DNA from: Escherichia phage AV125
DNA length: 64,000 bases
Sequence record: OR352955.1
Strand: one strand, 5' to 3'
Part shown: positions 1 through 64,000 of the stretch, piece after piece
Numbering within the stretch: the stretch's first letter is position 1
Layout of the letters: the number at the start of each line of letters is the position of its first letter
Position numbers and translations under genes: made by a program
The notes under the pieces: generated by a model
Database searches by the model: none
What the model was told of the DNA's origin: nothing
Seen by the model: only the letters and a program-made list of their open reading frames with translations

Positions 1-772
1 CTTGTTGCTTAAGGTCATAGTTAGGATCACTAGGTTTCATGTTAACACCTTCTTGTAAAAAGAAAATAACTTTAGGGAATACAGGTGTTACATGATCTTT
101 GCCTAGACCGTTACTATGCACTTTAAGATAGTTAGCTGTGATCATTCTGCCAAAAACAGAGGTATCCAGACCCATACTGATTGTAATAAAAGGAGATTGT
201 CCATTTACACTCATTAAAGTATTAACCTGATACAAGAGAGTTTGCATCGCATCATATACATCTTGTTCGGTCATTTCCAGGGCTTCTTTCCTTGCATAAC
301 AGCCGTAGCGACGTTTGGTTATCTCCATGTTTTTAAGGAAACTAGCTTCAACATAAGGACTAAGACCTTTATCAATGTGCGCACACGTTTGACCTCCATA
401 CTGACTGGAGGCAACAGCTTGAATGATTTGAGTTAGCACTGTAGTAGCTACCCCAATAGATTTTGGTTTTTCTATCTGTGCGGCTCCGATCTTAAAACCA
501 TTCTCTAACATATCTTGATAATTAACAAGACAACAGTTTGTAAGAGGAGAGAGTAGATAATCCAAGTCGTGAATATGTCCAAAACCTTCTGTATGCCATT
601 CTGACAAGTTTTTTGGCAGTATCTGTGTCATTGCCATATGTTTGCTTAAAATCCCCGCCAAGAGATCCCTGTGCGTGTTAACGAGGTGGGAAGGTTTGTT
701 TGCATTCTCTCTAGTGTATGTTTCTGAAGTGCGATCTAAAAAAGAAAAAACATCTTGGTACAAATCTTTCAT
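1..772 (-). CDS. nrdD: anaerobic ribonucleoside-triphosphate reductase (class III RNR) NrdD, N-terminal part; gene continues beyond window start
   Basis: Own translation from ATG 772..770: MKDLYQDVFSFLDRTSETYTRENANKPSHLVNTHRDLLAGILSKH...TNCCLVNYQDMLENGFKIGAAQIEKPKSIGVATT...SQYGGQTCAHIDKGLSPYV; closely resembles NrdD N-terminus as remembered from T4; frame open to position 1. Confidence 0.75.
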   Translation of the reverse strand, partial: MKDLYQDVFSFLDRTSETYTRENANKPSHLVNTHRDLLAGILSKHMAMTQILPKNLSEWHTEGFGHIHDLDYLLSPLTNCCLVNYQDMLENGFKIGAAQIEKPKSIGVATTVLTQIIQAVASSQYGGQTCAHIDKGLSPYVEASFLKNMEITKRRYGCYARKEALEMTEQDVYDAMQTLLYQVNTLMSVNGQSPFITISMGLDTSVFGRMITANYLKVHSNGLGKDHVTPVFPKVIFFLQEGVNMKPSDPNYDLKQQ

Positions 773-843
773 TATTAATCCTTATTTTGTGAGTAGAACT
801 ATTATTCTACCTCTTCCAACCGAAAAAAGCTTTGAGGAAAATC

Positions 844-864
844 AAAAAAGGCGCAAAGTGCGCC
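844..864 (-). terminator. intrinsic terminator (hairpin GGCGCA-aag-TGCGCC plus T-run on minus strand)
   Basis: Perfect 6-bp stem at 850-855/859-864, flanked by A6 on plus strand (T6 on minus); lies between 449-aa gene and nrdD. Confidence 0.6.
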
Positions 865-872
865 TTTAAGTT

Positions 873-2222
873 TTATTGTTTGGAGAGGAATTGTCTTCCC
901 ATGATCTTACCGTTCTTTACAGCGGTCCCATCATGTCCATTATAATCCCAAGTTCCATCGATATTACGCAAGAAGCTATCACGAACAGTGTAGGCTTTAC
1001 CGTTCTCTACTTTACTTTCTTCCACAATGATCGCCATAACAAGCTTATTTTCAATTTCGGTAGTAACCGATTCTTTGATACCCTCTGTAACTTCACGATC
1101 ATATTGGATATAAACTCGCTCCTCAGTCACTTGCACGTCTACCACATTTTTAAATGTGTAGGTCTGTTGTGTAGTGTAGAGGACACGAACGACACTCTTC
1201 TTACCTACTGGCGGCTTCTGACGACGTTTGCGGTAACGTGGAGACGGGTTAAGTTTAATATAGCCTACAATATCTGATCCATCTCCAGAGTGGCTCCAAT
1301 AAAGTGTCTCTGCCAACAAACCTTTTCCTTGGTCCCCATTTCGAAAAAGAACATCAACAGGACCATCACAAGGGCGTTTACCTCCAATGTGGGCTTGGTA
1401 TTTTGCTGTTCTTGGGAGAACAAAATATTCTTCAATCTGCCATTCACTATCGTATTTCTCCCATTCAAAGTGGTTGGCTTTGCATACTTCTAAAACACCA
1501 TTTTTGTAACGGACTTGAACAAAGTCCTCACAAGGTTGAATACCTGTATTAGGAATATAGGTAGGCTCTGTGTCTTCTGGTTCAAAAGTCTCTTTTTGTT
1601 GTTCCACATCTTCCACTTTTCTTACATGTTTAGTATAAAACATATCTTTAAACTCCTGGGCTTCAACCTCAACTGCAAATTCATGTTCTCTGACAGCCGG
1701 AGGCACAAGGCTTCCACACTCAAGATGTAGAGCATCCAGACCTGCCATTTTATCGTAAAAGATAACTTTTCGATACTTCTTACCGTCTTCTGGAATAGCA
1801 GGGTCTACTCGTTTAAGACGGGAAGCATCGCTTTTAGTCCAAAAACTCTTCCCTGTTGTATTATTGAAAGTAGTAATCATTTCTCCAATTTCTTCTTCAG
1901 AAAGGTTACTAGTGTCTGTGTAAACATCTTCAATTTTTAGCATTTTAGTTTTCTTAAAAATTAAATCTAGCATTGCATCTCCTGTAAAACGTAGTTCATT
2001 ATCTCCTACTGTCGGCTCTCCAGTAAATTCATCGGTCCCGACTGTGTGACAGATGTATGGAAAATTTGTGCAACCGTGTAAAAGAGCATATTGTCCTGTA
2101 AGTTTAGGATCTGTCTCTTTAGTCCAACCATATGCAATCTCAATAGCTTTGCAAAGCCTATCGAACAAGCCCCGATTGTTTGCCGCTGTTACCAAATCTT
2201 GCTTATGTGCATATACATTCAT
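873..2222 (-). CDS. hypothetical protein (449 aa)
   Basis: Long ORF, start overlaps upstream stop (ATGA); no motif recognised. Confidence 0.7.
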   Translation of the reverse strand: MNVYAHKQDLVTAANNRGLFDRLCKAIEIAYGWTKETDPKLTGQYALLHGCTNFPYICHTVGTDEFTGEPTVGDNELRFTGDAMLDLIFKKTKMLKIEDVYTDTSNLSEEEIGEMITTFNNTTGKSFWTKSDASRLKRVDPAIPEDGKKYRKVIFYDKMAGLDALHLECGSLVPPAVREHEFAVEVEAQEFKDMFYTKHVRKVEDVEQQKETFEPEDTEPTYIPNTGIQPCEDFVQVRYKNGVLEVCKANHFEWEKYDSEWQIEEYFVLPRTAKYQAHIGGKRPCDGPVDVLFRNGDQGKGLLAETLYWSHSGDGSDIVGYIKLNPSPRYRKRRQKPPVGKKSVVRVLYTTQQTYTFKNVVDVQVTEERVYIQYDREVTEGIKESVTTEIENKLVMAIIVEESKVENGKAYTVRDSFLRNIDGTWDYNGHDGTAVKNGKIMGRQFLSKQ

Positions 2223-2773
2223 AATAACCCTCCTCGTTTTATTGCAATAGATGCCCTAGGCTCTGCGATACCAGTGGCGTATAAATATGGATGACCTTGT
2301 GGAGAAGTTCTCATCCCAAACGAACCTAATTCTAACCCATACATATCTTCCACGTCAAGACCAATATCTGTCTCTATGATTTGAGTTTGAACTTTGTAAT
2401 ACGTCCAAAAGAAATAGCGCATAGTTTCGGCATATTCTTTGACGGACGCTCCTGGATAAAACTCAATAATTTCCAACTTTAAGAAAATGTTAAAATGAGC
2501 ATCATCCAACTCTTCTTCTGTTCGGTAGCAAGGTGTTAGAGCCATATAAGGATGATCTGTTGAAAATTCGAACCCATCTTTCTCCATCTGGAGGAAAGAC
2601 TGCTCTGCACTGGCTACGTAGAACTTACCATTAGGATGCCCCAAGGGGCGATCCTCTTTACCTTCTGGTAATGTATATGCAAGGATATCCGCATCTACAA
2701 GATAAGGGACTTCCAACATCTCCGCAAATCGCCCGTAGTAATCAATAGCTTGAGCAATAACAGCTACGTTCAT
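2219..2773 (-). CDS. hypothetical protein (184 aa)
   Basis: ORF with ATGA overlap to neighbours; function not recognised. Confidence 0.6.
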   Translation of the reverse strand: MNVAVIAQAIDYYGRFAEMLEVPYLVDADILAYTLPEGKEDRPLGHPNGKFYVASAEQSFLQMEKDGFEFSTDHPYMALTPCYRTEEELDDAHFNIFLKLEIIEFYPGASVKEYAETMRYFFWTYYKVQTQIIETDIGLDVEDMYGLELGSFGMRTSPQGHPYLYATGIAEPRASIAIKRGGLL

Positions 2774-3021
2774 GATCTTCCTCCTGTGCGGAAAGCGCGT
2801 TTAGTAATGTTGGACATAATGATTAAATCTTGTAAAGTCATATCTGGGAACTGTTGTTCTAAAACTCCCTCAACAGCCCCTATAATATCTGATAATTCCA
2901 CAAGTTGCATTATTTTGCAATCCTGTTCAACAGCATCAAAAAGTTCTTCTACTTCCTCTTTAATCTTTTCTATGCTGCCATAAGGTTGTTTCTTAATGTC
3001 TGTTATGTGATACCCCGCCAT
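2770..3021 (-). CDS. MazG-like nucleoside triphosphate pyrophosphohydrolase (small)
   Basis: 83 aa; acidic EExxE-type helix IEKIKEEVEELFDAVEQD typical of MazG/dimeric dUTPase-like house-cleaning enzymes. Confidence 0.55.
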   Translation of the reverse strand: MAGYHITDIKKQPYGSIEKIKEEVEELFDAVEQDCKIMQLVELSDIIGAVEGVLEQQFPDMTLQDLIIMSNITKRAFRTGGRS

Positions 3022-4614
3022 TTAACGATCCTCTCTGATTTGATTAATCTTACGAGCAAGGGCAGCTATAAGCTTATCTTCTTCAGATACAGGAGCCGTG
3101 CTCTTACCTAAACGATGCATGTCTAAAATCTCTTGAACAGTCCGGTTCCATTGCAGACATTTAATACAACGTGTATGTGCAACATACAGAAGATTTCGTT
3201 CTGATTCTTCAAGACCTACCCACTCACCCTTCTTATCATAATTAGAAGGGAAGTCATTTGCAACAATAACCTGATCCCATTCCAAACCTTTTGATTTGTG
3301 GGCTGTAGTTAAAGTAACTTTAGCCGTTGGAGAGTTACGGTGCATACGTAAAGTGTATGCAATATTATTAGCTTTACCAGAAACAACAATGTTTAAAAGT
3401 CGTTTTGCATCAGGATCTGATTCTGCACACTCTACAAATTCTTCCCAAGAAGTGTAAGGTAGAACTGTCTCATGCTTAACTTTGTCCAAATCACCTCTAC
3501 GTAAAGCATTAACACTATCAACCATAGAAATGAAATCTTTGGTATCTACGTTAATAATAATCTCTTCTCCGTTAGCGATTCGATCCATAGCTTCGAGCAA
3601 CAGGGTCAAATTCTTACGGAAAATAATGGTGTAAGGTTTACTATAATCTACCACATCAGAATGAAAACTTCCAGTGACAGTATCATAACCTTTGCCTACC
3701 AGCGGATGCTTCAGAGGTGAGCGATCAGAAAGGATCGCATTAGCAATGTCCGCAACTTTAGGACCAAAGCGAAAACAAGCTGTCAGAGGCAACTCAACTC
3801 CATATGTAGCCGTTTGCTTCATCATGTTCTGGCTTCCACGGAACTGATAAATACTCTGAAATTCATCACCCACAACAACAATACGTTTAGCCGATTTAGC
3901 ATTGCGAAGGATAGACAGGAATGCAGGGTTAACATCCTGGAATTCATCTCCAAAAATAATATCGTATCCTAAATCTTCTTTACTCAATTCGAAGAGTTTC
4001 ACATAGGTGTCATGAGTCATAATGGTTTCTGATTTAGGATCAATACGCTCACGCCAAAGTTGCTTCGCATATTTAACAACTTCGTTAATAAGTTTTTGTT
4101 CGTTGATGTTCTTACGTTTAAGATCTGACATATGCACTTTAGGAAAATGTTTATGTCCAATATGTTCATCGTCAGAAAACTCATATTTAGCTAAAGTTTG
4201 TTTTACCATTAACCCGATCATTGCACGAGTCAGTAGCACTTTACCATTCTTATCAATCAAGTTCTGAATCTTGAATTTTTTGGCAATCTCACTACCAGTT
4301 CCAGCTACGTTAACATATTGACCTTCTGGACGAGACAATTTGTGTCGAAGGTTTTGTGGAAGACGCTGGTAACAGATTGAATGTAGCGTTCGGCACATAA
4401 CATTAGGCGGCATTTTACGTCGAGCTTCCTCTGCCATACTTTTGTTAAACGCCAAGTATAGAATACTATCATTTGTGCCATTAGCCAACATATACAGTGT
4501 TGACGTTTTACCTGATCCAGATTTAGCTTGAATTGTAACGAAACGATTTTCTTGATACCCACTTTCAATAGCGTATTGTTCGTCGGTAGGTGTAAAACTC
4601 AATTGTGTAGACAC
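3022..4614 (-). CDS. UvrD-like superfamily 1 DNA helicase
   Basis: 530 aa; Walker A AKSGSGKTS near N-terminus after TDEQ; Walker B DEFQD; C-terminal TAHKSKGLEWDQV motif. Confidence 0.75.
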   Translation of the reverse strand: MSTQLSFTPTDEQYAIESGYQENRFVTIQAKSGSGKTSTLYMLANGTNDSILYLAFNKSMAEEARRKMPPNVMCRTLHSICYQRLPQNLRHKLSRPEGQYVNVAGTGSEIAKKFKIQNLIDKNGKVLLTRAMIGLMVKQTLAKYEFSDDEHIGHKHFPKVHMSDLKRKNINEQKLINEVVKYAKQLWRERIDPKSETIMTHDTYVKLFELSKEDLGYDIIFGDEFQDVNPAFLSILRNAKSAKRIVVVGDEFQSIYQFRGSQNMMKQTATYGVELPLTACFRFGPKVADIANAILSDRSPLKHPLVGKGYDTVTGSFHSDVVDYSKPYTIIFRKNLTLLLEAMDRIANGEEIIINVDTKDFISMVDSVNALRRGDLDKVKHETVLPYTSWEEFVECAESDPDAKRLLNIVVSGKANNIAYTLRMHRNSPTAKVTLTTAHKSKGLEWDQVIVANDFPSNYDKKGEWVGLEESERNLLYVAHTRCIKCLQWNRTVQEILDMHRLGKSTAPVSEEDKLIAALARKINQIREDR

Positions 4615-4628
4615 GTATTTCTCCTCTC

Positions 4629-5144
4629 TTAATAAAAACTCTTGACAATCCTCATCATTTCCTTAGCTCTGCTGGCGTAAGGTTCTTTTAGATTAGGTGG
4701 CAAATGTGCATTAATGTATCCCATTTGTTTTTCCCATGTCCACTTATCTTTAAATCTTGGCATGGTGTCTCCTGCTAAACTGTTTTCTTTTCGTGTTTGA
4801 ATAATCCAATTACATGGAAAATGCACACCACCTTTACGGAAGGGAATATAATGTCCCAATGTGAATGCCTTATTGTTCTTTAAACGTCCAGCTAAATTAA
4901 GATTAACAATAAGACTACGAAACACGTAGTATTGATAAAGATTGTCAACAGTATATACAGAGTAGTATGCTCTAAGTGCATTATCTCGACTAAGATTACC
5001 AACATCCAAACTGCACCAGTTTAAATTACTTGGATCGTAGTTGTGATTATCAATCCATTCTTCTCTTTCCTCAAATTCTGCATTAACAGCAGACTGCCCT
5101 GCTGTAGATACAAAAAGAGAATTTGCATCAAAGAACATACTCAC
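4629..5144 (-). CDS. hypothetical protein (171 aa)
   Basis: ORF track; compact spacing to neighbours. Confidence 0.55.
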   Translation of the reverse strand: MSMFFDANSLFVSTAGQSAVNAEFEEREEWIDNHNYDPSNLNWCSLDVGNLSRDNALRAYYSVYTVDNLYQYYVFRSLIVNLNLAGRLKNNKAFTLGHYIPFRKGGVHFPCNWIIQTRKENSLAGDTMPRFKDKWTWEKQMGYINAHLPPNLKEPYASRAKEMMRIVKSFY

Positions 5145-5151
5145 TCCCCCT

Positions 5152-5505
5152 TTAGTTTACATCGTTTAGAGCATTACCAATCTTTAAGATAATAACGTCG
5201 TTAAGAGCTTCTTCTCCATTAAGGCCAGAGAAAGCAGGAGTAACGAAAGTTACCATATAATAATGGTCTTCTTGTAGGATTGCGATAACGCCGTCTAGTT
5301 TAACATCTCCTGTGAAACGAAAAACTTTCAACTTTTGTTCTAAAGGAAGATCTCCTTCGACATTTAAAACCATATCTCCGACACCAAACTTTTCTGCCCC
5401 GATGTAGATGTAAGTTTGGTCCTCTTTTTTATGGTAATACAATGTTGCTTGTTTGTCTTGTAGTGTTGTGATACCAAACACATCTACATCAATAATATTT
5501 TTCAA
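5152..5505 (-). CDS. hypothetical protein (117 aa, TTG start)
   Basis: Track ORF 5152..5562 shortened to TTG at 5505 preceded by GGAGGAG; start overlaps upstream TGA stop. Confidence 0.45.
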   Translation of the reverse strand: MKNIIDVDVFGITTLQDKQATLYYHKKEDQTYIYIGAEKFGVGDMVLNVEGDLPLEQKLKVFRFTGDVKLDGVIAILQEDHYYMVTFVTPAFSGLNGEEALNDVIILKIGNALNDVN

Positions 5506-5870
5506 AAATTCTCCTCCCAAATCCAATAATTGTCTACATAAGTAGGATGCCTTTTGTCCCACTCTTTTCTAGCCCAGACCACGGCTGCTACCAATACATC
5601 TCCATGACAAGGTTGAGGGGAGCAGAAGCAAACTAAGTCTTTCCCTTCTAACTCTAATAAATCTTCAAGAGTGATCTTACCACAACGAATTTGCTCCCAC
5701 AACCACTCTTTATACCTTTGTATAGTTGATCCTCGTGGTTCATCATCTTTTAACTTAAAAGGGTTTGCAAACTTAGAGGCTTTTAATCCCATGTGTGGCA
5801 TTGCTCTACCAATATAAACAGCACCTTCTGGGATTGTTTTGCCTAAATGGTAAAAGTTTAATACCTTCAT
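5502..5870 (-). CDS. DUF4326-family protein
   Basis: 122 aa; N-terminal PEGAVYIGRA...NPF pattern as remembered for DUF4326. Confidence 0.5.
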   Translation of the reverse strand: MKVLNFYHLGKTIPEGAVYIGRAMPHMGLKASKFANPFKLKDDEPRGSTIQRYKEWLWEQIRCGKITLEDLLELEGKDLVCFCSPQPCHGDVLVAAVVWARKEWDKRHPTYVDNYWIWEENF

Positions 5871-5871
5871 A

Positions 5872-6231
5872 TTAACCTAAACACATACGTGCGATCAGAC
5901 CCTGGATGAGTTTATCTGCTTCTTCCCGATCATAGTCGGTATCTTCTATACCACCATCTTCGTCACGATAAACTTTACCTTCCAGGTACCCAGCATCGAT
6001 CAAACCAATAATCAAATCGAACTGCCAGCAAGAGTTACCGAAAGGGCGTTTTCCACTGAAACTATCTTCTTCCCAAAGTGTAGAGAGCAGTCGTCTGAAA
6101 TATTCACGCACAGTAACAGTGCCAAGATCATCGTCTTCAAAAACAACATCTAAAGCATCTGGTTCAGCTTTCTCTACAACAGGCACATAACGTTGACCAT
6201 TAATAACAACATCTACGATTGTTTCTCTCAT
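5872..6231 (-). CDS. hypothetical protein (119 aa)
   Basis: ORF track. Confidence 0.55.
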   Translation of the reverse strand: MRETIVDVVINGQRYVPVVEKAEPDALDVVFEDDDLGTVTVREYFRRLLSTLWEEDSFSGKRPFGNSCWQFDLIIGLIDAGYLEGKVYRDEDGGIEDTDYDREEADKLIQGLIARMCLG

Positions 6232-6590
6232 TTTTCCTCCTTTTTGTATTCAATGAACATATCTGCATAGTAAGCTTTACGTTCTTCAAATTTAGCAGGG
6301 TTTACCACAATGAACAACACCTTTCTATTGTCTTGTGGTTCTTTGACTGTAATATATAAATCTTTTGTGCAATAGAAACCTGTGGCTTTGTAAGCGTCAC
6401 CCCAATTATCCACTCCACGATCTATACGATCAAACTTGCAGTTATACTTTTTATCATCCACCTGGTAGACAGCTTCACCACCATACCAAGTGAAGAATTG
6501 GCTACCTTCCACCCCAATCTTGAAACCATCACGGGCGGCTGTAGCATTGGTGGCAATCATCAACATCAGGACACAAAGTAGCCTTTTCAT
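6228..6590 (-). CDS. predicted secreted/periplasmic protein (signal peptide)
   Basis: N-terminus MKRLLCVLMLMIATNATAA is signal-peptide-like; ATGA overlap with downstream gene. Confidence 0.55.
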   Translation of the reverse strand: MKRLLCVLMLMIATNATAARDGFKIGVEGSQFFTWYGGEAVYQVDDKKYNCKFDRIDRGVDNWGDAYKATGFYCTKDLYITVKEPQDNRKVLFIVVNPAKFEERKAYYADMFIEYKKEEK

Positions 6591-6896
6591 TTAGAATTCC
6601 TCTTCAGTCTTCTGTCGGTTTTTGAAGAATACTACGTCATATACCTCTCCGTAACCATCATTTACACAGAACATAATAAAACGATCATCTTCTGCTGTTG
6701 GTGCGCGATGTTCAAGTTCAAAACTTTCAATAAAACCTCGTGAATTTACGTAGTAGATTTCATCCTCACCAGAGAACATCCAATCCCTGTCTATCAGATA
6801 GAAAGCTAAACTCACAGGCAACAACTCATCCTTCACAGAATCATTGTACAGCATGTGGGCTGCAACTGCCAAGCTTAAAGTCGGATTATACAACAT
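6591..6896 (-). CDS. hypothetical protein, paralog of 6896..7123
   Basis: 101 aa; shares FIMxFVNxGxGExxxVVFxK motif with adjacent ORF. Confidence 0.5.
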   Translation of the reverse strand: MLYNPTLSLAVAAHMLYNDSVKDELLPVSLAFYLIDRDWMFSGEDEIYYVNSRGFIESFELEHRAPTAEDDRFIMFCVNDGYGEVYDVVFFKNRQKTEEEF

Positions 6897-7123
6897 TACA
6901 CCTCCTCGTCAGACTCATCTGCTTTAGAGAATACAACATTAAACGTTTCACCGCAACCATTATTTACGAAATACATGATAAAGTTTTCATCTTCGTCTAC
7001 AGGGTCACGGTATTCCAGTTCGTAGCTATACAGAGAACTATCGCTTGTGGCTCCCTGCGGATACCAGAAATAGATCTCATCGAAAGATTTAACCCACTTC
7101 AAACCTGTACGATCCTCAAACAC
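6896..7123 (-). CDS. hypothetical protein, paralog of 6591..6896 (GTG start)
   Basis: 75 aa; FIMYFVNNGCGETFNVVFSK motif. Confidence 0.4.
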   Translation of the reverse strand: MFEDRTGLKWVKSFDEIYFWYPQGATSDSSLYSYELEYRDPVDEDENFIMYFVNNGCGETFNVVFSKADESDEEV

Positions 7124-7204
7124 TAATGAGGAAGGATTGTCAGCATCTTTGACAGCTTCTTCATAATCCTAGTGGAACTTGACTGCTGTTGATAATGTGC
7201 TCAT

Positions 7205-7378
7205 TATGCCTCCTCGTAATGTTTGCAAACAACGTGTCTCCACGTCTTCTTATAATGTTCTCGCTTCGTCATAGCTTCTTGATAAGAGGGAATACGCTGT
7301 AACAGAAGTCTCCATTCACAGTCTACGCCCATACGTCCGTACAAAGCATAACGAACATTGTTTTTCTTGTCTTGCATA
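7205..7378 (-). CDS. small hypothetical protein (57 aa)
   Basis: Own translation MQDKKNNVRYALYGRMGVDCEWRLLLQRIPSYQEAMTKREHYKKTWRHVVCKHYEEA; GGAGGGAG precedes ATG. Confidence 0.35.
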
Positions 7379-7396
7379 CTCCCTCCGATCAGTTAA

Positions 7397-7594
7397 TTAA
7401 ACTTTTTCCCAAGTACCAAAAGCACAGGAAGGGTAGATTCCAACTTGAGGGTTTCCGTTATCATCTTTGAAAGTAAAACTGTTGTTGTCTTTATCAAGAA
7501 CTGTAGAATAAATCTTACCAACAGTAACGCAGTTGGAAGCTTGACCCAGTTCAGTGAGAGTAAGACATTTCATTTTCTGTTTCTTTGTAGCCAT
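7397..7594 (-). CDS. hypothetical protein (65 aa)
   Basis: ORF track; preceded by promoter-like element. Confidence 0.45.
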   Translation of the reverse strand: MATKKQKMKCLTLTELGQASNCVTVGKIYSTVLDKDNNSFTFKDDNGNPQVGIYPSCAFGTWEKV

Positions 7595-7624
7595 TTATAA
7601 AATCTCCTTAGTAAGTGAATCTTT

Positions 7625-7654
7625 ATTCTACACAAAGAGCTTTGCACATGTCAA
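7625..7654 (-). promoter_or_regulatory. sigma70-type promoter (minus strand)
   Basis: rc reads TTGACA (7654-7649) - 18 nt - TAGAAT (7630-7625) upstream of 7594 start. Confidence 0.4.
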
Positions 7655-7676
7655 GTAACTCTTTGTCAGATTAGTC

Positions 7677-7946
7677 TTAATGATTGGTGATGTTGATGAC
7701 AATCTTAGTTTCAACCTTAGCCCAACAGGAGTCTGCTTCATTAAAACGACTATTCACAATGTATTCTCCTGCACGAGAACCTGTTAAGCACACTGCACCT
7801 GTATCTGTAGCCAAATAGTATTCCCGTTCTTGTTCATCTACTTCTGCAATGTAATAGTAGAAAACAGACATAGGTTCAATTTCAGATAAACGGTATAACT
7901 TTGGAACAGGGGATTTCTCGATAAACTCAACAGAAGTTTTACTCAT
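7677..7946 (-). CDS. hypothetical protein (89 aa)
   Basis: ORF track. Confidence 0.5.
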   Translation of the reverse strand: MSKTSVEFIEKSPVPKLYRLSEIEPMSVFYYYIAEVDEQEREYYLATDTGAVCLTGSRAGEYIVNSRFNEADSCWAKVETKIVINITNH

Positions 7947-8179
7947 TTGTTTTCTCCTAGATCTAAACTAATTAAGAAGTCACGAAGGATGATCATTTGT
8001 TCTGTAGACAATGATAATACACCTTCTCCATAAATATCACCAGACCATTCAGCAGTTAGATCTAGTGTACCAGTACCAGGAAACCAATCAACAGTGATCT
8101 GATTACCATTAGAGTCAGGTAGTATTTCACTGACTAACATAACACACTCTCCTATTATTGTTCTTGATCTTACGATCAT
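7943..8179 (-). CDS. hypothetical protein (78 aa)
   Basis: ORF track; ATGA overlap. Confidence 0.5.
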   Translation of the reverse strand: MIVRSRTIIGECVMLVSEILPDSNGNQITVDWFPGTGTLDLTAEWSGDIYGEGVLSLSTEQMIILRDFLISLDLGENK

Positions 8180-8255
8180 CTACCGATAAGAACAAGTACT
8201 TAAATCTCTGTTCTTCGAACATCTAACGATAGAGATTAATCTATTACATAATCTA

Positions 8256-8313
8256 TACTCGCTATCGCTCGACCCTTCGGGGTTAGGGTAGCATATTTTT
8301 TGAAAAAAGTCAA
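8256..8313. repeat. copy 1 of ~60-bp repeated intergenic element
   Basis: TACTCGCTATCGCTCG ... TTAGGGTAGCATATTTTTTGAAAAAAGTCAA; second copy at 42547-42607. Confidence 0.7.
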
Positions 8314-8316
8314 CAC

Positions 8317-8634
8317 TTATTTTTTGGTAAGTAGATAAATCAATTGTTCACCTGCTTCTGGTGCATATAGTGCTTTAGTATCGAAGTCAAAGAAGTGAGT
8401 GACTCCTGTTACTTTGGATGCATGAATAGATAATCGTGCAAGCTTAAGCAGATTATCCATTTCCGCAATCTTTGCACGAAATACTGCACGTGTAGCGTCA
8501 AAAGCTGCATGTGGCATGTATTTACGATTTAGACTACTACGTTTAAATTTACGATAATCTGCAATGATCCTGTTACGTTCTTTGTTCAAGTGCTTTACCA
8601 GTGCAGTATATACATGTGGTTCTTTGTTAGCCAT
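8317..8634 (-). CDS. hypothetical protein (105 aa)
   Basis: Track ORF 8317..8667 shortened to ATG 8634 preceded by AGAGGAGA. Confidence 0.5.
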   Translation of the reverse strand: MANKEPHVYTALVKHLNKERNRIIADYRKFKRSSLNRKYMPHAAFDATRAVFRAKIAEMDNLLKLARLSIHASKVTGVTHFFDFDTKALYAPEAGEQLIYLLTKK

Positions 8635-8839
8635 TGTTAATCTCCTCTTCATATGTTGGTAGTGCATGGTATGCGATCACAGGTGCCAAGTCAAAATAAA
8701 AATGACCATTGATAACAGCTATCGTGCCATTGCGTGTTTTGTTAACTTCACAGAATCCCTTCTTGCCGTTTGCCATGATTACAAGCCACTCTCCGATAGG
8801 AACATCCTCGGTACCAGATACTTTAATCCATCCACTCAC
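8627..8839 (-). CDS. hypothetical protein (70 aa)
   Basis: ORF track; ATGA overlap with upstream gene. Confidence 0.45.
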   Translation of the reverse strand: MSGWIKVSGTEDVPIGEWLVIMANGKKGFCEVNKTRNGTIAVINGHFYFDLAPVIAYHALPTYEEEINNG

Positions 8840-9096
8840 TTTACTTCCCCTTTGTAATCGGACACTATACCAGGTCTTACTTTTGCCTTAAGATGTTTCA
8901 ACTCTGCCATAGGAGTTGCCGCTTGTATAAGGTTAATAATTTCAACCTCGTAGATAGTATACTCATAACCCGCATACTTCCCGATGGAATGCAGGTATTT
9001 GATAGCATGTTCAGGTGAATCTGCTTCAACATACCCCAAATCTTTTGTAGTGCGGCCTTCACAGTCGCCTTCTGTAGTTACGTGATAAAGTGTCAT
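8836..9096 (-). CDS. hypothetical protein (86 aa)
   Basis: ORF track. Confidence 0.5.
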   Translation of the reverse strand: MTLYHVTTEGDCEGRTTKDLGYVEADSPEHAIKYLHSIGKYAGYEYTIYEVEIINLIQAATPMAELKHLKAKVRPGIVSDYKGEVK

Positions 9097-9242
9097 AAAA
9101 CCTCCTCATAGTAAGGTAAAGCCTTGATCAGTTGTTCTGAAGTGCCATTTTGCACCCACGTAACACCCTTGTCAAGAGAAACATACCTTTTCTTATTGAT
9201 AAATTTACGGAGACAACCAGTGAACTTGTTTTTGTAGATCAT
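9093..9242 (-). CDS. small hypothetical protein (49 aa)
   Basis: Own translation MIYKNKFTGCLRKFINKKRYVSLDKGVTWVQNGTSEQLIKALPYYEEVL; start and stop both overlap neighbours. Confidence 0.35.
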   Translation of the reverse strand: MIYKNKFTGCLRKFINKKRYVSLDKGVTWVQNGTSEQLIKALPYYEEVL

Positions 9243-9682
9243 TTCTTCTTTCCTTTCTTTAATTTGTTGTGACCTTTACCCTTATAAAGCTTGTGATTAC
9301 GAGCAGACGGGTTATTTTGGTTCTCCAGTCGGCTAACAGGTGTATTCCAAAGGTTTCCTGCTACAAAAGATGCTGCCACAAGTTCTTCCAGGTATACAAA
9401 ATCCAAAACAGGTATCTTTGTTTCCCTCATCTCGCGTTCTACATTAGACAACACGCCTTCTTCCTTACTGTCTTCTTTTTCAATTACAGACCAACCCTCT
9501 TCCTGCCAAGCTTCCCCTCTGAACCAAGTTTCCATGTTATAACCTTGTTCGTCGAGAATAACACCATCTCGCATCTCAAACCATTCGCCACCACAAAAAT
9601 GGCGGTGCTCAACACGTCTACCTTCCTTCATTGCTTCTTTAGCTTCGGGCCAAGTCAGTTTGATGTTTTGGATGTTTTGCAT
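9239..9682 (-). CDS. hypothetical protein (147 aa, lysine-rich C-terminus)
   Basis: ORF track; first gene of minus-strand block. Confidence 0.55.
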   Translation of the reverse strand: MQNIQNIKLTWPEAKEAMKEGRRVEHRHFCGGEWFEMRDGVILDEQGYNMETWFRGEAWQEEGWSVIEKEDSKEEGVLSNVEREMRETKIPVLDFVYLEELVAASFVAGNLWNTPVSRLENQNNPSARNHKLYKGKGHNKLKKGKKK

Positions 9683-9796
9683 TTGTTTTCTCCTTTTGTT
9701 TGGTAGGAGTTGATCTTAACAAGATTAAAAAGTATGTCAATACTTGATCTGAAATTATTTTCAGGTATCATGTATGAACATTAACAAGAGAGGTAG

Positions 9797-10090
9797 ATGA
9801 TGAACATTACTTTAGCAACTAAGAATATTTCTGAAACAATTAACGGTTTTGGTGTGATTGTAGCCTTGCACGGTAACAATGAGAAATGGTTGGCTTCTTT
9901 TGAAGAGGATCGTCAACACAACATTATTTTAGATGCCCCTATAAAAGTTATGCATATCGTTGGTGAAAGCAAAGTGCTCACTTCCTCCCGTTCAAAAGAA
10001 CAAATTACAAATGAATTAGTAAAACTGCTTGACAATGTTCTTAACATGTTTGATAATGCACCCATCGATACAAAACGTGTCTTAATGTGA
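9797..10090 (+). CDS. hypothetical protein (97 aa)
   Basis: GAGGTAGA before ATG; first gene of plus-strand block. Confidence 0.55.
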   Translation: MMNITLATKNISETINGFGVIVALHGNNEKWLASFEEDRQHNIILDAPIKVMHIVGESKVLTSSRSKEQITNELVKLLDNVLNMFDNAPIDTKRVLM

Positions 10091-10102
10091 GAGGAGAACA
10101 AA

Positions 10103-10390
10103 ATGTACTATTCACAAGACGAAGTAGCAAACATTAAACTGGCAGTGGGAGATCTTATTGTGTCACCTAACTACTATTGGGATAACACAGATTTGGTTGA
10201 AGTAGTAACCCATGTTGGAGTTGAAGGTATTGTGCTCTACACACTAGGTGGAGGTGTTGTTGGGGAAATGGAACGTTATACGACAACGAAGAAACTGGTA
10301 AGCTCTTATCACATGTTTTTACACCAAGGTTCGGAAGAGTATACAGCTTTCTTGTTGAAATTAGATGCAGATCGGGAGAAGGCACGATGA
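10103..10390 (+). CDS. hypothetical protein (95 aa)
   Basis: GGAGAACAAA-ATG. Confidence 0.55.
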   Translation: MYYSQDEVANIKLAVGDLIVSPNYYWDNTDLVEVVTHVGVEGIVLYTLGGGVVGEMERYTTTKKLVSSYHMFLHQGSEEYTAFLLKLDADREKAR

Positions 10391-10743
10391 AAATTGTACA
10401 CGATGAAATTCAAATAGAAGAAAGTGACCTGATGGATTTGGATGCAGCTTTGGGGAAGGTAATCTATGCAGGAATTAAAGCCTTCCGTGAGAAGGCAAAC
10501 AATAGCACGTTTGTCATGATCCCCACTAAACTGATGCGTGTTTTGTATCCAAATAGAAGTGCGCCGTATACAGATGAAGAAGAGGAGACAGGTAGAAGAG
10601 AGTGGTTAAATATTTTAGAAAAGATGGAGAATGCTTTTATTGATAGTGGTAATCCAGAAATCGTGTATGCTGAAGATCAAAGGAAGGCACGGTTAGAGGG
10701 CCGTCTTTTATTCGCTAGTTATTTTGATAATCTTTGGAGCTAA
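10387..10743 (+). CDS. hypothetical protein (118 aa)
   Basis: ATGA overlap with upstream gene. Confidence 0.55.
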   Translation: MKIVHDEIQIEESDLMDLDAALGKVIYAGIKAFREKANNSTFVMIPTKLMRVLYPNRSAPYTDEEEETGRREWLNILEKMENAFIDSGNPEIVYAEDQRKARLEGRLLFASYFDNLWS

Positions 10744-10745
10744 AT

Positions 10746-10922
10746 ATGTCTGAATTCTTCACAATGGCTTTCTTAGGGATCTATCTGATTATTAGTGCTG
10801 TTGGCTTAATCATGTCTCTAATAGAGGAAATGGGAATTAAGTGGAATTGTGCATTCGGTATAGCTCTTATGCTCACTCCAGTTTGGATCTACATTTGCAA
10901 ATCGGTTGAACTAATTGGTTAA
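10746..10922 (+). CDS. small membrane protein (58 aa)
   Basis: Hydrophobic segments; start moved to ATG 10746 just after upstream stop. Confidence 0.4.
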   Translation: MSEFFTMAFLGIYLIISAVGLIMSLIEEMGIKWNCAFGIALMLTPVWIYICKSVELIG

Positions 10923-10932
10923 TGGAGGTAAT

Positions 10933-11271
10933 ATGTTTAGTAAAGAAATGAGAGAGGTGATCGCTACTCTGGTAGTTGATCATGGTGTTGAAGTTGAGCG
11001 TCACGTTTGGAAAGACGAGCCTCCTTTCTTTGATTTGGCATCACGGGCTAAAAGTCACATGTATCTCCTTGAAGATGATAAGGATTTTATTCTGCGTATG
11101 CGTTATGATCGAGAGTTTAGAATTCCTCTTGACACAGATCCTGATGATGTAGTATTGTGGTTGGCAGAGCATTTCGCATTTAACGCTCTACATGGAAGAA
11201 GTTTTGGTAATGAACGTTGGGATACCATTTGTCGTAAACATAATATTGAACCAGAATACGGGAGTATGTAA
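10933..11271 (+). CDS. hypothetical protein (112 aa)
   Basis: Track ORF 10915 (TTG) shortened to ATG 10933 after GGAGGT. Confidence 0.5.
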   Translation: MFSKEMREVIATLVVDHGVEVERHVWKDEPPFFDLASRAKSHMYLLEDDKDFILRMRYDREFRIPLDTDPDDVVLWLAEHFAFNALHGRSFGNERWDTICRKHNIEPEYGSM

Positions 11272-11522
11272 TGTTAAGTATCAAACCTAAAATGATTACT
11301 GAAGATCAAAAAGATTACATTTATAAATGTGGTCGGGTGTGGAAAGAATACACTAAAGGTAATGAAGTTATTGTAGTTACGGAACATGCTATTTCTTTAT
11401 CAGATCTTTTTGGTGATTATTTGCAAGTCATTAAAATTGGTATTGACAGAGGTTTGGTGCAGGTGTTAACATTATCCCAAGTTGAAGCAGAACACTTAGA
11501 CAAAATCATTGTCGAGTTCTAA
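11271..11522 (+). CDS. hypothetical protein (83 aa)
   Basis: TAATG overlap with upstream gene. Confidence 0.5.
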   Translation: MLSIKPKMITEDQKDYIYKCGRVWKEYTKGNEVIVVTEHAISLSDLFGDYLQVIKIGIDRGLVQVLTLSQVEAEHLDKIIVEF

Positions 11523-11710
11523 GAGGAGAAAGAATATGATCTCTTTAGAATCAATAGCTTTTAAGAAGGGGGTATACCGCAGGGTTCAAGTTTGGTATGT
11601 TTAATAAAGTAAATCCATATTGTCCAATGACACACAAAAAGGAATTCGAAGAATGGGAAGATGGATTTTCTAAAGGCTATCAGGCAAAAGGTTGGTTGTA
11701 AGGAGAGAAT

Positions 11711-11875
11711 ATGATTTTAAACTTCATCATCAACTTGTGTTTGACATTGGGGTTACTCTGTGCAATAGTATCCCCTTTGGTTGGTGAATATTGTTCTGAA
11801 CTGGCGATGTTTATAGTTCTTGGTGCGGCTATTGCTAATATGTTTGTCGCTGCGATTTGTATGTTGTGGGAATAG
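11711..11875 (+). CDS. small hydrophobic membrane peptide (54 aa)
   Basis: Own translation MILNFIINLCLTLGLLCAIVSPLVGEYCSELAMFIVLGAAIANMFVAAICMLWE after AGGAGAGA. Confidence 0.35.
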   Translation: MILNFIINLCLTLGLLCAIVSPLVGEYCSELAMFIVLGAAIANMFVAAICMLWE

Positions 11876-11886
11876 GAGGGAAGTTT

Positions 11887-12243
11887 ATGAAAAAACTAAT
11901 CTTAGCCACATTGCTGGCTACCGTAAGCTTCACCACTTACGCTCAAAAATTTGTAGCAGTTAAAACAGATATTGGTAAAGATGTTGTGATCACAGGCAAC
12001 AAGTTTTACTATACACCTGGGAATGGTGTTCTAGAAGAGTGTAAAGATGTTGAGGCATATACGGGAAAAGAAGATAACACGGAACGTCCTTTTTATTCGA
12101 TTATAGCTACTTGCAAAAATGAAATAGTAGCTATTAAACAATACAAAGATGCCCCTGGAGGAGAATACTTATTAGTCAAGAATATTAAGAGTGAAAAAAC
12201 TGCAAAGTTTACAGTAATTATTTTAAAAGGAGAAACGTTCTGA
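11887..12243 (+). CDS. predicted secreted protein (118 aa)
   Basis: Start ATG 11887 gives signal-peptide-like MKKLILATLLATVSFTTYAQ. Confidence 0.5.
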   Translation: MKKLILATLLATVSFTTYAQKFVAVKTDIGKDVVITGNKFYYTPGNGVLEECKDVEAYTGKEDNTERPFYSIIATCKNEIVAIKQYKDAPGGEYLLVKNIKSEKTAKFTVIILKGETF

Positions 12244-13382
12244 TGAAATACACTATTTTTGGAGATGTAGCTGTTGTAAATAAGGAATATGGCGTTGAAG
12301 CTAATAAACTTCCTGCTGGAGTTTGGGTTGTCAACTGCGATCCGCACGGTAACTACTCTTTAGTGCGTGGTGAAAGTTTCTCTCTTCCGAACACTCTTTA
12401 TGGGGAAACTAAAGATCGCGCCGCACATGTTATTAAAACATTTGCTCGTCGTAGTAAAGAAGGTAAAAATACTGGGGTGTTACTGACAGGGACAAAAGGC
12501 AGTGGTAAGACGATGTTAGCTAAACTAATTAGCATGTCTCTAATGTCCACAGAAGGTTTAGGTATTCCAACCATTTTGGTTACACAGCCTTACACAGATG
12601 CTGGCTTCTTAGAATTTATGAGTAAAATTACAGATCGTGCTGTTGTTTTATTTGACGAATTTGATAAAGTGTACGCTAAGAAAGAAGATCAGGAAGCACT
12701 GTTGACCTTGTTGGATGGAACAGGAAGTGGGAATAAACTTTACATCCTCACTAAAAATAGTGGTTATATCTCGGAATATTTTGTAAACCGTCCTAGTCGT
12801 ATCTACTACAGTTTCAATTACGATAAACTGTCTAGTGAAACTATGTTAGATTACTTGGATAAGAACTTGGTAAATAAAAAGCACGTAGATAACTTCCAAC
12901 GTTTATGGGATGTTAGCACAGAGTTGTCTTTCGATGTTATTCAAGGCATTGTAGAAGAATTGAATTTCTATCCAAAAATGACTTTTAAAGAATGTCTTGA
13001 AATGATGGGTATTTCTTTAGGGAACGATGCTAAATGGAATGTGGCTTCTATCGTAGCTAATGGCAAAACCTTGAAGGTGAATTGGATCAATAACTGGCAC
13101 GACTTCACCCCTACTAAGTTTTTGTCGGGTGCTTGTTCCCTGAACATCTATCTACAAAGTTTGAAAGATGATGAAGTGGAAGCAATGGAAACCAACAGTT
13201 ATGTTATCCTGGATGAAGATGGTGATCCACATATTGATCTATGTGCAACGGCTGATGGTCTAACTTGTGATCTGATTGAAGGTGGTAAGATTCTGGTTAT
13301 GAGCACTACACCAGGAAACACTTTGCGAGTGGTGCTGGAGCCTGTAACACAACGTTCCACTACACTTGGTAGCGTGTTCTAA
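12243..13382 (+). CDS. AAA-family ATPase
   Basis: 379 aa; Walker A GTKGSGKT, Walker B VVLFDEFD. Confidence 0.7.
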   Translation: MKYTIFGDVAVVNKEYGVEANKLPAGVWVVNCDPHGNYSLVRGESFSLPNTLYGETKDRAAHVIKTFARRSKEGKNTGVLLTGTKGSGKTMLAKLISMSLMSTEGLGIPTILVTQPYTDAGFLEFMSKITDRAVVLFDEFDKVYAKKEDQEALLTLLDGTGSGNKLYILTKNSGYISEYFVNRPSRIYYSFNYDKLSSETMLDYLDKNLVNKKHVDNFQRLWDVSTELSFDVIQGIVEELNFYPKMTFKECLEMMGISLGNDAKWNVASIVANGKTLKVNWINNWHDFTPTKFLSGACSLNIYLQSLKDDEVEAMETNSYVILDEDGDPHIDLCATADGLTCDLIEGGKILVMSTTPGNTLRVVLEPVTQRSTTLGSVF

Positions 13383-13387
13383 TAAAG

Positions 13388-13412
13388 ATGCCCCGCAAGG
13401 GGCATTTGTTAT
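13388..13412 (+). terminator. intrinsic terminator
   Basis: ATGCCCC-gcaa-GGGGCAT hairpin then TTGTT. Confidence 0.55.
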
Positions 13413-13470
13413 GGAGGGATTTTAGTTATTCTTTTGTTGTAGGCTCGCACTAATAGCTAAAGGGGGAGGT

Positions 13471-14931
13471 GTGCCAAAAATAGTCACTTGGGAACAATAT
13501 AAAACAGATATAAAACAAGCTTATCAAGGTAAGTCTTGGACTGTTGTAGATTATATTGAGCCGTGGAACGGCAATAAAACTAAACTTAGATGCATCTGTG
13601 CTCTGCATGGAGAATGGAAAACAACAAGCATAAATACCGCTAAACTAGGGAGGGGTTGTCCAGAATGCGGTAGGGAGATTATAAGTAAAGCAGTATCTAT
13701 AAACAAATCAAAAACCTGGGAGCAATATAAAGAAGAAGTGCAAACCACTTACAATCAGGCAGGTAAGTTTTGGACTGTTACAGGATGGCACGGAGAATGG
13801 AAAGGATGGAATACTAAACTGGTTTGTTGTTGTGCTTTACATGGGGAGTGGAGGTCTACTTCTATATCTTCTGCGAAAAACGGGAGTGGATGCAGGAAGT
13901 GTATGGGAGAAGCAAACAGAGAAAGAACATCGATTGCATGGGAGAAACATAAAGAAGAAGTAGAAGAAGCTTATAAAGAAAAACCCTGGATTGTTAGAGG
14001 CTATGTGGAACCGTGGAACGGTTCCCGCACTAAGTTGATTTGTGAGTGTAAGGTTCATGGTCAATGGTGCACTACCACTGTAAACAGTGCTAAACAAGGG
14101 ACTGGATGCTACAGTTGTCAAAGAGAAATGACGAAACAAAGGAATACAATGGAGGATAAACAACATGTTGAAGATTTTATAAAAGCTTGTCCTGATAATG
14201 TAGAGCGTAAATATTATCGTAGCGATAGAGTAGATAGATTAGGTCGTCAGGTTTACTGGATTGTAGAATGTCCTATATGTGCAGAGGATGATTATTGTAA
14301 AGAAGGCTTATGCGATAATAAATTTGAGATGAAGATGAGTCATTTGAAAAGGGGTGGCCTTCCTTGCCGTTGTTCTAAATATTATCATTACACTCCTGAA
14401 CAATGGGCCTACCGTATGACCAAAGCTTGCCAGGAACGAGGGGATCAATTTATAGGATTCATTGATAAGGTAAGCAATAACAGCAAGTTTAAATATCTAT
14501 GTAGGGAGCATGGAGAGCAAACGATCACACCTACCGATTATCTCAATGGGAAAGGTTGTCCAGGCTGTAAGAACAGAAATATGCAAGAATTTTACATCAA
14601 TATTATTCTTGATGAGTACGGAGAAGACACGGGAGCTTACAAGTTGGGGATTGCAAAGGACAGTGATATCAGGATCAAAGGGCAGAATGCAAACAACAAT
14701 TACTCTATGCGCCGTATAGCATTGTTCGATCTGCCGTCCTACCAAGCTTGCAGGGCGTTAGAGAGTAAGCTAAAGTCTAAGACTGATCAGATTCTACCGT
14801 CTATTGGCTGTGTAGAACGCTTGCACATGAAAGATGGTCATAGTGAAACCTTCCTGCGCGAGGATTTGGCTATCGTCTTAAGTGCTATCAACCAAGCAGG
14901 TGGAATAATGAGAGAGGAGGAAACATGTTAG
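13471..14931 (+). CDS. zinc-ribbon tandem-repeat protein
   Basis: 486 aa; four N-terminal repeats of ~75 aa each with EPWNG..TKL..C.LHGEW..TS....AK.G.GC..C; cysteine-rich C-terminal half. Confidence 0.6.
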   Translation: MPKIVTWEQYKTDIKQAYQGKSWTVVDYIEPWNGNKTKLRCICALHGEWKTTSINTAKLGRGCPECGREIISKAVSINKSKTWEQYKEEVQTTYNQAGKFWTVTGWHGEWKGWNTKLVCCCALHGEWRSTSISSAKNGSGCRKCMGEANRERTSIAWEKHKEEVEEAYKEKPWIVRGYVEPWNGSRTKLICECKVHGQWCTTTVNSAKQGTGCYSCQREMTKQRNTMEDKQHVEDFIKACPDNVERKYYRSDRVDRLGRQVYWIVECPICAEDDYCKEGLCDNKFEMKMSHLKRGGLPCRCSKYYHYTPEQWAYRMTKACQERGDQFIGFIDKVSNNSKFKYLCREHGEQTITPTDYLNGKGCPGCKNRNMQEFYINIILDEYGEDTGAYKLGIAKDSDIRIKGQNANNNYSMRRIALFDLPSYQACRALESKLKSKTDQILPSIGCVERLHMKDGHSETFLREDLAIVLSAINQAGGIMREEETC

Positions 14932-15290
14932 TTGACGTTCAAATTATGCGCAACGAAAGAATGGACTTCTTTGAAGCAGTAGAGAAACATCTGATCAGAT
15001 GGGACTATGAATTTGTTCCTGCTGGATGTGGACCAGTAGAGCATTTAGCGGAAGACGACGATGTATACATGATCATTCGTCAAGTGTACCAGACAGACCA
15101 GTGTGAAGAAACTCCCGAACTGATTTTGTTTGAGTGTAAAGATCTTGCAAAATATTTTGACTATGGCGGAAAAGAGGGTCATAATCTCTCCAGATACAAT
15201 AAACGTCTACTTATCTTAGACTACATGCGGAACAACAAACACAAACTCATCGACGCAGACGCAGTTTATGGCTACTGGTGGATGGACTAA
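14925..15290 (+). CDS. hypothetical protein (121 aa)
   Basis: GGAGGAAAC-ATG; overlaps upstream stop. Confidence 0.55.
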   Translation: MLVDVQIMRNERMDFFEAVEKHLIRWDYEFVPAGCGPVEHLAEDDDVYMIIRQVYQTDQCEETPELILFECKDLAKYFDYGGKEGHNLSRYNKRLLILDYMRNNKHKLIDADAVYGYWWMD

Positions 15291-15303
15291 CAAAGGAGAA
15301 ACT

Positions 15304-15483
15304 ATGGCACGTTTAGCAGATCATGAAATCTTTAAACCTATTCTGAACCACTATGATGAACTTAAAGCAGTGTTGGATTGTTATAGAGAGGATGAAGAAC
15401 GTTTGGAAGTCAATCTTAAGATAGTTCTGATGAAAGCTTTTCAAGACGGGCAAGCTAAAGTTTTAGAAGGCATGAAAAAATGA
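15304..15483 (+). CDS. hypothetical protein (59 aa)
   Basis: Track ORF 15268 shortened to ATG 15304 after AAGGAG. Confidence 0.4.
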   Translation: MARLADHEIFKPILNHYDELKAVLDCYREDEERLEVNLKIVLMKAFQDGQAKVLEGMKK

Positions 15484-16022
15484 GAATAACTGATGAATAT
15501 GTATTCTTCTTTTCACATAAAGATGTGTTTAGTAATTGGTATATTGCACCCTTTACAGAAACTGAACCAGGTTACAATGAGACTTTCTGTTGTGTTGAGC
15601 AATATATGATGTGGCGTAAGGCTTTGCTGTTCAAGGATCATGCGATTGCAGCAGCTATCCTTGATCACTCAACTATACGTGACAACGAGAGGAAACAAGC
15701 ATACTACAAACGTATGGGTCGAGCGGTATCTGGTTTTAATAATGATATGTGGGAAGAGAACCGTGAGCGTATTGTTATGCGAGGCTTATGCTTGAAATAT
15801 GTACAGAATCCAGATTTGTATGCAGACTTACACCTTTACCAATACAAAACGTTTGTTGAAGCAAGTCCTTACGATAAGGTTTACGGTATTGGAATGGGAA
15901 TGTATGAACCAGGGGTGCTAAACCCTGCTACCTGGAAAGGGCAGAATCTTTTAGGCAAATATCATAATAAACTGATCGAAATACTTTTCCCAGACAAAAT
16001 ACCGCAAAGACGATATTTGTGA
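15480..16022 (+). CDS. NADAR-family (YbiA-like) protein, putative ADP-ribose/N-glycoside hydrolase
   Basis: 180 aa; FFFS..SNW...PF...EQYMMWRKALLF.D....VMRGLCLKYVQNP.L...L..T....LVEASPYDKVYGIG pattern matches NADAR/YbiA fold as remembered. Confidence 0.6.
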   Translation: MRITDEYVFFFSHKDVFSNWYIAPFTETEPGYNETFCCVEQYMMWRKALLFKDHAIAAAILDHSTIRDNERKQAYYKRMGRAVSGFNNDMWEENRERIVMRGLCLKYVQNPDLYADLHLYQYKTFVEASPYDKVYGIGMGMYEPGVLNPATWKGQNLLGKYHNKLIEILFPDKIPQRRYL

Positions 16023-16265
16023 TATTTTAACTTTTTTCATTTTTAGAACAAAGGTGTCACTTTGTAGCACAGAAATAAGGCTCCTACAGCACCGTAGAGA
16101 GCCTGTTATTTTGTCCTATACAAACCCTTGTCTTTTTCAGTTTGCATCACTAAGATTCGATCTGAGTGGGTTCCTGAAGGTTTACCAATAAGATTAAAGG
16201 TTATATCAAATTCCCACTATCTTTTATCTCAAAAATCCCTCAAATTATTTAAACTTTTTAAGAAT

Positions 16266-16450
16266 TTACAAAAGTGAAAGTTGAAAACCAAAATTTAAAG
16301 TTTAGGAAAATTATCTTAAAATGTCAGATACAAAACAAAACTCAAAAGTCAAGGAAAATTTTAAAAATTTTGCGCGCCCACAGTATTTAAAGTTTTTTTG
16401 CTTTTACAAAAATGAAAGTACAAAAGCAAAATTTAAAGTTTACAAAAATT
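16266..16450. repeat. AT-rich direct repeats (iteron-like), 2 full copies of ~48 bp plus partial copy
   Basis: TTTACAAAAgTGAAAGT...CAAAATTTAAAGTTTAggAAAATT at 16266-16313 and 16403-16450; partial AAAGTCAAGGAAAATTTT at 16346-16364. Confidence 0.6.
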
Positions 16451-16465
16451 TTTATGCAGGTGAAA

Positions 16466-16580
16466 ATGAGAAGAGTTCTCATATGGAAATGCAAATGATA
16501 ATGATTCGCATTTAAGTTTATAAATGAGATTGATTCTTATTTAATAAGGTAAATGACAATCATTCTCATTTAGAGAATGA
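16466..16580. promoter_or_regulatory. cluster of operator-like inverted repeats built on half-site ATGAGAA/TTCTCAT
   Basis: ATGAGAA-gag-TTCTCAT (16466-16482); 27-bp near-palindrome AAATGCAAATGATAATGATTCGCATTT (16487-16513); CATTCTC-attta-GAGAATG (16561-16579). Confidence 0.5.
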
Positions 16581-16799
16581 CGCGCAGGGGCGGTGTTTGT
16601 CTCGCGCTCCCGTGTCCCCTCGCCATGTAATAAGAATAACAGATCCAGCCAGGAAAGCAAGCGATTATTTTATCTTTACATTTCTTTACAAATATATAGC
16701 ACCCAGCCTACCGGCGATCAACCTTCCAACCAGTGCCCCCTGGTATGTTAGCCCCGCCTTTACGCCGTGGGGTGGCGCTTCCTCTTCTGTATGTAAAAC

Positions 16800-16828
16800 A
16801 GTATAAGCCCGATCCCTGGGCTTGTCAA
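16800..16828 (-). promoter_or_regulatory. sigma70-type promoter on minus strand, no obvious downstream ORF
   Basis: rc reads TTGACA (16828-16823) - 17 nt - TATACT (16805-16800); reads leftward into GC-rich segment. Confidence 0.45.
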
Positions 16829-16830
16829 GA

Positions 16831-17097
16831 TTATTTTTTGTTTTCTTGCCAGGATAGGACACCTAACCAAAAATACATATCGCCCCGCGCCCCTGGTGGT
16901 ATCTTGCTTTCCCCGCCGCCACTGCAAGCCCATAGATAACCATTTGCGAACGTATCAAAATGATCTATCTCTTCCACCTTATGATCGCCCAGGTTGAGAA
17001 CGGTTTCAACCTTTAAGCCCGTTGCGCTTGCTACCTGGTGCACCGTGCCGCCTTGCCAGCCCAATGAGTGCATAAGGTGTAATGTAGTATTTGTCAT
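16831..17097 (-). CDS. small hypothetical protein (88 aa) inside a GC-rich insert, antisense to flanking genes
   Basis: ORF track; GC-rich codons (GGC, GCG, CAG) unlike surrounding AT-rich genes. Confidence 0.4.
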   Translation of the reverse strand: MTNTTLHLMHSLGWQGGTVHQVASATGLKVETVLNLGDHKVEEIDHFDTFANGYLWACSGGGESKIPPGARGDMYFWLGVLSWQENKK

Positions 17098-17205
17098 GAT
17101 ATCGCCCTTTCTTTGTTGTGCGCCCTGGTTGGCGCGGTAGAAAGATAATAGCCCTTTTCTTTATATATAGCAAGCAAAAAGAAAATAAAAAAGATTGAAA
17201 AATGG

Positions 17206-17263
17206 TTGACGTTAACCAGGCGGCGGCGTAGTATTCATCTTGTAGGGCGGCAATGGTGCCGCT
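17206..17263 (+). promoter_or_regulatory. early promoter + leader stem-loop cassette 1
   Basis: TTGACG 17206; -10 TAGTAT 17229; hairpin GCGGCA-atgg-TGCCGC 17246-17263. Confidence 0.55.
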
Positions 17264-17283
17264 CACTATTTGGAGTTAAGATC

Positions 17284-17481
17284 ATGGCAACATTGCACAT
17301 TGTGGCGAAAGCTGGACAAATCAACGTAGTGGTAAACGGTTTTACTGAGTTCAGTCACCCCCAGGATGATCATGAAACGGTTTTATCTTTCATTGATTCC
17401 CTGTTAGAAATGGGAGTCATTACAGAAGACCAGCACGCTACAAAATGCAAGCGCGTTAATCAAATTGCAGGAATAGAATAA
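17284..17481 (+). CDS. small early protein (65 aa)
   Basis: Start moved to ATG 17284 after GGAG; track start 17206 is TTG of -35 box. Confidence 0.5.
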   Translation: MATLHIVAKAGQINVVVNGFTEFSHPQDDHETVLSFIDSLLEMGVITEDQHATKCKRVNQIAGIE

Positions 17482-17487
17482 AAAGTA

Positions 17488-17547
17488 TTGACAACAAACA
17501 ACAACCTGATAAGATGTATCACATAGGGCGGCGGAATGGTCCACCGC
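17488..17547 (+). promoter_or_regulatory. early promoter + leader stem-loop cassette 2
   Basis: TTGACA 17488; TAAGAT 17510; hairpin GGCGGCGGA-atgg-TCCACCGC. Confidence 0.55.
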
Positions 17548-17572
17548 TCACAACAGAAGAGAGATTATCATC

Positions 17573-17845
17573 ATGGCATCATATAGCGCAACAATGATCG
17601 TAGCTGGCACCACTGGTAAACCTATGCGCGGTGGCGGATCTTTCGCTAATATCAATATTGACGGGCGTTTATCCCTGGACGCAGCGATCACCGTGGCGCG
17701 GGAAACATTTAAGAAAGAATGTAAATTCAATAAACAAGATTATCTCGGTTTTGCTATTGAAAAAACCGCGCGCTTTGTTGATTATAAAAGCCCGAAAATG
17801 GTTGACACTACATTAAAAGCGCAAGATGTAGCGTTTTTGTTTTAA
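17573..17845 (+). CDS. small early protein (90 aa)
   Basis: ORF track; AGAGAGA upstream. Confidence 0.5.
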   Translation: MASYSATMIVAGTTGKPMRGGGSFANINIDGRLSLDAAITVARETFKKECKFNKQDYLGFAIEKTARFVDYKSPKMVDTTLKAQDVAFLF

Positions 17846-17848
17846 GGC

Positions 17849-17904
17849 TTGACATTAACGAATAATTTGTTAATATGTTACATAAAGCGGGAATAGTTCC
17901 CGCT
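17849..17904 (+). promoter_or_regulatory. early promoter + leader stem-loop cassette 3
   Basis: TTGACA 17849; TAATAT 17871; hairpin GCGGGAA-tag-TTCCCGC. Confidence 0.55.
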
Positions 17905-17921
17905 ATTTGTAAGGTGGTAGA

Positions 17922-18179
17922 ATGTTTTACATCAAATTAAAAGGTCACGTGATCGCGTTCAAAGATAACGCTTTTTACAGATTAGCAAAATATGCGTTAA
18001 TACATCCCCACTATGTTTATATAAGGGGGCGTGATGAAATAAATATCTTTGATCAAACAACATGCGAGAACATCGAGATCCGCAAGGTTGGCGTACGTGA
18101 TTATCGTACATCTTTCTACCCTTGCAAGGATTCAGCAAGTCTTTTTAAAGTATGCCAATTGTTGAAAAAAGGTGGTTAA
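17922..18179 (+). CDS. small early protein (85 aa)
   Basis: ORF track. Confidence 0.5.
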   Translation: MFYIKLKGHVIAFKDNAFYRLAKYALIHPHYVYIRGRDEINIFDQTTCENIEIRKVGVRDYRTSFYPCKDSASLFKVCQLLKKGG

Positions 18180-18180
18180 T

Positions 18181-18738
18181 ATGGGCCGCGAATATGTGAT
18201 CCAGTCTTGGGTAAAACATGAAGCAGATGATCCGCGCATCATTCCCGATCATCTTATCGATGAATCCACGGGATATAGTGGTGAGCAAATAGGTAACAGA
18301 TTAGCACGTAGTAACGGCAACGTAAAAGCGCGTTATGTGCGCCCTGGCTGGCTGGCAAATGGTAACGCTGATTTATCCAGTGCGGAAGATGCGAGCGACG
18401 GCGCGAAAGATAATCCTTTGTACAAAGTTGATCCAGCTTTTCGTGTCCTGGATGAATACCCCAGCAAGATAGCGGCGCTCGATCAGGCCCTGGAAAGTAA
18501 GCGCATCACCTGGACCGCTTACAACATGGCAAAAAACGTACTTGATAGTAAATTGATTCAAGCTGAAAGAAAATTAGCCAAAATTGCAGCCATAGCCCAG
18601 GAGGAAGACGAGGAGACAACGGAAGAGGAAGAGTACGAAGAGATCCCGCCGTTGTTGTGTGTTGATGCTTTTCCTGATTATCAGCCGACAGAGGAAGAAA
18701 AAAGGATCGCACTAGAAAACTTTGAAAATAGTCTTTGA
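18181..18738 (+). CDS. hypothetical protein (185 aa), acidic C-terminal tail
   Basis: Track ORF 18172 (GTG) shortened to ATG 18181 after AAGGTGG. Confidence 0.5.
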   Translation: MGREYVIQSWVKHEADDPRIIPDHLIDESTGYSGEQIGNRLARSNGNVKARYVRPGWLANGNADLSSAEDASDGAKDNPLYKVDPAFRVLDEYPSKIAALDQALESKRITWTAYNMAKNVLDSKLIQAERKLAKIAAIAQEEDEETTEEEEYEEIPPLLCVDAFPDYQPTEEEKRIALENFENSL

Positions 18739-18791
18739 CATATCGCCGCCACTGGCATAATATTTACCACGTAGGGCGGCAATGGTGCCGC
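18735..18791 (+). promoter_or_regulatory. early promoter + leader stem-loop cassette 4
   Basis: TTGACA 18735; TAATAT 18758; hairpin GGGCGGCAATGGTGCCGC. Confidence 0.55.
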
Positions 18792-18820
18792 TCATAGTGA
18801 AATTATGCAAGAGGCTTACA

Positions 18821-18916
18821 ATGATTAATAAAGAAAATAGCTTGACGGTTGGAACGATTAACGCTATCATTCTAGCCGTTCCATTTTGGGTTGTAGTAGC
18901 GGCTATTATTTTCTAA
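18821..18916 (+). CDS. tiny hydrophobic peptide (31 aa)
   Basis: Own translation MINKENSLTVGTINAIILAVPFWVVVAAIIF after cassette 4. Confidence 0.3.
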   Translation: MINKENSLTVGTINAIILAVPFWVVVAAIIF

Positions 18917-18924
18917 AAATATTC

Positions 18925-18985
18925 TTGACAACGTTTTTTAATCTGATAAGATGTATCACATAGGGCGGCGGAATACTTCCCCGCC
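18925..18985 (+). promoter_or_regulatory. early promoter + leader stem-loop cassette 5
   Basis: TTGACA 18925; TAAGAT 18947; hairpin GGCGGCGGAATACTTCCCCGCC. Confidence 0.55.
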
Positions 18986-19006
18986 AAAACAAAAAAGGGT
19001 AACACA

Positions 19007-19369
19007 ATGAGCAAGCAAATCAATACTATCATGTTTAATCTGGTATCTTTCCGCGATGATATGAAAAATTTACCACGTGAAACGGTTGATATTCATGTTT
19101 CAGCTTATCGCGCCCTTATTGACATGTTACCGCTAAAACGTGATCAACATGCCGCTAATATGATGCTTAATGCTATGCTTAAAAAGATGATTCAAACGGA
19201 TCTTACTCTGGCGTATGAGTATCAAGGGCGCTTATATGCGACTTACAACAAAGCGGTACCTGGTCTGGGAAGTACCGAAGAGTTGCACGGCTTAAACCTG
19301 GATCAAAACACTTGGGATAGTATGCGCCGCGTTATGGTATGGGCCGAAAGCGGTAAAATTTACGAATAA
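19007..19369 (+). CDS. small early protein (120 aa)
   Basis: ORF track. Confidence 0.55.
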   Translation: MSKQINTIMFNLVSFRDDMKNLPRETVDIHVSAYRALIDMLPLKRDQHAANMMLNAMLKKMIQTDLTLAYEYQGRLYATYNKAVPGLGSTEELHGLNLDQNTWDSMRRVMVWAESGKIYE

Positions 19370-19375
19370 AAACGG

Positions 19376-19435
19376 TTGACACTGTTTAAAATGCTGGTAT
19401 AGTTTATCACATAGGGCGGGAAGTGGTTTCCCGCC
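19376..19435 (+). promoter_or_regulatory. early promoter + leader stem-loop cassette 6
   Basis: TTGACA 19376; TATAGT 19398; hairpin GGCGGGAA-gtggt-TTCCCGCC. Confidence 0.55.
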
Positions 19436-19457
19436 AACAATGAAAAAGGTTATCATC

Positions 19458-19823
19458 ATGGCTATTAATATTAATGTTTCCGCTTATGCTACCCTGGCTA
19501 ACACGGCTAAAATTGAATTATCCAGCATTGAGGCGGTGCATATTAGCGCCCGTCGCTGGTTTCAACAGTCCTACGGTAACACGTATTTTTCTTTAATGGT
19601 TGACGTTGAGATCGGCGGTAAACTGATCGAGGTGGTTAACGTTCCGTTTCAATATGGCTATGGTGATCATTTTGATACCGTCGCCCTGGAAGAATTTAGC
19701 AAGGTTATCAACCTTGAGGGCAAGGAATTTTCACGCGGCGCGTATCTTTCCCGTTTTTGCCGTGACAATGGGATCACTGTATACAGTCATGCAAGCGATG
19801 TTAAACGTAAAAAAGATCTATAA
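19458..19823 (+). CDS. small early protein (121 aa)
   Basis: Start moved to ATG 19458, the conserved atcatcATGgc context shared with other cassettes. Confidence 0.5.
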   Translation: MAININVSAYATLANTAKIELSSIEAVHISARRWFQQSYGNTYFSLMVDVEIGGKLIEVVNVPFQYGYGDHFDTVALEEFSKVINLEGKEFSRGAYLSRFCRDNGITVYSHASDVKRKKDL

Positions 19824-19829
19824 AAAGCA

Positions 19830-19888
19830 TTGACAGCACGAATAAAAAGAGTAAACTGTATTACATAGAGAGCGGGAACACTTCCCGC
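19830..19888 (+). promoter_or_regulatory. early promoter + leader stem-loop cassette 7
   Basis: TTGACA 19830; TAAACT 19852; hairpin GCGGGAA-cac-TTCCCGC. Confidence 0.55.
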
Positions 19889-19912
19889 CTCACTGAAAAA
19901 GAGAGAAAAATC

Positions 19913-20152
19913 ATGGCTAAATCTAAAATGTACAACGGTCACAAAAACAAAACTCATTGGAATGTAAGCCTGTGGATTAATAACGATGAGGGATTGTATC
20001 GGTTTGCATTGGGATTGATCAATGAGTGCGGTAATAAAGATCAGGCGGCTGATTTAATGTGCTACCGTTTGAAACAGGATGGAATCACTACAACGCCAGA
20101 CGGCTTTAAGTATAGTAAAACTGCAATCCGCGCCGCTATGGTTGGAATGTAA
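19913..20152 (+). CDS. small early protein (79 aa)
   Basis: ORF track. Confidence 0.5.
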   Translation: MAKSKMYNGHKNKTHWNVSLWINNDEGLYRFALGLINECGNKDQAADLMCYRLKQDGITTTPDGFKYSKTAIRAAMVGM

Positions 20153-20161
20153 TAAAAACAG

Positions 20162-20221
20162 TTGACAACGTTTAAAATTAGTGTAAGATGTATCACATAG
20201 GGCGGGAAGTGGTTTCCCGCC
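20162..20221 (+). promoter_or_regulatory. early promoter + leader stem-loop cassette 8
   Basis: TTGACA 20162; TAAGAT 20184; hairpin GGCGGGAAGTGGTTTCCCGCC. Confidence 0.55.
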
Positions 20222-20243
20222 AACAACAGAGAGATTAAAGATT

Positions 20244-20471
20244 ATGGCTATCAATATTGTTCGTGTATCCGGCACCGTTGGCAGTTCCCAGGTTGTAGCA
20301 GTTGTAACAAACAAAAAGATTAATGATGTATGTGAGATCTTGAATAAGTGGGCTATTGCTAATTTTGGGGAATATGCAAGCGTTGAGTACATCGAATCCT
20401 GCCAGGTGCCGACCATCAGCCTAACCGATCTCAACGTTGATCGCCTGTTATGCCTGGATGAATTAATCTGA
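20244..20471 (+). CDS. small early protein (75 aa)
   Basis: ORF track. Confidence 0.5.
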   Translation: MAINIVRVSGTVGSSQVVAVVTNKKINDVCEILNKWAIANFGEYASVEYIESCQVPTISLTDLNVDRLLCLDELI

Positions 20472-20480
20472 AAAAGATTG

Positions 20481-20536
20481 TTGACACGGGAAAGAAAAAG
20501 AGTAAACTGTATTACGTAGGGCGGCAATAGTGCCGC
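20481..20536 (+). promoter_or_regulatory. early promoter + leader stem-loop cassette 9
   Basis: TTGACA 20481; TAAACT 20503; hairpin GGCGGCA-atag-TGCCGC. Confidence 0.55.
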
Positions 20537-20561
20537 TCACAACAGAAGAGAGATTATCACG

Positions 20562-20777
20562 ATGGCTAATATCCGTACACTGTTAAAAAATGCAAGTCAA
20601 GTTTTATTTTCAGATGACGAGTATTTCAACAAAGACATTACAGGCGTGAAAAATTTAAAAGACGTGAAGGATGTTATCGGTATCCGTGGATCTTTACGTA
20701 AAGGTGATATATACGGTAACAAGGTGCAATATAAACTGTCAAAAGATTATGATTTTACTTTGACAATTATTTCATAA
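20562..20777 (+). CDS. small early protein (71 aa)
   Basis: ORF track. Confidence 0.5.
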   Translation: MANIRTLLKNASQVLFSDDEYFNKDITGVKNLKDVKDVIGIRGSLRKGDIYGNKVQYKLSKDYDFTLTIIS

Positions 20778-20783
20778 AACCGC

Positions 20784-20845
20784 TTGCAATCTTAATAAAA
20801 TAAAGTAAACTGTATTACATCAAGGCGGCGGAATGGTCCACCGCC
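20784..20845 (+). promoter_or_regulatory. early promoter + leader stem-loop cassette 10
   Basis: TTGCAA 20784; TAAACT 20806; hairpin GGCGGCGGAATGGTCCACCGCC. Confidence 0.5.
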
Positions 20846-20869
20846 TAACAAAGAGAAGAGGAAAATATT

Positions 20870-21037
20870 ATGATCACTTTCGCTACCCGTGAAGCCGCTC
20901 GCAACGTTGCCCGTAAAGTTAACGCCGCCAACCTGGGCGCTACACTTAAAGCCCCGGTAAAAGATGCATCAGGCGCGTGGATCTTCCCTGGTCTGCGTCA
21001 CGCTGATAAGCTAGGCACTTTAAGCCTTAAAAAATAA
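20870..21037 (+). CDS. small early protein (55 aa)
   Basis: Own translation MITFATREAARNVARKVNAANLGATLKAPVKDASGAWIFPGLRHADKLGTLSLKK; not in ORF track (below 60 aa). Confidence 0.4.
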   Translation: MITFATREAARNVARKVNAANLGATLKAPVKDASGAWIFPGLRHADKLGTLSLKK

Positions 21038-21040
21038 TCG

Positions 21041-21078
21041 TTGACTTTTCGTTATAGCGCCTTATAATGGGCGCTATA
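21041..21078 (+). promoter_or_regulatory. early promoter cassette 11, variant in which the stem-loop encloses the -10 box
   Basis: TTGACT 21041; TATAAT 21063 lies in loop of TAGCGCC...GGCGCTA hairpin. Confidence 0.45.
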
Positions 21079-21111
21079 GAGAAGAGAAACCACTACTAAC
21101 AAGGAAACATC

Positions 21112-21333
21112 ATGATCACTTTCGCTATTGTCGCCGTTGTCGCTGGTCAGGTTTACGTAAACGAGACATTTACTACAGAAGACAAGGCCGCAGGAGATAT
21201 AACCGCCGTTTACAACGAGTGCAAGGCAGTAGAAAGGATGTTAGCGCCTTGTATGCTAATGAGTGAACGCCAGGACGGGATAACAGTATTTACTAACATT
21301 GAAACAGGGTACCAAATGGTAGTAACAAAATAA
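21112..21333 (+). CDS. small early protein (73 aa)
   Basis: ORF track; N-terminus MITFA shared with 20870 ORF. Confidence 0.5.
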   Translation: MITFAIVAVVAGQVYVNETFTTEDKAAGDITAVYNECKAVERMLAPCMLMSERQDGITVFTNIETGYQMVVTK

Positions 21334-21336
21334 AGC

Positions 21337-21393
21337 TTGACACGGATTTAATTTTCAGTAAACTGTTACACGTAGGGCGGGAATAGTTCCCGC
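21337..21393 (+). promoter_or_regulatory. early promoter + leader stem-loop cassette 12
   Basis: TTGACA 21337; TAAACT 21359; hairpin GCGGGAATAGTTCCCGC. Confidence 0.55.
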
Positions 21394-21412
21394 TCAAAAA
21401 GAGAGAAAGACC

Positions 21413-21766
21413 ATGAAAGCACAAAATGCAATTAAAGAGTACATCCTTGCCGCTATCGATTTTAATGATTACGGTATTACAACCGAAAAAGAGAAGATCG
21501 CGGAATTGATGCGCCGTTTTAATTCCGAGTACTGGTACCCTGATAACCAATCACGTTTTAATTATAGTATTGTTAAAGCACTTGCATCATGGTTACAAGG
21601 TTTGCCATCAGATATCAATATCGCTTTCGAATATTGGGAAATTGATCGCCTGTTAACATCCTGGGGATACATTAAAGAGAATAGCCGCGATGATAAAATC
21701 CAACGAGAAAGGGAAAATTATTGGCTTTATATTGCAGGCGTGATCCTTGCTTGCTCTTATGAATGA
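21413..21766 (+). CDS. small early protein (117 aa)
   Basis: ORF track. Confidence 0.55.
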   Translation: MKAQNAIKEYILAAIDFNDYGITTEKEKIAELMRRFNSEYWYPDNQSRFNYSIVKALASWLQGLPSDINIAFEYWEIDRLLTSWGYIKENSRDDKIQRERENYWLYIAGVILACSYE

Positions 21767-21772
21767 TAAACC

Positions 21773-21826
21773 TTGACAATTTTACAAAACAGTTTAAATT
21801 AACAATATAGCGGCAATGGTGCCGCT
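21773..21826 (+). promoter_or_regulatory. early promoter + leader stem-loop cassette 13
   Basis: TTGACA 21773; TAAATT near 21795; hairpin GCGGCAATGGTGCCGC. Confidence 0.5.
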
Positions 21827-21845
21827 CATATGAAGAGGAAACAAA

Positions 21846-21992
21846 ATGAATACATCTAATCGCGCAGAAAAAATTCAATCTTCCAAGATCCGCAAGGCCT
21901 GGAACGAGGAAGTGATCCGCAAAGGCGACAAGCGTAATAAAACAAAGCGCGGGAAGAGTGACAAATATAATTGGATGGATTTAGAGGATTAA
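21846..21992 (+). CDS. small basic protein (48 aa)
   Basis: Own translation MNTSNRAEKIQSSKIRKAWNEEVIRKGDKRNKTKRGKSDKYNWMDLED. Confidence 0.35.
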   Translation: MNTSNRAEKIQSSKIRKAWNEEVIRKGDKRNKTKRGKSDKYNWMDLED

Positions 21993-22000
21993 CATAACAA

Positions 22001-22026
22001 GGGCGCATCAAGCGCCCTTTCTTTTT
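22001..22026 (+). terminator. intrinsic terminator (copy 1 of a repeated terminator)
   Basis: GGGCGC-atcaa-GCGCCC then TTTCTTTTT; identical hairpin at 26912. Confidence 0.65.
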
Positions 22027-22047
22027 ACATGTAGAGGATAAACAAAA

Positions 22048-22233
22048 ATGACTTTAAACGAGCTTAAAACAGCCTACAACGCAACATTAAAAATAGCTGT
22101 GCGTTACCGTGATGCGTACGGTTTTATCGCGCAGGGCGTGATCCTGGGCTTTTCTGACGATGGTTTGATCTATGTTGATGCACATCACAACAAGGTTAAA
22201 CCGGAAAACGTTATCAATATAAAATATCTTTAA
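22048..22233 (+). CDS. small early protein (61 aa)
   Basis: ORF track. Confidence 0.45.
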   Translation: MTLNELKTAYNATLKIAVRYRDAYGFIAQGVILGFSDDGLIYVDAHHNKVKPENVINIKYL

Positions 22234-22239
22234 AAGTGG

Positions 22240-22298
22240 TTGACACCATAACCGGACCTGTTAAACTGTATTACATCAGGCGGGGAATAGTTCCCCAC
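22240..22298 (+). promoter_or_regulatory. early promoter + leader stem-loop cassette 14
   Basis: TTGACA 22240; TAAACT 22262; hairpin GGGGAA-tag-TTCCCC. Confidence 0.55.
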
Positions 22299-22318
22299 CA
22301 TACAAAAAGGTAAATATT

Positions 22319-22525
22319 ATGATCACCGCAAAACAAGAAAAAATCATTATCGACGTTGCAGCCGTTGCCGCTATTGCTATTATTGGATCTTATTATGATA
22401 CCCGTTTCCCGTCGGCTATGCATGAGATCGCCGCCGTTGCATCAGTTGGCGTGCTGTTTTACGTTGGTAAACGCTATTTATCACCAATGATTAACAAGCT
22501 GACACCGTGGAAAAATAAAGGTTGA
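22319..22525 (+). CDS. small membrane protein (68 aa)
   Basis: ORF track; hydrophobic IIIDVAAVAAIAIIGSYY. Confidence 0.5.
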   Translation: MITAKQEKIIIDVAAVAAIAIIGSYYDTRFPSAMHEIAAVASVGVLFYVGKRYLSPMINKLTPWKNKG

Positions 22526-22576
22526 TCCTGTTTTACATTGTGTTATAGTTATCGTGTAGGGCGGCAATGGTGCCGC
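22522..22576 (+). promoter_or_regulatory. early promoter + leader stem-loop cassette 15
   Basis: TTGATC 22522; TATAGT 22544; hairpin GGCGGCAATGGTGCCGC. Confidence 0.5.
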
Positions 22577-22596
22577 GCCCCTTTGAGGATGCAATC

Positions 22597-22881
22597 ATGA
22601 GTAAAGCTAACACCGTGCTAATGTTTTCCCTGATTAATGATCTCGCTTACTTGTCCAACATGACGCAGGAGGGTAACACATTAACGGCAACATTCACCAA
22701 TAAGCTTGACCGAGTGATCATCATCTCACTGAAAACAGTTAGTAAAGGCTTTTACTCGTTAGCTTATCATTGGATCACCGATACCGATGAGACAAGCCAG
22801 GACTATAGCGCCCCTTTTCCTGAATCAATGGCACGGGAGATCATCGCCGCCGTTGTAAATGATGGTTTGTTTACTGCATAA
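22597..22881 (+). CDS. small early protein (94 aa)
   Basis: Start moved to ATG 22597 after GAGGATG; track start 22567 lies in the hairpin loop. Confidence 0.5.
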   Translation: MSKANTVLMFSLINDLAYLSNMTQEGNTLTATFTNKLDRVIIISLKTVSKGFYSLAYHWITDTDETSQDYSAPFPESMAREIIAAVVNDGLFTA

Positions 22882-22898
22882 ATAATTTAGAAAAAGGC

Positions 22899-22955
22899 TT
22901 GCAATCATTTTGAGATAGTGTATATTTAATTCATAGGGCGGCGGGAATAGTTCCC
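22899..22955 (+). promoter_or_regulatory. early promoter + leader stem-loop cassette 16
   Basis: TTGCAA 22899; TATATT 22921; hairpin GGGAA-tag-TTCCC. Confidence 0.5.
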
Positions 22956-22978
22956 AAAGCAAATGAGAGGATTACACG

Positions 22979-23098
22979 ATGAGCAAGTACACAGTAGAAT
23001 ACACGGTAGAAAATCCGGCAGTATCCGAAGGTAAAAAGATGACATTTGCCATCAGTATAATCGCTTTCGTTGTCACTATCTTATCAATCATCTTATAA
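22979..23098 (+). CDS. tiny membrane peptide (39 aa)
   Basis: Own translation MSKYTVEYTVENPAVSEGKKMTFAISIIAFVVTILSIIL after GAGAGGA. Confidence 0.35.
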   Translation: MSKYTVEYTVENPAVSEGKKMTFAISIIAFVVTILSIIL

Positions 23099-23108
23099 GG
23101 TGCACACC

Positions 23109-23270
23109 ATGAAAATAGCAGACATTATCAAAGAGATCGCCCTTGCCGCTGGCGTTGAGGTCGAGGAAGTGATCGCGCTCAATCTTACAGAAAACGATCT
23201 GCGCAACTATGAAGCGGAAAGCGTGAAAGCAAGCGGCGCGGTCCTGGTATATGATCCGGCTAACAAGTAA
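23109..23270 (+). CDS. small early protein (53 aa)
   Basis: Start at ATG 23109; track start 23070 would lie inside the preceding peptide gene. Confidence 0.4.
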   Translation: MKIADIIKEIALAAGVEVEEVIALNLTENDLRNYEAESVKASGAVLVYDPANK

Positions 23271-23390
23271 GGGGATAACATGAATCCGAAAGATATGCAA
23301 GCATGGAAAGGGTACGACGATCTAAGCGCCTTGCGCAATAAGTCAAGCCGTAACCTTAGACGGTTGGAAGCAAAGAAAAAGAAAAAATAG

Positions 23391-23446
23391 TTTGACAAGT
23401 CCGCGTAGTCTGGTAATATGTATCTTGTAGGGCGGCAATGGTGCCG
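23391..23446 (+). promoter_or_regulatory. early promoter + leader stem-loop cassette 17
   Basis: TTGACA 23391; TAATAT 23413; hairpin GGGCGGCAATGGTGCCGC. Confidence 0.55.
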
Positions 23447-23468
23447 CTCACAAGAAGAGAGAAAAATC

Positions 23469-23753
23469 ATGAAAATCACAAAAAGCCTGACTAATTATGC
23501 AGCACGTCGCGGATTATGTTTAACTGTTGAAAACTTAGGGAAAGAAGACTTTTTGTGTTTTTGGGAGCTTGAAAATGATTGCGAGTGGATGTTTTCTTAT
23601 TCTATCTGCGAAGATCAAAACGGTTGTTTGTTAACTTGGCGCGGTAATATCTATTTACCGGAAGAAATTAAAGAAGAGTTACCAGGTACGATCATGACAG
23701 AGAGACAGCTTAAGGAAGTGATCAATTTTGTAGGGCAAAACATTAAAAAATAA
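23469..23753 (+). CDS. small early protein (94 aa), cysteine/tryptophan-rich
   Basis: Start moved to ATG 23469; track start 23418 lies in the hairpin loop. Confidence 0.5.
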   Translation: MKITKSLTNYAARRGLCLTVENLGKEDFLCFWELENDCEWMFSYSICEDQNGCLLTWRGNIYLPEEIKEELPGTIMTERQLKEVINFVGQNIKK

Positions 23754-23754
23754 T

Positions 23755-23816
23755 TTGACAACAGGCAAACAACGTAGTAAAGTTTATTACATAGAGCGGC
23801 GGAATGGTCCACCGCT
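23755..23816 (+). promoter_or_regulatory. early promoter + leader stem-loop cassette 18
   Basis: TTGACA 23755; TAAAGT 23778; hairpin GCGGCGGAATGGTCCACCGC. Confidence 0.55.
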
Positions 23817-23838
23817 CACAACAGAAGAGAAACAAATC

Positions 23839-24009
23839 ATGATCCCGACTATGTTTTATGTATCGCGCAAAGGTCACAATATTTTTTGGTCTGAAGATTT
23901 AAATGAAGCTATGACGTTTGCCCGTGATCGTGTTGCTATCGGTGGCGTTAACATCACCGTAACCGATGAAAATGGCATTGAATACTATAACGGCAACGAT
24001 GAAGAATAA
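23839..24009 (+). CDS. small early protein (56 aa)
   Basis: Start ATG 23839 (MIPTMFYVSRKGHNIFW...); track start 23755 lies in promoter. Confidence 0.45.
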   Translation: MIPTMFYVSRKGHNIFWSEDLNEAMTFARDRVAIGGVNITVTDENGIEYYNGNDEE

Positions 24010-24015
24010 TTAATG

Positions 24016-24038
24016 AGGCGGGGGAGTATTCCCCGCCG
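24016..24038 (+). promoter_or_regulatory. intercistronic leader stem-loop with no promoter upstream
   Basis: GGCGGGGGA-gtat-TCCCCGCC immediately before RBS of 24057 gene. Confidence 0.5.
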
Positions 24039-24056
24039 TCAATAAAGAGGTAAATC

Positions 24057-24326
24057 ATGAAAATATCATTGGACGTTGCAATCAAGGCCATCGAATCCGG
24101 TTACATCCTGGTAAAAGATGATAAGGCTAAAACCGTGCACCACGTTAACAAAGAAACAGGCGAAAGCATGATCACATATAAAGCCGCCTACTTTCTCCAA
24201 TCAGTAGCAGATCCGCGCGTACAACGCCAGGTTACAGCGGCTATTGCTAAAAAATTATGTGCTTTACAGGGTATAAGTTTTAACGAGATCGCCCCGTGTT
24301 TTGACTGGTCGAGCTTGAAAAAATAG
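24057..24326 (+). CDS. small early protein (89 aa)
   Basis: ORF track. Confidence 0.5.
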   Translation: MKISLDVAIKAIESGYILVKDDKAKTVHHVNKETGESMITYKAAYFLQSVADPRVQRQVTAAIAKKLCALQGISFNEIAPCFDWSSLKK

Positions 24327-24327
24327 T

Positions 24328-24389
24328 TTGACAACAATTATAAATCGGGTAGAATGTATTTCGTAGGGCGGGGCAATAAGGCAACGCCC
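24328..24389 (+). promoter_or_regulatory. early promoter + variant leader stem-loop cassette 19
   Basis: TTGACA 24328; TAGAAT 24350; hairpin GGGCG...CGCCC. Confidence 0.5.
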
Positions 24390-24407
24390 ATTAATGAGGG
24401 TAGAATC

Positions 24408-24512
24408 ATGTTAGAGAAAATTTTCACGGTTGTAATAGTGGGCCTGGCGTTATCGGTTGGAGGGGTTGCAACTATGGCTAACATGATCCTATCTTCCCAC
24501 GGTATCGGCTAA
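24408..24512 (+). CDS. tiny membrane peptide (34 aa)
   Basis: Own translation MLEKIFTVVIVGLALSVGGVATMANMILSSHGIG. Confidence 0.3.
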   Translation: MLEKIFTVVIVGLALSVGGVATMANMILSSHGIG

Positions 24513-24522
24513 GGTGAAACAA

Positions 24523-24738
24523 ATGATCACGAATAAGACAGGTAAAACGGAATTTTTACGCGGCTTGCAAGTTGGTAAACCTGAGATCTGGCATTGTACT
24601 AAATCCGCGCATAATGAAATGAAAGATTTTACCGCTACTTTACAACGTGTTAAAATATCTATCACACAGAAAAAAGCCTTGTTAGTAGTAGAAAACGAGA
24701 TCCCGCAAACTATTATTATTGTCGAGCGTACAGCATGA
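24523..24738 (+). CDS. small early protein (71 aa)
   Basis: Track ORF 24514 (GTG) shortened to ATG 24523 after AAGGTG. Confidence 0.45.
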   Translation: MITNKTGKTEFLRGLQVGKPEIWHCTKSAHNEMKDFTATLQRVKISITQKKALLVVENEIPQTIIIVERTA

Positions 24739-25121
24739 AAACAGAAATCATTATTGAAATCATCAACGGTTATAAAGAAGCCTTTATTTTTGCTGAATCA
24801 GCAAGGGATCATGAAGGTAATTTTATTGAAAACTTAGACGATTATGATTTTTCTCCTAGCGCGGACGAACGGATCGCCCAGGATGTAACAGCCTTTATTA
24901 ATGCTAATCTTGCCGCTATCTCTGAGGCAATGAGCGACGGCGCAACAGCCAACCAGATCGGGAATGATTTACATTTTACCCGTAACGGTCACGGCGTAGG
25001 CTTTTGGGATCGCCCTGAAATATACACCACTAACACGGCGAACCGCCTAACCAATGCAGCTAAGTTTATGCCGAACGTGTCGGCTTACATTGGTGAAGAT
25101 AATTTGATTTATATTGAATAA
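24735..25121 (+). CDS. small early protein (128 aa)
   Basis: ATGA overlap with upstream gene. Confidence 0.55.
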   Translation: MKTEIIIEIINGYKEAFIFAESARDHEGNFIENLDDYDFSPSADERIAQDVTAFINANLAAISEAMSDGATANQIGNDLHFTRNGHGVGFWDRPEIYTTNTANRLTNAAKFMPNVSAYIGEDNLIYIE

Positions 25122-25127
25122 AAAGTA

Positions 25128-25183
25128 TTGACACAGATCGCCAGTGTGCTAATATTTACCACGTAGGGCGGCAATGGTGCCGC
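25128..25183 (+). promoter_or_regulatory. early promoter + leader stem-loop cassette 20
   Basis: TTGACA 25128; TAATAT 25150; hairpin GGGCGGCAATGGTGCCGCC. Confidence 0.55.
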
Positions 25184-25202
25184 CGATAATGAGGAAAGTA
25201 AA

Positions 25203-25502
25203 ATGGAAACTATCGCTATTGTTACCGTAGAAAAACTGGTTGTTGGTGATGTATTCGCGTTAATGGTGCCTAACAGCAGCAAGCTGGGCGCTTATGAAGT
25301 AATGGATCATAAAAATGAATCATTTGGCGACGGTTGCACAATGGCGGTAAAATCTTTAAAGGATGGAATCATCCGCCAGGCTAACTGGCACAAAGGGAAT
25401 CAAGTCGGTTTAATATCAGCTAATTTCTTGCCAGAAGAGCAAACGTTAGACCAACTATCAGGCGGTAAGACGTTAGCCGAACTACTGGAAACAGCGATCT
25501 AA
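25203..25502 (+). CDS. small early protein (99 aa)
   Basis: ORF track. Confidence 0.55.
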   Translation: METIAIVTVEKLVVGDVFALMVPNSSKLGAYEVMDHKNESFGDGCTMAVKSLKDGIIRQANWHKGNQVGLISANFLPEEQTLDQLSGGKTLAELLETAI

Positions 25503-25510
25503 TCAACAAA

Positions 25511-25526
25511 GGGGCGGCAACGCCCC
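25511..25526 (+). promoter_or_regulatory. intercistronic GNRA-type stem-loop
   Basis: GGGGCG-gcaa-CGCCCC, no T-run; precedes RBS of 25547 gene. Confidence 0.45.
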
Positions 25527-25546
25527 ACATCAGAAAGGAAAAGATT

Positions 25547-25783
25547 ATGAGTATTGCAACAGTATTAAACGCCGTTAAAACCGCTGAATCATCCGGCTTG
25601 CATGTTGAGCTTATAGATCAACCAGGTGGCGATCTCCTTGTCCAGGTTTACCCGCCGAAAGTAGGGGATGATTATTATTGGGCTTATTCTGATACGTTCG
25701 AACAAGTAGACACGAAAGCGATCACGGCTTTTATTTTAAAAGCTATTGAAGAAAATAACTTTCATCATAACATCAATCAATAA
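25547..25783 (+). CDS. small early protein (78 aa)
   Basis: ORF track. Confidence 0.5.
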   Translation: MSIATVLNAVKTAESSGLHVELIDQPGGDLLVQVYPPKVGDDYYWAYSDTFEQVDTKAITAFILKAIEENNFHHNINQ

Positions 25784-25792
25784 ACCATAAGC

Positions 25793-25808
25793 GGGGCGGT
25801 AACGCCCC
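25793..25808 (+). promoter_or_regulatory. intercistronic GNRA-type stem-loop
   Basis: GGGGCG-gtaa-CGCCCC, no T-run; precedes 25838 gene. Confidence 0.45.
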
Positions 25809-25837
25809 ATTAAACGCAATAGGAAGAGGATAGACGC

Positions 25838-26128
25838 ATGAAAAAGATGATCGCAGTAGTTGCCCTGGTTGTTGGTATTAACGCGCCTGTACTGGCTAAT
25901 GAGTTGCCAGAATCCATCACGCTAACCGATATCAACGCAATAAACCGGATCGGCGTTAATTATCGCCTATGCCTTGCCGCTAAAACTTTCCAGGACGGCA
26001 CGACAGAATACCACGGATTCGAGGGTATCCGCTGCGGTGAGCTTGCACGCGACCTTAAGGAAGATCCAGACCTTGAGGCCATACCGATGACCGTAAACGG
26101 TAAAGCTTACGTAAACCGCCAACAATGA
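25838..26128 (+). CDS. predicted secreted protein (96 aa)
   Basis: Signal-peptide-like MKKMIAVVALVVGINAPVLA. Confidence 0.55.
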   Translation: MKKMIAVVALVVGINAPVLANELPESITLTDINAINRIGVNYRLCLAAKTFQDGTTEYHGFEGIRCGELARDLKEDPDLEAIPMTVNGKAYVNRQQ

Positions 26129-26259
26129 GAAAGGTAATCATCACAATGGGGATCATAGTAGCGACACTGGCGCTTATCCCCTTCATGGTTGAATATGTGC
26201 TGATCAGTGTTGTCCTGGTAGTCAGTGACCTATTGGAAACGGTTGGCAACTGGTTTTAA
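26125..26259 (+). CDS. tiny membrane peptide (44 aa)
   Basis: Own translation MRKVIITMGIIVATLALIPFMVEYVLISVVLVVSDLLETVGNWF; ATGA overlap. Confidence 0.35.
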   Translation: MRKVIITMGIIVATLALIPFMVEYVLISVVLVVSDLLETVGNWF

Positions 26260-26436
26260 AAATAAGAAAAACAGGACTTGTTTTTGTTCTGTTTTTTGTT
26301 ATACTTATTGAACGGGCGGCACCTGGAAGCAGGGGAAGATAATCACCGGAAGACCCCGCTATATATTGATAACTAACGCCTATCAAACAACAAAACATCA
26401 AAGGAATAAACTATCAAATCTTTACAATTCTACCTA

Positions 26437-26480
26437 TTGACACCGGATCACGCTTACACTATTATTTATCACGTAGGGCA
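26437..26480 (+). promoter_or_regulatory. early promoter with conserved leader start but no stem-loop (cassette 21)
   Basis: TTGACA 26437; TATTAT 26460; TATCACGTAGGGC leader. Confidence 0.5.
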
Positions 26481-26511
26481 AACAATTTTAAACGGTAAAC
26501 GAGGAATCACC

Positions 26512-26895
26512 ATGAGCAATATCATCAACCTGGCAGCGACTGTAAACGGTAAAGACTTTAACGGCGCTGTAGACCGTGATCCTATGTGGTGCTTGTCAGT
26601 GTTTAAAGGCGATCTGGTTGAAGTTAGAACAACCGAAGGTTATAGCGATGATTATAAATGCGAGATTCATTTACATAATTGGTACACGGGTAAAACTTAT
26701 GCGCTGAATCACGCGTTTATCGGGAAAATTGAATATCGCGAGATGATCGACGATGAAACGGGGCAAGATTTTAGCGAAAACGTTTATATTCGTTCCGAGA
26801 CATTAGCCGAACGTTTGATCGAGAAAATGAAAGCAAAAAATAAAATTAATTTATCTCATTGGATTGATATAACAAATGATCCGGCTTATCAGTAA
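26512..26895 (+). CDS. hypothetical protein (127 aa)
   Basis: Start moved to ATG 26512 after GAGGAA; track start 26437 is the TTG of the -35 box. Confidence 0.55.
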   Translation: MSNIINLAATVNGKDFNGAVDRDPMWCLSVFKGDLVEVRTTEGYSDDYKCEIHLHNWYTGKTYALNHAFIGKIEYREMIDDETGQDFSENVYIRSETLAERLIEKMKAKNKINLSHWIDITNDPAYQ

Positions 26896-26911
26896 ATAAC
26901 ATTTCATACCA

Positions 26912-26937
26912 GGGCGCATCAAGCGCCCTTTCTTTTT
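26912..26937 (+). terminator. intrinsic terminator (copy 2 of repeated terminator)
   Basis: GGGCGC-atcaa-GCGCCC then TTTCTTTTT, identical to 22001-22026. Confidence 0.65.
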
Positions 26938-26999
26938 GCCCGAATAATGTTGATAGCTTTCGCCTATGAAAAACCGACACAGAACAAAACTGAATAAAT

Positions 27000-27420
27000 C
27001 ACGGTATCGAGCTAATCGACCATTAAACGAATAACCATACATCCCAGGGCAACAGGCTGTTAGAGAGCTATTTAGAGCGGTTAAAATCGATCAACAACCA
27101 ACAACAAACCATCAAAAACACCCTTTTACCTCTTTTCTAGTGCAATGATAACCATTATCATCTATCATTGATTATCTATTCAATATAAGTGCATAACTAT
27201 AATGTTGATAATAGTTCGCAACAACTAACCAACAAACAACATAAAACAATAAGCAAACTAATCATAATCAAAGGAATAATAGCAAGATGACTGATAACGA
27301 CAAACAATCAAACCATGATGAATATTAAACAAGATAACGATAACACGACAAAACAACCAACTAACGAACAATAACAAACGAAACCATTAAAAGATCAACT
27401 ATTAGCAAAATAGTGTATAT
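27000..27420. other. noncoding A/C-rich tract, strongly G- and T-depleted on plus strand
   Basis: Long runs such as aaccaacaaacaacataaaacaataagcaaactaatcataatc; no ORF on either strand. Confidence 0.6.
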
Positions 27421-27505
27421 TGCCATAATAGTGACTGAATGAAATCATTACAAAACGAATCATTCCAAGGATCATCATTAGCACGCTACGCCGGACACGT
27501 AGCGA

Positions 27506-27633
27506 GCTAATAATAAGCCAACTACACCCCAACAATCATAACCATCGGTGATGGTTATTTCTTGTTACTGCGTAGCTTGCAATAATTGCAAGCGTAATGA
27601 CGCTTACACTTATTGCGCTGGCTTATTATTAGC
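27506..27633. repeat. 128-bp element bounded by perfect 15-bp inverted repeats, with nested palindromes
   Basis: GCTAATAATAAGCCA (27506-27520) vs TGGCTTATTATTAGC (27619-27633); inside: ATAACCATC-ggt-GATGGTTAT (27538-27558), TTGCAAT-a-ATTGCAA (27577-27591), AAGCGT-aatg-ACGCTT. Confidence 0.6.
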
Positions 27634-28091
27634 ATTATATGTAATTACTAAGATCATAACATTAGCGCAATAACAATAATCATTGTAATAGTTACAAGAT
27701 GAGATCATTAGCAAGATGAATAATTGCACGTAGCAACATGAGCGAATAGCGACAGGTTGCATAGTGTGCACATAGTGTATAAACATACAAGAAAATAAAG
27801 GCTAATCTTTTGGGGGCGAATACTATCGCTACGCGATATGTTGAGCACCTTCTCTTAAACGTAAATAAAATCAGAATAATCTTGATTTATTTTAGTTTTT
27901 ATGTTAATAAACGTTTAAATAATAATCATTCTCATATAAATAATAGTCTGCTTGTCATGAGCGGGATCAGTTGACAATGTTCCGTCATATGATGAAGTTG
28001 CCAAACCATTGATAAATAAGTGTTTGTGTGATTTATAATCAAGTGGCCCACCTTGTCGCTACGTTGGTATGAGCCTTGCATAAGTCATTGA

Positions 28092-28120
28092 ATACGAATG
28101 ATAATTATTCTCATTCGTAT
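28092..28120. promoter_or_regulatory. operator-like inverted repeat sharing the ATGAGAA/TTCTCAT half-site
   Basis: ATACGAATGA-taattattc-TCATTCGTAT; related AATCATTCTCAT at 27924-27935. Confidence 0.45.
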
Positions 28121-28456
28121 GATATTTGGGAATTGTCGCTGCGTGGACCTGACGGCCCGAAAATTCGCGTTAAGCACTTCTTACGTATGCGCCATGATTT
28201 TTGCCATATGATATTGATTCTATTAGATATTCTTGCCATGATTGCCATGAAACAGGGTGTCCCGAAATAATCTCTCCCCGTAGATATTTTGGGTTACTTT
28301 TTATACAAGAGTGGGGTGTCAAAAATAATCGGTATATATAGGATAATTGATAGGAATCCCCTATGATAATTCGATTGTAATTCCCTAAGATTGATCGTAT
28401 GATGTTGGTGATTGATGATTGCCATGAAAGATGGCTAACGATGAGAGGAGATTGTC

Positions 28457-28801
28457 ATGCAAGAGAGTAAAAATGTTCCGTTGAGTAGTTTACGTCTAAT
28501 GAAGTTTTACAAAGCTTGGCTTGCTGGTGAGGTAGAAGGTCACACAACGAGTGGTTTGTGCATATGTTTGATTAAGTATGTAGAGGGAACATACCCTGAT
28601 GAACTGTTACCTCGTCTACAACAAGAGATGAAATCACAGTTTATTGGTGCAGGATTGGATTACAATTTCCCGTTTAATGAAGGTGGTTATGAGGAATACA
28701 CCTTTGAACATAAAAAACATATTTGCCATAAAAACAAACATCGTATACAATGGGTGCTAGATAGAATTCAAGATTATGAAGGAGAGAAAGATGACAAATA
28801 G
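28457..28801 (+). CDS. paralog family A member 1 (114 aa)
   Basis: FYKAWL..GLC..L....EM..QF..AGLDYNFPFN...RIQWV.DRI family signature. Confidence 0.6.
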   Translation: MQESKNVPLSSLRLMKFYKAWLAGEVEGHTTSGLCICLIKYVEGTYPDELLPRLQQEMKSQFIGAGLDYNFPFNEGGYEEYTFEHKKHICHKNKHRIQWVLDRIQDYEGEKDDK

Positions 28802-29159
28802 TATTCCGTTGAGCAGTGCAACATTGCTTCGCTTCTATAAAGCATGGATTGCCAACTATCCTGCAATGAATCGCACAACGAGTGGCTTATGTGGTTGTCT
28901 GGTAGACTATGTAGATGATTTTGTTGGTGATACACCTAGAGAAGAAGATAGAAAATGGCGTGATCATTTGTTGGACCGTTTGAAATATGAAATGAGGAAA
29001 CAATTTACATGTGCAGGACTGGACTACAATCTTCCGTTCAATGCAGATTGCATGGATTACCTTTCAGAGTGTATAAACTTGGCGTGTCATACCAACACGT
29101 TACGTCTTCAGTGGGTGAAAGATCGGATTGAAGATGCAAATAATGCTTGCATTGAATAA
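28791..29159 (+). CDS. paralog family A member 2 (122 aa)
   Basis: Start ATG 28791 after AAGGAGAG; FYKAWI..GLCGCL..EMRKQF..AGLDYNLPFN..RLQWVKDRI. Confidence 0.6.
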   Translation: MTNSIPLSSATLLRFYKAWIANYPAMNRTTSGLCGCLVDYVDDFVGDTPREEDRKWRDHLLDRLKYEMRKQFTCAGLDYNLPFNADCMDYLSECINLACHTNTLRLQWVKDRIEDANNACIE

Positions 29160-29208
29160 AGATGTTTGTATAATGGATGACATAACAGATAGCCAATGAG
29201 GAGATGAA

Positions 29209-29418
29209 ATGAAGAATTTGAAAACTGTCACAATGTTCTTGACTGATCCTACACGTGTGCAAGCACTGGCTAAAGCCAGCCGTGTAGCTGTAGAATTCCA
29301 AAACTTTAAGCCGTCCGTTGTGACAGGCAGTGAAACGTGTGTTATCGATTTCATTAACGAATACTTCCGAGGGAATCCGGTTGGTCGTTACTTTATTAAG
29401 GGTCTGAAGGATGCATAA
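29209..29418 (+). CDS. hypothetical protein (69 aa)
   Basis: ORF track; GAGGAG upstream. Confidence 0.5.
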   Translation: MKNLKTVTMFLTDPTRVQALAKASRVAVEFQNFKPSVVTGSETCVIDFINEYFRGNPVGRYFIKGLKDA

Positions 29419-29641
29419 CATGAAACGCATGAAAATTCGTATTGAGAATGATGGTGGTTATAAAGGATTGGCACATGCAAAATTTCCACTTGTGTTGGAA
29501 GCTACTGTGGAATACAGTGGGCTTGCTCATGTGCGATTCTCGAAGATGATGGAAGTGCAGGAATGGTTTTGGGACGAGATAGATGCACGAGAAGGGGAAG
29601 ATTATGTTTTCTTTCCTCACGAATATGAAATTGTCTATTAA
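29411..29641 (+). CDS. hypothetical protein (76 aa)
   Basis: ORF track. Confidence 0.5.
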   Translation: MHNMKRMKIRIENDGGYKGLAHAKFPLVLEATVEYSGLAHVRFSKMMEVQEWFWDEIDAREGEDYVFFPHEYEIVY

Positions 29642-29653
29642 GGGTTGTGTGCA

Positions 29654-29893
29654 ATGATCACACCACAACAGAATGAAGCAGCAATGGATCTTCTCGATAG
29701 TTTGTATTTCGATAACTGGTACTCTGAATGTGAATGGATGAATATGCAAACTCTGAAAGAGAAGACAGAAGCGTTGATTACAGTAGATCAATTTCTTGCA
29801 GAGACGGAAAGAATGAATTATGATATGGCATCTCGCGCACGACGCGTTTCCATTTTCAATAAAATGTTAGCATTATGGGGAGGTAGAAAATGA
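29654..29893 (+). CDS. hypothetical protein (79 aa)
   Basis: Track ORF 29645 (TTG) shortened to ATG 29654. Confidence 0.45.
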   Translation: MITPQQNEAAMDLLDSLYFDNWYSECEWMNMQTLKEKTEALITVDQFLAETERMNYDMASRARRVSIFNKMLALWGGRK

Positions 29894-30351
29894 GACAACC
29901 ATCTATACTGGAAGCGCATGTGCAATGTGTTGTAGATTATGTCAAAGAACACTCAAGTTTATTAAATGTAACCTGTGCAGTGCAAAATGATGTAGGCATT
30001 GTCTGTGTGCAACATATCTTATCTGAAACTCGTTATGAAGTATTTCGTGCCACGTTGTTTGGATGTGATCGAGTGCATGTAAACTTCCTGGACTCCAATT
30101 ATCGTTATGCTTTAGAAAATATTGATGATTATCTTCCTTGCTCTCCGACAGGATATGTAATGGTAACAGCAAACGAAGTAACACCAAGCAACAGTGAACG
30201 GGAAGCTTTGTTACGGAAGAAAATACGCCAACTGAAAATGCTGATGGAAATGCAAGAAGAGATTGAAAAAGAACTGAAAGAAGATTTTGGTATGCTTCCA
30301 AAAGACGCTTTGAAATGGTATGATGAACTAGGAGGAGAGAGCAATGTTTAA
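29890..30351 (+). CDS. hypothetical protein (153 aa)
   Basis: ATGA overlap; GGAGGTAG upstream. Confidence 0.55.
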   Translation: MRQPSILEAHVQCVVDYVKEHSSLLNVTCAVQNDVGIVCVQHILSETRYEVFRATLFGCDRVHVNFLDSNYRYALENIDDYLPCSPTGYVMVTANEVTPSNSEREALLRKKIRQLKMLMEMQEEIEKELKEDFGMLPKDALKWYDELGGESNV

Positions 30352-30802
30352 AGAAGGTCATGTCTACCGTTTCCAGGATGAGGATTATATGCGACTATAT
30401 TCTACCTTTGATAACAGTATTGCGGCTATCATTGGAGAGAATTTTTTCGAGGTGTTGAGCACTGATGCAAATGGTAATATCTTGTCAATGGTTGTAATAG
30501 GTATGAGAGATGGTATTATCACTGCTGGTGATGGGGATCGTTACATAATCAATTCTGCTCATATAGATTATTTTGTTGACGGTGGTGTTCGTGGTGGTCG
30601 TGGAAAACCCCAAGAAGAACCTGTTGATACAACAAAAGAAGAGTGGTATGTTGTAATGACTGATGACACCTGTATTTCTGGATTTGAAAGTTATGAAGAA
30701 GCTTTGAAAGAAGCAGCAGAGCATAAAATGGCTAATCCTACAGAAGAGGTTGAAGTTTATAAACGTATGGTTGTTGCTACCATCGGTGTATCTTTTGTTT
30801 AA
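30344..30802 (+). CDS. paralog family B member 1 (152 aa)
   Basis: N-terminus MFKEGHVYRF; family MFK.G.VY.F...E...F; C-terminal EVYKRMVVATIGVSF. Confidence 0.55.
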   Translation: MFKEGHVYRFQDEDYMRLYSTFDNSIAAIIGENFFEVLSTDANGNILSMVVIGMRDGIITAGDGDRYIINSAHIDYFVDGGVRGGRGKPQEEPVDTTKEEWYVVMTDDTCISGFESYEEALKEAAEHKMANPTEEVEVYKRMVVATIGVSFV

Positions 30803-30814
30803 AAGGGGAATGTT

Positions 30815-31600
30815 ATGTTTAAAGTAGGTTTTGTTTATAATTTCAAATCGGAAGATACCAAAAAGAATTTTGGTAAAGCTAGTATTGGTAACGCTTTCTT
30901 TGTAGGTTGCATTCAAGATAGCAAGTTTAAAGTTTTGGATGTTGATTTTCTTGGTTCTGTATCTAAGGTGAAGGTATTAGACACAAATAAAATCATCGAA
31001 GCTGGTTCTGGGCTTTTCCCTGAAGGTTATAAGCTTGTAAGTTGTATGGATTATACTCGTTTTGAAGAACATACTCCTGAAGATTATGAAGATTCTCCTA
31101 CAGGAGGCTGTGTCTTTGTAGAAGGTGGTGTCTATAAGTTTGCAAGTGAACAAGATCGTAAGCTTTTCGCCAATTATATTGACGGCGGACAAACGACAAA
31201 CAATGTAAACCGAAAAATTTCCGATCTTATTGGCGATGATCCTTTCGTGATCACAAAGATGGTTGGACAAGATGTAACAGCAATCCGTAGGCTTGTATGT
31301 AATACAAATCATGTAGCAGGTGAAGGCTGGTTCAAGGAAGCTTGTGCGCTGCTAATCAAAAGCGATAACCCTTATTTTAAAAATATTAAAGATGTTGTTG
31401 AGCCTAAACAAGAGGAATCCGCAGCGAATTTTAAACACTATGCTATTGTTAAAGGTATGAATGTCCAACTGGTGTCACATTCTTACGAAGAGATCGCCAC
31501 AGAAGCAAAAAAGATGAAAGAAGAATACCCAATTTCTACTGTTGAGATCTATGAGCGTATTGGTGTTGTTAGTATTGAGCCTACTGCGGTAATAAAATAA
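30815..31600 (+). CDS. paralog family B member 2 (261 aa)
   Basis: MFKVGFVYNFKSED; C-terminal EIYERIGVVSIEPT resembles member 1. Confidence 0.6.
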   Translation: MFKVGFVYNFKSEDTKKNFGKASIGNAFFVGCIQDSKFKVLDVDFLGSVSKVKVLDTNKIIEAGSGLFPEGYKLVSCMDYTRFEEHTPEDYEDSPTGGCVFVEGGVYKFASEQDRKLFANYIDGGQTTNNVNRKISDLIGDDPFVITKMVGQDVTAIRRLVCNTNHVAGEGWFKEACALLIKSDNPYFKNIKDVVEPKQEESAANFKHYAIVKGMNVQLVSHSYEEIATEAKKMKEEYPISTVEIYERIGVVSIEPTAVIK

Positions 31601-31609
31601 GGAGCTATT

Positions 31610-32047
31610 ATGTTCAAAGCTAATGCTGTTTACTGTTTCAAAAGCAAAGCTGCATGTGAAGCTTTCTCTACAATCTCTGATGAAAATTTCAAAATGGCAG
31701 CTTTGATTGAAGGGTCTTGTTTCCGCGTCGAAGATGTTAGTGAATCAGGATCTGTTTGCTCGTTGACTTTATTGGACAGCGGAGATATTATTGAAGCTGG
31801 ACAGTATCCGTTCAGAAGTTGGGAGATATTGTTAGCTCGTGGAGAGCGTAACTTTTTTATGTGCGTGTCTGCGGGGGAAGTTGTGAAAGAAACTAAGGAT
31901 GTTTCTGTTTACAATTCTGAATTTATAAGTTATAGTGAGTATCAACATCTGGAAGGCATTGTTGGTCACTTGTTATCTCTGATTGACATTGAATGTGACT
32001 TGCCTGAATCATTGAAAGAAGAGTTGAAAGCATTAGATCTGCTGTAA
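31610..32047 (+). CDS. paralog family B member 3 (145 aa)
   Basis: MFKANAVYCFKSKA. Confidence 0.55.
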   Translation: MFKANAVYCFKSKAACEAFSTISDENFKMAALIEGSCFRVEDVSESGSVCSLTLLDSGDIIEAGQYPFRSWEILLARGERNFFMCVSAGEVVKETKDVSVYNSEFISYSEYQHLEGIVGHLLSLIDIECDLPESLKEELKALDLL

Positions 32048-32074
32048 TGTTCCGCACAACGAAAGGAGAATAAA

Positions 32075-32374
32075 ATGAATCTGACCGAACAGTTACGCCG
32101 TATTGCAAAAGAAGCTTCCTTCAACTTCCCTGTTGAAGAAGTGATCGAGACATGTTTTGCTGAAGCACGAGCGGGAAACTCTTCAAGAAATTTCACGCCA
32201 TCTGATTTTGGTCTGGATAATTCCCCTACCCACCCAGGGGAGATCTACAATCAGGTGAAGTGGATGGATGAAGCAGTAGCAATTCTTCGTGAGCGTGGGC
32301 TTATTGTTTATAAAGAAATGGATCTGAACGGGGCATACGAGTGGATCACTATTGATTGGTCGGAGGTGAAATAA
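32075..32374 (+). CDS. hypothetical protein (99 aa)
   Basis: AAAGGAGAA upstream. Confidence 0.55.
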   Translation: MNLTEQLRRIAKEASFNFPVEEVIETCFAEARAGNSSRNFTPSDFGLDNSPTHPGEIYNQVKWMDEAVAILRERGLIVYKEMDLNGAYEWITIDWSEVK

Positions 32375-32583
32375 TGGTTACTATCACATTGACAGTTACA
32401 CAAGAGCAAGCAGAAGAATTACGTGATGCAGTGGCATACATGGGACGCTCTTATTATATGCCTTATAAATCACAAGATGTTTTTGCTACAGCCATTGAGA
32501 AAGCTTTAAACAAATATCGAGAAACTCATGCCGTTCCTAAAGTATCGGCGGAAGAGTTTGGCACTTGGCACGAAGTTCACTGA
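32374..32583 (+). CDS. hypothetical protein (69 aa)
   Basis: Start ATG 32374 after GGAGGTG; TAATG overlap. Confidence 0.45.
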   Translation: MVTITLTVTQEQAEELRDAVAYMGRSYYMPYKSQDVFATAIEKALNKYRETHAVPKVSAEEFGTWHEVH

Positions 32584-32593
32584 GGAGGTTTCG

Positions 32594-32827
32594 ATGAAAG
32601 GTAACAAGATGAAAGTTAATCAAGTGCCGAGCGCATACACTTTGTGGCTTGCGCGAGCGTTACACCAGACGATCAAAAACCCTAAGAAGCCAATGAAGAG
32701 CGGGAAGAAGTTTATGTCTAAGGGCAAAACAACCTTTGGCTTCACTCGTATGTCTGTTAAGATGAAAAGACTGGGGTACAAGCCAAACTACGCTCGTTAC
32801 CCTTCTGAATACAACTGGTTTGACTAA
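32594..32827 (+). CDS. small basic protein (77 aa)
   Basis: Start ATG 32594 after GAGGAGG; lysine/arginine-rich. Confidence 0.45.
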   Translation: MKGNKMKVNQVPSAYTLWLARALHQTIKNPKKPMKSGKKFMSKGKTTFGFTRMSVKMKRLGYKPNYARYPSEYNWFD

Positions 32828-32840
32828 AAGGAGGAAGATT

Positions 32841-33017
32841 ATGGCTACTTTTCAACAATTGAAAGATGTTTCACGTTTAGTAAGAAAAATCCGAGAAGCA
32901 GACGCTGCTGTGCGGAATGCATTAACGCCAGCAGAGCGTGAAGATCTTGAAGAGGAGGTTAAAACAGCCGAGAATGCTTTTGCTGTGTATCTTTCAACAC
33001 TGTACACAGGGGGTTAA
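32841..33017 (+). CDS. hypothetical protein (58 aa)
   Basis: Start ATG 32841 after AAAGGAGGAAG. Confidence 0.4.
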   Translation: MATFQQLKDVSRLVRKIREADAAVRNALTPAEREDLEEEVKTAENAFAVYLSTLYTGG

Positions 33018-33332
33018 ATGTCAGAAGAACTTAAAGAATTTTATCAAGCCTATCATAATTGGCTGTTAGCTGGTGCTCCAGATAATAATCCTTTCTGGCA
33101 CGATAAAGGTTTGTGCAGTTGCCTCTATCTTTGGTCTGGTGGTTATGATGACCTAAATTATGAAATGCAAATGCAATTTCGAGAAGCAGGATTGTCTGAA
33201 GAATACCCGTTTGATGACGGAGACTGGTTTAAATATGATTTTGCACAAAGAAACGGGCTATTGCATTTGAATGCTGCCCGTATAAGATGGGTAAAAGATC
33301 ATGCTACACAGGAGGATGTGCAATGCCAATAG
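33018..33332 (+). CDS. paralog family A member 3 (104 aa)
   Basis: FYQAYHNWLLAGAPDNNPF..GLCSCL..EMQMQF..AGL..PF....RIRWVKDH. Confidence 0.6.
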   Translation: MSEELKEFYQAYHNWLLAGAPDNNPFWHDKGLCSCLYLWSGGYDDLNYEMQMQFREAGLSEEYPFDDGDWFKYDFAQRNGLLHLNAARIRWVKDHATQEDVQCQ

Positions 33333-33523
33333 TGTTTAGTTTCTTGGTAATTGTTATGGTTGTTCTTTTCGCGGCATGGCTTTGGGATTTTGACCCAGGA
33401 GCAGCGCAGCAAAGAGCTACAGACTGGAAAGAACAATGTATTGTGCTCAAACATGAACGAAATGCAGAGAAATTTCTTGACCTGGAGTGTGATCGCCTTG
33501 TAAGATACAAGCAAGACAAATAA
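33323..33523 (+). CDS. small membrane-anchored protein (66 aa)
   Basis: Start ATG 33323; MPIVFSFLVIVMVVLFAAWLW transmembrane helix. Confidence 0.45.
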   Translation: MPIVFSFLVIVMVVLFAAWLWDFDPGAAQQRATDWKEQCIVLKHERNAEKFLDLECDRLVRYKQDK

Positions 33524-33537
33524 CCTTGAGGTGCAAA

Positions 33538-33726
33538 ATGGTAATTGAGATTAAACTTGAGTATGCTGGCGCTGTTGCTCTGATCGCACAAATGCTTGGA
33601 GCAAAGATTGAAGAAGTGTATATCAACGCTTGGAGCGTAGAGATTGATGTTCCTATGGACAACATTGCTAATCGCTTGCTGGTGGCAGAGTGTGAACGCA
33701 CCAACATAATCTACAAAGGAGCATAA
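33538..33726 (+). CDS. hypothetical protein (62 aa)
   Basis: Start ATG 33538 after GAGGTG. Confidence 0.4.
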   Translation: MVIEIKLEYAGAVALIAQMLGAKIEEVYINAWSVEIDVPMDNIANRLLVAECERTNIIYKGA

Positions 33727-33727
33727 T

Positions 33728-33949
33728 ATGAAAATTAGAGTTTGTGATGTATTGGGTTATGTTGGTTTTGAGAATGTTCAGATTCCTTTTGTTGTTGAAG
33801 CACATCTTGTTAGTGAGGATATGACAACATTCTTTGTTACGATAGAAGAAATGTCCAAAGTTGAGGGATGGGAGTGGTTTGAAGAAGATGTTTGGGAAGG
33901 TTGTGATTACGTATTCTTCTCTGATGAAGTGAATGTTCTTTCGGAGTAG
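33728..33949 (+). CDS. hypothetical protein (73 aa)
   Basis: ORF track; AAGGAG upstream. Confidence 0.5.
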   Translation: MKIRVCDVLGYVGFENVQIPFVVEAHLVSEDMTTFFVTIEEMSKVEGWEWFEEDVWEGCDYVFFSDEVNVLSE

Positions 33950-33951
33950 GT

Positions 33952-34158
33952 ATGTCTTGTTTTACAAAAGCAGTATCCATATGTAAGAAACAGTATGAAA
34001 GTGATTACGGAATATTTAATATTCCAGCGGATCATACAGAGTATTGTTCATGTGGTGGCAGAATGAAGAAAACAGTGATTTATGCGGATAATGGAGATGA
34101 ACTTGTTCCGGTTATTGTTTGCAAAGCTTGTCATTCTGTTAAAACATTAAAAGCGTAA
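33952..34158 (+). CDS. zinc-ribbon protein (68 aa)
   Basis: CSCGG...CKAC cysteine pairs. Confidence 0.45.
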   Translation: MSCFTKAVSICKKQYESDYGIFNIPADHTEYCSCGGRMKKTVIYADNGDELVPVIVCKACHSVKTLKA

Positions 34159-34253
34159 GGAGTCGGGACACCCGACGATTGGAGCTAAAAATTTTGCGTA
34201 CAACCCTTTTCGCCCAACAGGGGCGCGTCGGGTAAATAAAGAGGAGAGTTTAT

Positions 34254-34652
34254 ATGAAAAAGATCATCGTAGGTTTCTTGTTACTCATTGCATCACTTGG
34301 AACAGCAAATGCGTCTCAAGTTTATGAGTGTGTGTCAGATGTGGTTGTTAAAAATCTGAAAGGTGAAGTGATTTCTGGTCCTAAGAAAATGGCTTCTGTT
34401 GTCATTAATAAAGATAACTCCTTTATCCTTAAAAATTCAGGCGGTGCTTTGATGAGTGGCATTCTGCAATACACAGGAGAAAAAAGTAAAGATGGTAGTG
34501 CTATGTACGGTTCACAACAATTTATTGGCACTACTGAAGTTGTGATGATGCGCACAGAGTATCGAGACACTTTGGCTTGGTTTGCATTTCTAAAAAATGA
34601 TAAAACAATAACGAATGTTCTTACTCTAGAAGCTGATTGTACGCAACGATAA
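34254..34652 (+). CDS. predicted secreted protein (132 aa)
   Basis: Signal-peptide-like MKKIIVGFLLLIASLGTANA. Confidence 0.55.
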   Translation: MKKIIVGFLLLIASLGTANASQVYECVSDVVVKNLKGEVISGPKKMASVVINKDNSFILKNSGGALMSGILQYTGEKSKDGSAMYGSQQFIGTTEVVMMRTEYRDTLAWFAFLKNDKTITNVLTLEADCTQR

Positions 34653-34662
34653 GGGAGTATTT

Positions 34663-35109
34663 ATGACTAAAGTGCGACATTATGCTGTAAACTGCAATGA
34701 TGTTTGGCGTTTGTGTCCTGATGATCCGACAGAAGGCACATTTGTAAGATATGAGGATTATAAAGAGTTATCGGATGCTGTGATCGCATTGTTAACTGAT
34801 ATCCGTTCACGTTATCCAGGACAAGATTTCACTTGCCCTCACATCAAACTTCTTGCTTGTCTGGTAGAAGGTGAGAAAGAAGTGGAAGATGGCTTCAAGC
34901 GTGTAGAGTATCAAGGTGAAACTTTAGAGGTTCCTGAATTTGTTAATTATATTGCAACAGATTCGAGTGGCGAGCGTTATGGCTACAGCCATAAGCCAGA
35001 GATTCCTGATTGGATTCCCGCTTGGAGATATTCCGTTAGTACCGGAGACTATATCTTCCTTGGTGTAGGTAGTAGTAAGGATTGGCGTTTCTCTTTGACA
35101 GAGGTTTAA
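34663..35109 (+). CDS. hypothetical protein (148 aa)
   Basis: ORF track; AAGGGAG upstream. Confidence 0.55.
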   Translation: MTKVRHYAVNCNDVWRLCPDDPTEGTFVRYEDYKELSDAVIALLTDIRSRYPGQDFTCPHIKLLACLVEGEKEVEDGFKRVEYQGETLEVPEFVNYIATDSSGERYGYSHKPEIPDWIPAWRYSVSTGDYIFLGVGSSKDWRFSLTEV

Positions 35110-35113
35110 TAAT

Positions 35114-35377
35114 ATGGAAGAAACATTGCCAGCAGCATATCGTTTGAATGATGAGCGTATTTGGGAGTGGACCGACGTTTCTTGTTTTTACCCTGAAATA
35201 GTTCAATATTGGCGAGCGAAAGGGTGTGTTGTAGTTATCAACCCTTGTGGACCAGTAGATGAAGATTGCTTGTATCTCGATGGGAAGTGGCACAGTTATT
35301 GTCGCTGGGCTTTTGAGTGGATGTGTAAAGAAGATCTCCCAGAGGGTTGGGAGTATCCAAAAGCAAATAGGAGATAA
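35114..35377 (+). CDS. hypothetical protein (87 aa)
   Basis: ORF track. Confidence 0.5.
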   Translation: MEETLPAAYRLNDERIWEWTDVSCFYPEIVQYWRAKGCVVVINPCGPVDEDCLYLDGKWHSYCRWAFEWMCKEDLPEGWEYPKANRR

Positions 35378-35378
35378 T

Positions 35379-35741
35379 ATGTCTAAAGATTTTGTTGAAG
35401 TATTTGTCAAAGATGAAGAAACTGGTTTAGGCACGGGTTTCATTTGTGAAGAAACTTTTAAGCGTGAACAAGAAAAAGCTATTCTTATGCACCGCTATGA
35501 TCATGCATTAGAACAATGGAAAAATGCAGAACAAAAATGCAAAAACCTTTATGCAGAAAATAGAAAACTACAAGATCAAATGGAGTTGTTAGCTATCAGT
35601 TTACGATCTCTCATTTTGGCTGTAGAAGACGGTTTTAAAAATCCAGATGGTTTTCCTGTGAGCGATATTGAACATGATTTGTATCTTGCTCGTGGTGCTT
35701 ACTTTTATGTTAAACAGAAGTCTGTAGAAGGAGAGAAGTGA
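35379..35741 (+). CDS. hypothetical protein (120 aa), predicted coiled coil
   Basis: Track ORF 35259 shortened to ATG 35379 after TAGGAGA, removing overlap with 35114 gene. Confidence 0.5.
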   Translation: MSKDFVEVFVKDEETGLGTGFICEETFKREQEKAILMHRYDHALEQWKNAEQKCKNLYAENRKLQDQMELLAISLRSLILAVEDGFKNPDGFPVSDIEHDLYLARGAYFYVKQKSVEGEK

Positions 35742-35938
35742 TGGAAGAAAAACTGGAACGTATTATCGAGTTAGCCATGTCTATTGGCTACGACGATTGT
35801 TTTCTCCAAACTATTGGAGAAACACAGAACGATTACGACTCTTGGGTGAAAGAGTTGGAAGAACTCAAAACTTCCTTGATTGCTGACTTTGCTGAAGCAG
35901 AGGATAAAGCGGATCGTTACAACTATCTGTGTCGATAA
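35738..35938 (+). CDS. hypothetical protein (66 aa)
   Basis: ATGA overlap. Confidence 0.45.
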   Translation: MMEEKLERIIELAMSIGYDDCFLQTIGETQNDYDSWVKELEELKTSLIADFAEAEDKADRYNYLCR

Positions 35939-35941
35939 ACC

Positions 35942-35969
35942 TTGACATTTCTTTTATGTATGGTATACA
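35942..35969 (+). promoter_or_regulatory. sigma70-type promoter
   Basis: TTGACA 35942 - 16 nt - TATACA 35964. Confidence 0.4.
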
Positions 35970-36000
35970 TACATTATCAACGTGAGCAAGGTGGTGTAAT

Positions 36001-36273
36001 ATGAATAAAGATCGGTTTCTTTCTTTAGTCGCGGAAGCGCCTTTTGATGTTCTTGGGGTGAGATTATGGAAAGACAGAAACTATGGGTTAGATGTTCAAA
36101 CATATTCTCTTTGGTTGGTTGGGGAGCACAGCTTAGATGAAAGCTTGTGCATGGGTAGGGATTCTCGTTCCCTTTGTTTAAAGTTTAGAAGCTTAGAACG
36201 CGCAAACAAAGAGCAAGAAAAACTAACGAGGTGGCTAAATGAAAACAAGCGCAGGGTTGATGGAGTTTTATAA
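36001..36273 (+). CDS. hypothetical protein (90 aa)
   Basis: ORF track; AAGGTGG upstream. Confidence 0.5.
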   Translation: MNKDRFLSLVAEAPFDVLGVRLWKDRNYGLDVQTYSLWLVGEHSLDESLCMGRDSRSLCLKFRSLERANKEQEKLTRWLNENKRRVDGVL

Positions 36274-36565
36274 AATTTATCTAGCATGGATTGATGTTGG
36301 TGCTCCTGATGGTAAACCTTTTCGGCGGGATTGTGGTTTGTGTGCCAACTTGTTCGATTATGTGCACAGAGGTAATTACAATCCCCTTATAACAACCTTG
36401 TCAGATGAAATGCACGCACAGTTTTACCACAAAGGGTTGAGTCAAGAATTACCCTTCAATGAGAACTACGATGCATATGTCTTAGAATCAGATGCAGGGG
36501 TATGTCACCTGAACGTGGACAGGATTAATTGGGTAAGAGATCGTATTGCAGAGGAGGATGAATAA
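36239..36565 (+). CDS. paralog family A member 4 (108 aa)
   Basis: FYKIYLAWIDVGAPDGKPF..GLCANL..EMHAQF..GL..PFN...CHLNVDRINWVRDRI. Confidence 0.55.
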   Translation: MKTSAGLMEFYKIYLAWIDVGAPDGKPFRRDCGLCANLFDYVHRGNYNPLITTLSDEMHAQFYHKGLSQELPFNENYDAYVLESDAGVCHLNVDRINWVRDRIAEEDE

Positions 36566-36792
36566 TGTCGGATTATAACTGGTATGAACTTGAAGCTGTT
36601 TGTCAGTTTTATGATTCAATAGTTCTGCGTGATCCAATCTGTCAAGAATTAAGTCGCCGTGCAAGTGCATTGGCAATCCGTGTTAAAATAAACGGTTGGA
36701 ACGCAGATTTGGAAAAAGAGTTGGCATTTCTCTTAGAAAACACGCGGGTCTTCCGCAAAGTGTTCCCTGAATGGTTTGAGATGGAGGAATAA
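36565..36792 (+). CDS. hypothetical protein (75 aa)
   Basis: ORF track. Confidence 0.5.
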   Translation: MSDYNWYELEAVCQFYDSIVLRDPICQELSRRASALAIRVKINGWNADLEKELAFLLENTRVFRKVFPEWFEMEE

Positions 36793-36794
36793 CC

Positions 36795-37010
36795 ATGTGG
36801 ATTGTCCGTCTTAAATATGATGGTCCAGGTTCTTGGGTGCATAATGTTTGTGGTTGCGATTCCGAAGAAGCAGCACACAAAGCAGGAAGAGCAGTAAGTG
36901 CCTTCTATAATGACAAACCTCTTTGTTTAGAGATGGCAGGTGTGGTGAGCATGAGTATGTTTGAATACTACTCCTATGATATTAAAAAACATGAAGGAGA
37001 GTGGAAATGA
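36795..37010 (+). CDS. hypothetical protein (71 aa)
   Basis: ORF track; GGAGGAATAACC upstream. Confidence 0.5.
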   Translation: MWIVRLKYDGPGSWVHNVCGCDSEEAAHKAGRAVSAFYNDKPLCLEMAGVVSMSMFEYYSYDIKKHEGEWK

Positions 37011-37327
37011 GCGAAGAACTATTAACATTTTACCGCACGTATTTGGCATGGTTGGAAGCTGGTGCTCCTGAAGGTGAACCGTTCACCCGTTGCACAGGTT
37101 TGTGCTCTAACCTCTATGATTTTTACGATATGGGGGAAAGCGAACGATACGAACCTGTACTGGATGAAATGCATGAGCAGTTCTACCGCAAAGATTTGGT
37201 TATGGTATTGCCTTTCAACAGTAATTTTGGAAAGTACACCTTAGAAGCGGAAAAAAGCCGCTGTCATTTGAATGTGGATCGTGTGAACTGGGTAAAAGAA
37301 CGTGTAGCAGAAGAAATAATTGGTTGA
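37007..37327 (+). CDS. paralog family A member 5 (106 aa)
   Basis: Start ATG 37007 (ATGA overlap); FYRTYLAWLEAGAPEGEPF..GLCSNL..EMHEQF..PFN..CHLNVDRVNWVKERV. Confidence 0.6.
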   Translation: MSEELLTFYRTYLAWLEAGAPEGEPFTRCTGLCSNLYDFYDMGESERYEPVLDEMHEQFYRKDLVMVLPFNSNFGKYTLEAEKSRCHLNVDRVNWVKERVAEEIIG

Positions 37328-37381
37328 CAGAAGGATCTGTCTTTGTCATAATCATCTCATCGAAACAGAGAGGAGAAAATC

Positions 37382-37795
37382 ATGAAAAAATTTATTTGCA
37401 CCCGTTCCACTAACAGTGATATCCTTGTAGGTAAGGTTATCAAAGGAGAACTCTTCCATGCAAATGGTAAGAAATATATCCTGCTGAAAGATTCTTTCAA
37501 CGGGGAATATCCGCGCTGCACTTTCTTTAATTACAACACTCCATTTGCTTTAGAAGGAGATGCTTGGGAATGGGCTGAACTCAATCCTTGTTGTGAAGAA
37601 GAAGAATCTATGTTCTTAGGTTTAAACGTTTACCGTGTAGATTACACCATGTGCGGAGCGGAACATTCTGTTCGCGTAGAAGCCGAATCCAAACTACAAG
37701 CACCTTTCAAGGCAGGATTGACTTTGGGTCATTGTTTGGCAAACATTGAAGATGTTGTGATCCAAAGAGTTGTTTTAGAGAAAGAGGCTATTTGA
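37382..37795 (+). CDS. hypothetical protein (137 aa)
   Basis: ORF track; GAGAGGAG upstream. Confidence 0.55.
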   Translation: MKKFICTRSTNSDILVGKVIKGELFHANGKKYILLKDSFNGEYPRCTFFNYNTPFALEGDAWEWAELNPCCEEEESMFLGLNVYRVDYTMCGAEHSVRVEAESKLQAPFKAGLTLGHCLANIEDVVIQRVVLEKEAI

Positions 37796-37849
37796 CAGAA
37801 GACGGTACAATATTTAAAATATAAAGATTAACCACAAAAGGAGAGAAAC

Positions 37850-38149
37850 ATGCAAGTTGAAGACCTGATCAAGATTCTGAATAAAGCCAAAGAGAAGGGT
37901 GCTATCAAAGACTGGAAACGTGAAACAAGTGAAGACCTATCTCACTGTTGCCGAGAATTTTACATCGAAGGTATTGCTGACGATCATTATATTATCGAAT
38001 GGTATATCAACTTAATGACTCTTAAGCACGGTTCGTTTGAGGTTTGGTTTGATGATATTGATGTAAATGGTTTTCATCCTGGCTATAAAATCGCTATGCA
38101 GTTATCTTATCGTAGAGAAGTTGTAGCACATTTGGGTTTACATAACTAA
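37850..38149 (+). CDS. hypothetical protein (99 aa)
   Basis: ORF track. Confidence 0.55.
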   Translation: MQVEDLIKILNKAKEKGAIKDWKRETSEDLSHCCREFYIEGIADDHYIIEWYINLMTLKHGSFEVWFDDIDVNGFHPGYKIAMQLSYRREVVAHLGLHN

Positions 38150-38159
38150 GGAGAAAAGA

Positions 38160-38483
38160 ATGCAAGCAGTTGTTAACGAAGCTATTATGAACTTATCCTT
38201 TTTGTTAGCTGGTTTAGGAGGTGTTCTCATAGGTTTGGCTCTTATCTGGTGTATTCGTCGATTAATCGGGTACCGACAAAAAGGTGTTTCATGTTTTGTA
38301 TCTTACAATTTTACAACTGCTTACAGCAATGAGGTTGGATCTGGCAATGCTCAAGCATTTTTACCAACATATCCTCCTACGGTGGAAGATATTCGAAACT
38401 TGGAAGTAGAACTTATGGGACTAAGTGATAACTATACATCTCTAGTTATTCAAAATATTTTTCGACTAAAACAGGAGGCGTGA
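38160..38483 (+). CDS. membrane protein (107 aa)
   Basis: Hydrophobic LSFLLAGLGGVLIGLALIWCI. Confidence 0.5.
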   Translation: MQAVVNEAIMNLSFLLAGLGGVLIGLALIWCIRRLIGYRQKGVSCFVSYNFTTAYSNEVGSGNAQAFLPTYPPTVEDIRNLEVELMGLSDNYTSLVIQNIFRLKQEA

Positions 38484-38696
38484 ATGAAGGTACATTACCC
38501 TCATCCCTTTGATCCTAAAAACAAAGCCGTAATTCTTCGTCAGTGGCAACGGGTTTGTCGTACTAAATGTCCAATCAATAGCCCACACAATGTAGACAAG
38601 GACTATCTTGGGACATTTGTTGAATACACTTACATAGACAAAAACAAGCGTAAACAACATGTCGAGGAATACTGCTTAAGAGTAGAATGGCTGTAA
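38484..38696 (+). CDS. hypothetical protein (70 aa)
   Basis: ORF track. Confidence 0.5.
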   Translation: MKVHYPHPFDPKNKAVILRQWQRVCRTKCPINSPHNVDKDYLGTFVEYTYIDKNKRKQHVEEYCLRVEWL

Positions 38697-38708
38697 ATAA
38701 TAAATACC

Positions 38709-38737
38709 TTGACAAGTGTTTATTCGTTTTGTAAAGT
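38709..38737 (+). promoter_or_regulatory. sigma70-type promoter
   Basis: TTGACA 38709 - 17 nt - TAAAGT 38732. Confidence 0.4.
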
Positions 38738-38766
38738 GAGGATACAGCAATGGTTTAGGAGTGGTT

Positions 38767-39438
38767 ATGAAAAAGTTTGTTGTTTACAGTCGTCTTTCTA
38801 AACAGAAAAAAGGTGAGGCACAATATGGTATGGAGAGCCAAGAGAACGATATCCGTTACTTCTTAGACTCTGTGCCTGATGCGGAAGTTATTGGTCAATT
38901 TTCTGAATACTATTCGGGTAAGGGCGATTGGAAGCAACGTAAGGAACTGGTTAAAGCGGTTGAAATGTGTAAAGCTACCGGAGCAACTTTATTGGTAGCT
39001 AAAGTTGACCGCTTGGGTCGTAACAACGCCTCCGTAGCAACTCTTCTAGAAATGATCGATGTTAAGATAGCCATCATGCCAGACGCAGATAAAATGGTTA
39101 TACAGCTTCTGTCTGTTCTGGCTGAACAAGAAGTTAGAGGTATTGCTGATCGTATTAAAAAGGGTCTTGCTGTAGCAAAAAGCAAAGGTGTTTTATTAGG
39201 CAGTGCTAATCCTAAAACTGCCGCTGCACGTAGAAAAGGAAAAATGGAATACAACTCTGTTAAAGCAGACGCTTTTGCAGAGACATTCCGTGAACGTTTG
39301 GAGATCCTTAGAGATTTAAATACACCTTACAAAACTATTGCTGAAAAATTCAATAGTAAGAAAATAGCAACAGCACGTGGTGGTAAATGGGATGCTAAAA
39401 CTGTTTCTCGTTTGTGTGCCAGACTGAACATTAAATAG
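38767..39438 (+). CDS. serine recombinase (resolvase/invertase family)
   Basis: 223 aa; N-terminal VVYSRLSKQKK (catalytic Ser context), LLVAKVDRLGRN and QLLSVLAEQEVRGIADRIKKGLAVAKSKGVLLG match resolvase catalytic-domain motifs as remembered. Confidence 0.7.
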   Translation: MKKFVVYSRLSKQKKGEAQYGMESQENDIRYFLDSVPDAEVIGQFSEYYSGKGDWKQRKELVKAVEMCKATGATLLVAKVDRLGRNNASVATLLEMIDVKIAIMPDADKMVIQLLSVLAEQEVRGIADRIKKGLAVAKSKGVLLGSANPKTAAARRKGKMEYNSVKADAFAETFRERLEILRDLNTPYKTIAEKFNSKKIATARGGKWDAKTVSRLCARLNIK

Positions 39439-39446
39439 GAGAGGAT

Positions 39447-39869
39447 ATGAAACAAGAAAATGAATCTGTAGATCACTTAATCATGCTGTCAGCCCTTTTT
39501 GCCGGATGGGACGTATTTTTTGAAAATTTGTTCAATTCTGCTACAGATGGTTCCGATTTTATGCGCCAGTTTAAACGACGAACTGTTGAGGACTATGCTT
39601 TCTATTCAGGTCGGATTGAAAAAGGTTACGAAGATACAAATACAACACTCACCATTAAAGTTTTAGATGTGATGTTTAGTGTTATAGATGCTATCGACGA
39701 AAGTCTTCCGATCCTAGACAATTGTAATACGAAAGCCTATGTTTACAAAATAGCTCGTGCTTATGTGTCTGCAAACAGTTGTCTTCTTTCCACCCAGATT
39801 GCCGTGAACAATCTTGCCAACTTGTTTGACGAAGGAGAAACTTTTTATGACAATCGATTTGAAGTGTAA
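39447..39869 (+). CDS. hypothetical protein (140 aa)
   Basis: ORF track. Confidence 0.5.
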   Translation: MKQENESVDHLIMLSALFAGWDVFFENLFNSATDGSDFMRQFKRRTVEDYAFYSGRIEKGYEDTNTTLTIKVLDVMFSVIDAIDESLPILDNCNTKAYVYKIARAYVSANSCLLSTQIAVNNLANLFDEGETFYDNRFEV

Positions 39870-40212
39870 GAGGATTCTTTTAGATTTCTATAATAATTGG
39901 TTAGAACACCTCCGTCTCTTTCCAAGAGAAAGTGGTTACGCTGATGTTGGCTTATGCCGAGGTCTGCGTATGTATATAAGTGATGAATTTCGGTCCGAGC
40001 ATTCTTTAGCATATTCTGTTTATGGTATGCAATTAGCCAGTTTTGAAAACGCTGGCTTAGATACAACTTTCCCATTTAACACAGCAAAATCTTTTGAGCA
40101 AGAGTGTAAGGAAAAACGTTGCATGTTTAATGAAAAACGTGTACAGTGGGTTAAGGATCGAGTTAAACAATTGGAACAAGAGTTGGATTTCTTTTATGAC
40201 GAGGCAGAATAA
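39847..40212 (+). CDS. paralog family A member 6 (121 aa)
   Basis: Start ATG 39847; FYNNWLEH..GLCRGL....AGLDTTFPFN..RVQWVKDRV. Confidence 0.55.
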   Translation: MTIDLKCKRILLDFYNNWLEHLRLFPRESGYADVGLCRGLRMYISDEFRSEHSLAYSVYGMQLASFENAGLDTTFPFNTAKSFEQECKEKRCMFNEKRVQWVKDRVKQLEQELDFFYDEAE

Positions 40213-40484
40213 TGGATAGACAAACCTTAAAAACAATGGCAGATGCTACTAATTCCCCGTACTTTGAAAAAGTAAGTAAATTGGTAGTTCAAGCCGCAGA
40301 GGAAGGATATTATAACATAAACATCCACAACCCAAATCTTATACTAGAAATGCCAAGCGATAAGAAGATACAAGAGAGTATCTGTGAAGGTATTGTTAGT
40401 TACTGGCGCGAGCGTGGGTGTGGTGCAAACATGGCTTTAGACAGTGCAAACATTGTAAGATATATAAATATTTCTTGGGGGTGA
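40212..40484 (+). CDS. hypothetical protein (90 aa)
   Basis: Overlapping start with upstream stop. Confidence 0.5.
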   Translation: MDRQTLKTMADATNSPYFEKVSKLVVQAAEEGYYNINIHNPNLILEMPSDKKIQESICEGIVSYWRERGCGANMALDSANIVRYINISWG

Positions 40485-40488
40485 TTTT

Positions 40489-41100
40489 ATGATTCAATGC
40501 ACTCATATCCAAATTACTTGGAGAGATGAACTTTACCATTTGGGACAATTTACTGTAGGGGAAACATACCCTGTCATTAAACATAATCCTAACATCGCAA
40601 ACTTTGACAGGATGGTTCTTGTTGAGGACGATCTAGGTCAAACTTATTCTTTAGATCTAAAATATCCGTTTTCTTACGGCTACGATTGGATCGTTACTTT
40701 TGAAGACGTGGAGGAAAATAAAGCAATGAACGAAAAAAATTCTTGGTATTATCGTTGTGAACTGCCGCCAGTAGGTGAAAAGGTTATCTTTGTTCCTGAT
40801 TTGGAAAGATATTCTTGGGACAGTTCTTATTCTGTTCCTAAAGAAGGCACCGAAGTTGAAGTTATTGCACATCGCACAACTTCACATGGTAACGATGTAG
40901 CAGTTGTTTTCTGGGATGATGAAGGCGCTGCTTGTGCAGGTGGCTTTGTTGCAGGTAATTTTGAACCCCTGCCAGATCCTTTGAAGGAGGCAATTTTAGG
41001 CGTAGCTTCTTTTGGACTCTCTTACACATCTGCACAAGAGATCGTAGAAGGTATTTTAAACGGTACCGTTCCAAACGAAATTTTTAAACAGATTAAATAG
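40489..41100 (+). CDS. hypothetical protein (203 aa)
   Basis: ORF track. Confidence 0.6.
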   Translation: MIQCTHIQITWRDELYHLGQFTVGETYPVIKHNPNIANFDRMVLVEDDLGQTYSLDLKYPFSYGYDWIVTFEDVEENKAMNEKNSWYYRCELPPVGEKVIFVPDLERYSWDSSYSVPKEGTEVEVIAHRTTSHGNDVAVVFWDDEGAACAGGFVAGNFEPLPDPLKEAILGVASFGLSYTSAQEIVEGILNGTVPNEIFKQIK

Positions 41101-41106
41101 TAGTTG

Positions 41107-41130
41107 CACCCCGTTCTGCGGGGTGTTATT
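41107..41130 (+). terminator. intrinsic terminator or attenuator
   Basis: CACCCCG-ttctg-CGGGGTG then TTATTGTAT. Confidence 0.45.
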
Positions 41131-41151
41131 GTATACGTAAAGGAGGCGCTA

Positions 41152-41511
41152 ATGTATTACACTGAAGACTACATATTGTATAACTTTTTTAAAGGCTGGT
41201 TGGAATGGGCGGAAAAAGCTCCTGTTGGAGATTGTGTTTTTCCTTGGGACTCTCGTCAAGGTTTGTGTCGTTGTTTGGAAGACTGGCTTATAACCACAAG
41301 CTACAATTCAGAGACTAAGAAATCTACATCAAAGAGACTAAAAATGTTATTTGAAGAAGATGGTTTAGATCCGATTTATCCTTTCGGTGCTGAAAGCTTC
41401 CACAATGGTCTTTTTCTTGGCACTCAACATTATGACAAAGATCGCGTAGATTGGGTAAAAGAAAAGGTAGCACAGTATGAATGGGGGCTAAGACTTATCA
41501 TCGTTGGTTAG
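41152..41511 (+). CDS. paralog family A member 7 (119 aa)
   Basis: Start ATG 41152 after AAGGAGG; FFKGWLEWAEKAPVGD..GLCRCL...DGLDPIYPFG..RVDWVKEKV. Confidence 0.55.
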   Translation: MYYTEDYILYNFFKGWLEWAEKAPVGDCVFPWDSRQGLCRCLEDWLITTSYNSETKKSTSKRLKMLFEEDGLDPIYPFGAESFHNGLFLGTQHYDKDRVDWVKEKVAQYEWGLRLIIVG

Positions 41512-41681
41512 AAAGTTATATTAAGAAATGTGAACTTGGTGTTCCAGGCTATACTTACGACACGGACGAGATCCTTGATGAAATGGAAGTTTGGTTTAAA
41601 GATCCTCGTGAACTATTGGAAAACATTCTAATGGCTTGGGATGGTACGGCACAAAGCATTGAAGGAGGTAGAAATGAGTAA
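41481..41681 (+). CDS. hypothetical protein (66 aa)
   Basis: ORF track; overlaps end of upstream gene in another frame. Confidence 0.4.
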   Translation: MGAKTYHRWLESYIKKCELGVPGYTYDTDEILDEMEVWFKDPRELLENILMAWDGTAQSIEGGRNE

Positions 41682-41808
41682 GAAATTGTTTAATATTCGT
41701 GAGAACCGTGATGGATCGTTCTCTGTAGTCAATGAGTTTAACGTTTCGGTTGGGACTTTTATTACTAAACGTCAAGCAGAACAAGTAAGAGATACTTTAA
41801 ACAAGTAA
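41674..41808 (+). CDS. small hypothetical protein (44 aa)
   Basis: Own translation MSKKLFNIRENRDGSFSVVNEFNVSVGTFITKRQAEQVRDTLNK after GGAGGTAG. Confidence 0.35.
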   Translation: MSKKLFNIRENRDGSFSVVNEFNVSVGTFITKRQAEQVRDTLNK

Positions 41809-41825
41809 ATTTTTAAGGGGGACTT

Positions 41826-42245
41826 ATGTTAGGTAAGATCAAAGCCTTTTTCAAACGTATTATCGAAGGAAGTCCAACAGAAGGTGCATTAGGAAGATCT
41901 CTAACAGGAGAACCGCTTGCCATAATTTCTATCAGTCGGTATGGTGGATATTCAATTAAACAAACACCTTTAGGTATAGAAGGTAGTATGCTTTCTTGGA
42001 CAATATCTCAAGTTGGTGATAATAGGCTTGCAGCTATAGCATTGCTTCGTGGGGAGTATGACTATTGTTTATCAGCACCTTGTAAAAAGCACCTCATAGA
42101 GCACATTAGAGACAGAGTAGAAAGAGAAGGCGGATACTTCTTCGAAACTAAGAGAAACAAACAAGGAACTCTTGACTTCACTAAGGTTTACTGGGACAAT
42201 CATACTCGTCAAACTGTTGAACAACTTCTGGAGGAAAGATGTTAA
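41826..42245 (+). CDS. hypothetical protein (139 aa)
   Basis: ORF track. Confidence 0.55.
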   Translation: MLGKIKAFFKRIIEGSPTEGALGRSLTGEPLAIISISRYGGYSIKQTPLGIEGSMLSWTISQVGDNRLAAIALLRGEYDYCLSAPCKKHLIEHIRDRVEREGGYFFETKRNKQGTLDFTKVYWDNHTRQTVEQLLEERC

Positions 42246-42448
42246 AAGCTTTTGCTATATACTCTACTGTAGGATTCTTTTATTGGATTATAGTTATTGT
42301 TGGATGTTGGTTAGGTTCTTGTGTTGTGATGGGAGAATGGTTAACATACAATGTATTTGAATGGGATGTAGTTTGTAGATCATTACTTGTTATATGGACT
42401 GTTATTGTTTGTTGGATAACTGTTAGTCTAACATTGGATCTATACTGA
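42239..42448 (+). CDS. membrane protein (69 aa)
   Basis: Two hydrophobic segments. Confidence 0.5.
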   Translation: MLKAFAIYSTVGFFYWIIVIVGCWLGSCVVMGEWLTYNVFEWDVVCRSLLVIWTVIVCWITVSLTLDLY

Positions 42449-42546
42449 TTAATAGATGGTAGATAGATGATCATAGTTTATCTACCTTCACTTACGTTTC
42501 ATACCTCACTATCGTGAGTAACATGAAACATTATTATATAGAAATC

Positions 42547-42607
42547 TACTACTCGCTATCGCTCGTAAACATATGTTTAGGGTACCATATTTTTTTGAAA
42601 AAGTCAA
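42547..42607. repeat. copy 2 of ~60-bp repeated intergenic element
   Basis: TACTCGCTATCGCTCG...TTAGGGTACCATATTTTTTTGAAAAAGTCAA; copy 1 at 8256-8313. Confidence 0.7.
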
Positions 42608-42741
42608 TGCTGATTCACCTATCAATTATCTGTTTAAGATAAGTCTTACCTATCAATCTAACTCTTAACTAGTATTGCACCTATAGTAAGACTATTCCTA
42701 TAGTTATTAACCCTCTTCTTCTGTAGAATGTAATTAGATCC

Positions 42742-42770
42742 TTGACAAACTCACAAAGCTTATGTTACAT
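42742..42770 (+). promoter_or_regulatory. sigma70-type promoter
   Basis: TTGACA 42742 - 17 nt - TTACAT 42765. Confidence 0.4.
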
Positions 42771-42808
42771 TGTGTCTCACAAGTGAATAATACCAAACAG
42801 GAGGAAGA

Positions 42809-43024
42809 ATGAGTTCCAATTTTCTATACAAAGCAAAAGATTCACGAGATGGAGAGAACCATTGGTGGTTGATCACAGCAGATGGTGTTATCATCCTACC
42901 GTGGGACGGAGAGACGAAAGTTCAAATACTAGAGAAAGTAAAAGGTGTTAGTTTTAATGTTAGTCATGATATAACAACTTTCAAAGCTTTTGCTATGAAT
43001 CCTAGTCTTGTTGCTGAATGGTAA
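42809..43024 (+). CDS. hypothetical protein (71 aa)
   Basis: ORF track; AGGAGGAAG upstream. Confidence 0.5.
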   Translation: MSSNFLYKAKDSRDGENHWWLITADGVIILPWDGETKVQILEKVKGVSFNVSHDITTFKAFAMNPSLVAEW

Positions 43025-43037
43025 TCCAGGAGAAGAT

Positions 43038-43256
43038 ATGACTAAAATGTATGCAGCCGTTGATAAGCTGGATGGGTCTGATTCTGTTTTTATTTTGAAT
43101 AAAATGGGTGTCTTAGTTTATGCCCGAACTTCTCAAAACATAGAGCACCAAGTGGAAGCAGCACAAATTTTAGAGCAAATAACCCCTCCATACCTATACT
43201 CAAATGTTGAGCGTTTTAACGATGCACTTGGTTTGACGTTAATAGCGGAATGGTAA
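43038..43256 (+). CDS. hypothetical protein (72 aa)
   Basis: Start ATG 43038 after CAGGAGAAG. Confidence 0.45.
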   Translation: MTKMYAAVDKLDGSDSVFILNKMGVLVYARTSQNIEHQVEAAQILEQITPPYLYSNVERFNDALGLTLIAEW

Positions 43257-43456
43257 TAATGGCGAAAATGTTGAAAATTGATAATGTCGTAACAATCACT
43301 ACGTCCATACCTTGTCCTCCTATGCCTTGCCCCTATTGTGGTGGTGCAGGATATGTTATGGCGGATGTAGGTCAAATTTACGAGTGTAACCCGTGCAAAA
43401 CCACAGGTTATATCCAAATAGAATCAGAGGAGAAACACTATGAGCCAAAACGCTAA
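43250..43456 (+). CDS. zinc-ribbon protein (68 aa)
   Basis: CPPMPCPYCGG....CNPCKTTG cysteine pairs; start uncertain. Confidence 0.4.
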   Translation: MVIMAKMLKIDNVVTITTSIPCPPMPCPYCGGAGYVMADVGQIYECNPCKTTGYIQIESEEKHYEPKR

Positions 43457-43889
43457 AGAAAAAGAAGTAATCACAGTAATCCGTCAGATGGAAGGTGCCG
43501 AAAACAATGCTTTTGTTACTAAGATTCTTCTTAATATCTTTGAAGATGTTATTTTAAACAATCCTGGTCATAAAGATTATCAGTATGATGTTATGATGGG
43601 TGCTTTGCTTGAGATTAACAAAAACACTTTTGCTGAATATGAGCAACACATGCTTTTACCAGAGGAAGATCAGGATTATTTGTTATCTGGTGCTTTAAGT
43701 GCACAAGAAAATTTCTACCACGTTCTTAATATGGCTTATGCAGATGAACTTGCTGTTTCCCTTGAAGAGCGTATTCAAATGGTTCGTGATGTGATGAATG
43801 AACAAATCCAAGAAGTTGAAGACTTGGTAGCAGAACCTTTAGCAGAAATTCGTGCAGCTATTGAAAAACAAAAAGGAACTCAATCATGA
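43440..43889 (+). CDS. hypothetical protein (149 aa)
   Basis: ORF track; GAGGAGAAAC upstream. Confidence 0.55.
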   Translation: MSQNAKEKEVITVIRQMEGAENNAFVTKILLNIFEDVILNNPGHKDYQYDVMMGALLEINKNTFAEYEQHMLLPEEDQDYLLSGALSAQENFYHVLNMAYADELAVSLEERIQMVRDVMNEQIQEVEDLVAEPLAEIRAAIEKQKGTQS

Positions 43890-44053
43890 TGCAAGTAGGT
43901 GATGTGGTTTGCCTTAAAGGTGCAAACAAACAAATGACAGTAATAGAAAGTTATGGTGAATCTTGTAAAGTAACTTGGTTCGATGAAAACGGGGAATTGC
44001 AACACGCCATATTCGATCAAAAAGCTTTGAGGAAGGTTGAAGAAAAAGAATGA
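43886..44053 (+). CDS. small hypothetical protein (55 aa)
   Basis: Own translation MMQVGDVVCLKGANKQMTVIESYGESCKVTWFDENGELQHAIFDQKALRKVEEKE; ATGA overlaps at both ends. Confidence 0.35.
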   Translation: MMQVGDVVCLKGANKQMTVIESYGESCKVTWFDENGELQHAIFDQKALRKVEEKE

Positions 44054-44313
44054 GCCATCCGTCAATATTTTTCTGTTTTGTAGATCTTGAAAACGAGTCT
44101 TTAATCGTTGATAGTGAGGGTTACTTCACTTATTGGGAATCCGAGCACGAAACTATAAGTGTAGTGAAAGAAATTATGCAAACCAATCCAAGCCTACCAG
44201 CGCATAAGTACGGTATTGCAAAAGTGTTTGTTACTAAAACAGAGTACACAAAAGAGCGAAGCACTTTGTACCATAATATTGAAGTGATTCACTATTTCAA
44301 AGATGTTATTTAG
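44050..44313 (+). CDS. hypothetical protein (87 aa)
   Basis: ORF track. Confidence 0.5.
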   Translation: MSHPSIFFCFVDLENESLIVDSEGYFTYWESEHETISVVKEIMQTNPSLPAHKYGIAKVFVTKTEYTKERSTLYHNIEVIHYFKDVI

Positions 44314-44321
44314 GAGGTTAT

Positions 44322-44930
44322 ATGGAAGAGAAGATTTGGGATGGTAAAGATCCTTTAGAAGTTGGACACGTAGCGCGTGTCAAAAAATCTACTACAGGTC
44401 CTGGTTTTTCTGGTTTGTATCATATACCAGAAGAAGGTCAGCACGTTACAATTTTGGCTCGTGACAAACAAAACGGAGCAACGCCTGTGTGGATTGTTCG
44501 TTGGTATGACAAAGATCTTAACATTTGCTTGTCACCTATTATGGCTCATTTGCTGGAAGCCCCTTGCTCTGAAGAAGCTCTAATTTTTGTTTCGGCTTTT
44601 CAGAAAGCCACAGGTTTAACATTAGATGCAAAAGATGTGCAAAAAGCATTTGACATTATTCAGGAAGACAACGATACTACATCTAACGACGAACTGGTTG
44701 AAGTTACAATCTTATCTTCAGCAGATATCCGAGAGATTGATAATTGTGATTTTCCAATCACATTTAAAATGTCGCAGAAAGACATGCAGTCATCTGGAAG
44801 TTGTTTTGGTATACCTCGTTGGTTTTTTGATTCTATCAAAAATTCTACTACAGAGGGATCAGACTATGATCAAGATGACGTGCTTTGGTTCTTAAAAAAC
44901 CGAGAGATTGTTCTCTCACCACTTAAATAA
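44322..44930 (+). CDS. hypothetical protein (202 aa)
   Basis: ORF track; TAGGAGG upstream. Confidence 0.6.
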   Translation: MEEKIWDGKDPLEVGHVARVKKSTTGPGFSGLYHIPEEGQHVTILARDKQNGATPVWIVRWYDKDLNICLSPIMAHLLEAPCSEEALIFVSAFQKATGLTLDAKDVQKAFDIIQEDNDTTSNDELVEVTILSSADIREIDNCDFPITFKMSQKDMQSSGSCFGIPRWFFDSIKNSTTEGSDYDQDDVLWFLKNREIVLSPLK

Positions 44931-44939
44931 GGAGAAATA

Positions 44940-45041
44940 ATGGTTTCATTTATCGTAGGTGTAGTTGTAGGCTATCTTATTAACAAATATCAAGACGTTA
45001 TCACGGCAAAAGTAAAAGACATTTTAGACTCATCTAAATAA
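44940..45041 (+). CDS. tiny membrane peptide (33 aa)
   Basis: Own translation MVSFIVGVVVGYLINKYQDVITAKVKDILDSSK after AAGGAGAAATA. Confidence 0.3.
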   Translation: MVSFIVGVVVGYLINKYQDVITAKVKDILDSSK

Positions 45042-45093
45042 TCTATCAAAGCTGCATCTTCAATAGGTGCAGCCTTTTAAAAGGAGATATGGC

Positions 45094-45267
45094 ATGACTA
45101 AACGCACTGATTTTAAATGTATGCATTGTGGGAAATCTTTTGGGGATCATCAAGCTCGCACATTCAACTGTCCACGTAAAGGTCGCGGAAATTTTAAAGG
45201 TTTTAATCCCGCACATGTTTATTCTCCAGATTACGATAAGCCAGAAGAAGAAAAATTTGTTATTTAA
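45094..45267 (+). CDS. small zinc-ribbon protein (57 aa)
   Basis: Start ATG 45094 after AAAGGAGAT; CMHCG...CPRKG. Confidence 0.4.
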   Translation: MTKRTDFKCMHCGKSFGDHQARTFNCPRKGRGNFKGFNPAHVYSPDYDKPEEEKFVI

Positions 45268-45279
45268 TAAGGAGGTCAT

Positions 45280-45561
45280 ATGGAACTCGTTCAAGAATTG
45301 TATAATGCTTTAGGAGCAAAAGGAAAAGATTGGCCCGAACATGCGCTTATTGCTATAAGAGACTCCGATGGTGAGATTAAGTTTTCAAGCGTAAGTAAAG
45401 AGCACATCGTAGAAACAAAACTGGGTATTTACATGCGTGGAACTTATTGCTTATTCAACACCAGAATGGTAGAAGCCCCTGTTATCGAGGATGGAACAAA
45501 AGATTGCCCCACAATCGTAACAAAATCTGAATATGAGAAGTTTTTCTACGCTAAGGCTTGA
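45280..45561 (+). CDS. hypothetical protein (93 aa)
   Basis: ORF track; TAAGGAGGT upstream. Confidence 0.55.
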   Translation: MELVQELYNALGAKGKDWPEHALIAIRDSDGEIKFSSVSKEHIVETKLGIYMRGTYCLFNTRMVEAPVIEDGTKDCPTIVTKSEYEKFFYAKA

Positions 45562-45605
45562 CACAGAAACAATACTATAGGATAGTGATCCTATCGTAGC
45601 AATAG

Positions 45606-45627
45606 AACCCGCTTCGGCGGGTTTTTT
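45606..45627 (+). terminator. intrinsic terminator
   Basis: AACCCGC-ttcg-GCGGGTT then TTTTTT. Confidence 0.7.
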
Positions 45628-45652
45628 CATATCTGTAGCAATAGGAGGTCGT

Positions 45653-45883
45653 GTGTTAAATAAAATCGAAGAAGGTTGTATGGCATTTTTGGTAGATAAC
45701 CCGTTTCCCTTTATGGTTAAGGTCCATGTAGGAGAGTATTTAGGTTATGACGAATGGGATTGTAGTATCAATAGTGAAATGCACCACTACCAACCAACAA
45801 TACTTAAGACGGATCAAATGGCGCGTATTACAGTAGAGGATGAATTGATCATTGAGTTATACGAGAGAGCACTACCCAAGTAA
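45653..45883 (+). CDS. hypothetical protein (76 aa, GTG start)
   Basis: ORF track; TAGGAGGT upstream; last plus-strand gene. Confidence 0.45.
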   Translation: MLNKIEEGCMAFLVDNPFPFMVKVHVGEYLGYDEWDCSINSEMHHYQPTILKTDQMARITVEDELIIELYERALPK

Positions 45884-45924
45884 GCTAGAACCCACCTAAA
45901 TCGAACAGAGACGCTCTAAAATAG

Positions 45925-45957
45925 AAAAGGCACCCACTTGGGTGCCTTTGTTTTATT
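45925..45957. terminator. bidirectional intrinsic terminator at convergence of plus and minus blocks
   Basis: GGCACCC-actt-GGGTGCC flanked by AAAA upstream and TTTGTTTTATT downstream. Confidence 0.65.
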
Positions 45958-46225
45958 CTTCGTTAGATTGCGTCTCAGACGCGTTAAATTCGGTTTCAGT
46001 ACAACTTGCTAGGTAACTTATATTTTGCATCACTACAACTACAGGTGTTTGAAGTTTATCTTCTAGCCCCGCAGCCACTTGAGCCAAGGCATTATCAATA
46101 TTTGATTTCCTAACGCCTGTTCCATGTCCTGTTGCCAAGTAAAGATTACCTTCCCCTTTTTGTGTAGCATTGGCAAAGTAGTAAACGTAATGTGCAAGGT
46201 AGTAATCACGGATTTCTTCAGTCAT
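45953..46225 (-). CDS. hypothetical protein (90 aa)
   Basis: ORF track; AGGAGA upstream on minus strand. Confidence 0.5.
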   Translation of the reverse strand: MTEEIRDYYLAHYVYYFANATQKGEGNLYLATGHGTGVRKSNIDNALAQVAAGLEDKLQTPVVVVMQNISYLASCTETEFNASETQSNEE

Positions 46226-46243
46226 TTTATTCTCCTAATAAGA

Positions 46244-46261
46244 AAGGGGCCGAAGCCCCTT
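46244..46261 (-). terminator. stem-loop (terminator/attenuator), copy 1 of repeated hairpin
   Basis: AAGGGGC-cgaa-GCCCCTT; identical at 58337-58354. Confidence 0.45.
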
Positions 46262-46268
46262 GAGTGGT

Positions 46269-47084
46269 TTATTTGTTTAAGTGGTCTTCGACCATTTTAA
46301 TGAAACCTTCATTGCTGAAGGCTGTTGCAGCTTTTTCTCGGTAAACAAAAACTCCACGATCTTCATAGAGAAGTGTTTCTTCGTAATTAACTCCAGGGTT
46401 AACTACAACCATTTTTGTACCCATACTAAGTGCAGGAAATAATTCCCAATTAAAATTGATAACTTGGTTTGAACATCCTACTACTACAACCAAATCTTGC
46501 ATGGTCAAAGTATCGAACAAGTGAGCCATATCTGCATACAAAGGTGCAGCCTCACCAAAAAATACAACATTAGGCTTCACCCAGTTATAATCATCTATGT
46601 TTATACTATTGTAACCAATATCTACCAGTGTTTTGTAATCTCCAGGATGCATACGGTAAACTACTTCAGGAAGATATCCGTGTACGTGAATAACAGAATC
46701 TCTGTCTACACCTGCTCGCTCTAGCAGATCATCAACGTTTGTTGTCAAGTTTACTATTTGGTTAGGATATTCCTTAAACCACTTTGCTATTTGAATATGT
46801 GCAGCATTAGGTTGTACATCTTTAAGCTCAACACGTCTTTTGTTATAAAATTCGTGTGTTTTGGCATACAAATCCATACCGTTCTCGTCTACACCACCGA
46901 CCACTGGAAGATCTGGAGATGTTCTAACACGATAACCTGCTTGGAAAGCTCCAATATCGCAGACCTCTTCTAAATCATATTCTTCCCATAAAGCACGACC
47001 ACTATCTGTGTCTGTTCTAAATGTTCGAATCCCACTGTCTGCACTTAAACCTGCACCGCTTACAAAAATCACTCGTCTTGGCAT
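46269..47084 (-). CDS. Sir2-like (sirtuin family) NAD-dependent protein
   Basis: 271 aa; N-terminal FVSGAGLSADSGIRTFR, central HG, FFGE match the sirtuin NAD-binding signature as remembered. Confidence 0.7.
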   Translation of the reverse strand: MPRRVIFVSGAGLSADSGIRTFRTDTDSGRALWEEYDLEEVCDIGAFQAGYRVRTSPDLPVVGGVDENGMDLYAKTHEFYNKRRVELKDVQPNAAHIQIAKWFKEYPNQIVNLTTNVDDLLERAGVDRDSVIHVHGYLPEVVYRMHPGDYKTLVDIGYNSINIDDYNWVKPNVVFFGEAAPLYADMAHLFDTLTMQDLVVVVGCSNQVINFNWELFPALSMGTKMVVVNPGVNYEETLLYEDRGVFVYREKAATAFSNEGFIKMVEDHLNK

Positions 47085-47554
47085 TCTTCCTCCTCAAATG
47101 GATCATAAGAATTGTACTCGTAAGTATCATCTTCTGAAAATTCTACTTCGAAATAAATATCAAACTCTGCAAACAGACGTAGGATGTTAGACATGCTGTA
47201 ATAATTATCGTAGGCAGATTCAGCTTCATAGTAAACATAAAGCCAATGGTTAGCCTTATCATCTTCCAAATATTTCCCGTCTGCATACGCATAGTCTGCA
47301 TATGCTTTACCTGCATCTTCCACAAGAGAACGATCAAGCAGAGTAGGAAATGGTTTCTCTTTTTCTTTTAGTTTGCTCACTAACCAATGTGCAATATCAT
47401 TCCATTCTGCATCCATACCACTAAAGCAACTTGCTTCTTCTCCAAAAGAAGCTTCTCCTAAATCGCCACTAATACGAATAACATTAGATGAATTATAGCC
47501 ACACGTTTCACAATCAGAGTAACTATTATGCACATTGACATTTACTTGAAACAT
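47069..47554 (-). CDS. highly acidic, aromatic-rich protein (161 aa)
   Basis: ORF track; C-terminus rich in D/E/Y/F. Confidence 0.5.
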   Translation of the reverse strand: MFQVNVNVHNSYSDCETCGYNSSNVIRISGDLGEASFGEEASCFSGMDAEWNDIAHWLVSKLKEKEKPFPTLLDRSLVEDAGKAYADYAYADGKYLEDDKANHWLYVYYEAESAYDNYYSMSNILRLFAEFDIYFEVEFSEDDTYEYNSYDPFEEEECQDE

Positions 47555-47574
47555 ATTCCCTCCTATAAAAGAAA

Positions 47575-47595
47575 AGCCCCCTGAAACAGGAGGCT
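47575..47595 (-). terminator. intrinsic terminator
   Basis: rc: AGCCTCCTG-ttt-CAGGGGGCT then TTTCTTTT. Confidence 0.5.
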
Positions 47596-47612
47596 TTGTT
47601 CAGATGTTGGCA

Positions 47613-48266
47613 CTATACCAGACTTTGTAGGTATTTGTCAAGGGCTTCTTGATCGCCTTGACAAACATAGCAACGGAAGTCTTGAGCCGAAGGTTGTTTA
47701 TTTTCATCCCAGTCCCAATAAACATTACCCTTATAACGTGAACCAGGAAACTCAAAAGAGGCTGTATGTGTAATGTATCCTGGGCCACCAGTGAAATCAC
47801 AGAATGAGAATTGGGGGTATGCCGCCTTTACTGCCTCAATAAACCAAGCTTTACGATCTAAAGCTTCATTGATGCTATACGCATGTCTCTCCATTTCTTC
47901 CCACGTTTTCCAGACACTTCTCTCATCAGGAGAAAAGACAAGCCATTCTGGAAGGTATAGAGTGTCATAGTAATCATCATATTCGATCTCGGAGGCGCAC
48001 GAAGCTGACTCCTCCAGTTTTGAGTAATCAAAAGCAGAATATACCCACCAACCATCTTCCAGTAACGCTTTGATAGGGACGAAGCCTTTATCAGCATATT
48101 GATCGAATTGTTTGACACGGTGGCTTGTGCAGTCTTCAAACTCACATTCTAAACGATATGCACCTTTTCGACGAGCCTCAAGACCGTGTGTACTGAAAAT
48201 AACAACACTTCCTTCACCATCATTACGATCTACTTGATAAGCAACCACTGGTTTTGAATTTGACAT
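47613..48266 (-). CDS. hypothetical protein (217 aa)
   Basis: ORF track; no motif recognised. Confidence 0.6.
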   Translation of the reverse strand: MSNSKPVVAYQVDRNDGEGSVVIFSTHGLEARRKGAYRLECEFEDCTSHRVKQFDQYADKGFVPIKALLEDGWWVYSAFDYSKLEESASCASEIEYDDYYDTLYLPEWLVFSPDERSVWKTWEEMERHAYSINEALDRKAWFIEAVKAAYPQFSFCDFTGGPGYITHTASFEFPGSRYKGNVYWDWDENKQPSAQDFRCYVCQGDQEALDKYLQSLV

Positions 48267-48949
48267 TATTTCTCCTTATCTAGAAGATTGTTAGACAAAA
48301 ACACTGCACGAGCAAAACCACGTGCGGTTAGTGATCTAAGTTGTTTTGTTTTTGCACTAGCTCCACCTAAGCTTTTCCAACCCCAGAAGCAGCCTATATG
48401 ATCTACTGGTTTCTTCACTGGTTGAACAAAACCATTGCCGTGCCAAATACAAGTTTTCTTTGTATACCCATCACGGGTAGGCATTTTAGGATGAAAGCTT
48501 CCTTCCTCTTCAAACAAATACCCACCATACTCATAAGGATCAAAGTAAAAATCGGGTTTACGCCATAAGGTTGAAAGTTTACCTACTGGGTTCTCAATCA
48601 TCCAAGGAACATTATATTTGTTACCCAAAGCTTCCACTACACGAATATTAGCTAAAGCTTCATCCAATTCCTCTGTGCTGCGTTCGTGTTTGCTACCACT
48701 ACCTGCTAACATAGTGCAAGGTGGAAATCCAAAAATAATATCGGGTTTAGGTATCCCATGATCTTCAGGGTTGAATGTAGAATCTATCCAGGTATTCACA
48801 TAGGTTATGTTTGGGTGCTCCATCCTAACCTCGTATTTACCGTGATCCCCTTCATCAGCGTTTACACAAAAACACTTGTGACCTGCTTCGGCATAACGTA
48901 ACACCATGATCCCAGATCCGTCAAACATAGACAAAACTGTTTTACTCAT
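48266..48949 (-). CDS. small DNA (cytosine-5)-methyltransferase-like protein
   Basis: Start ATG 48949; motif I SMFDGSG, motif IV FGFPPC, motif VI MIENPVG; short (227 aa), target-recognition region not evident. Confidence 0.55.
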   Translation of the reverse strand: MSKTVLSMFDGSGIMVLRYAEAGHKCFCVNADEGDHGKYEVRMEHPNITYVNTWIDSTFNPEDHGIPKPDIIFGFPPCTMLAGSGSKHERSTEELDEALANIRVVEALGNKYNVPWMIENPVGKLSTLWRKPDFYFDPYEYGGYLFEEEGSFHPKMPTRDGYTKKTCIWHGNGFVQPVKKPVDHIGCFWGWKSLGGASAKTKQLRSLTARGFARAVFLSNNLLDKEK

Positions 48950-49337
48950 TACCCCTCCATTCAAGACAAGCCATAACTTTACGCCAATCACTTTCTGTAA
49001 GAAAAATCTCGTTTGCTTTCTTCCACAAATCTAAATCGTGAAGGGTTGGAATACGATATGTTAGTTCACAGAATCTATGCTCTTCTTCTGTAATATAACC
49101 AAAATGCAGAGCCACATCGTGAAACCAACACCAACCATGCATCTCTCGAACAACATGGTCATGCTGAGACATTGTTTTATGCCGTAAACCTAACCAACAA
49201 GGAACAGATATTTTAGTAGTCTTTAATCTGTGATCAACAGTATTAGAGTATTCAATAATAGCTGTCAGTTTCAATCGTGCTTTTTCTAAATCCTCATGGG
49301 TCACTTTGAAATAACTTTCTGAAAGATATCCACACAT
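48942..49337 (-). CDS. hypothetical protein (131 aa), Cys/His/Trp-rich
   Basis: Start ATG 49337 after AAGGAGG; track start 49355 would overlap upstream gene. Confidence 0.5.
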   Translation of the reverse strand: MCGYLSESYFKVTHEDLEKARLKLTAIIEYSNTVDHRLKTTKISVPCWLGLRHKTMSQHDHVVREMHGWCWFHDVALHFGYITEEEHRFCELTYRIPTLHDLDLWKKANEIFLTESDWRKVMACLEWRGNE

Positions 49338-49338
49338 A

Positions 49339-50280
49339 TTAATAACCTCCTTCAAAAGGCTTAACTACATGTTGATTAGCTTTAAAACGTTCAACATAGT
49401 CATTTTCGCCCATGTTTTCATATAGCTTAGTAACAACATAAAAGTTTTCCCAAGCATATTCCCTAAACCAACCACTAGTGATGGATGTGCAGACTTTAGA
49501 TAAAGCCATTATAAAACTTTGCTTAGGGGTTGGACCTCCAATCTCTTCACCGAAAGGAATTTGTGAACGTTCCAAAGCCAAAACACACGCTTCTTCATAA
49601 ACACCTAACAGGCGCACATGTTTTGGTTGAGCAAAAAACTTTTCTTTGCTGGTCATAACTTCACTTCCATCTTTCATATAAGATTTATATGCTGGAGCAT
49701 CCATTAACGCGATTGCTTCATGGATAGAATCATGATCATAAACATACGGAACCTCGTCACCTTTAAAGAAGTCTTTACTTTTTACGTTTAAGTTCGGATG
49801 AGAGTAAGTGTATGTTTCTTTCTCACGCAACTCATAAATACTCTTAAGATTTTCTGGGATCTTTGCGCCCAGTGACCGCATGAAATGAATATCTTTCATA
49901 GTTTTAAAGAAATGAGGACTATCCTTTTTAAAACGATGACTCATTTTAAGAAGGTAGAGCACATCTAAAGGAGCAACAACATGTCCAGCGTAAGTTCGAC
50001 GAACATCATCAGAATCTTCACAATAACTAATCAAAGCTTCTGTGCTATCTCCTTGAGAAGCAATATCGTATTCCAAATGTGCACCAGTTATCATTTTGAC
50101 ATGGCCTTTGTTTCCTTTACGTTCTACAAGTTCAACAAACTCCTCTTGAGAGAACATTTTTGATAATTCTTCCCACTCTTGTTCTGTACACAGGTAATCT
50201 AAATCTACACAAGGGCGATACAAGTCTTTTCCCATGTCCATAGCATGAATTTGCAATGCACGGCTACCAATTAACACCAT
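49339..50280 (-). CDS. Pol-beta-superfamily nucleotidyltransferase-like protein
   Basis: 313 aa; N-terminal IGSRALQIHAMDMGKDLYRPCVDLDY fits hG[GS]x9-13DhD with downstream HLEYD acidic residue. Confidence 0.5.
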   Translation of the reverse strand: MVLIGSRALQIHAMDMGKDLYRPCVDLDYLCTEQEWEELSKMFSQEEFVELVERKGNKGHVKMITGAHLEYDIASQGDSTEALISYCEDSDDVRRTYAGHVVAPLDVLYLLKMSHRFKKDSPHFFKTMKDIHFMRSLGAKIPENLKSIYELREKETYTYSHPNLNVKSKDFFKGDEVPYVYDHDSIHEAIALMDAPAYKSYMKDGSEVMTSKEKFFAQPKHVRLLGVYEEACVLALERSQIPFGEEIGGPTPKQSFIMALSKVCTSITSGWFREYAWENFYVVTKLYENMGENDYVERFKANQHVVKPFEGGY

Positions 50281-50310
50281 AATATTTCTCCTCTATTGGT
50301 TGATAGGTTA

Positions 50311-50339
50311 AGTTTATCAAGCTTCCAGATTCCTGTCAA
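50311..50339 (-). promoter_or_regulatory. sigma70-type promoter (minus strand)
   Basis: rc reads TTGACA (50339-50334) - 17 nt - TAAACT (50316-50311). Confidence 0.45.
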
Positions 50340-50340
50340 T

Positions 50341-50362
50341 AAAAAACCCGCCGAAGCGGGTT
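50341..50362 (-). terminator. intrinsic terminator
   Basis: AACCCGC-cgaa-GCGGGTT with T-run on minus strand. Confidence 0.6.
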
Positions 50363-50370
50363 ATTATTTA

Positions 50371-50643
50371 CTAACACATTGAGGAAGAAGAGATCCAAAC
50401 ACCTCTTGTGGTTAAACCATTTTCATCCAACTCTACACCATAATCTTCACAAATGAAATCAATATAGTGATCTGCGGCTGGCGTTCCTGTAGGGTAATAA
50501 GTTTCTCCGTTACCGTAGTCACCTATCCAAGCTTGTTCCTGAAACTGTTCACAAAGTTCTTCAATTTCCTTACGAAACTTTCTTTGTGCTTGTTCCATCT
50601 CTTTAACTTTCTTTTTTATCAGCAGTTCGCCTTCAGACTCCAC
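50371..50643 (-). CDS. paralog family C member 1 (90 aa)
   Basis: C-terminus GVWISSSSMC. Confidence 0.5.
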   Translation of the reverse strand: MESEGELLIKKKVKEMEQAQRKFRKEIEELCEQFQEQAWIGDYGNGETYYPTGTPAADHYIDFICEDYGVELDENGLTTRGVWISSSSMC

Positions 50644-50652
50644 AATCTCTCC

Positions 50653-50871
50653 TTAACAGCTACTACTGTGCCAAACGCCTTGAGAATTAACGACGAAACC
50701 ATCATCACCTTCACCATAACAAGAAGAGGATTGCCAATCTTCAAAACAGATTGCGTCATCTTCTAAACTAAGACCAAAACCAGCATCTTCAGCTTCTTTT
50801 GTAAGTTCGTCCACTAAAGCCATAATAGCTTGGGCTTTTTCAGTTAATTCTTCAACATTACGATAACTCAT
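50653..50871 (-). CDS. paralog family C member 2 (72 aa)
   Basis: Start ATG 50871 (TAATG overlap); C-terminus GVWHSSSC. Confidence 0.45.
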   Translation of the reverse strand: MSYRNVEELTEKAQAIMALVDELTKEAEDAGFGLSLEDDAICFEDWQSSSCYGEGDDGFVVNSQGVWHSSSC

Positions 50872-51179
50872 TAGTATTTCTCCTCTGGTTGGAAAACGGA
50901 ACGACAGGCCCACATAGAAGCTTCTTTCAACTTAGTCTTTGCTATTGAAATTTGGTCAAGGCGGGTGGATATATTGGTAGACTCTTCCAAATCTTCACAA
51001 TCGTCCAGTTCAGCCCACAATTCAGACATTAGAGCATCAAAGATTAATCCTAATCGAACTTCAGCATCTTTAATAGCATTCACTTTACCAATTTTGTCAT
51101 CGGTATGCGGTTTATAACCTTTGATATCTTCGATTCCCACTTTACCTCCTATTAACAACTTAAAGAAGATGGATGCCAA
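50871..51179 (-). CDS. hypothetical protein (102 aa)
   Basis: ORF track. Confidence 0.5.
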   Translation of the reverse strand: MASIFFKLLIGGKVGIEDIKGYKPHTDDKIGKVNAIKDAEVRLGLIFDALMSELWAELDDCEDLEESTNISTRLDQISIAKTKLKEASMWACRSVFQPEEKY

Positions 51180-51349
51180 TTTGTTCCAGTGTTCTCATTT
51201 TCGTCTTCTGGATCATAATAACCACCCATCCCATATTCAGGGGAGAAACGGAAACCTTTACCAGTCTCATCTGCTAACTGCTCTGCTTCCGCTAAAGCCT
51301 CATAAGCTGCTTTTACGGCTTCTTCTACTGTTTTAAACTTGGTCGTCAT
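51152..51349 (-). CDS. paralog family C member 3 (65 aa)
   Basis: C-terminus NWHPSSLSC. Confidence 0.45.
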   Translation of the reverse strand: MTTKFKTVEEAVKAAYEALAEAEQLADETGKGFRFSPEYGMGGYYDPEDENENTGTNWHPSSLSC

Positions 51350-51623
51350 AAAATTTCTCCTCTCCTAAAGACATGTTGACATGAAATGCGCGGTATGTAA
51401 ATTCGTTGTCCGTTGTGTTAGAATAAAACTCAAATTGAACAACACCGTCTTGAGAAGACAAATACATGCCAATTTGAACTGTTCCTTCTGGTACCAGGTA
51501 AGCATACTCTGGACGTAGTGTTACATTGTAAAAATAAAGTTCCCCAACACCCATTTCATCCCAAGCTTCCCAAGCGGTAACGAAGTTACTTTCAAAACTT
51601 GTTACTGATCCGAACTCTGCCAT
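51333..51623 (-). CDS. hypothetical protein (96 aa)
   Basis: ORF track. Confidence 0.45.
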   Translation of the reverse strand: MAEFGSVTSFESNFVTAWEAWDEMGVGELYFYNVTLRPEYAYLVPEGTVQIGMYLSSQDGVVQFEFYSNTTDNEFTYRAFHVNMSLGEEKFYDDQV

Positions 51624-52114
51624 AAAACCTCCTCAATCTTGTAGTTTGACTCCATCTCCAACACATTTCCACGAACGTCTCTCCGAAGAAAGGCATAAGC
51701 TTTATTAGGTATTGTAGACTCATATTTAACCATATCTGGCACAGCAAAAGATACTACTACTCCTGCTGGGCTTCTGTCAAGAGCCTTATTAATATTTCTA
51801 AGGATATCGTTAGCCAAGATTTCTGCCAATTCTCCAAGAACAGTTTCTGTTATATCTTTATATCCCATTAAGTATTTGTTGATATCTTTCATCTCCGTAT
51901 TGTTCAGAGTATAGTCCAAAGGATAGAAATTCAAAGCGGAGTCACTTTTATGTGTCCACATGAAATGCACCCGATCCGAGCAGAATCGTAACCCTCTTTG
52001 AAGAATATCTTCTACAACAGGCAGAATTTCTTTTGTCACATCATTAACCATGTTGTAATCTAAGATTTCTGCCAAGTTTGTTCTTTGTTCACCACGTTTA
52101 CGTTTAGGAATCAC
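51602..52114 (-). CDS. hypothetical protein (170 aa)
   Basis: ORF track. Confidence 0.55.
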   Translation of the reverse strand: MIPKRKRGEQRTNLAEILDYNMVNDVTKEILPVVEDILQRGLRFCSDRVHFMWTHKSDSALNFYPLDYTLNNTEMKDINKYLMGYKDITETVLGELAEILANDILRNINKALDRSPAGVVVSFAVPDMVKYESTIPNKAYAFLRRDVRGNVLEMESNYKIEEVLWQSSDQ

Positions 52115-52685
52115 TTGTTATTGCCCTCATTACCAAAGGTCGTAGAAAATCGTAAATCTCTTGTTTTGTTTTCCCACGAATGTTTAAACAAGGAACATTA
52201 TTGGCTTTAGCTATCTTCCAAGCCGTAGCTGTTCCACCTTTTGCATCTCCATGTTTATCAGTATTAGCACAAGCCAACAAGAAACATGATGGAGCAGGAT
52301 TCTCCAAATCTCTACCTAACACTTGATGCACATTACGTTGGTGCAATTTTCTAGCACCCTGCTTAAGCTTTTCATAGGCTGGGTGAACATCTTTGATCCA
52401 TTGCACAGAGATAGCATAGTTCATTGTATCTGGTTTTGCAAGAACAATAACATCCCCTGGAATCTGATTACCTTTGAAATTTTCCCAAGGAACATAAATC
52501 TCCTTGTTAGTAGGATTTTCAGACTCTTGGACACCTGTTTCAAAAGCAGAATCACTACCCTCTGCCTTCCCAGACCTTAATTTAAACCCAAGGTTTGAAA
52601 GCCATTTCCCTATGCCTACCATCAAAGCCCACTCTTCTTCGGATATGTCTCTACTTCCAACTCCCGTATAGAACAGTTCTGCCAT
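52104..52685 (-). CDS. DprA/Smf-like Rossmann-fold protein
   Basis: Start ATG 52685; GVGSRDIS...LSNLGFKLRSGKAEGSDSAFETG resembles DprA GSR...SG.A.GiD core as remembered. Confidence 0.45.
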   Translation of the reverse strand: MAELFYTGVGSRDISEEEWALMVGIGKWLSNLGFKLRSGKAEGSDSAFETGVQESENPTNKEIYVPWENFKGNQIPGDVIVLAKPDTMNYAISVQWIKDVHPAYEKLKQGARKLHQRNVHQVLGRDLENPAPSCFLLACANTDKHGDAKGGTATAWKIAKANNVPCLNIRGKTKQEIYDFLRPLVMRAITSDS

Positions 52686-52692
52686 AATCACC

Positions 52693-53001
52693 TCAACAAG
52701 TAATTTCAAAAGGTGTATAGGGTTCCGTATTTCTCATGATCCAAGGACTGCTAGGATTGCTCGGATCATAAGGGCCAAAAGGTTTTATGGTAGGTTGTGT
52801 TTCTTTCTTCTGAATCTCTTCAAAAATACGACGAAGTTCAGAATATTCTTGATCCACCATAAGATTCGGTGCATCTGATTCTACAGCTTGCAGGTTATCT
52901 TCCTTAAGAACAATCTCACGAACAAGATTAACATCTTCTGTTTCTAAGATAACTTCTTTACGGATATTACCTACACTTTGAATAATTGTAATCTTATACA
53001 T
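52693..53001 (-). CDS. hypothetical protein (102 aa)
   Basis: ORF track. Confidence 0.5.
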   Translation of the reverse strand: MYKITIIQSVGNIRKEVILETEDVNLVREIVLKEDNLQAVESDAPNLMVDQEYSELRRIFEEIQKKETQPTIKPFGPYDPSNPSSPWIMRNTEPYTPFEITC

Positions 53002-53744
53002 TAATCCTCCTCAAGAGTTGAATAAAATTGAAGACCACCGTCCATATCGAAATAAGCAAATGTTAAGTTATTATTGAACACAGATCCAGTATCCATATAA
53101 ACACGATTCGCATTGATAATAGGTGTTTTTACATAAGAGTGTCCATGAAACACATAATCCACACCCATCACAACAGGAAGTTTCATTCCCTCTTTAGCAC
53201 AGTCTACCATATCTCTGTCCCACATAAGTGCTTCAGCAAAACGGTTTTCCTGTGTTTTTGTCATCTTCGAAATGTATTCTGGAATATCTGTTACAGGGAG
53301 ATATTCCAAAGAAGATGGATACCCACCATGAATAAACGCAAGTTTCATGCCTCTGTAGTTAACAATGAGAACAACAGGTAAATCTTCTGTCATCATTGCT
53401 AAGGCTGTAGCTCCTTCTTCACCACATTCTTCAAAGACCGTATATCCTCCATTTTGATACCAACACTCATAGTAGCTACGATCTCCTTCCAGCATACCTT
53501 TAATCATCATGTCTTCATGATTGCCACGAATAGCGTAGCGATTGTGTTTACGAGTAAATTCTAAAACACAACGAAAGTTTTGCTTTCCACGGTCAGTAAG
53601 ATCTCCTAGAGATACAACCACATCTGTATCTCGGATACCTAACTTTGCCTTTCCTTTTTCATACAAATTATAACAACCGTGTAGATCTCCAATTATAAAA
53701 AGATCTTGATCGCTTTTAACAGTAATTTCTCTGTGTATGATCAC
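53001..53744 (-). CDS. Ser/Thr protein phosphatase (calcineurin-like metallophosphoesterase)
   Basis: 247 aa; GDLHG, GDLTDRG, GNHE metallophosphatase motifs. Confidence 0.8.
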   Translation of the reverse strand: MIIHREITVKSDQDLFIIGDLHGCYNLYEKGKAKLGIRDTDVVVSLGDLTDRGKQNFRCVLEFTRKHNRYAIRGNHEDMMIKGMLEGDRSYYECWYQNGGYTVFEECGEEGATALAMMTEDLPVVLIVNYRGMKLAFIHGGYPSSLEYLPVTDIPEYISKMTKTQENRFAEALMWDRDMVDCAKEGMKLPVVMGVDYVFHGHSYVKTPIINANRVYMDTGSVFNNNLTFAYFDMDGGLQFYSTLEED

Positions 53745-54070
53745 TTATCCTCCTCAAAATCTAAGAAAATAAAAATATTCACCTTTCCTTCAATCTCTTG
53801 TTCTAAAACAAGATCGGCAAATTCTGCATAAGCTTTCTCTTCAACTTTTTCAATATGTTCTGCGGCATCTTTAAAAGGCGTATCCCCATCCACCTTTACT
53901 AATAAGAAAAGAGATCGCATTTCGACGTTTTTACTGTTACGAGGAAGGAAATCTACAGCTTCAACAATTCTCCAACCCAAATAGCCAGGGGTTTTATGAA
54001 TCTCCCCTAAATACTTTTCTAAGATTTTACGACCCTCGTCGATAAGGGCTTGTTCTGTAGTAATTTCCAT
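53741..54070 (-). CDS. hypothetical protein (109 aa)
   Basis: ATGA overlap. Confidence 0.5.
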   Translation of the reverse strand: MEITTEQALIDEGRKILEKYLGEIHKTPGYLGWRIVEAVDFLPRNSKNVEMRSLFLLVKVDGDTPFKDAAEHIEKVEEKAYAEFADLVLEQEIEGKVNIFIFLDFEEDK

Positions 54071-54080
54071 TCCTTCCTCC

Positions 54081-54653
54081 TCAAATTATTAACGAAACCG
54101 CATGACTAAATCTTGGTTCAGATATAACCTCTGCTACAGTCACATATGTATCGTGCAGCCAAAAAGATTCTACTCTACAAACACAAATACCGTTGATAAT
54201 GAAATCTACACAGGCTTTATTATTTTCGCACACTTGTTGACTATAAACAACCCCTAAAGAGTCATAAAGTGATCTCACTGTTGCTACCATTTCATCTGTT
54301 TCGTCTTCCTGTGAAACAAAGAAAACGAATACAGACAAGTTATTAGCGAAAGTATTGCTATTCTCTACTTCAACCGACTTACAAGGTAAAAAGGAGTAAT
54401 ATTTACCGTTAGGTATCAATTTCGCCTCAACCTGGTTAAGTATGCTTTGAGATGGTTTTGTTACATAAAAAAGATTTTCTGTTGGGTTTTCAACATTACT
54501 CCTTACTATGCAACGAGTGGGGTTCGAAGGATCAAAAACATGATCGAAATCGACACACACAGGTAAGTTAACAACTTTAAACTTTTTGCTAAGAATGCTT
54601 ACTGCTGTAAAAATCAAACCAGCATTTATTTTGCCAGTGAAAGTTGAACGCAT
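54081..54653 (-). CDS. hypothetical protein (190 aa)
   Basis: Start ATG 54653 after GAGGAG. Confidence 0.5.
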   Translation of the reverse strand: MRSTFTGKINAGLIFTAVSILSKKFKVVNLPVCVDFDHVFDPSNPTRCIVRSNVENPTENLFYVTKPSQSILNQVEAKLIPNGKYYSFLPCKSVEVENSNTFANNLSVFVFFVSQEDETDEMVATVRSLYDSLGVVYSQQVCENNKACVDFIINGICVCRVESFWLHDTYVTVAEVISEPRFSHAVSLII

Positions 54654-54667
54654 AACTACTCCTCGGA

Positions 54668-54862
54668 TCATTCTACCAAAGAGAATTCCGCCTCTTCCAG
54701 GTAGATTACAGACCTTGTTGCATGATATTTAACGCTCCAGAAATTACCTTCGCGCCGTAAAAGTATCTCATTCACATCAAGATTGCTTAGAAAAACCATA
54801 TAACTTAAAGCTTGTTGACGCGTTGAGAATTGTTTCTCTAAAAGTTCTTCTCCGCTCTGCAT
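54668..54862 (-). CDS. hypothetical protein (64 aa)
   Basis: ORF track; AAGGAGGG upstream. Confidence 0.45.
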   Translation of the reverse strand: MQSGEELLEKQFSTRQQALSYMVFLSNLDVNEILLRREGNFWSVKYHATRSVIYLEEAEFSLVE

Positions 54863-54907
54863 AATCCCTCCTTAAAATACTCCCTCCGAAAAGGGAGTAT
54901 AAGTATA

Positions 54908-55111
54908 TCACGTAGTTGTTATGTTGTCTTCTTGGATACTAGAATCCACTTCTGCAAACATATCTTCTGCACTGTAATTATTTCCAGTCCAGCGTGATAA
55001 AAGGATAGCACCAATCTCTTTTGCATGAGATTCGGACTCCGCATAAACGTTAGTCCCAGTGTCACCTTTTTTCTTTTCATGTGCATAAATGCAGTAATAA
55101 TTGTAAGCCAT
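54908..55111 (-). CDS. hypothetical protein (67 aa)
   Basis: ORF track. Confidence 0.45.
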   Translation of the reverse strand: MAYNYYCIYAHEKKKGDTGTNVYAESESHAKEIGAILLSRWTGNNYSAEDMFAEVDSSIQEDNITTT

Positions 55112-55347
55112 TAATCTTCCCAGTCATTGCCCTCGGTAGAGTGAACTAAAGCTCGCACGATACCACCGTAATCTACTGCCTGATTTGCAGCATGTTCGGC
55201 ATAAACTTCAATGGCTTTTTTGAAGAAAAGAGCAGTAGCTGCTTCAATATTATCCATTTCGCCATCTACGTCAGTAGAAAGTGAAAGGTTGAGGCTTTCA
55301 TCTACTTCATCAAAATCAATAGCCACTGTCATAATTAGTTTACCCAT
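55111..55347 (-). CDS. hypothetical acidic protein (78 aa)
   Basis: ORF track. Confidence 0.5.
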   Translation of the reverse strand: MGKLIMTVAIDFDEVDESLNLSLSTDVDGEMDNIEAATALFFKKAIEVYAEHAANQAVDYGGIVRALVHSTEGNDWED

Positions 55348-55359
55348 AGTTCACACTCC

Positions 55360-55869
55360 TTAAACAAAATAAAATGGTTGAGAGAGGCCCAAACGATTCT
55401 TTGGGTCGTATACATACCAAGCGTATGCTGTCTTATCTGTTCCACCTGCAACAAACGAAGGCCGTTCTGAAAGGACTATAAGGTTTGTTGGTGGATTCTT
55501 TTGATGGAACTCTCGTCGTTTCTTTGACTCCAAGAAGCCCAACCGAAGAAGATAAATACAAACATCTGCCTCTTTTAAGCTCTTTTCCAAGAACTCCATT
55601 GCTAACTTAAATGGAGGATTTGTGATTATAATGTCGGGACGATTTTCCCATTCATGACTAAAATAATCTTTACCTTCTTCAAGTTCGCAATATTCTGAAC
55701 CTTCAGGAAAATGGCGATAAATCGCTTCAGCTTCACCTCTGCAAGGTTCTGCAAAAACCCAACCTTCTTCCTTTAGATTTTTGAAATCTATAACACTAAA
55801 CAAACTATTGATTGCTTTTTGCGGTGTCGGATAATAATCGCTCGTTGGGCGATCATAATCTAATGCCAT
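55360..55869 (-). CDS. small DNA N6-adenine methyltransferase-like protein
   Basis: 169 aa; NPPF catalytic motif (IIITNPPFKLA); size fits short phage Dam-type proteins. Confidence 0.5.
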   Translation of the reverse strand: MALDYDRPTSDYYPTPQKAINSLFSVIDFKNLKEEGWVFAEPCRGEAEAIYRHFPEGSEYCELEEGKDYFSHEWENRPDIIITNPPFKLAMEFLEKSLKEADVCIYLLRLGFLESKKRREFHQKNPPTNLIVLSERPSFVAGGTDKTAYAWYVYDPKNRLGLSQPFYFV

Positions 55870-56287
55870 CTAAAATCTCCTCTTTTGTAATATTATCCAA
55901 CTCTTTAAAGGATGAAATCTCGTTTAATAATCCTATTTGATCAGCTTCTAGCGGATAAGTGTTTTTATCTGTTTTTCTAGACAGAATATCTTCAACAAAC
56001 TTATCAATAGCCAAAGAAGAATCATAAAATTTTAAAAGTTGGTAATCCATAGGAGATATTTTGTCATCTCTTAGAAATATTTCTAACATGTTTTCAGGAG
56101 TATCGTGGTTTAGTTTATGTTCACCAAAAATATTAACTTCGTAAACATCTTTGCCAAACCAACGTTTCTTCTTTTCAACAGTATAGGTTTTTGCCACCAG
56201 ACCATCTAAACAGTTTCTTGCCCTCTTACATGTTTGACGGTAAGAGTGGATAGCGCCTTCAACAAACTTAGCAGGAACTTGTAACAT
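55853..56287 (-). CDS. hypothetical protein (144 aa)
   Basis: ORF track. Confidence 0.5.
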   Translation of the reverse strand: MLQVPAKFVEGAIHSYRQTCKRARNCLDGLVAKTYTVEKKKRWFGKDVYEVNIFGEHKLNHDTPENMLEIFLRDDKISPMDYQLLKFYDSSLAIDKFVEDILSRKTDKNTYPLEADQIGLLNEISSFKELDNITKEEILDGIRL

Positions 56288-56311
56288 TATTAATCTCCTA
56301 TGTTTAAGAAA

Positions 56312-56327
56312 TGCCCCCGAAGGGGCA
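56312..56327 (-). terminator. intrinsic terminator
   Basis: TGCCCC-cgaa-GGGGCA downstream of 56333 stop. Confidence 0.5.
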
Positions 56328-56332
56328 GTTTG

Positions 56333-57025
56333 TTAAATAGCGGTTCCTTCGAAATCCGCCACATTTACGAGATTAATATTTTCAGATTTAGAAGTCAAGT
56401 TGTTTTCTGCAACAGATTTTTCTTCAGTATCCGCCTCGTTACCTGCCACGTTACGAGGTTCTTCTTCACCGTAGGGATTACCGAATTTCAAAAGATTGAT
56501 CAATTCTTCTTTGGAGAAGTTTTCTAAATCATCGTCTGTTAATTCAATAATCTCGTCTTGTTCTTCAATAAATGTTTCACCACCAGAAAAAGCATCTCGC
56601 TTTTTAGCTACTTCCATAGCTTGTTCTGGTGTTGCCCCTGCGTCAAGAGCAGCTAAAGCAAAGTCTGACCCACTTCCTACTGCATAATATTCTTCATCAA
56701 TCGGATATGCACGTGTTGGGTTGTTACCTTCGTGCAAGAAAATACGTCCGTCTGGATGAACAACAAGTGCAATAAACTCTTCATCTTCTTTATCTGGATC
56801 AGAGTGAATCATCAAACCAGGGACAGCATCACGTGCTGCTTCGCACTGTAGATTTTGTTCAAACCATTGAAAGAAAGAAAGCACGGAGGTCAGACGACCA
56901 GCACCACCTACAAGGTAATCTCCAATTTTTCGGACCTTTTTGAAATTAATAGAATCTACACGTCCACCAAAAGTTACCTTACCATCACTCAAAATCTTAT
57001 TTTTGGTTGCAATAATTGTCGTCAC
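56333..57025 (-). CDS. HslV-like Ntn-hydrolase peptidase with acidic C-terminal extension
   Basis: 230 aa, GTG start; N-terminal TTIIATKNK...GRVDSINFKKVRKIG..GGAGR and AVGSGSDFALAA parallel HslV as remembered. Confidence 0.65.
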   Translation of the reverse strand: MTTIIATKNKILSDGKVTFGGRVDSINFKKVRKIGDYLVGGAGRLTSVLSFFQWFEQNLQCEAARDAVPGLMIHSDPDKEDEEFIALVVHPDGRIFLHEGNNPTRAYPIDEEYYAVGSGSDFALAALDAGATPEQAMEVAKKRDAFSGGETFIEEQDEIIELTDDDLENFSKEELINLLKFGNPYGEEEPRNVAGNEADTEEKSVAENNLTSKSENINLVNVADFEGTAI

Positions 57026-57528
57026 TATTCTTCCTCCTCTGTTAATGTTTTAAGAACCGCTTTCCCGCCATTCACATATTTGCAGATGTATTCTATCGCA
57101 CGTAGTGTCTCTTTGTCAACAAAAATTTGATCAGACGTTGCGAGCGGGTTATTAAGAAGATCACTACAATCACGAACAAGCAGTGCTTTCTTATTAAACA
57201 AATTACTTAAGAACAGTAACTTCGCCTCTTCTTCTGTTATGTGCAGAAGACTGGGATCGGAGCCAGCTATTCCTATTATACAATCAAACAAGCTTTCTTT
57301 ACTATCAGAAAGTTCTTGAAAATGGTTTAAAAGCCAATCTTCTCCTAGACACCAACATTTAAACATTTCCAGTTTATCTCGGAGGGTCATATTCTCTAAA
57401 GTAAGAGCAATCTCTTTTTCAATATGGTTTACACAAATTTGACGAAATTCGTTAGGTTTTACGAGTCCCGTTTGATAGCACTCATCTATACCGCTTCTTC
57501 CGATAGCTATTGTTGCTACACCCATCAA
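57025..57528 (-). CDS. hypothetical protein (167 aa)
   Basis: ORF track. Confidence 0.55.
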   Translation of the reverse strand: MMGVATIAIGRSGIDECYQTGLVKPNEFRQICVNHIEKEIALTLENMTLRDKLEMFKCWCLGEDWLLNHFQELSDSKESLFDCIIGIAGSDPSLLHITEEEAKLLFLSNLFNKKALLVRDCSDLLNNPLATSDQIFVDKETLRAIEYICKYVNGGKAVLKTLTEEEE

Positions 57529-57560
57529 TCCTCCTTATAAATGGCTTCCCTGCCACATTA

Positions 57561-58319
57561 TTAAATAAACACTTCAGTAATCAGTTTAGACAAACGTCCA
57601 CGTTTATTATCGTCCGTTGTCAGTTCAACGTATCCAATAAAATCTACAATTGGTTCACGAACACCTTCTTCATTTTCTGGATATAAAAGTTCCAAAATTT
57701 GATGCAGACCATTGCTACGTTTTTTAATTGCATATGTCTGGCGAACATCGCCTAATACAATAACATGCGTATTAATACCTGCACGTTCAATAAGAAGTTT
57801 AAGTGTTTCTGTTGACATAAGTTGTGCTTCGTCAATAATGACGATTGTATTATCCAGGGTAGCCCCCAACAAATAGTTAGGAATATTCAATTCGATCTTA
57901 CCTGATCCAATATCGTTTTCCAATTTGTTGGCTGTCATGAATTGCTGGAAAATACGTTTTGTAGATTCATAGTGTGCTGCTAGTTTATCTGTTTTATCCC
58001 CAGACAAGAAACCAATCTGGTCATCTCCGACTTCAGTAGGGTTCTTGATAAAAAGTAGTTTACGGAAGTCTCCTGAACGAAGCATCTGCAAAGCTTTCCA
58101 TAAAGCAACAGAGGTTTTACCAGTCCCTGCCGGAGCATTTACAACAGTCAGATCATTCCAGATCATGCTTTGAACAATCTTATTTTGGTCCCCTTCAGGC
58201 ATAAATTCATCTAAACGGTAATCGTCATTACCTACCGCTTTTGCTGCATAACGGCTTTCAATCTTTGCTGAATTAGCCAGTTTCTGCCGTTGTGTTTTAG
58301 CTGCGGTTTTATTTCCCAT
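57561..58319 (-). CDS. phoH: PhoH-like ATPase
   Basis: Start ATG 58319 after AAGGAG (track start 58370 overlaps lysozyme gene); Walker A NAPAGTGKTS, Walker B IIDEAQ. Confidence 0.8.
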   Translation of the reverse strand: MGNKTAAKTQRQKLANSAKIESRYAAKAVGNDDYRLDEFMPEGDQNKIVQSMIWNDLTVVNAPAGTGKTSVALWKALQMLRSGDFRKLLFIKNPTEVGDDQIGFLSGDKTDKLAAHYESTKRIFQQFMTANKLENDIGSGKIELNIPNYLLGATLDNTIVIIDEAQLMSTETLKLLIERAGINTHVIVLGDVRQTYAIKKRSNGLHQILELLYPENEEGVREPIVDFIGYVELTTDDNKRGRLSKLITEVFI

Positions 58320-58336
58320 AGTAGCACTCCTTTTAG

Positions 58337-58354
58337 AAGGGGCCGAAGCCCCTT
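58337..58354 (-). terminator. stem-loop between lysozyme and phoH (copy 2 of repeated hairpin)
   Basis: AAGGGGC-cgaa-GCCCCTT identical to 46244-46261. Confidence 0.45.
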
Positions 58355-58356
58355 TA

Positions 58357-58857
58357 TTAGTTGTAAGCATCTAAAGTTCCAGAAGTCAGAACTTTAATTA
58401 CTCGTTCAGCACGGTTTGGCGTCTGGCTATACCATCGGCTTTTACGCATGTTTTTACCTGCTTGAGTATAATATGCATTGCTGATTAAAGTCAAGCTATT
58501 TTGAAACCCTTCAGCACCTTTTAACCCCAACTGGAAAACCATGTTGATTATTCCCAATTTACGAGTATCACTCACCTTATCATAGATTGGTGATAAGATA
58601 GCACTGTTTTTTATGTCTCTCTTCACTTTTGCAACATCGTCAGCAAAGATTTGACGGGCTTCTTTTTCTGTGATAACTCCATTAGTCTTACGACCAAGAA
58701 GATTATCTAAGATTTGAATAGCCTTTGCTTTATCTTTTATTTTAGTCAGAAGGTGTCCTATGCCGACTGTCCAATAACCAAGATGGTCTTGATAAACAGT
58801 AAGCTTCAGTCCTTCATCGACTCGTAGCATATCAAACTCATCTACTACTTTAGCCAT
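58357..58857 (-). CDS. T4-type lysozyme (endolysin, glycoside hydrolase family 24)
   Basis: 166 aa; MLRVDEGLKLTVYQDHLGYWTVGIGHLL...NGVITEKEA...SRWYSQTPNRAERVIKVLTSGTLDAYN aligns along its length with T4 lysozyme as remembered. Confidence 0.9.
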   Translation of the reverse strand: MAKVVDEFDMLRVDEGLKLTVYQDHLGYWTVGIGHLLTKIKDKAKAIQILDNLLGRKTNGVITEKEARQIFADDVAKVKRDIKNSAILSPIYDKVSDTRKLGIINMVFQLGLKGAEGFQNSLTLISNAYYTQAGKNMRKSRWYSQTPNRAERVIKVLTSGTLDAYN

Positions 58858-58864
58858 TTACTTC

Positions 58865-59014
58865 CTATTCGTCGTCTCCTACTCCGTGATCCAACTCGTT
58901 AAACAACAGATGTTCTGGAGAAGTTTCACGTTTTGGTTTCGTTTTCTTTATGTTGGACTTCAGCTCATTTGCCAAAGCACGAGAAAAGATCTTACGTTTC
59001 TGTTTACTTTTCAT
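58865..59014 (-). CDS. small hypothetical protein (49 aa)
   Basis: Own translation MKSKQKRKIFSRALANELKSNIKKTKPKRETSPEHLLFNELDHGVGDDE. Confidence 0.3.
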   Translation of the reverse strand: MKSKQKRKIFSRALANELKSNIKKTKPKRETSPEHLLFNELDHGVGDDE

Positions 59015-59019
59015 AATTG

Positions 59020-59280
59020 TTACTCCGCAATTTGAGCCATGAGATCACGCAGTTCGGTAAAACCGCCTACGTATGTTACCTCCCCGTTCACTTCAGACAA
59101 AATTTGTGGAAATGTGCGTGGAGGAACTCCGGTAAGATCAACAACTGTTTTAGTCATTGATTCTAAATCGTAGTCTTGGTCAAGACTTAAATATTCAAAC
59201 TGTTTATTGCGCATGGTTAATAGTTGTTTTGACATTTCGCAAAATTGACAGTTAGGTTTACCAAAAATTACAAATTCCAT
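59020..59280 (-). CDS. glutaredoxin-like protein
   Basis: 86 aa; CQFC active site near N-terminus, PQI..G...GGF motif. Confidence 0.7.
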   Translation of the reverse strand: MEFVIFGKPNCQFCEMSKQLLTMRNKQFEYLSLDQDYDLESMTKTVVDLTGVPPRTFPQILSEVNGEVTYVGGFTELRDLMAQIAE

Positions 59281-60122
59281 TACCTCTCCTTATTAAGTAA
59301 TACTGCTAAAGACCGTTCAATACCTTTATTTAAATCTGATTTTGTAAGATAGTGACTGGTTACTAGTTGTGACTTCACCGGACGTGCTGCTGGAGCATTA
59401 TAGGTTGAAGCTGATACCGCCGATATCTTAACAGGTTCTGGCATCTGTGTCAAGATCTTTTCCGCAAACTCCGCCCAAGAAATAAGATGGCTTCCTGCAA
59501 AATGGTAAGTCTTTACAGATCTTGACCAACCTGTTTTTAATACTTCAAAAATAGCTTCTGCTAAATCTGGGGCATATGTTGGACAAGAGAACTGATCTGC
59601 AACGATAGTAAAATCACGTTGTCCATCATTATAGCGAGACAACATAGTTTTTAGAAAGTTATTTCCAAATTCACTATATACAGACGCTGTTCGAATAATA
59701 TATGCGTTCGGGTTAACTCCTCGCACCATTTTTTCACCGAGTTCTTTCGTATACCCATAATTGTTTATCGGGTTAGGTGTAGTATCTTCAAAAATAGGAT
59801 GAGAATAATTAAAAATATAGTCTGTAGAAATATGCACAAAATCAATTTTAAGTTTGCTGCACACTGCCGCAATATTTGCAGGGCCATAGGCATTAACAGC
59901 CAAAGCAGTAGCAAAATCATGTTCTGCTTTATCTACAGCCGTATAAGCAGCGCAATTAATAACACCATCTACATAATCTTCAATAATAGCGTTTCGCACA
60001 GCTTCAAAATTTGTAATATCTACACGTTCTTTAGGATAAATTAAAGACACATTTGAAGGAGCCACTTTACGTAAAGCTTGTCCCAGTTGTCCATTACCAC
60101 CCAATACCAGATATGTTAGCAT
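59280..60122 (-). CDS. rmlD: dTDP-4-dehydrorhamnose reductase
   Basis: 280 aa; N-terminal LVLGGNGQLGQAL, Rossmann GxxGxxG; fourth gene of rml cluster. Confidence 0.75.
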   Translation of the reverse strand: MLTYLVLGGNGQLGQALRKVAPSNVSLIYPKERVDITNFEAVRNAIIEDYVDGVINCAAYTAVDKAEHDFATALAVNAYGPANIAAVCSKLKIDFVHISTDYIFNYSHPIFEDTTPNPINNYGYTKELGEKMVRGVNPNAYIIRTASVYSEFGNNFLKTMLSRYNDGQRDFTIVADQFSCPTYAPDLAEAIFEVLKTGWSRSVKTYHFAGSHLISWAEFAEKILTQMPEPVKISAVSASTYNAPAARPVKSQLVTSHYLTKSDLNKGIERSLAVLLNKER

Positions 60123-60682
60123 ACACCCTCGCTACGTAACTGTTGAAAAGACTTAGCCATTGCATCTTTTGTTGATAAGATAGGTTTAAAATCTTCGTCA
60201 AAAATCATATCGAAGCCCCAATCAATCCCTATATCAGGATCATCCCAACGTAAACTTTGTTCGCTGGAAGGGTCGTATGGAGTTGTGCATTTGTATTCGA
60301 AGATAGCATCCATACTCAACACTATAAAACCATGTGCCAAACCAGGTGGAAGCCAGAACTGTGTATGGTGTCGTGCACGAAGAACAACACCGTCCCAAGC
60401 ACCGTAAGTAGGACTATCTTTACGTAGGTCTACAGCGAAATCCAATACTTCCCCACTTACACAACGAACAAGCTTACCTTGCGGATTATTTGTTTGAAAG
60501 TGCATTCCTCGCAAAACACCGAAGTTTGATTTAGACATGTTATCTTGAACGAAAGTTTGTCTACCAATGATATCTTCATATTTTTGTTCATTATATGTTT
60601 CTAAAAAGAAACCACGGTCATCTTTATAAACGTCTGGTTTGATAATTACCGCACCTTCAATTTTTGTTTTTTCTACTTTCAT
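60116..60682 (-). CDS. rmlC: dTDP-4-dehydrorhamnose 3,5-epimerase
   Basis: Start ATG 60682 after GGAGGGAAA (MKVEKTKIEGAVIIKPDVYKDDRGFFLETYN); FVQDNMSKSNFGVLRGMHFQ motif. Confidence 0.8.
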   Translation of the reverse strand: MKVEKTKIEGAVIIKPDVYKDDRGFFLETYNEQKYEDIIGRQTFVQDNMSKSNFGVLRGMHFQTNNPQGKLVRCVSGEVLDFAVDLRKDSPTYGAWDGVVLRARHHTQFWLPPGLAHGFIVLSMDAIFEYKCTTPYDPSSEQSLRWDDPDIGIDWGFDMIFDEDFKPILSTKDAMAKSFQQLRSEGVC

Positions 60683-60758
60683 TTTCCCTCCGCTAATTTG
60701 AGTAGGTATTGCCCGTACTCTGTTTTCTTCAGTGAGTTTCCATGGTAGACCAAAGTCT

Positions 60759-61556
60759 CTAAAGAAATCCACCCTTTTTGAAAGCAATTTCTTCCAGGCA
60801 CGCAATCTTCAATCCTTGACAGTTCTCAATAGTCTGCACGAATTGACCAGCTTCCATCAGACTGGCGTGTGTTCCTGTGTCAAGCCAAGTAAATCCTCGT
60901 CCGAGAACTTCTACTTGTAACTTCCTGTCTTCGAGGTAGCTGCGATTGATATCGGTGATCTCCAGTTCTCCACGCGCGGAAGGGGTTACTTCTAATGCAC
61001 GTTGAATAACAGAGTTATCATAGAAATATAAACCTGTGACAGCATAATCTGATTTAGGATTTTCAGGTTTCTCTTCAATAGAAATAACTTGACGATTACT
61101 CCCAAATTCAACCACACCGAATCGTTCAGGATCTTTCACCAAACACCCGAAGATACAAGCTCCGCCCCAAACATCTACCATCTCACTAGCGTTAATCAGT
61201 AGTTTACCAAAGCTTTGTCCGAAGAATAGGTTGTCACCTAAAATAAGAGCAACAGAGTCTTCTCCGATAAAATCTTTACCGATGATGAAAGCGTCCGCAA
61301 GACCTCGTGGCTCGGATTGGATTGCGTAAGTGAGTTTTATCCCAAACATAGACCCATCTCCAAGAAGATGCTCAAAGTCTTCCTGATCGCCTGGTGTGGT
61401 GATGATTAAGATATCCTTAATGTCAGCCAACATCAATACCGATAAGGGGTAGTAGATCATGGGTTTGTCATACACAGGGAGCAATTGCTTGCTCACACTG
61501 CGTGTTACCGGATGAAGGCGGGTTCCACTTCCTCCCGCCAAAATAATACCTTTCAT
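60759..61556 (-). CDS. rmlA: glucose-1-phosphate thymidylyltransferase
   Basis: 265 aa; [36 protein letters not shown]...GELEITD nearly collinear with E. coli RmlA as remembered. Confidence 0.9.
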
Positions 61557-61564
61557 AACCCTCC

Positions 61565-62557
61565 TTAAATCTTCTTACTCCACCATTGAGGGTTGTTTAA
61601 GTACCATTCAATCGTTGAGTAGAGATCTTGTTCAAATGTAGAGTTTGCACTCCAACCCAGTTCAGACTCTATTTTAGAAGGATTGATTTCATAACGCAAG
61701 TCATGTCCTTTACGATCTTCAACAAAAGTTATCAAGTTGGAAGAAGGGTAGGTTCCTGCTTCTGGATGTACAGCATCCATGTAGTCACAAACCATATAGA
61801 TGATCTCCATATTGGTTTTGGGATTACGTGTTCCAACATTATACGTTTGACCTGGTTCTCCACCTGTTGCCACTTGAAGAATAGCTCGCGCATGATCCTC
61901 AACAAAAAGCCAGTCTCGCACCTGATCGCCTTTACCATACACCGGAATCTCTTTATTCGTCAAGATACTTGTGATGATTTTTGGGATCAGCTTTTCTGGA
62001 TGTTGATAAGGTCCAAAGTTATTGGAGCAGTTGGTTATCACAACAGGTAAACCGTAGGTACGGTACCAAGCTTTCACAAGATGGTCAGATGCTGCCTTAG
62101 ACGCACTGTACGGGCTTGAAGGGGCATAAGCTGTCTCTTCGGTAAAGGGAACGCCAGAGTCTGCCATATCGCCGTACACTTCGTCTGTGGAGACATGTAC
62201 GAACATCTTAAGTTTATTTTTTGGGAGGAGCCTTGCAGCTTCCAATAAATTGTATGTACCAATAATATTGGAGTCGATGAAAACTCGTGGATTCTTGATA
62301 GAATTATCCACATGACTCTCTGCCGCTAAGTGAATGATGAAATCGGGATTGCACTCTACTACTAAACTTTTGACCTGGGTTTCGTTTGCCAAATCTGTTA
62401 TGCTTAGTTTAACGTGAGTGATATCGCCTACATTCTCAATATCTGCTGCATAGCCCATCTTATCAACGACAAAAACTTCGTTATTGGGATCTTGACAAAG
62501 AGAGCGCACCACGGCACTCCCAATAAAACCAAGACCACCTGTTACCAGATAGCGCAT
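61565..62557 (-). CDS. rmlB: dTDP-glucose 4,6-dehydratase
   Basis: 330 aa; [33 protein letters not shown] (YxxxK). Confidence 0.85.
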
Positions 62558-62566
62558 CAGTTCTCC

Positions 62567-62893
62567 TTACCAGACATGTTGAGAAATAATAGTTTCCGTT
62601 TTAATGTTATATTTTTCAAGTAGCTTTGCATAGGCTTCTTTTGCATTCTCATTCAATTGCTCAAGATCTACAGCTATGCTTCCTTCTCCGCCTTCTAAAT
62701 CAAGGCCATATATGCAATAAGACTCATCCGCATCGTAGAAAGGAGAGATGCGGCTTAAGTCAAGACCTTCTTGTAAGAACCAGTTAAAATCTCCGTCAAA
62801 TTCTTCTTCAATTCTAGGATCTTCTCCTACAGCCTCTTCCCACTTATTTAAAGGTGCACCCTGTAACATACGCCATTCGATATCAATACCCAT
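62567..62893 (-). CDS. hypothetical acidic protein (108 aa)
   Basis: ORF track. Confidence 0.5.
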   Translation of the reverse strand: MGIDIEWRMLQGAPLNKWEEAVGEDPRIEEEFDGDFNWFLQEGLDLSRISPFYDADESYCIYGLDLEGGEGSIAVDLEQLNENAKEAYAKLLEKYNIKTETIISQHVW

Positions 62894-63047
62894 TTTTCAT
62901 CTCCTCCTCTTCTTGAGCAGCTTTAATAATTGCTTCATAAATATCGTAAGCAATGCCTCCACAACATCTAGCTTCGAAAGCTATTGCTTCTGCAATGTGA
63001 TCTGTTAATTCTCGTGGAATGCGAACATACTCTTTTTCACTCTCCAT
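62883..63047 (-). CDS. small hypothetical protein (54 aa)
   Basis: Own translation MESEKEYVRIPRELTDHIAEAIAFEARCCGGIAYDIYEAIIKAAQEEEEMKNGY after GGAGG. Confidence 0.35.
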   Translation of the reverse strand: MESEKEYVRIPRELTDHIAEAIAFEARCCGGIAYDIYEAIIKAAQEEEEMKNGY

Positions 63048-63189
63048 CTTCTACCTCCAACCCTTCTTTTTCAAAGACTACTACTCGTCCCTCACCATGA
63101 CAATTCAGGCAAGGAAATGTTACCATAATTTCCACTTCCATCTGTCCCGTCCCACCGCACACAGGACAAAAAATAAGTTTTTCAGCCAC
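63037..63189 (-). CDS. small zinc-ribbon protein (50 aa, GTG start)
   Basis: Own translation (V)AEKLIFCPVCGGTGQMEVEIMVTFPCLNCHGEGRVVVFEKEGLEVEDGE after GGAGGAATA; CxxC...CxxC. Confidence 0.35.
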   Translation of the reverse strand: MAEKLIFCPVCGGTGQMEVEIMVTFPCLNCHGEGRVVVFEKEGLEVEDGE

Positions 63190-63398
63190 TATTCCTCCTT
63201 AATTATTTCAAATTTGGCAACACCATTTACAATAATATGACCACAAGACATAACTCCTAGCCAAGGATCGCCGTTTTTCTTCAGGCGTTTACCGAATACA
63301 TCACAAAAACCATTCTTCATTTCAGAGGCTTCATAAGAAACCCCTTTATCAAAAACGTCTTTGAATGTGTCGATTATACCAACACATTTCAAAATCAT
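63189..63398 (-). CDS. hypothetical protein (69 aa)
   Basis: ORF track; stop overlaps downstream start. Confidence 0.45.
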   Translation of the reverse strand: MILKCVGIIDTFKDVFDKGVSYEASEMKNGFCDVFGKRLKKNGDPWLGVMSCGHIIVNGVAKFEIIKEE

Positions 63399-64000
63399 TC
63401 GAAGTCAAGCTCCTCATCATCAGAGAGATCTTTGTTAGCTGAATTCAATTTGTAGTTAGTTAACTGAATCTCTTGGGCTGCTGACTGAATCAAATCAGGA
63501 TTCAACCATTTTTCCATCCAAGCTAAAGGGCTATGTTTAGGTGCTTTAAACTTGGCTTTCATTTTCAATCGACGATAAATAGGAGCAGCATTGAAATAAA
63601 CCCACTGTTTAGACAATTCGGCGTTAAGACCTACAATAAAACGACCTTCACTAAACAGGTAGTCACACCACTGTTCCTCTTGTTCAACAACAGTGTCAAG
63701 AATCAAAGTCAACTCTTCAATGTTGTCTTCGTAAATTTTACGCCAAATTGGGTCATGCATCAATGCATCAATTACAGCATAATCCATCTTAACATGCAAG
63801 ATTTCATCTAGCATAATTTTCTGGATCAGTTTACAAGCTCCAACAAACAGTTGTTGTTCTGCCATAGCAAAAGTAGCAGAGAAGGAGGATATAAACTGAA
63901 TACCTTCTAACCCAATCAGGGCTACCATCCCTTTAAGAATCAGCAGTCGAAGTTCATCGTTAGCTTCAATCAATCCTAGAGCATACTTATGACCAGCTTC
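63395..64000 (-). CDS. nrdB: ribonucleotide reductase small subunit (class I RNR beta), C-terminal part; gene continues beyond window end
   Basis: Frame open to 64000 (track start 63973 is an internal TTG); LEGIQFISSFSATFAMAE...DYLFSEGRFIVGLN...NYKLNS...DDEELDFE parallels NrdB C-terminal half as remembered. Confidence 0.75.
   Translation of the reverse strand, partial: EAGHKYALGLIEANDELRLLILKGMVALIGLEGIQFISSFSATFAMAEQQLFVGACKLIQKIMLDEILHVKMDYAVIDALMHDPIWRKIYEDNIEELTLILDTVVEQEEQWCDYLFSEGRFIVGLNAELSKQWVYFNAAPIYRRLKMKAKFKAPKHSPLAWMEKWLNPDLIQSAAQEIQLTNYKLNSANKDLSDDEELDFE

Follow-up and report, generated by a model that had tools for sequence, protein, structure and literature searches.

A conserved small serine recombinase gene in Phapecoctavirus genomes and its possible modes of action

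Escherichia phage AV125 (OR352955.1) encodes a protein that, by its domain and active-site residues, is a small serine recombinase of the PF00239 superfamily. It falls in a clade that is itself uncharacterised, within a well-known family of enzymes, and the gene is already in public records, mostly annotated. The DNA analysed here, a 64,000-nt stretch given as a single strand 5′ to 3′ and referred to as the window, derives from a Phapecoctavirus (phAPEC8-like, subfamily Stephanstirmvirinae) and is 96–98.5% identical to about 64 GenBank records. The recombinase is very probably an active enzyme that benefits the phage in nature. We tentatively prefer, at a probability of roughly one in three, to read it as a self-regulated enzyme of the resolvase type that would use a single site on each genome copy and convert multimers to unit circles or promote crossover between genomes.

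The recombinase gene, its product and its upstream region

The gene starts with an ATG at 38767 and its stop codon ends at 39438, giving a product of 223 aa plus stop; an alternative in-frame GTG at 38761, upstream of the ATG, is a less likely start. The features of the locus are as follows.

38767..39438, + strand: serine recombinase gene (open reading frame and translation, PF00239, PHROG 125)
38767..39204, + strand: catalytic domain and helix E, aa 1–146 (invariant residues, AF2 model, Foldseek)
39205..39435, + strand: C-terminal helical DNA-binding region, aa 147–223 (HTH with an 'RG..W' insertion)
38757..38761, + strand: RBS AGGAG, 5 nt ahead of the ATG (sequence reading)
38709..38737, + strand: sigma-70-type promoter, TTGACA-17 nt-TAAAGT, 10/12 consensus match (scan)
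38699..38724, no strand assigned: candidate cognate site or operator, the weak quasi-palindrome AATAAATACCTTG-A-CAAGTGTTTATT, with the −35 hexamer at its centre

Pfam PF00239 (Resolvase) spans aa 5–142 (E=5e-18, 66 bits; gathering cut-off 23.3) and PHROG 125, labelled 'DNA invertase', is matched at E=3e-32, in agreement with the preliminary description of a small resolvase/invertase-family gene of 223 aa at 38767–39438. Among solved structures the best sequence matches are Tn3 and gamma-delta resolvase (E=3e-6 to 4e-5, aa 45–146), and the solved DNA-invertase chains 4m6f and 3uj3 show weak similarity (E=0.006–0.01); every curated NCBIfam model scores far under its cut-off. Eight residues (Y7, R9, S11, Q25, R58, D81, R82 and R85) are invariant in an alignment of 39 homologues reaching down to 31% identity, and the Y-x-R-x-S and D-R-x-x-R motifs are both present, with S11 as the nucleophile. 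The AF2 model (pLDDT 88) has a resolvase catalytic fold, a long helix E (109–139) and a four-helix C-terminal region, and the top Foldseek hits are exclusively serine recombinases, with the catalytic domains of Sin, gamma-delta, TP901-1 and Bxb1 at E ~1e-6.

The C-terminal region gives no Pfam match to HTH_7 (PF02796) even at E<=1, and structurally it resembles not HTH_7 but the opening portion of the 'recombinase domain' of large serine recombinases, and the 'RG..W' insertion is typical of the start of that domain. PF07508 (Recombinase) matches weakly at aa 187–216, and neither a zinc-ribbon nor a coiled-coil 'large' domain is found in the 223-aa protein, so that the reported lack of an integrase-type large domain stands.

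The promoter sits in the 70-bp intergenic gap between the preceding gene and the recombinase. A comparable promoter precedes every orthologue read (among them those of Justusliebigvirus, the Klebsiella relatives, Shewanella phages 1/4 and 1/40, and ICP1), and we concur with the preliminary description that the gene has its own promoter at 38709. The quasi-palindrome over the −35 box has a gapped-palindrome score of 8.5, at about the top 0.1% of centres in a scan of 30–46 kb, and the chance that one of about eight comparable palindromes lands in the 70-bp upstream gap is estimated at roughly 3–5%. Its symmetry is owed partly to TTGACAA, which is naturally semi-palindromic, and it may simply reflect promoter composition. 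It is not conserved before the phiWec181, Tr1 or Justusliebigvirus orthologues, and no second copy occurs at up to 7 mismatches in either the window or the 149-kb ESCO37 genome. As the cognate site of the enzyme it is a weak lead, not a finding. Mismatch tracks of seven genomes (21 pairs) contain no mosaic breakpoint at 38712 in a test that is underpowered, the nearest mosaic boundary lying at ~38000 between the window and ESCO37; a recombination-breakpoint hotspot at the candidate site was rejected, as this underpowered test gave no peak across the seven genomes.

In GenBank the identical protein goes by several names: hypothetical, DNA invertase, resolvase, serine recombinase, recombinase family protein and methionine ABC transporter ATP-binding protein. 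The last of these, as 'methionine/putative ABC transporter ATP-binding protein', is attached either to the recombinase or to the 70-aa upstream ORF (38484–38696) in records that include OR352956, MT496970 and LR597654, and in ESCO37_00221; it is a propagated mis-annotation.

Conservation and genome setting

All of the Phapecoctavirus records (64/64) carry the gene, and the protein is 99.6–100% identical in 62 phage records. Protein identities are distributed as follows.

61 phage records: 100%
One further phage record: 99.6%
phiWec-type phages: 74%
Citrobacter phage Tr1: 67%
Justusliebigvirus: 57%
Klebsiella members of Stephanstirmvirinae: 52–55%
Vibrio and Shewanella myoviruses of 127–149 kb: 35–38%
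ICP1, two isolates among the matches listed: 29.8%

Orthologues are present throughout the virulent subfamily Stephanstirmvirinae, and identity falls as phage divergence rises. The homologue in ICP1 isolate 2017_DRC_48 lies among accessory genes that are unnumbered in older ICP1 annotation.

At the level of sequence comparison, strong purifying selection on the recombinase is shown. In comparison with UP17 it differs by 4 synonymous and 0 non-synonymous changes and is the best-conserved gene locally, the immediate neighbours being nearly equal, and the protein is invariant across phages isolated on widely differing hosts among E. coli, Shigella and Klebsiella. In the comparison with phiWec181 the catalytic domain is 81% identical in nucleotides and 95% in amino acids, as against 36% amino acid identity in the C-terminal region; the DNA similarity forms an island of promoter plus catalytic domain that ends at the domain boundary, with unrelated flanking genes.

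Phage Schickermooser (MK373788) has eight deletions of 1–7 bp within 390 bp (positions 3849–4232 of locus record L004, equivalent to window 38608–38998). They affect the upstream gene and the N-terminal half of the recombinase and destroy its frame, and the promoter and remaining locus are ~99% identical. This is either a true inactivation or a local assembly fault, and the disrupted copy suggests that the gene may be dispensable in the laboratory.

A selfish or hitch-hiking cassette of promoter plus gene (a moron) that contributes nothing to the phage life cycle could account for several of these features: the homology island of promoter and catalytic domain amid unrelated flanks, the disrupted Schickermooser copy, and the differing contexts and orientations in Phapecoctavirus and Justusliebigvirus, where the place and direction of the gene relative to the methylase/DprA/phosphatase block are not the same. 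However, the gene is in 64/64 Phapecoctavirus records and the whole subfamily, its divergence parallels that of the phages (100, 74, 67, 57 and 52–55%), and it is under strong purifying selection. Repeat searches within ±6 kb and across the window also revealed no terminal repeats or target duplications around it, and we regard a moron as improbable.

The 329-bp direct terminal repeat of Schickermooser maps to window 27844–28172, where many records begin; the two genome ends are thus joined within the window, and the recombinase is located ~10.9 kb from the left end. Direct terminal repeats in phAPEC8-like phages are 329–342 bp long, and these phages presumably package from concatemers. The recombinase is embedded in a rightward run of small genes with unknown functions, and the neighbours offer no functional clues, as 10 of 10 match solely PHROGs of unknown function. 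Its setting among small genes and a paralogue family, as noted in the preliminary description, is also seen here in the repeat families D1–D4 and in the two matches to PHROG 2510 (39847–40209 and 41152–41508). Neither a transposase nor transposon ends are found near the recombinase, the neighbours being small phage genes.

At least five small paralogous ORFs with common motifs are present in 33000–44000:

~33.0–33.3 kb: paralogue ORF
36239–36565: paralogue ORF
37001–37327: paralogue ORF
39847–40212: paralogue ORF
41152–41511: paralogue ORF

Two other observations concern the genome ends. A non-coding stretch of ~1.5 kb (26940–28450) spans the physical genome end and includes at least four Fur-box-like 19-mers (at 27141, 27669, 27915 and 28094) that match GATAATGATAATCATTATC at 14–15 of 19 positions; further ones are at 16491 and 16549 (16491–16567), and the window has 8 such matches vs ~3 in shuffles. 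The core of the 28094 box is conserved in Justusliebigvirus BME3 and matches at 17/19 in phiWec181, an improvement, suggesting that the host iron regulator may bind the phage genome ends. The strongest palindrome of the window (29 bp, 28092–28120) is within the terminal repeat; it was considered and rejected as a cyclisation site, because BME3 and phiWec181 keep the 19-bp Fur-box-like core alone and not its flanks. Towards the right end (17200–25200) there are 13 copies of TAAnnTGTATyACrTAGGGCGG, each followed by a GC-rich hairpin, before small + strand genes, and these look like a phage-specific promoter/terminator unit, which also supplies the chief direct repeats of the ESCO37 genome.

Recombination sites and relatives of the enzyme

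The preliminary description suggested that a segment nearby might be inverted to switch host range or expression, while failing to see a convincing pair of crossover sites by eye. Systematic repeat searches reproduce that failure: inverted or direct site pairs are at chance level both within ±6 kb of the gene and across the 64-kb window. The genome-wide search used ESCO37, whose genome is assembled completely (149,194 bp, 98.5% identical to the window). Its sole significant inverted repeat consists of two identical 22-bp terminator hairpins, and its direct repeats are all right-end promoter/hairpin units or terminators; no pair of recombination sites is thus present locally, in the window or in the complete genome of this relative. 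In the window the hairpins (AACCCGCTTCGGCGGGTTTTTT) are found in opposite orientation:

45606–45627: 22-bp terminator hairpin, one end of a 4.7-kb Sir2/methylase block
50341–50362: identical hairpin, opposite orientation, other end of the block

This pair was rejected as a set of crossover sites, as either arm is a terminator hairpin and the 4.7-kb segment is inverted in no genome.

A 25-kb query around the gene finds one collinear place on a single strand in at least 52 records, the hairpin-bounded segment included. These related genomes show one orientation over 25 kb, with no orientation polymorphism among them, and with neither paired sites nor inverted relatives the inversion proposal is unsupported. 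In four records, WPEC1, 2, 4 and 6 (PV659873, PV691511, PV682947 and PV763039; 155–161 kb), the 25-kb query has 9–10 places, as against one in all other relatives; these four may be duplicated or rearranged assemblies.

Phages Mu and P1 encode small serine invertases, and this precedent, along with the 'DNA invertase' label of PHROG 125, gives some reason to consider a Gin/Cin/Hin-like enzyme that flips a segment bounded by inverted sites and so switches host range or expression. A distant relative in a Pseudomonas aeruginosa prophage (37% identical) lends this further support: it follows tail genes, and a 20-nt, 85% inverted pair (positions 5703–5722 and 7881–7900 of locus record L010) brackets 2.2 kb containing a 366-aa ORF, the second arm being ~100 bp upstream of the gene. 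That segment is possibly invertible, as read from its sequence, and the clade may be functionally mixed, invertases included. For the AV125 enzyme, however, the absence of an above-chance inverted pair in the searches described, the single-strand collinearity of at least 52 genomes, the distance of ~64 kb to the tail-fibre genes, the lack of HTH_7 and the weak similarity to 4m6f and 3uj3 all make an invertase very unlikely.

Since paired sites are absent from the genome, the substrate of the recombinase must be either separate genome copies or other DNA. Multimer resolution and inter-copy exchange need only one site per genome, so the lack of repeats does not refute them, and the refuting criterion of the preliminary description is too strict.

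Full-length relatives (35–39% identity over ~98% coverage) are encoded on 124 plasmids, mostly non-mobilizable. On plasmids of 5.7–7.3 kb from Klebsiella, Marinovum, Synechococcus and Phaeobacter just 5–6 genes are annotated, the recombinase among them. Dyad elements of 34 and 64 bp lie directly upstream of it in the Klebsiella and Synechococcus plasmids, and on the Marinovum plasmid a 32-bp palindrome occurs ~440 bp upstream; TATCATTTGTTTGCCG-aa-CGGCAAATTTATGATA is an example of a plasmid palindrome. More than 540 relatives are also present in viral contigs. Among 56 non-redundant viral-contig loci, an upstream palindrome matching at >=11/14 within 250 nt was found in 15, compared with 25 of 336 control windows (Fisher p=9e-5), and the downstream regions of the same 56 loci are not enriched. 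The enriched palindromes are 30–36 bp long, and most of them have a 0–2 bp centre and begin 35–60 nt ahead of the start codon. Several loci share a palindrome of the class TACAAA-N8-ACG-NN-CGT-N8-TTTGTA, which ends 10–25 nt before the start codon.

One locus of that class is a P4-like element (L095) that encodes the recombinase together with a tyrosine integrase, an excisionase-like HTH protein and a primase; having its own tyrosine integrase, it does not need the serine enzyme as an integrase. A related context has primase/Toprim and DUF3987 genes with no integrase seen, and some relatives follow tail genes in prophages. The commonest context, a small autonomous circular replicon with a single gene-adjacent dyad, is a multimer-resolution signature. 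We found no experimental work in the literature on these small-plasmid and P4-like 'recombinase family protein' relatives.

Palindromes between promoter and start codon in relatives, and the quasi-palindrome centred on the −35 box in AV125, are also what would be expected of a DNA-binding regulator whose recombination activity would be vestigial and which would shut down its own promoter, and perhaps others; resolvases such as that of Tn3 are known autorepressors and provide a precedent. Invariance of all of the catalytic residues over deep divergence, including the serine nucleophile, is unexpected for a repressor, and we consider a purely regulatory role distinctly unlikely.

In the Shewanella phages 1/40 (L026, 5948–5979) and 1/4 (L027, 5950–5981) a 32-bp imperfect palindrome lies between the −35 box and the start codon of the orthologous gene, and its version in one phage is the exact reverse complement of that in the other. 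The upstream 60 nt are 97% identical and the downstream flank is near-identical, with one small indel. As read from the two sequences, the difference is a minute inversion of an asymmetric core flanked by 8-bp perfect arms.

An integrase enabling lysogeny or persistence might be suggested by the resemblance of the C-terminal region to the start of the large-serine-integrase recombinase domain and by the presence of some relatives in prophages. But the protein is without the zinc ribbon and coiled coil that large serine integrases use for att-site selection, the P4-like relative element has a separate tyrosine integrase, and neither the gene nor its flanking DNA has a match in 5,426 complete E. 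coli genomes (20,395 records). Prophage or plasmid copies in E. coli were accordingly rejected, none being found among these genomes, and the integrase reading is close to refuted.

Proposed mode of action and comparison with known systems

The relatives on plasmids and P4-like elements favour a resolvase-type, self-repressing module. In the preferred reading, the small serine recombinase would be made early from a host-type promoter and bind as a dimer to a single dyad-symmetric site of ~26–34 bp on each genome copy. This site is plausibly the quasi-palindrome that covers the −35 box of the gene, in which case binding would also bring about self-repression. Two sites on separate genome copies would then synapse, these being either sister copies (circular or concatemeric intermediates) or co-infecting genomes. 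Ser11 would cut at the central dinucleotide and the strands would be exchanged by subunit rotation, with the result that multimers would be reduced to unit circles, or a crossover made between genomes, with no switch within one genome. The site, the autoregulation and the substrate (phage multimers) are elements that we infer. Multimer resolution is a plausible alternative to inversion and is the one best supported by the occurrence of relatives on tiny plasmids and P4-like replicons.

The intact active site, the purifying selection and the promoter conserved in every lineage speak, as sequence features, for the resolvase-like model. Against it are the weakness of the candidate site and its lack of conservation in orthologues, the disrupted copy in Schickermooser, and the absence of a mosaic breakpoint at 38712 in the underpowered comparison. 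Moreover, with terminal repeats and presumed packaging from concatemers, a resolvase is not obviously necessary.

The main rival, itself a somewhat unlikely reading, is an early enzyme that excises, inverts or breaks DNA other than that of the phage, to the benefit of the phage; its target would be a site in the chromosome of the host or in a resident prophage, satellite or plasmid. This reading fits the position in an early accessory-gene block by the genome end with a host-type promoter, the lack of a convincing site in the ESCO37 and window searches, and the much faster evolution of the DNA-binding region than of the catalytic domain (36% vs 95%), although the DNA-binding domain commonly diverges faster in serine recombinases generally. 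The ICP1 homologue, found in two isolates among the matches listed and situated among accessory genes in 2017_DRC_48, is in keeping with a foreign target, whereas the invariance of the protein in phages from such varied hosts (E. coli, Shigella and Klebsiella) argues against a strain-specific one. Serine recombinases are known to be pivotal in phage-satellite conflicts (PMC9638900). ICP1 Adi was rejected as a precedent because it is not a recombinase.

A further proposal, which we consider unlikely, is that the enzyme is a trans-acting tool of a strictly virulent phage: either it recombines a specific site in the DNA of the host or of a resident mobile element, for example disabling a defence island, satellite or prophage, or it serves as a dedicated 'sex' site that forces crossover between co-infecting genomes; in both versions the fast-evolving DNA-binding region would set the target. 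We take the genome end near the recombinase to be the first to enter, from the early genes there.

The literature found on this gene holds just speculation or denial that it exists. One paper guesses that the enzyme keeps 'concatemers as single genomes' (PMC10282059), the announcement of ESCO5 and ESCO13 says that specific recombinases are absent (PMC5374246), and a second paper on therapeutic relatives likewise reports no recombinase gene (PMC10269720), contrary to which ESCO37_00220 is the recombinase gene. The same study describes REC, which was obtained in the laboratory by recombination of two relatives and one of whose crossovers falls within 11,573–34,365 (PMC10269720); this 22.8-kb interval contains the gene, which is compatible with any model and evidence for none.

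What matters in practice is that the gene is annotated inconsistently in the genomes of therapeutic phages. The phAPEC8-like phages are phage-therapy candidates, and a commercial phage cocktail from Russia has been found to contain a relative; safety screening for therapy excludes integrases and recombinases, and this gene is in 64/64 sequenced members under inconsistent labels. The evidence against a role in lysogeny is reassuring for such use. The biological question, modest in scope, is why virulent myoviruses retain such an enzyme across an entire subfamily.

Several known systems can be compared with the AV125 recombinase. Tn3 and gamma-delta resolvase are its best solved matches and are alike in catalytic residues, helix E and overall size, and a promoter and binding site before the gene is the resolvase pattern, the site being a candidate in AV125. 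Unlike them, the phage protein is without HTH_7 and the gene is not accompanied by a transposase or transposon ends; an ungapped scan of the 400 nt upstream found no Tn3-type three-subsite res, and a gapped scan gave one weak quasi-palindrome. Gin of Mu, Cin of P1, Hin and Pin are alike as phage-borne small serine recombinases sharing the PHROG label, but similarity to them is weak, and AV125 has no inverted site pair, invertible segment or tail-fibre adjacency, nor is orientation polymorphism of their kind seen in at least 52 genomes. The large serine recombinases (Bxb1, phiC31, TP901-1 and SPbeta) are 450–600 aa in length compared to 223 aa here, and the phage protein does not have the rest of their recombinase domain, the zinc ribbon or the coiled coil.

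The small-plasmid and P4-like 'recombinase family protein' relatives share 35–39% full-length identity, the C-terminal region included, together with the same layout and a palindrome just upstream of the gene; they differ in being on small circles with an obvious need for multimer resolution, rather than in a 150-kb virulent phage with terminal repeats. Cre/loxP of P1 is a tyrosine recombinase system, unrelated in family and chemistry, of a temperate, plasmid-forming phage, but it provides a functional analogy to the resolvase-type reading, in that a phage enzyme with a single site per genome recombines genome copies and resolves dimers.

Follow-up and report, generated by a model that had tools for sequence, protein, structure and literature searches.

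A probable mosaic accessory interval in a Phapecoctavirus genome and a viral nucleotidyltransferase genomically coupled to small proteins with a Ser-rich, Cys-terminal tail

Four genes of Escherichia phage AV125 (sequence record OR352955.1), encoding a Sir2-like protein, a strongly acidic protein, a C5 cytosine methyltransferase and a Pol-beta-type nucleotidyltransferase (NTase), lie in the same direction within 4 kb. Do they work together, or are they separate genes that share an address? A sequence-only reading of the 64,000-nucleotide stretch analyzed here (the window) had proposed a single NAD-centered module serving counter-defense or the exclusion of other phages. Our analysis favors a different explanation, to which, taken as a whole, we assign a probability of about 0.68. 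The interval is best seen as part of an early accessory region, a mosaic of independent host-takeover and counter-defense genes and not one machine.

The expectation of phage DNA was borne out: the window comes from the genome of a Phapecoctavirus (phAPEC8-like), a well-known E. coli phage, with 99.5% identity to published records, and over 4.4 kb Schickermooser and many further GenBank Phapecoctavirus genomes match the interval with 99.5% identity. All four open reading frames are where that reading had placed them, on the minus strand like the other genes and signals mapped here between 46244 and 51349, and their four domain calls hold. The methyltransferase start was corrected to an ATG at 48949 that follows a GGAGGGG ribosome-binding site, which gives 227 aa (48266–48949) and not 241. 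Two further genes of unknown function lie within the interval. One encodes a 217-aa protein (47613–48266; phrog_8514) that is present in 158 phage records. The other encodes a 131-aa protein (48942–49337; phrog_16551; start codon read directly) that is restricted to Stephanstirmvirinae and occurs in 128 phage records, among them the NTase-less phi92 (gp044).

Predicted transcription signals divide these genes. A hairpin scan returned nine terminator-like sites, where 3.4 ± 1.6 were expected, and three minus-strand hairpins coincide with annotated ARNOLD terminators. The first, at 50362–50345, resembles an intrinsic terminator (a 7-bp stem with five G-C pairs, then a T run), and the second, at 47597–47573, is strong, with an 11-bp stem; both carry terminator annotations in Schickermooser. 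The third, at 46261–46244, lies 3′ of Sir2. A sigma-70-like promoter candidate (50311–50339; TTGACA-17-TAAACT with an upstream TG), a consensus match at 10 of 12 positions, sits directly 5′ of the NTase gene. Three units would follow one another. Unit 1 (∼51349–50371) would encode three small acidic proteins ending in a W-x-SS-x-C motif, with a T4 Vs.4/Acb2 sponge inserted among them. Unit 2 would start at the promoter-like site (position 50339), stop at the 47597 terminator and encode the NTase, the 131-aa protein, the methyltransferase and the 217-aa protein. Unit 3, ending at 46261, would carry the acidic protein and the sirtuin. The four genes of the proposed module are thus split over two transcription units, and strong terminator hairpins separate the sirtuin from the NTase.

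The distribution of the gene families points the same way. Phage records number 983 for the sirtuin, 734 for the NTase, 1496 for the methyltransferase and 131 for the acidic protein, and their distributions and host spectra are largely different. Phages of Acinetobacter, Aeromonas, Pseudomonas, Gordonia and Streptomyces contribute at least 224 NTase records, whereas Sir2 accounts for at most six records in each of these groups. In metagenomic viral contigs from IMG/VR, the NTase accompanies Sir2 in only 4 of 29 sirtuin-bearing loci, and Sir2 accompanies the NTase in only 8 of 80 NTase-anchored loci (NTase identity 41–77%). Any one of the genes can disappear or be substituted independently of the rest. 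Phage phi92, of the same subfamily, has a sirtuin 96% identical to that of the window, an acidic protein only 37% identical, no NTase and a different, 329-aa methyltransferase. Klebsiella phage phi1_175008, also of this subfamily, keeps the NTase, 131-aa, methyltransferase, 217-aa and Sir2 genes in order and lacks the acidic protein, and RB69, phiPsa381 and Konradin have the NTase with no Sir2 or methyltransferase gene within 4 kb. Co-occurrence in other genomes, one of the points by which the earlier proposal was to be judged, was not found outside one lineage; the co-location is real but inherited. Within one deeper lineage (L046–L048 and L055) the order NTase, methyltransferase, 217-aa protein, Sir2 persists down to ∼50% identity, and on synteny alone a functional tie, though unlikely, is possible.

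Two members of the mosaic have relatives of known function. The Dcm-type C5 cytosine methyltransferase (phrog_757, E 1e-84) carries the motifs FDGSG, PPC78 and E119-NP, and had no Pfam match at E ≤ 0.1. The short Dcm of phage K42 and KarlJaspers is the trigger of retron Ec86 (bioRxiv 10.1101/2023.08.16.553469), and the family has experimental evidence behind it. Compared through a Warwickvirus proxy (JLBYU01) and not K42 itself, the proteins are alike in size (227 aa here, 236 in the proxy) and are identical at 118 of 241 alignment columns (∼49%). All four residues named for the K42 Dcm are kept (C78, E119, K165 and K166, equivalent to Warwickvirus C82, E128, K175 and K176). By analogy with a homolog of demonstrated activity, the enzyme is probably active and would methylate phage DNA against restriction, probably at CCWGG. 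In line with this, that site is not avoided in the phage DNA (observed/expected 1.15), although the host's own Dcm and Dam alone could explain why neither CCWGG nor GATC is avoided. Depleted sites are GGCC (0.32), CCGG (0.35) and CTGCAG (none found, 10 expected).

The second such gene (50871–51140; its GTG start codon, read directly, follows the ribosome-binding site AGGAGG) lies ∼600 bp upstream of the NTase, outside the interval of the original proposal. Its product is a close homolog of T4 Vs.4/Acb2, a cyclic-oligonucleotide sponge known as an anti-CBASS protein. With 70.5 bits (E 1.3e-19) it passes the cut-off of PF24729, the Acb2/Tad1 hairpin, which is 27, and over residues 5–91 (87 residues) it matches T4 Vs.4 itself (PDB 7uq2, E 1.9e-42). 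Given this similarity, it would soak up CBASS signals. Since none of the other sampled Stephanstirmvirinae-like loci has the gene, it was probably acquired recently from a T4-like phage.

The NTase (49339–50280; 313 aa, DUF7277 plus DUF7275) has a confident Pol-beta nucleotidyltransferase fold; its C-terminal domain is helical and highly conserved. One might ask whether it is simply a known tRNA or antibiotic NTase. Such enzymes are its best structural neighbors, with the tRNA-NTase toxins MenT1, MenT3 and MenT4 nearest; the concern is half justified. By sequence, neither CCA-adding enzymes nor RlaP were matched, and no family member matches DUF1814 (PF08843) in Pfam. Phage MNT-like NTases, which make cyclic dinucleotides and act against TIR-STING (bioRxiv 10.1101/2022.06.09.495361), are likewise phage-encoded Pol-beta-superfamily enzymes next to a cytosine methyltransferase gene in an accessory region. 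However, the window NTase is larger, has the extra DUF7275 domain, and lacks the defining motif of the cyclic-dinucleotide-making enzymes, GS-x-AY[GAN]T-x4-SDxD, which no reading frame of the window contains.

What accompanies this enzyme across phages is a set of small proteins. The NTase is nearly always preceded by one to five tandem small acidic ORFs ending W-x-S-S-S-x-x-C or W-x-x-S-S-C. In the window there are exactly three such ORFs, all upstream of the NTase: a 65-aa protein, first of the tandem paralogs, ending NWHPSSLSC-stop (51152–51349; phrog_899, E 1e-12, and C-terminal motif scan; its stop codon was read directly, as was the ribosome-binding site downstream of it); a 72-aa protein with internal DWQSSSCYGE and terminal VWHSSSC-stop (50653–50871; phrog_899, E 7e-6, and motif scan); and a 90-aa protein ending GVWISSSSMC-stop (50371–50643; phrog_899, E 5e-14). 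In 72 of the 80 NTase-anchored loci, the 3 kb upstream of the NTase contain one or more same-strand motif ORFs, a ∼260-fold enrichment. In all, 193 motif ORFs fall in the upstream zone, against 9 elsewhere within ±10 kb; control loci totaling 471 kb contain 1. By tblastn, the 90-aa protein occurs in 406 phage records, and its counts by host genus track those of the NTase (Escherichia 250/259, Klebsiella 34/35, Enterobacter 34/36, Shigella 18/18). The annotated coding sequences of RB69, phiPsa381, Konradin and phi1_175008 show the arrangement too; phi92, without an NTase, lacks it. The NTase family is nearly absent from bacterial genomes, being present on 4 contigs of metagenome-assembled genomes among 185,579 species, and all 4 also carry the small W-x-SS-x-C ORFs. 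Against the pairing, no small ORFs were found in 8 of the 80 loci or beside actinophage homologs, and in the window a terminator and then a promoter lie between them and the NTase. Still, the pairing of the NTase with its upstream W-x-SSS-x-x-C proteins is the sole one that persists among distant phages, and it is virus-only.

Could this pair be a toxin and its antitoxins? A MenT-like toxin that shuts off host translation or excludes competing phages, held in check by the upstream proteins, is an unlikely alternative. Beyond the structural matches and the strongly conserved small-ORF arrangement, MenT genes lie 3′ of those for small antitoxins, the 68-aa MenA1 for example (PMC7450476), and conserved residues are similarly spaced: Ser and Lys lie 106 residues apart in the window NTase (MenT3, 111; MenT4, 104), and Lys and Asp 18 (22 and 15, respectively). 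However, there is no detectable sequence relationship to the MenT/AbiEii (DUF1814) toxins, and MenT has an S-x-D motif where the window NTase places 19 residues between Gly-Ser and D-x-D. Moreover, a virus-bound distribution is unlike that of a toxin–antitoxin system, and one to five paralogous antitoxins sharing a unique, invariant C-terminal motif would be atypical.

The sirtuin (46269–47084; 271 aa) is a CobB-like enzyme without the zinc module (80.5 bits to Pfam PF02146, for which the cut-off is 24). Its best PDB match is E. coli CobB (1s5p, E 8e-19), with GAGLS, TTN116-V-D118 and H135-G aligned. It is canonical: the catalytic Asn, Asp and His are retained and the NAD-binding residues are intact, so that the earlier call holds at the His and Asn positions by which it was to be judged. 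The motifs shared with CobB and class III (Sirt5-like) sirtuins, GAGxS, TxNxD, HG, FGE and Y-x-x-R, all align, the last as Y80-x-x-R83. Unlike CobB, every phage homolog examined lacks the zinc-binding Cys tetrad, those of Stephanstirmvirinae and T5-like phages have an insertion of ∼26 residues, and scores fall far under the NCBIfam equivalog cut-offs (e.g., 106 bits vs. 243). The protein belongs to the phage sirtuin clade for which Iyer, Burroughs, Anantharaman and Aravind predicted an RNA-repair role in 2022 (PMC9503650), being 47–60% identical to rV5-like and T5-like members and 37% identical to that of Serratia phage BF. In those phages, RNA ligase, kinase, cREC, phosphoesterase, MazG or HAD genes are its neighbors, and DrSchubert and Iguana show an RNA-repair context as well. 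Among the 29 sirtuin-bearing IMG/VR loci, genes for RNA ligase 1 (Rnl1), polynucleotide kinase (PNK) and phosphoesterase lie within 10 kb in 11–12 and a HAD phosphatase is nearby in 3. Because of this context and the retained Y-x-x-R, the enzyme would use NAD+ to transfer ADP-ribose onto an anionic acceptor, most likely a 2′-phosphate RNA end during RNA repair, or else succinyl- or acetyl-lysine.

Repair might extend to the NTase. Sir2 and the NTase would then both mend RNA (tRNA), in trans with the phage's ligase Rnl1, its kinase PseT and a calcineurin-like phosphoesterase, undoing damage by host anticodon nucleases or by toxins that attack tRNA 3′ ends. The genome does encode Rnl1, PseT, MazG, DNA ligase and a calcineurin-like phosphoesterase (53001–53744), the sirtuin clade sits in Rnl1/PNK/phosphoesterase clusters elsewhere, the nearest NTase structures act on tRNA 3′ ends (PMC7450476), and for a few NTase homologs (L093, L118, Blueeyedbeauty and Bachita) an RNA ligase, PNK or tRNA gene is close by. 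Nevertheless, Rnl1 is within 10 kb in only 2 of the 80 NTase loci, and CCA-adding enzymes and RlaP are not matched. Unlike in other loci of the clade, the sirtuin here is ∼27 kb from the Rnl1/PseT cluster and is paired with a lineage-specific acidic protein. The small upstream proteins are also left unexplained. We consider a joint repair role improbable, on a par with the toxin alternative.

The acidic protein (47069–47554; 161 aa) has invariant C15, C18, C43 and C158 and a disordered acidic tail, and only 16 representatives among 1.84 billion proteins. With a net charge of −27, it is the most acidic of the 103 window ORFs of at least 80 aa. The suggestion that it is a DNA mimic was not upheld, charge being its sole support. 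Like the anti-restriction mimics Ocr and ArdA, it is small, early-expressed and very acidic; unlike them, it has a conserved Cys4 site, and it showed no fold match to any solved structure. Somewhat less probable still than the two preceding alternatives is that it either is such a mimic or forms a dedicated pair with the sirtuin, as inhibitor, substrate or in-trans zinc module. Its stop end overlaps the Sir2 start by 16 nt in one short operon, the two genes adjoin in Phapecoctavirus and Justusliebigvirus, and the sirtuin has lost four zinc-binding Cys where its neighbor has four invariant ones. However, ∼850 other phage records, and the related phi1_175008 as well, have the sirtuin but not the acidic protein, and a distant homolog of the acidic protein lies in a T4-like context without a sirtuin. 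The two also evolve separately, as phi92 shows and as does MirsaeidiM_Esher1 (acidic protein 97% identical, sirtuin 68%).

Finally, despite the conserved gene order in Stephanstirmvirinae-like phages, the intact sirtuin, the adjoining Acb2 sponge and reports of other-family phage NTases beside Dam/Dcm and NAD-synthesis genes with anti-TIR-STING activity (bioRxiv 10.1101/2022.06.09.495361), a joint NAD-centered module is very improbable, being largely refuted already by the family distributions, and the sirtuin has no significant match to defense Sir2 models nor the NTase the cyclic-dinucleotide motif. Of the original proposal, the counter-defense flavor survives in the Dcm-family methyltransferase and the nearby sponge; the single module does not.

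On the mosaic reading, the interesting part of this locus is the pairing of the NTase with its small proteins, of which we found no mention in any paper of the literature library searched. The genomic coupling is a plain observation, and the chemistry may take more than one form. The small proteins would be regulators, in the upstream-antitoxin position familiar from MenA/MenT; alternatively, they would be substrates, nucleotidylated at their Ser-rich, Cys-terminal tail. The other likely substrate of this viral enzyme would be an RNA 3′ end.

The interval 46000-50400 matches Escherichia phage vB_EcoM_Schickermooser, ESCO13, phAPEC8 variants and many others at 99.5% identity over its full length, which identifies the window as the genome of a Phapecoctavirus, in the subfamily Stephanstirmvirinae. 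There are 126 matching phage records, 57 of them with at least 80% query coverage, and the annotated ones name the products "Sir2 (NAD-dependent deacetylase)", "DNA methyltransferase/Dcm" and "hypothetical protein". Some deposited genomes share 97% identity or more with this E. coli phage yet are named as phages of Campylobacter, Acinetobacter, Klebsiella and Pseudomonas, host labels that look doubtful. Six co-directional genes on the minus strand fill the interval: a nucleotidyltransferase (NTase; 49339-50280), a 131-aa gene (48942-49337), a 227-aa C5-methyltransferase (MTase; 48266-48949) that starts at an ATG with a good ribosome-binding site ahead of it, a 217-aa gene (47613-48266), a gene for an acidic 161-aa protein (47069-47554) and Sir2 (46269-47084). 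The co-location of the Sir2, acidic protein, MTase and NTase genes described in the sequence-only reading was thus confirmed, with their identities and minus-strand positions checked.

Terminator-like hairpins, G+C-rich and followed by a T run, lie on the minus strand at 50362-50345, 47597-47573 and 46261-46244, where the Schickermooser annotation also places terminators; our scan counted 9 sites of this kind, whereas shuffled sequence gave 3.4 ± 1.6. A promoter-like TTGACA-17-TAAACT directly follows the hairpin at 50362-50345. Because these hairpins and the promoter-like site split the interval, NTase and MTase belong to one transcription unit and the acidic protein and Sir2 to another. The best promoter-like match of the region (47612-47641, minus strand; TTGACA-18-TATAGT, 11 of 12 positions, with TG upstream) precedes the hairpin at 47573-47597, which would place that hairpin in the 5′ leader of the acidic protein/Sir2 transcript. 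Rfam and repeat scans of 45-51.5 kb returned nothing meaningful; the sole Rfam match, rsmX, was rejected at 25.9 bits against 56 and overlaps a terminator hairpin. The window has no tRNA genes. Elsewhere on its minus strand lie a "DprA-like" gene (52104-52709; no Pfam match) and a calcineurin-like phosphoesterase gene (53001-53744), both 5-7 kb upstream of Sir2, and four ORFs at 59280-62557 that correspond to rmlA, rmlB, rmlC and rmlD of the dTDP-rhamnose pathway (naming as in Schickermooser), an unusual cargo for a phage.

The proposal that these genes act together as an NAD-centred module did not survive. Besides occupying two transcription units, they differ in distribution and have been gained and lost independently. 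Among 50,697 phage records, Sir2 occurs in 983 (T5-like, rV5-like, Klebsiella 143-kb and KVP40-like phages and Serratia phage BF), NTase in 734 (Mosigvirus/RB69 and other T4-like phages, Otagovirus, and Acinetobacter, Aeromonas, Gordonia and Streptomyces phages) and MTase in 1496, chiefly ∼45-51-kb siphoviruses of Klebsiella and E. coli. Three of the products are essentially confined to Stephanstirmvirinae: the acidic protein (131 records), the 217-aa one (158) and the 131-aa one (128). Phage phi92 has a Sir2 96% identical to that of the window and an acidic protein only 37% identical; it lacks NTase, and an unrelated 329-aa MTase replaces the MTase. In Klebsiella phage phi1_175008 the NTase, 131-aa, MTase, 217-aa and Sir2 genes follow one another as in the window and the acidic protein is missing, whereas in MirsaeidiM_Esher1 an acidic protein 97% identical adjoins a Sir2 only 68% identical. 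A mosaic breakpoint lies between the acidic gene and Sir2, at which phi92 and MirsaeidiM_Esher1, another Phapecoctavirus, show opposite patterns.

An independent sample of metagenomic viral contigs (IMG/VR loci, ±10 kb) agrees. NTase was present in 4, MTase in 5 and the acidic protein in 5 of the 29 Sir2-anchored loci, and Sir2 accompanied 8 and MTase 9 of the 80 loci anchored on NTase. Sir2, MTase and NTase thus show no cross-lineage linkage in either the phage records or the IMG/VR loci, and the four genes are not a module. In a deeper lineage (L046-L048, L055) the order NTase-MTase-217aa-Sir2 is kept at ∼50% identity, which makes the block an old one there. The 131-aa protein was rejected as an NTase partner because it is also present in phi92-like phages without NTase. 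When the six proteins were scanned with PADLOC and NCBIfam models, no defence-type Sir2 or NTase emerged. As first framed, then, the finding is ordinary: the sequence and the sirtuin and methylase annotations already stand in dozens of GenBank records.

The association of the NTase with small acidic proteins encoded upstream of it is, by comparison, strong, and this conserved feature is the one that merits attention. In the window, three phrog_899 paralogues lie on the minus strand at 51152-51349, 50653-50871 and 50371-50643 and end in ...NWHPSSLSC, ...VWHSSSC and ...VWISSSSMC, respectively; an ORF homologous to T4 Vs.4 (50871-51140) interrupts the array. We scanned all stop-delimited frames of at least 40 aa for the terminus W-x(1-3)-S-[SD]-x(0-2)-C-stop. 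The 64-kb window holds exactly three such motif ORFs, all upstream of the NTase. At least one lies within 3 kb upstream and on the same strand in 72 of the 80 NTase-anchored IMG/VR loci, at NTase identities of 41-77% and on contigs that extend from ∼98 kb, by way of T4-like ones of 160-175 kb, up to jumbo ones of 355-389 kb. The upstream zone contains 193 motif ORFs, compared with 9 elsewhere in ±10 kb, a ∼260-fold enrichment per strand-kilobase, and the control set of Sir2 loci without NTase (n = 25, 471 kb) contains one. The 175 distinct small proteins, at the median 82 aa long, carry a net charge of −0.10 per residue; 134 end in the register W-x-S-S-S-x-x-C and 40 in W-x-x-S-S-C.

The layout recurs among the annotated coding sequences of RB69 (where ORF136c and ORF137c precede ORF134c), phiPsa381, Acinetobacter phage Konradin and phi1_175008, and those of phi92, which has no NTase, include no motif ORF. 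A tblastn search with the 90-aa paralogue found 406 records, spread over the host genera in numbers very close to those for the NTase. Across the window and loci L007, L008, L009, L011 and L042-L125, from very different phages, tandem phrog_899 paralogues nearly always adjoin the NTase on its upstream side. The exceptions are 8 of the 80 IMG/VR loci and the shorter actinophage homologues, such as those of Gordonia phage Bachita (L126) and Streptomyces phage Blueeyedbeauty (L127), which have no small upstream ORFs; in the window, moreover, a terminator and a promoter lie between the small genes and the NTase. The small proteins have no significant PDB or Pfam match, and the literature searched does not mention the pairing.

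What kind of enzyme is the NTase? The 313-aa DUF7277/DUF7275 protein has the NTase fold, and the Pol-beta motif hG[GS]...[DE]h[DE]h and a third carboxylate (G5, S6, D26, D28 and E70) are invariant in 34 sequences. Sequence and profile searches against PDB sequences found nothing, and a search of predicted viral structures (BFVD) with the model meef9ecd2b88a returned only DUF7275/DUF7277 proteins and, as weak matches, giant-virus poly(A) polymerases. In the giant viruses of eukaryotes (Sylvanvirus, Satyrvirus), BFVD/Foldseek shows DUF7275 in longer proteins of 508-571 aa. The family is virus-only: in 185,579 bacterial and archaeal species, with one genome each, it turned up on four contigs, every one of them from a metagenome-assembled genome and accompanied by small W-x-SS-x-C ORFs. 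A literature search for DUF7275, DUF7277, PF23940, PF23942 and RB69ORF134c found no papers. The shorter actinophage NTases adjoin either a cluster of tRNA genes or a gene for RNA ligase, and on an Acidovorax-phage-like contig genes for RNA ligase 1 (Rnl1), polynucleotide kinase (PNK) and phosphoesterase precede the NTase by 3-6 kb.

The NTase invites comparison with MenA/MenT, which it resembles in layout and possible mode of action; the points in common are a small gene upstream, the fold of the NTase and a similar Ser-Lys-Asp spacing. K112 and D130, invariant in the family and at MenT-like spacing, may be the counterparts of the catalytic Lys and Asp in the C-terminal lobe of MenT. It differs from MenT/AbiEii (DUF1814) in lacking PF08843 sequence membership: scanned against Pfam at E 1, 34 family members matched neither AbiEii (PF08843) nor NTP_transf_2, RlaP or HD. 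Since the DUF1814 sequence test fails, the likeness to MenT is a resemblance and not membership. The conserved small ORFs lie where a cognate antitoxin gene would be expected, upstream, and are unrelated to known MenA or AbiEi proteins. The His/Asp-rich conservation at the C terminus is suggestive of an HD domain, which the Pfam scan at E 1 did not bear out. A cyclic-dinucleotide NTase of the type in Ho et al. 2022 (bioRxiv 10.1101/2022.06.09.495361) was dismissed, since GS-x-AY[GAN]T-x4-SDxD is absent from all six frames of the window even when loosened.

We propose that the NTase and the tandem W-x-SSS-x-x-C/W-x-x-SS-C proteins form a virus-only two-part system in which the NTase nucleotidylates the tail of the small proteins or is controlled by them, a reading to which we give a probability of about 40%. 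Once nucleotidylated, the Ser-rich, Cys-terminal tail could be activated for crosslinking or for conjugation of the protein to a nucleotide. The carriers of such a system would be hundreds of large virulent phages, including T4-like, jumbo, Otagovirus-like and Stephanstirmvirinae members. RNA 3′ ends may be a further substrate of the NTase.

The sirtuin tells a separate story. Its only Pfam match is SIR2 (PF02146), at 80.5 bits against a curated cut-off of 24, and its best alignment is to E. coli CobB, with G10-A-G-L-S, N116, D118, H135, FFGE and Y80-x-x-R83 all in place. The catalytic His and Asn, whose absence would have counted against the sequence-only reading, are therefore present, and GAGLS, N116, D118 and H135 are invariant across six phage homologues. 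Neither the window protein nor its phi92, T5-like, rV5-like and Klebsiella-phage homologues have Cys at the CobB positions of the zinc-binding Cys4 domain, and the sirtuin scores far under the NCBIfam CobB equivalog cut-offs. A defence-associated Sir2 NADase (ThsA, DSR, SIR2-HerA or pAgo-linked) was rejected: among PADLOC defence Sir2 models the sole match, PDC-S65, is not significant (E 0.017 over 37 residues), and the 271-aa protein stands alone, with no sensor or partner domain fused or adjacent and no HerA, SLOG, TIR or Argonaute neighbour. By these sequence features, it classes as a canonical sirtuin and not as a defence type.

The Y-x-x-R of class III sirtuins (Sirt5, CobB) recognises anionic acyl groups, and its presence here fits an anionic acceptor, either a 2′-phosphate or succinyl-lysine, to which the sirtuin would transfer ADP-ribose. 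RNA 2′-phosphate is the acceptor that we would tentatively place first. The window sirtuin is 47-60% identical to rV5-like and T5-like sirtuins and 37% identical to that of Serratia phage BF, at near-full coverage, and by sequence it belongs to the RNA-repair-associated phage clade of Iyer et al. 2022 (PMC9503650), which is predicted to be KptA-like and to strip 2′-phosphates in RNA repair (section 3.7.3). Rnl1, PNK and phosphoesterase genes occur in 11-12 of 29 Sir2-anchored IMG/VR loci and a HAD phosphatase gene in 3 of 29. Two phages confirm the predicted context: the DrSchubert cluster comprises RNA ligase, cREC, Sir2, PNK and phosphoesterase, and the Iguana cluster RNA ligase, cREC, ATPase, Sir2, DNA ligase and MazG; in rV5-like phages the phosphoesterase adjoins the sirtuin within the RNA-repair cluster. 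Unlike the RNA-repair clusters of the clade, the window Sir2 does not lie in a neighbourhood of RNA ligase, kinase and phosphoesterase genes; a Phapecoctavirus block of Rnl1, PseT, DNA ligase and MazG does exist, ∼27 kb away. Acyl-lysine, our second choice of acceptor, is a possibility to be taken seriously, and a plain NADase is improbable. A zinc-less CobB-like sirtuin is present in ∼1000 phage genomes, and its Y-x-x-R and RNA-ligase neighbourhood suggest specific candidate activities.

The MTase described in the sequence-only reading as a minimal C5-methyltransferase does carry C5 motifs, namely I (FxGxG) as FDGSG, IV (PC) as PPC78 and VI (ENV) as E119-NP. It matches phrog_757 (E 1e-84), and over its N-terminal half it aligns to M.HaeIII and to two PADLOC models, MTase_II and DruM; Pfam, including DNA_methylase (PF00145), gave no match at E ≤ 0.1. 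The 711-bp dcm of K42, a KarlJaspers-like member of the Drexlerviridae, makes 5mC at CCWGG and has the key residues C82, E128, K175 and K176 (10.1101/2023.08.16.553469, a preprint on retron Ec86). The 236-aa (711-bp) homologue of Warwickvirus JLBYU01 has C82, E128, K175 and K176 at exactly those positions. To this proxy for K42 Dcm the window MTase is ∼49% identical (118 of 241 columns), and it keeps all the key residues, as C78, E119, K165 and K166. The "minimal" enzyme therefore falls within a family of short phage Dcm proteins that has functional precedent, and it would methylate the phage DNA. CCWGG (96 observed versus 84 expected, 1.15) and GATC (339 versus 308, 1.10) are not avoided in the window, whereas GGCC (27 versus 85, 0.32), CCGG (27 versus 78, 0.35) and CTGCAG (0 versus 10) are avoided strongly, a pattern that is consistent with the Dcm-type reading and is no proof of it. 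A 169-aa ORF at 55360-55869 (minus strand) is called "DNA methyltransferase" in RefSeq, yet has no Pfam match at E 0.01.

The acidic protein had been noted as strongly acidic, and rightly: with a net charge of −27, it is the most acidic of the 103 ORFs of at least 80 aa in the window. Its suggested role as a DNA mimic fared less well. We found neither likeness to a known mimic nor a B-DNA-like carboxylate array, and its best predicted model (pLDDT 79, with a disordered acidic tail) has no match to known folds; a DNA mimic or a partner of the sirtuin is possible and finds no support here. The family is tiny, with 16 representatives among 1.84 billion proteins, and four cysteines (C15-x-x-C18, C43 and C158) are invariant, phi92 gp039 included. 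Residues 12-79 (window ∼47318-47521) form a beta-rich N-terminal segment carrying CxxCxG; in an exhaustive profile search they match 8-10 repeated stretches in two long proteins of 900 and 2171 aa. This segment may be a repeatable zinc-knuckle-like unit.

Although the single counter-defence module of the sequence-only reading falls, the neighbourhood does have a counter-defence flavour, with at least two genes of known counter-defence families, Dcm and the Acb2/Vs.4 homologue. T4 Vs.4/Acb2 is a known anti-CBASS cyclic-oligonucleotide sponge, and the ORF at 50871-51140 (minus strand) is a family member by sequence, at 70.5 bits against the Acb2/Tad1 hairpin (PF24729; cut-off 27, E 1.3e-19) and E 1.9e-42 against T4 Vs.4 (PDB 7uq2). 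It would sequester cyclic nucleotides. The homologue was not found in the other Stephanstirmvirinae-like loci sampled and is probably a recent insertion in the window; T4-like loci have it at a distance of 5-7 kb from the NTase.

Anti-defence genes are reported to cluster in phage genomes, so genes neighbouring them are reasonable candidates for new anti-defence functions. The NTase and its small proteins would act in host takeover or in counter-defence, which would explain their place among the anti-defence genes (Acb2, Dcm) of the window. The sirtuin, the methylase and the sequence itself were already known; the pairing sits in fast-changing early regions of very different phages. With 734 records in the NTase family, it offers a hypothesis, concrete and open to test, on what many phage genes without an assigned function may do.

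What the first reader, a model, noticed from the sequence alone, without database searches (positions are those of the whole stretch)
50371..51349. Three small acidic proteins ending in a W-x-SSS-C tail (family C)
ORFs at 50371, 50653 and 51152 end GVWISSSSMC, GVWHSSSC and NWHPSSLSC respectively. A conserved extreme C-terminal Trp-Ser-rich-Cys tail on otherwise divergent acidic proteins could be a modification, targeting or degradation signal.
Basis: seen in the sequence. Interest (0 to 1): 0.4.

Follow-up and report, generated by a model that had tools for sequence, protein, structure and literature searches.

The report
Cys-tailed phage proteins paired with nucleotidyltransferase
The three small acidic proteins are real members of a very large, unstudied phage protein family that always ends in Trp-x-x-Ser-Ser-x-x-Cys, and whose genes almost always sit just upstream of one conserved nucleotidyltransferase-like enzyme, so the tail is probably how they engage that enzyme.

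Summary
Three minus-strand genes of a phAPEC8-like Phapecoctavirus end in GVWISSSSMC, GVWHSSSC and NWHPSSLSC. About 0.002 such ORFs are expected by chance in the window.

They are distant paralogues. All three hit phrog_899, and profile comparison still links A to C with the tail removed.

The family is large: 992 clusters at 50% identity. It has no Pfam, NCBIfam or PDB relative, and I found no literature on it. Of 260 members, 255 end exactly in Cys, with near-invariant G-W-x-[PSA]-S-S-x-x-C.

New finding: the genes occur as same-strand arrays of 1-6 paralogues directly upstream of a ~300-aa DUF7277+DUF7275 protein. This holds in 38/41 loci seeded on the small proteins and 72/80 loci seeded on the enzyme (30/33 enzyme lineages). 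No other neighbour is conserved. In the window this enzyme is at 49339-50280.

Best reading (inferred, untested): the tail is a shared handle for this enzyme, most likely a Ser acceptor tag. The main rival is a MenA/MenT-like antitoxin-toxin pair.

An Acb2 (T4 Vs.4) gene is inserted within the array.

The parts
51152..51349 (-). Gene C (65 aa, phAPEC8 gp188 orthologue). Canonical family member: N-terminal helix, F-x-F strand, YGMGGYY loop and strand, acidic loop, tail NWHPSSLSC.
   Evidence: ORF and tail. phrog_899 E 1.2e-12. AF2 pLDDT 86.8 with helix 8-29, strands 33-35, 43-45 and 58-60, and a helical turn 61-64. Family profile hit E 2.8e-28.
50871..51140 (-). Interposed gene, not a family member: Acb2 / T4 Vs.4 homologue (89 aa from GTG), an anti-CBASS cyclic-oligonucleotide sponge. 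Absent from the same array in a related phage, so it is an insertion into the array.
   Evidence: Pfam PF24729 Acb2/Tad1 hairpin, E 1.9e-19. PDB 7UQ2 Vs.4, E 1.6e-42. In L007/L041, C, B and A are contiguous without it.
50653..50871 (-). Gene B (72 aa, gp190 orthologue). Divergent 'B-type' member with two copies of the motif: internal DWQSSSC followed by YGEG, and terminal GVWHSSSC.
   Evidence: phrog_899 E 7e-6. Family HMM E 2.7e-4. The same architecture occurs in T4-like phages VR5, PEi20 and others (..DDWNNSSCYGEE..WQPSSC). hhalign B vs C: 93% with the tail, 50% and E 1.6e-4 without.
50371..50643 (-). Gene A (90 aa from GTG, gp191 orthologue). 'A-type' member: helix, DYGNGETYYP, inserted acidic segment, tail GVWISSSSMC. 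Last gene of its transcription unit.
   Evidence: phrog_899 E 2.9e-12. hhalign A vs C without the last 10 residues: 97.7%, E 2.5e-12. A-type orthologues in Tevenvirinae (DYGNGETYYP..GVWISSSEMC).
50345..50362 (-). Intrinsic-terminator-like hairpin (AACCCGC-TTCG-GCGGGTT followed by TTTTATTG), 9 nt after the stop of gene A.
   Evidence: Also annotated as a terminator in phAPEC8.
50311..50339 (-). Sigma-70-like promoter match (TTGACA, 17 nt spacer, TAAACT, with extended-10 TG) ahead of the nucleotidyltransferase gene.
   Evidence: This is a consensus match only.
49339..50280 (-). Conserved partner gene (313 aa, gp192 orthologue): DUF7277 (residues 1-87) plus DUF7275 (107-297), phrog_2141. Pol-beta nucleotidyltransferase fold closest to MenT toxins. 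Invariant G5 S6, D26 x D28, E70, K112, H115, K126, R152, Y159, H183 D184, H187, E229 E230, E237 R238, K262, C264, S266, T268 S269 G270, R273.

Best explanation
A, B and C are diverged paralogues of one phage-restricted family of small acidic alpha/beta proteins. The family is defined by a strictly C-terminal motif, G-W-x-[P/S/A]-S-S-x(0-2)-C-COOH.

The family is the upstream half of a conserved two-part module. One to six tail-bearing paralogues are followed on the same strand by a single MenT-like nucleotidyltransferase (DUF7277+DUF7275; window 49339-50280).

Proposed mechanism: the invariant tail is the common handle by which every paralogue presents itself to the active-site cleft of that enzyme. 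Most likely it is an acceptor tag, with a Ser hydroxyl (possibly the Cys thiol) receiving a nucleotidyl group. The divergent bodies, conserved as A-, B- and C-types across unrelated phages, would carry different downstream functions, probably in host takeover or counter-defence.

Shown: the family, the motif statistics, the shared fold elements, the synteny, the enzyme's fold and its conserved catalytic signature.

Inferred: physical interaction, the tail as the contact or acceptor site, and any biological role.
For: 1. Homology. All three hit phrog_899. A-type and C-type profiles align at 97.7%, E 2.5e-12, with the last 10 residues removed.

2. Tail statistics. In 260 members, 255 end in Cys. 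Among those, W is at -8 in 252, S at -5 in 253, S at -4 in 255, and only P, S or A occur at -6, apart from two members with W there. 177 of the 260 have a single Cys. The profile end coincides with the protein end across the 150 best of 992 clusters. So reactive residues and a free C-terminus are kept while the bodies diverge beyond BLASTP detection.

3. Synteny.
- 38/41 loci seeded on the small proteins have the enzyme directly downstream on the same strand.
- 72/80 loci and 30/33 lineages seeded on the enzyme have 1-6 tail genes within 3 kb upstream. None is on the opposite strand.
- No other gene family is a conserved neighbour across more than about 5 lineages.
- The module spans Stephanstirmvirinae, several Tevenvirinae genera, Acinetobacter T4-like phages, Pseudomonas Otagovirus, Ralstonia and jumbo phages.

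4. Enzyme. The model is confident and its best structural matches are MenT1/3/4 and other pol-beta nucleotidyltransferases. GS, DxD and many other residues are invariant in 81 sequences, and the third acidic residue (E70) is kept in 73 of them. That points to an active enzyme with one highly conserved substrate, matching an invariant tail.

5. One enzyme with many paralogues sharing only the tail fits a tag-and-enzyme logic. The A, B and C subtypes recur together in unrelated phages, so each body has its own conserved role.

6. In Brevibacillus phage Sundance, the acidic protein upstream of the enzyme ends in two aromatic-Ser-Ser-Ser repeats without Cys. This points to the Ser pair as the most persistent element. 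Pol-beta nucleotidyltransferases transfer to hydroxyl groups (general knowledge).
Against: - No direct evidence of binding or modification. I could not run a complex prediction.
- In the AF2 monomer the Trp sits in strand 3 of the fold, so part of the motif may be conserved for folding.
- In this window a terminator and a promoter-like site separate gene A from the enzyme gene.
- Three to four enzyme lineages have fully intact catalytic residues and no tail gene nearby.
- L003 and L036 have a tail gene with no enzyme gene within 5-6 kb.
- The closest structural relatives of the enzyme act on tRNA 3' ends, not on proteins (PMC10435456).
- The spacing between Ser-Ser and Cys varies from 0 to 2 residues.
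Confidence: 0.4

Rival explanations
1. Toxin-antitoxin-like module. The MenT-like nucleotidyltransferase is a toxin or host shut-off enzyme, for example one that modifies tRNA 3' ends. The small acidic proteins are antitoxin-like inhibitors that plug or remodel its active site with their tail, as the short antitoxin MenA1 does for MenT1.
For: - The best structural matches of the enzyme are the MenT1, MenT3 and MenT4 toxins.
- The gene order, small protein upstream of the nucleotidyltransferase, is that of menA1-menT1.
- MenA1 is a short protein that blocks the active sites of two MenT1 protomers (PMC10435456) and induces autophosphorylation (PMC11375011).
- The small proteins are strongly acidic.
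- The doubled motif in B-type proteins could bridge two protomers.
Against: - Up to six divergent paralogues per enzyme, each conserved as an orthologous subtype across distant phages, are not needed for an antitoxin.
- Enzyme lineages with intact catalytic residues lack any nearby tail gene.
- In this window the genes are separated by a terminator, so they are not stoichiometrically co-transcribed.
- There is no sequence-level match to AbiEii/DUF1814, even at E up to 10, and no PADLOC hit.
- The family is essentially absent from bacterial chromosomes, where TA modules of this kind live.
- The position matching the MenT1 phospho-acceptor T39 is not conserved.
Confidence: 0.25
2. Independent small effectors. 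The proteins are stand-alone host-takeover or anti-defence binders. Their tail is conserved for their own reasons: fold closure, an intersubunit metal or redox site built from one C-terminal Cys per subunit, or contact with a host target. Linkage to the nucleotidyltransferase would reflect only a shared function or co-regulation, not direct contact.
For: - The proteins are small, acidic, early-region genes in a hyperplastic region of T4-like phages.
- Acb2/Vs.4 is inserted in the array here, and Acb1 lies two genes away in a jumbo-phage contig.
- Multi-paralogue diversification is typical of arms-race genes.
- Trp is part of the predicted beta-sheet.
- A single Cys per chain in 177/260 members fits an oligomeric site.
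Against: - Same-strand, same-order linkage to one enzyme in 30/33 lineages, with no other conserved neighbour, is hard to explain without direct functional coupling.
- Acb2 is absent from the same array in a close relative, so its adjacency looks incidental.
- No known anti-defence family matches.
Confidence: 0.2
3. The tail is a RiPP-like maturation site (Ser dehydration plus Cys addition, lanthionine-like), or a C-terminal degradation or targeting signal read by host machinery.
For: - A Ser-Ser-x-x-Cys spacing resembles lanthionine-forming motifs (general knowledge).
- B gives a weak, non-significant NCBIfam hit to a class IV lanthipeptide family (E 0.05, 13.5 bits against a cut-off of 25).
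Against: - No dehydratase, cyclase, protease or transporter is a conserved neighbour.
- The motif is integrated in a folded domain, not in a leader/core peptide.
- The Ser-to-Cys spacing varies from 0 to 2 residues.
- No known bacterial degron resembles it, and no evidence of any kind supports targeting.
Confidence: 0.05

Closest known systems
MenA1-MenT1 (and MenAT/AbiE, DUF1814) nucleotidyltransferase toxin-antitoxin systems
   Same: The enzyme has a pol-beta nucleotidyltransferase fold, with MenT1, MenT3 and MenT4 as its best structural matches. A short protein is encoded immediately upstream of the enzyme gene. The small partner acts at the enzyme's active-site face in MenAT1 (PMC10435456, PMC11375011).
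   Different: - No sequence-level DUF1814 signature.
- The phage enzyme has a large, extra, highly conserved helical half with His/Asp/Glu/Cys invariants.
- There are 1-6 paralogous partners with an invariant C-terminal Trp-Ser-Ser-Cys tail, unrelated to MenA1.
- The module lives in virulent phage genomes, not bacterial chromosomes.
- Toxicity and tRNA activity are untested.
Protein-nucleotidylylating pol-beta enzymes with a dedicated small protein substrate: MNT-HEPN (AMPylation of HEPN), GlnD-PII, CitX/MdcG-acyl carrier protein (my own knowledge, not tested here)
   Same: A pol-beta nucleotidyltransferase is paired with a small protein that it modifies on a hydroxyl side chain. In CitX/MdcG the acceptor is a Ser of a small acidic carrier protein.
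   Different: - Acceptors in those systems are internal Tyr or Ser, not an extreme C-terminal Ser-Ser-x-x-Cys motif.
- They have one substrate per enzyme, not arrays of paralogues.
- No prosthetic-group synthesis genes (CitG/MdcB-like) or HEPN domain are nearby.
- Modification is not shown here.
phrog_899 and phrog_2141 (PHROGs families of unknown function); Pfam DUF7277/DUF7275
   Same: The three small proteins match phrog_899. The enzyme matches phrog_2141 and both DUFs above the gathering score.
   Different: These databases give no function, and the searches found no paper naming these families or linking the two.
Acb2 / T4 Vs.4 and other small phage anti-defence proteins
   Same: Small, acidic, early-region phage proteins. 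A true Acb2/Vs.4 gene sits inside this array.

Membership tests
Tail-Cys small protein family (phrog_899 and satellites) | Significant match to the family profile | tested here: met
   phrog_899: A 2.9e-12, B 7e-6, C 1.2e-12. Own profile: C 2.8e-28, A 3.6e-9, B 2.7e-4.
Tail-Cys small protein family (phrog_899 and satellites) | Strictly C-terminal W-x-[PSA]-S-S-x(0-2)-C | tested here: met
   WISSSSMC, WHSSSC and WHPSSLSC each lie immediately before the stop codon.
Tail-Cys small protein family (phrog_899 and satellites) | Homology of the body (N-terminal helix, F-x-F strand, YG-x-G-x-YY-P) independent of the tail | tested here: met
   A vs C with the tail removed: 97.7%, E 2.5e-12. B vs C is only 50%, E 1.6e-4, so this is inconclusive for B alone.
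Tail-Cys small protein family (phrog_899 and satellites) | Located upstream of, and on the same strand as, a DUF7277+DUF7275 gene | tested here: met
   The enzyme gene at 49339-50280 starts 90 nt downstream of gene A's stop.
MenAT / AbiE (DUF1814) toxin-antitoxin | Toxin carries the DUF1814/AbiEii sequence signature | tested here: not met
   No Pfam hit other than DUF7275/DUF7277, even at E up to 10. No PADLOC hit. No PDB sequence hit.
MenAT / AbiE (DUF1814) toxin-antitoxin | Pol-beta nucleotidyltransferase fold with G[GS], DxD and a third acidic residue | tested here: met
MenAT / AbiE (DUF1814) toxin-antitoxin | Antitoxin gene upstream and co-transcribed with the toxin | tested here: inconclusive
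   The upstream, same-strand order is general. In this window a terminator-like hairpin and a promoter-like site intervene. The median gap elsewhere is 310 nt, and 26/72 gaps are 100 nt or less.
MenAT / AbiE (DUF1814) toxin-antitoxin | Enzyme is toxic, is neutralised by its partner, and modifies tRNA 3' ends | not testable with these tools
   Needs expression and biochemical assays.
Lanthipeptide / RiPP precursor | Dedicated dehydratase, cyclase or other maturase encoded nearby | tested here: not met
   Clustering neighbours over 33-35 lineages finds only the nucleotidyltransferase as a conserved neighbour.
Lanthipeptide / RiPP precursor | Significant match to a precursor family | tested here: not met
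   Only B hits, at E 0.05 and 13.5 bits against a cut-off of 25.
Acb2/Tad1 cyclic-nucleotide sponges | Match to PF24729 or to solved Acb2/Vs.4 | tested here: not met
   A, B and C give no hit. Only the interposed gene at 50871-51140 matches.
Carrier protein + CitX/MdcG-type holo-synthase | Prosthetic-group precursor synthase (CitG/MdcB-like) in the module | tested here: not met
   No further conserved neighbour.

The most novel reading that the evidence does not exclude
Large virulent phages encode a dedicated protein-tagging chemistry. A MenT-like nucleotidyltransferase covalently modifies (nucleotidylylates) the invariant Ser-Ser-x-x-Cys C-terminal tag shared by a set of up to six small effector proteins, switching them on or arming them. 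This would be a previously undescribed post-translational modification system, present in more than 700 sequenced phage genomes.
Probability: 0.3. Interest if true: 0.85.

Novelty: new variant of a known kind. Interest (0 to 1): 0.62.

Why it matters
The module is common, yet every source calls its genes 'hypothetical'. The enzyme occurs in 714 of 50,697 phage records, including many T4-like, rV5/phAPEC8-like, Acinetobacter, Aeromonas and Pseudomonas phages used in therapy and in research. The small proteins form about 1000 clusters at 50% identity.

Few protein families keep an invariant reactive tail at a free C-terminus. Linkage to a single nucleotidyltransferase turns that curiosity into a directly testable hypothesis about enzyme and substrate, or toxin and antitoxin.

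Either outcome would be new. One is a phage-encoded protein nucleotidylylation tag. The other is a phage-borne MenT-like toxin with a new antitoxin class. Either would also give function to a large block of phage 'dark matter', probably in host takeover or counter-defence.

Tried and rejected
- Pairwise BLASTP among A, B and C: no significant similarity. Profile methods were needed.
- Pfam, NCBIfam, PADLOC and PDB sequence searches of the small proteins: nothing.
- Literature searches found nothing relevant. Terms tried: phrog_899, YGMGGYY, SSQSC, DUF7275/DUF7277/PF23940/PF23942, phAPEC8 with Acb2, AbiEii/DUF1814 with phage-encoded, and C-terminal cysteine with nucleotidyltransferase.
A narrower alignment found one locus in 185,579 species genomes, a 16.6-kb MAG contig that also carries the enzyme gene.
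- N-terminal extensions of longer family members: no informative domains.
- tRNA genes near the module in this window: none. In T4-like and Gordonia phages the module does lie near tRNA clusters.
- I tried to find an isolate genome of the enzyme lineage that lacks tail genes (L045 type), to test genome-wide absence. No close isolate exists.
- The weak lanthipeptide hit for B was rejected as non-significant.
- Acb2 adjacency as a functional clue was rejected as probably incidental, because a close relative lacks it in the same array.

Full report
**Where the window comes from**

The region is 99% identical to Phapecoctavirus genomes (phAPEC8, ESCO37, tuntematon). All genes here are on the minus strand.

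**Checking the observation**

Searches confirm three ORFs with the stated low coordinates and tails.
- A: 50371-50643, 90 aa. It starts at a GTG five bases after an AAGGAG Shine-Dalgarno and ends GVWISSSSMC.
- B: 50653-50871, 72 aa, ending GVWHSSSC.
- C: 51152-51349, 65 aa, ending NWHPSSLSC.

These are phAPEC8 gp191, gp190 and gp188. All are acidic, with pI 4.40, 4.05 and 4.31.

No other ORF of the window has the tail. Composition predicts 0.0018 such ORFs per window.

The three genes are not contiguous. Between C and B lies an 89-aa gene (50871-51140) that is a clear Acb2 / T4 Vs.4 homologue (Pfam PF24729 E 1.9e-19; PDB 7UQ2 E 1.6e-42).

**Are the three related beyond the tail?**

BLASTP sees nothing, but all three hit phrog_899.

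I collected A-type, B-type and C-type sequences from other phages and compared profiles with the last 10 residues cut off.
- A vs C: 97.7% probability, E 2.5e-12, covering the N-terminal helix, the F-x-F strand and the YG-x-G-x-YYP element.
- B vs C: weaker, at 50% and E 1.6e-4 without the tail, and 93% and E 3.4e-7 with it.

**The family**

A profile of 63 sequences found 992 representatives at 50% identity with E of 1e-3 or better, 574 of them at 1e-10 or better. The profile end coincides with the protein end.

In 260 retrieved members:
- 255 end exactly in Cys.
- Among those, W is at -8 in 252, S at -5 in 253, and S at -4 in all 255.
- Apart from two members with W there, position -6 is only P, S or A, and -9 is mostly G.
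- Median length is 77 aa and median pI 4.35.
- 177 have a single Cys.

AlphaFold models C confidently (pLDDT 86.8) as one long helix packed on a three-stranded sheet. The Trp is in strand 3, and Ser-Ser opens a short terminal turn of lower confidence.

A scan of 185,579 bacterial and archaeal species genomes with the core motif found one locus, on a 16.6-kb MAG contig. The family therefore appears essentially phage-restricted, with the caveat that only one narrow motif pattern was scanned.

**The main new result: a conserved partner**

In loci fetched with the small-protein profile, the genes form same-strand arrays of 1-5 adjacent paralogues. In 38 of 41 loci a ~300-aa ORF follows directly downstream.

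That ORF is Pfam DUF7277+DUF7275, phrog_2141. In the window it is 49339-50280 (313 aa, gp192).

The reciprocal test used 80 loci seeded on the enzyme.
- 72 loci have 1-6 tail genes within 3 kb upstream on the same strand.
- 30 of 33 lineages (grouped at 65% identity or more) have them.
- None lies on the opposite strand.
- Some apparent exceptions carry variant tails.

Clustering all neighbours showed that no other gene family is conserved across more than about five lineages.

T4-like phages (VR5, PEi20 and many others) carry five paralogues, including clear A-type and B-type orthologues of the window genes. These lie in the hyperplastic region between gene e and the tRNA genes. The subtypes are therefore old and travel together.

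The enzyme is found in 714 phage records.

**The enzyme**

- The alignment shows invariant G5-S6, D26-x-D28 and E70, the pol-beta nucleotidyltransferase signature. E70 is kept in 73 of the 81 sequences of the wider set.
- Further invariant residues include K112, H115, K126, R152, Y159, H183-D184, H187, E229-E230, E237-R238, K262, C264, S266, T268-S269-G270 and R273.
- The AF2 model is confident (pLDDT 92.6).
- There is no sequence-level DUF1814 match and no PDB sequence hit.
- The C-terminal helical half has no clear structural match.

**Interpretation**

The data show a two-component module. They do not show what it does.

I favour the tail as a shared handle directed at the enzyme's active site, most likely an acceptor tag. 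The reasons are:
- The only thing all paralogues share is a set of reactive residues at a free C-terminus.
- One enzyme serves many paralogues.
- The enzyme's pocket is as invariant as the tail.
- In Brevibacillus phage Sundance, the upstream acidic protein keeps aromatic-Ser-Ser-Ser repeats but no Cys.
- Pol-beta nucleotidyltransferases transfer to hydroxyls (general knowledge).

The main rival is a MenA1/MenT1-like antitoxin-toxin relation (PMC10435456, PMC11375011).
- For it: the structural neighbours of the enzyme and the gene order.
- Against it: the multiplicity and orthology of paralogues, enzyme lineages with intact catalytic residues but no tail genes nearby, the terminator between A and the enzyme gene in this window, and the absence from bacterial chromosomes.

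A third reading treats the proteins as independent effectors with a structural or metal-binding tail. It is weakened by the strength of the synteny.

RiPP-like, degron and targeting readings have no support.

**Novelty and verdict**

The small-protein family and its linkage to the enzyme are, as far as these databases and papers show, undescribed.

The general kind, a pol-beta nucleotidyltransferase with a dedicated small protein partner, is known. I therefore rate this a new variant of a known kind, with a substantial chance (about 0.3) that it is a new protein-tagging chemistry.

Noticed in passing
window 50871-51140 (-): A bona fide Acb2 / T4 Vs.4 homologue (anti-CBASS cyclic-oligonucleotide sponge) is inserted between family genes C and B. 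A related phage (L007/L041) has C, B and A contiguous without it, so the array seems to be an insertion site for accessory anti-defence genes.
   Followed up: partly
window 50653-50871 (-), residues about 44-50 of B; also L005 5718-5951, L006 5280-5519, L072 3697-3951: B-type members carry a second, internal copy of the tail motif (D-W-x-x-S-S-C) immediately before the YGE element. This is conserved from phAPEC8-like to T4-like phages. It is either a duplication or a hint that the tail packs against the YG loop.
   Followed up: partly
L121 3675-3956 (Brevibacillus phage Sundance gp088): Upstream of a full-length DUF7277+DUF7275 enzyme in a Gram-positive phage sits a 93-aa acidic protein ending ..EEYSSSYYEEEEYSSSYYEED. 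It has aromatic-Ser-Ser-Ser twice and no terminal Cys, and may be a divergent analogue of the tail family.
   Followed up: no
L122 4597-4896, L123 4603-4893 and 4890-5360, L124 3411-3707: Shorter enzyme versions (about 250 aa) in Streptomyces, Gordonia and KVP40-like phages have no tail genes. They are flanked by a different ~96-aa protein with a G-Y-Y-D-S-W-E-G-G-like aromatic/Gly motif. It has no Pfam match and may be an alternative partner family.
   Followed up: partly
L003 7014-7475 (438-kb metagenomic contig): A family member lies two genes upstream of an Acb1 (PF23474) gene and has no DUF7275 gene within 6 kb. In another jumbo contig the lone member (L036) and the enzyme (L115) are 30 kb apart.
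   Followed up: no
window 46269-47084 (-); L124 6681-7346: A Sir2-family gene lies about 3 kb downstream of the enzyme gene here. It recurs near the enzyme in about 3 lineages, including KVP40-like phages. The same minus-strand block also holds two DNA methyltransferases, a NinI-like phosphatase and a 'DprA-like' gene.
   Followed up: no
window 52693-53001 (-): A 102-aa ORF also ends in Cys (..PYTPFEITC) but has no Trp/Ser-Ser motif and is not hit by the family profile. This is probably coincidental.
   Followed up: partly
window 50311-50362 (-): A strong terminator-like hairpin followed at once by a TTGACA-17-TAAACT promoter-like site separates the small-protein genes from the enzyme gene in Phapecoctavirus. 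In about a third of the other loci (26 of 72) the genes lie 100 nt or less apart.
   Followed up: partly
L045, L046, L047, L054 (uncultured phages, enzyme about 54% identical to the window's): This lineage keeps the enzyme, with all 31 checked conserved residues, and the downstream methyltransferase, but has no tail gene within 4 kb. No isolate genome was available to check the rest of the genome.
   Followed up: partly
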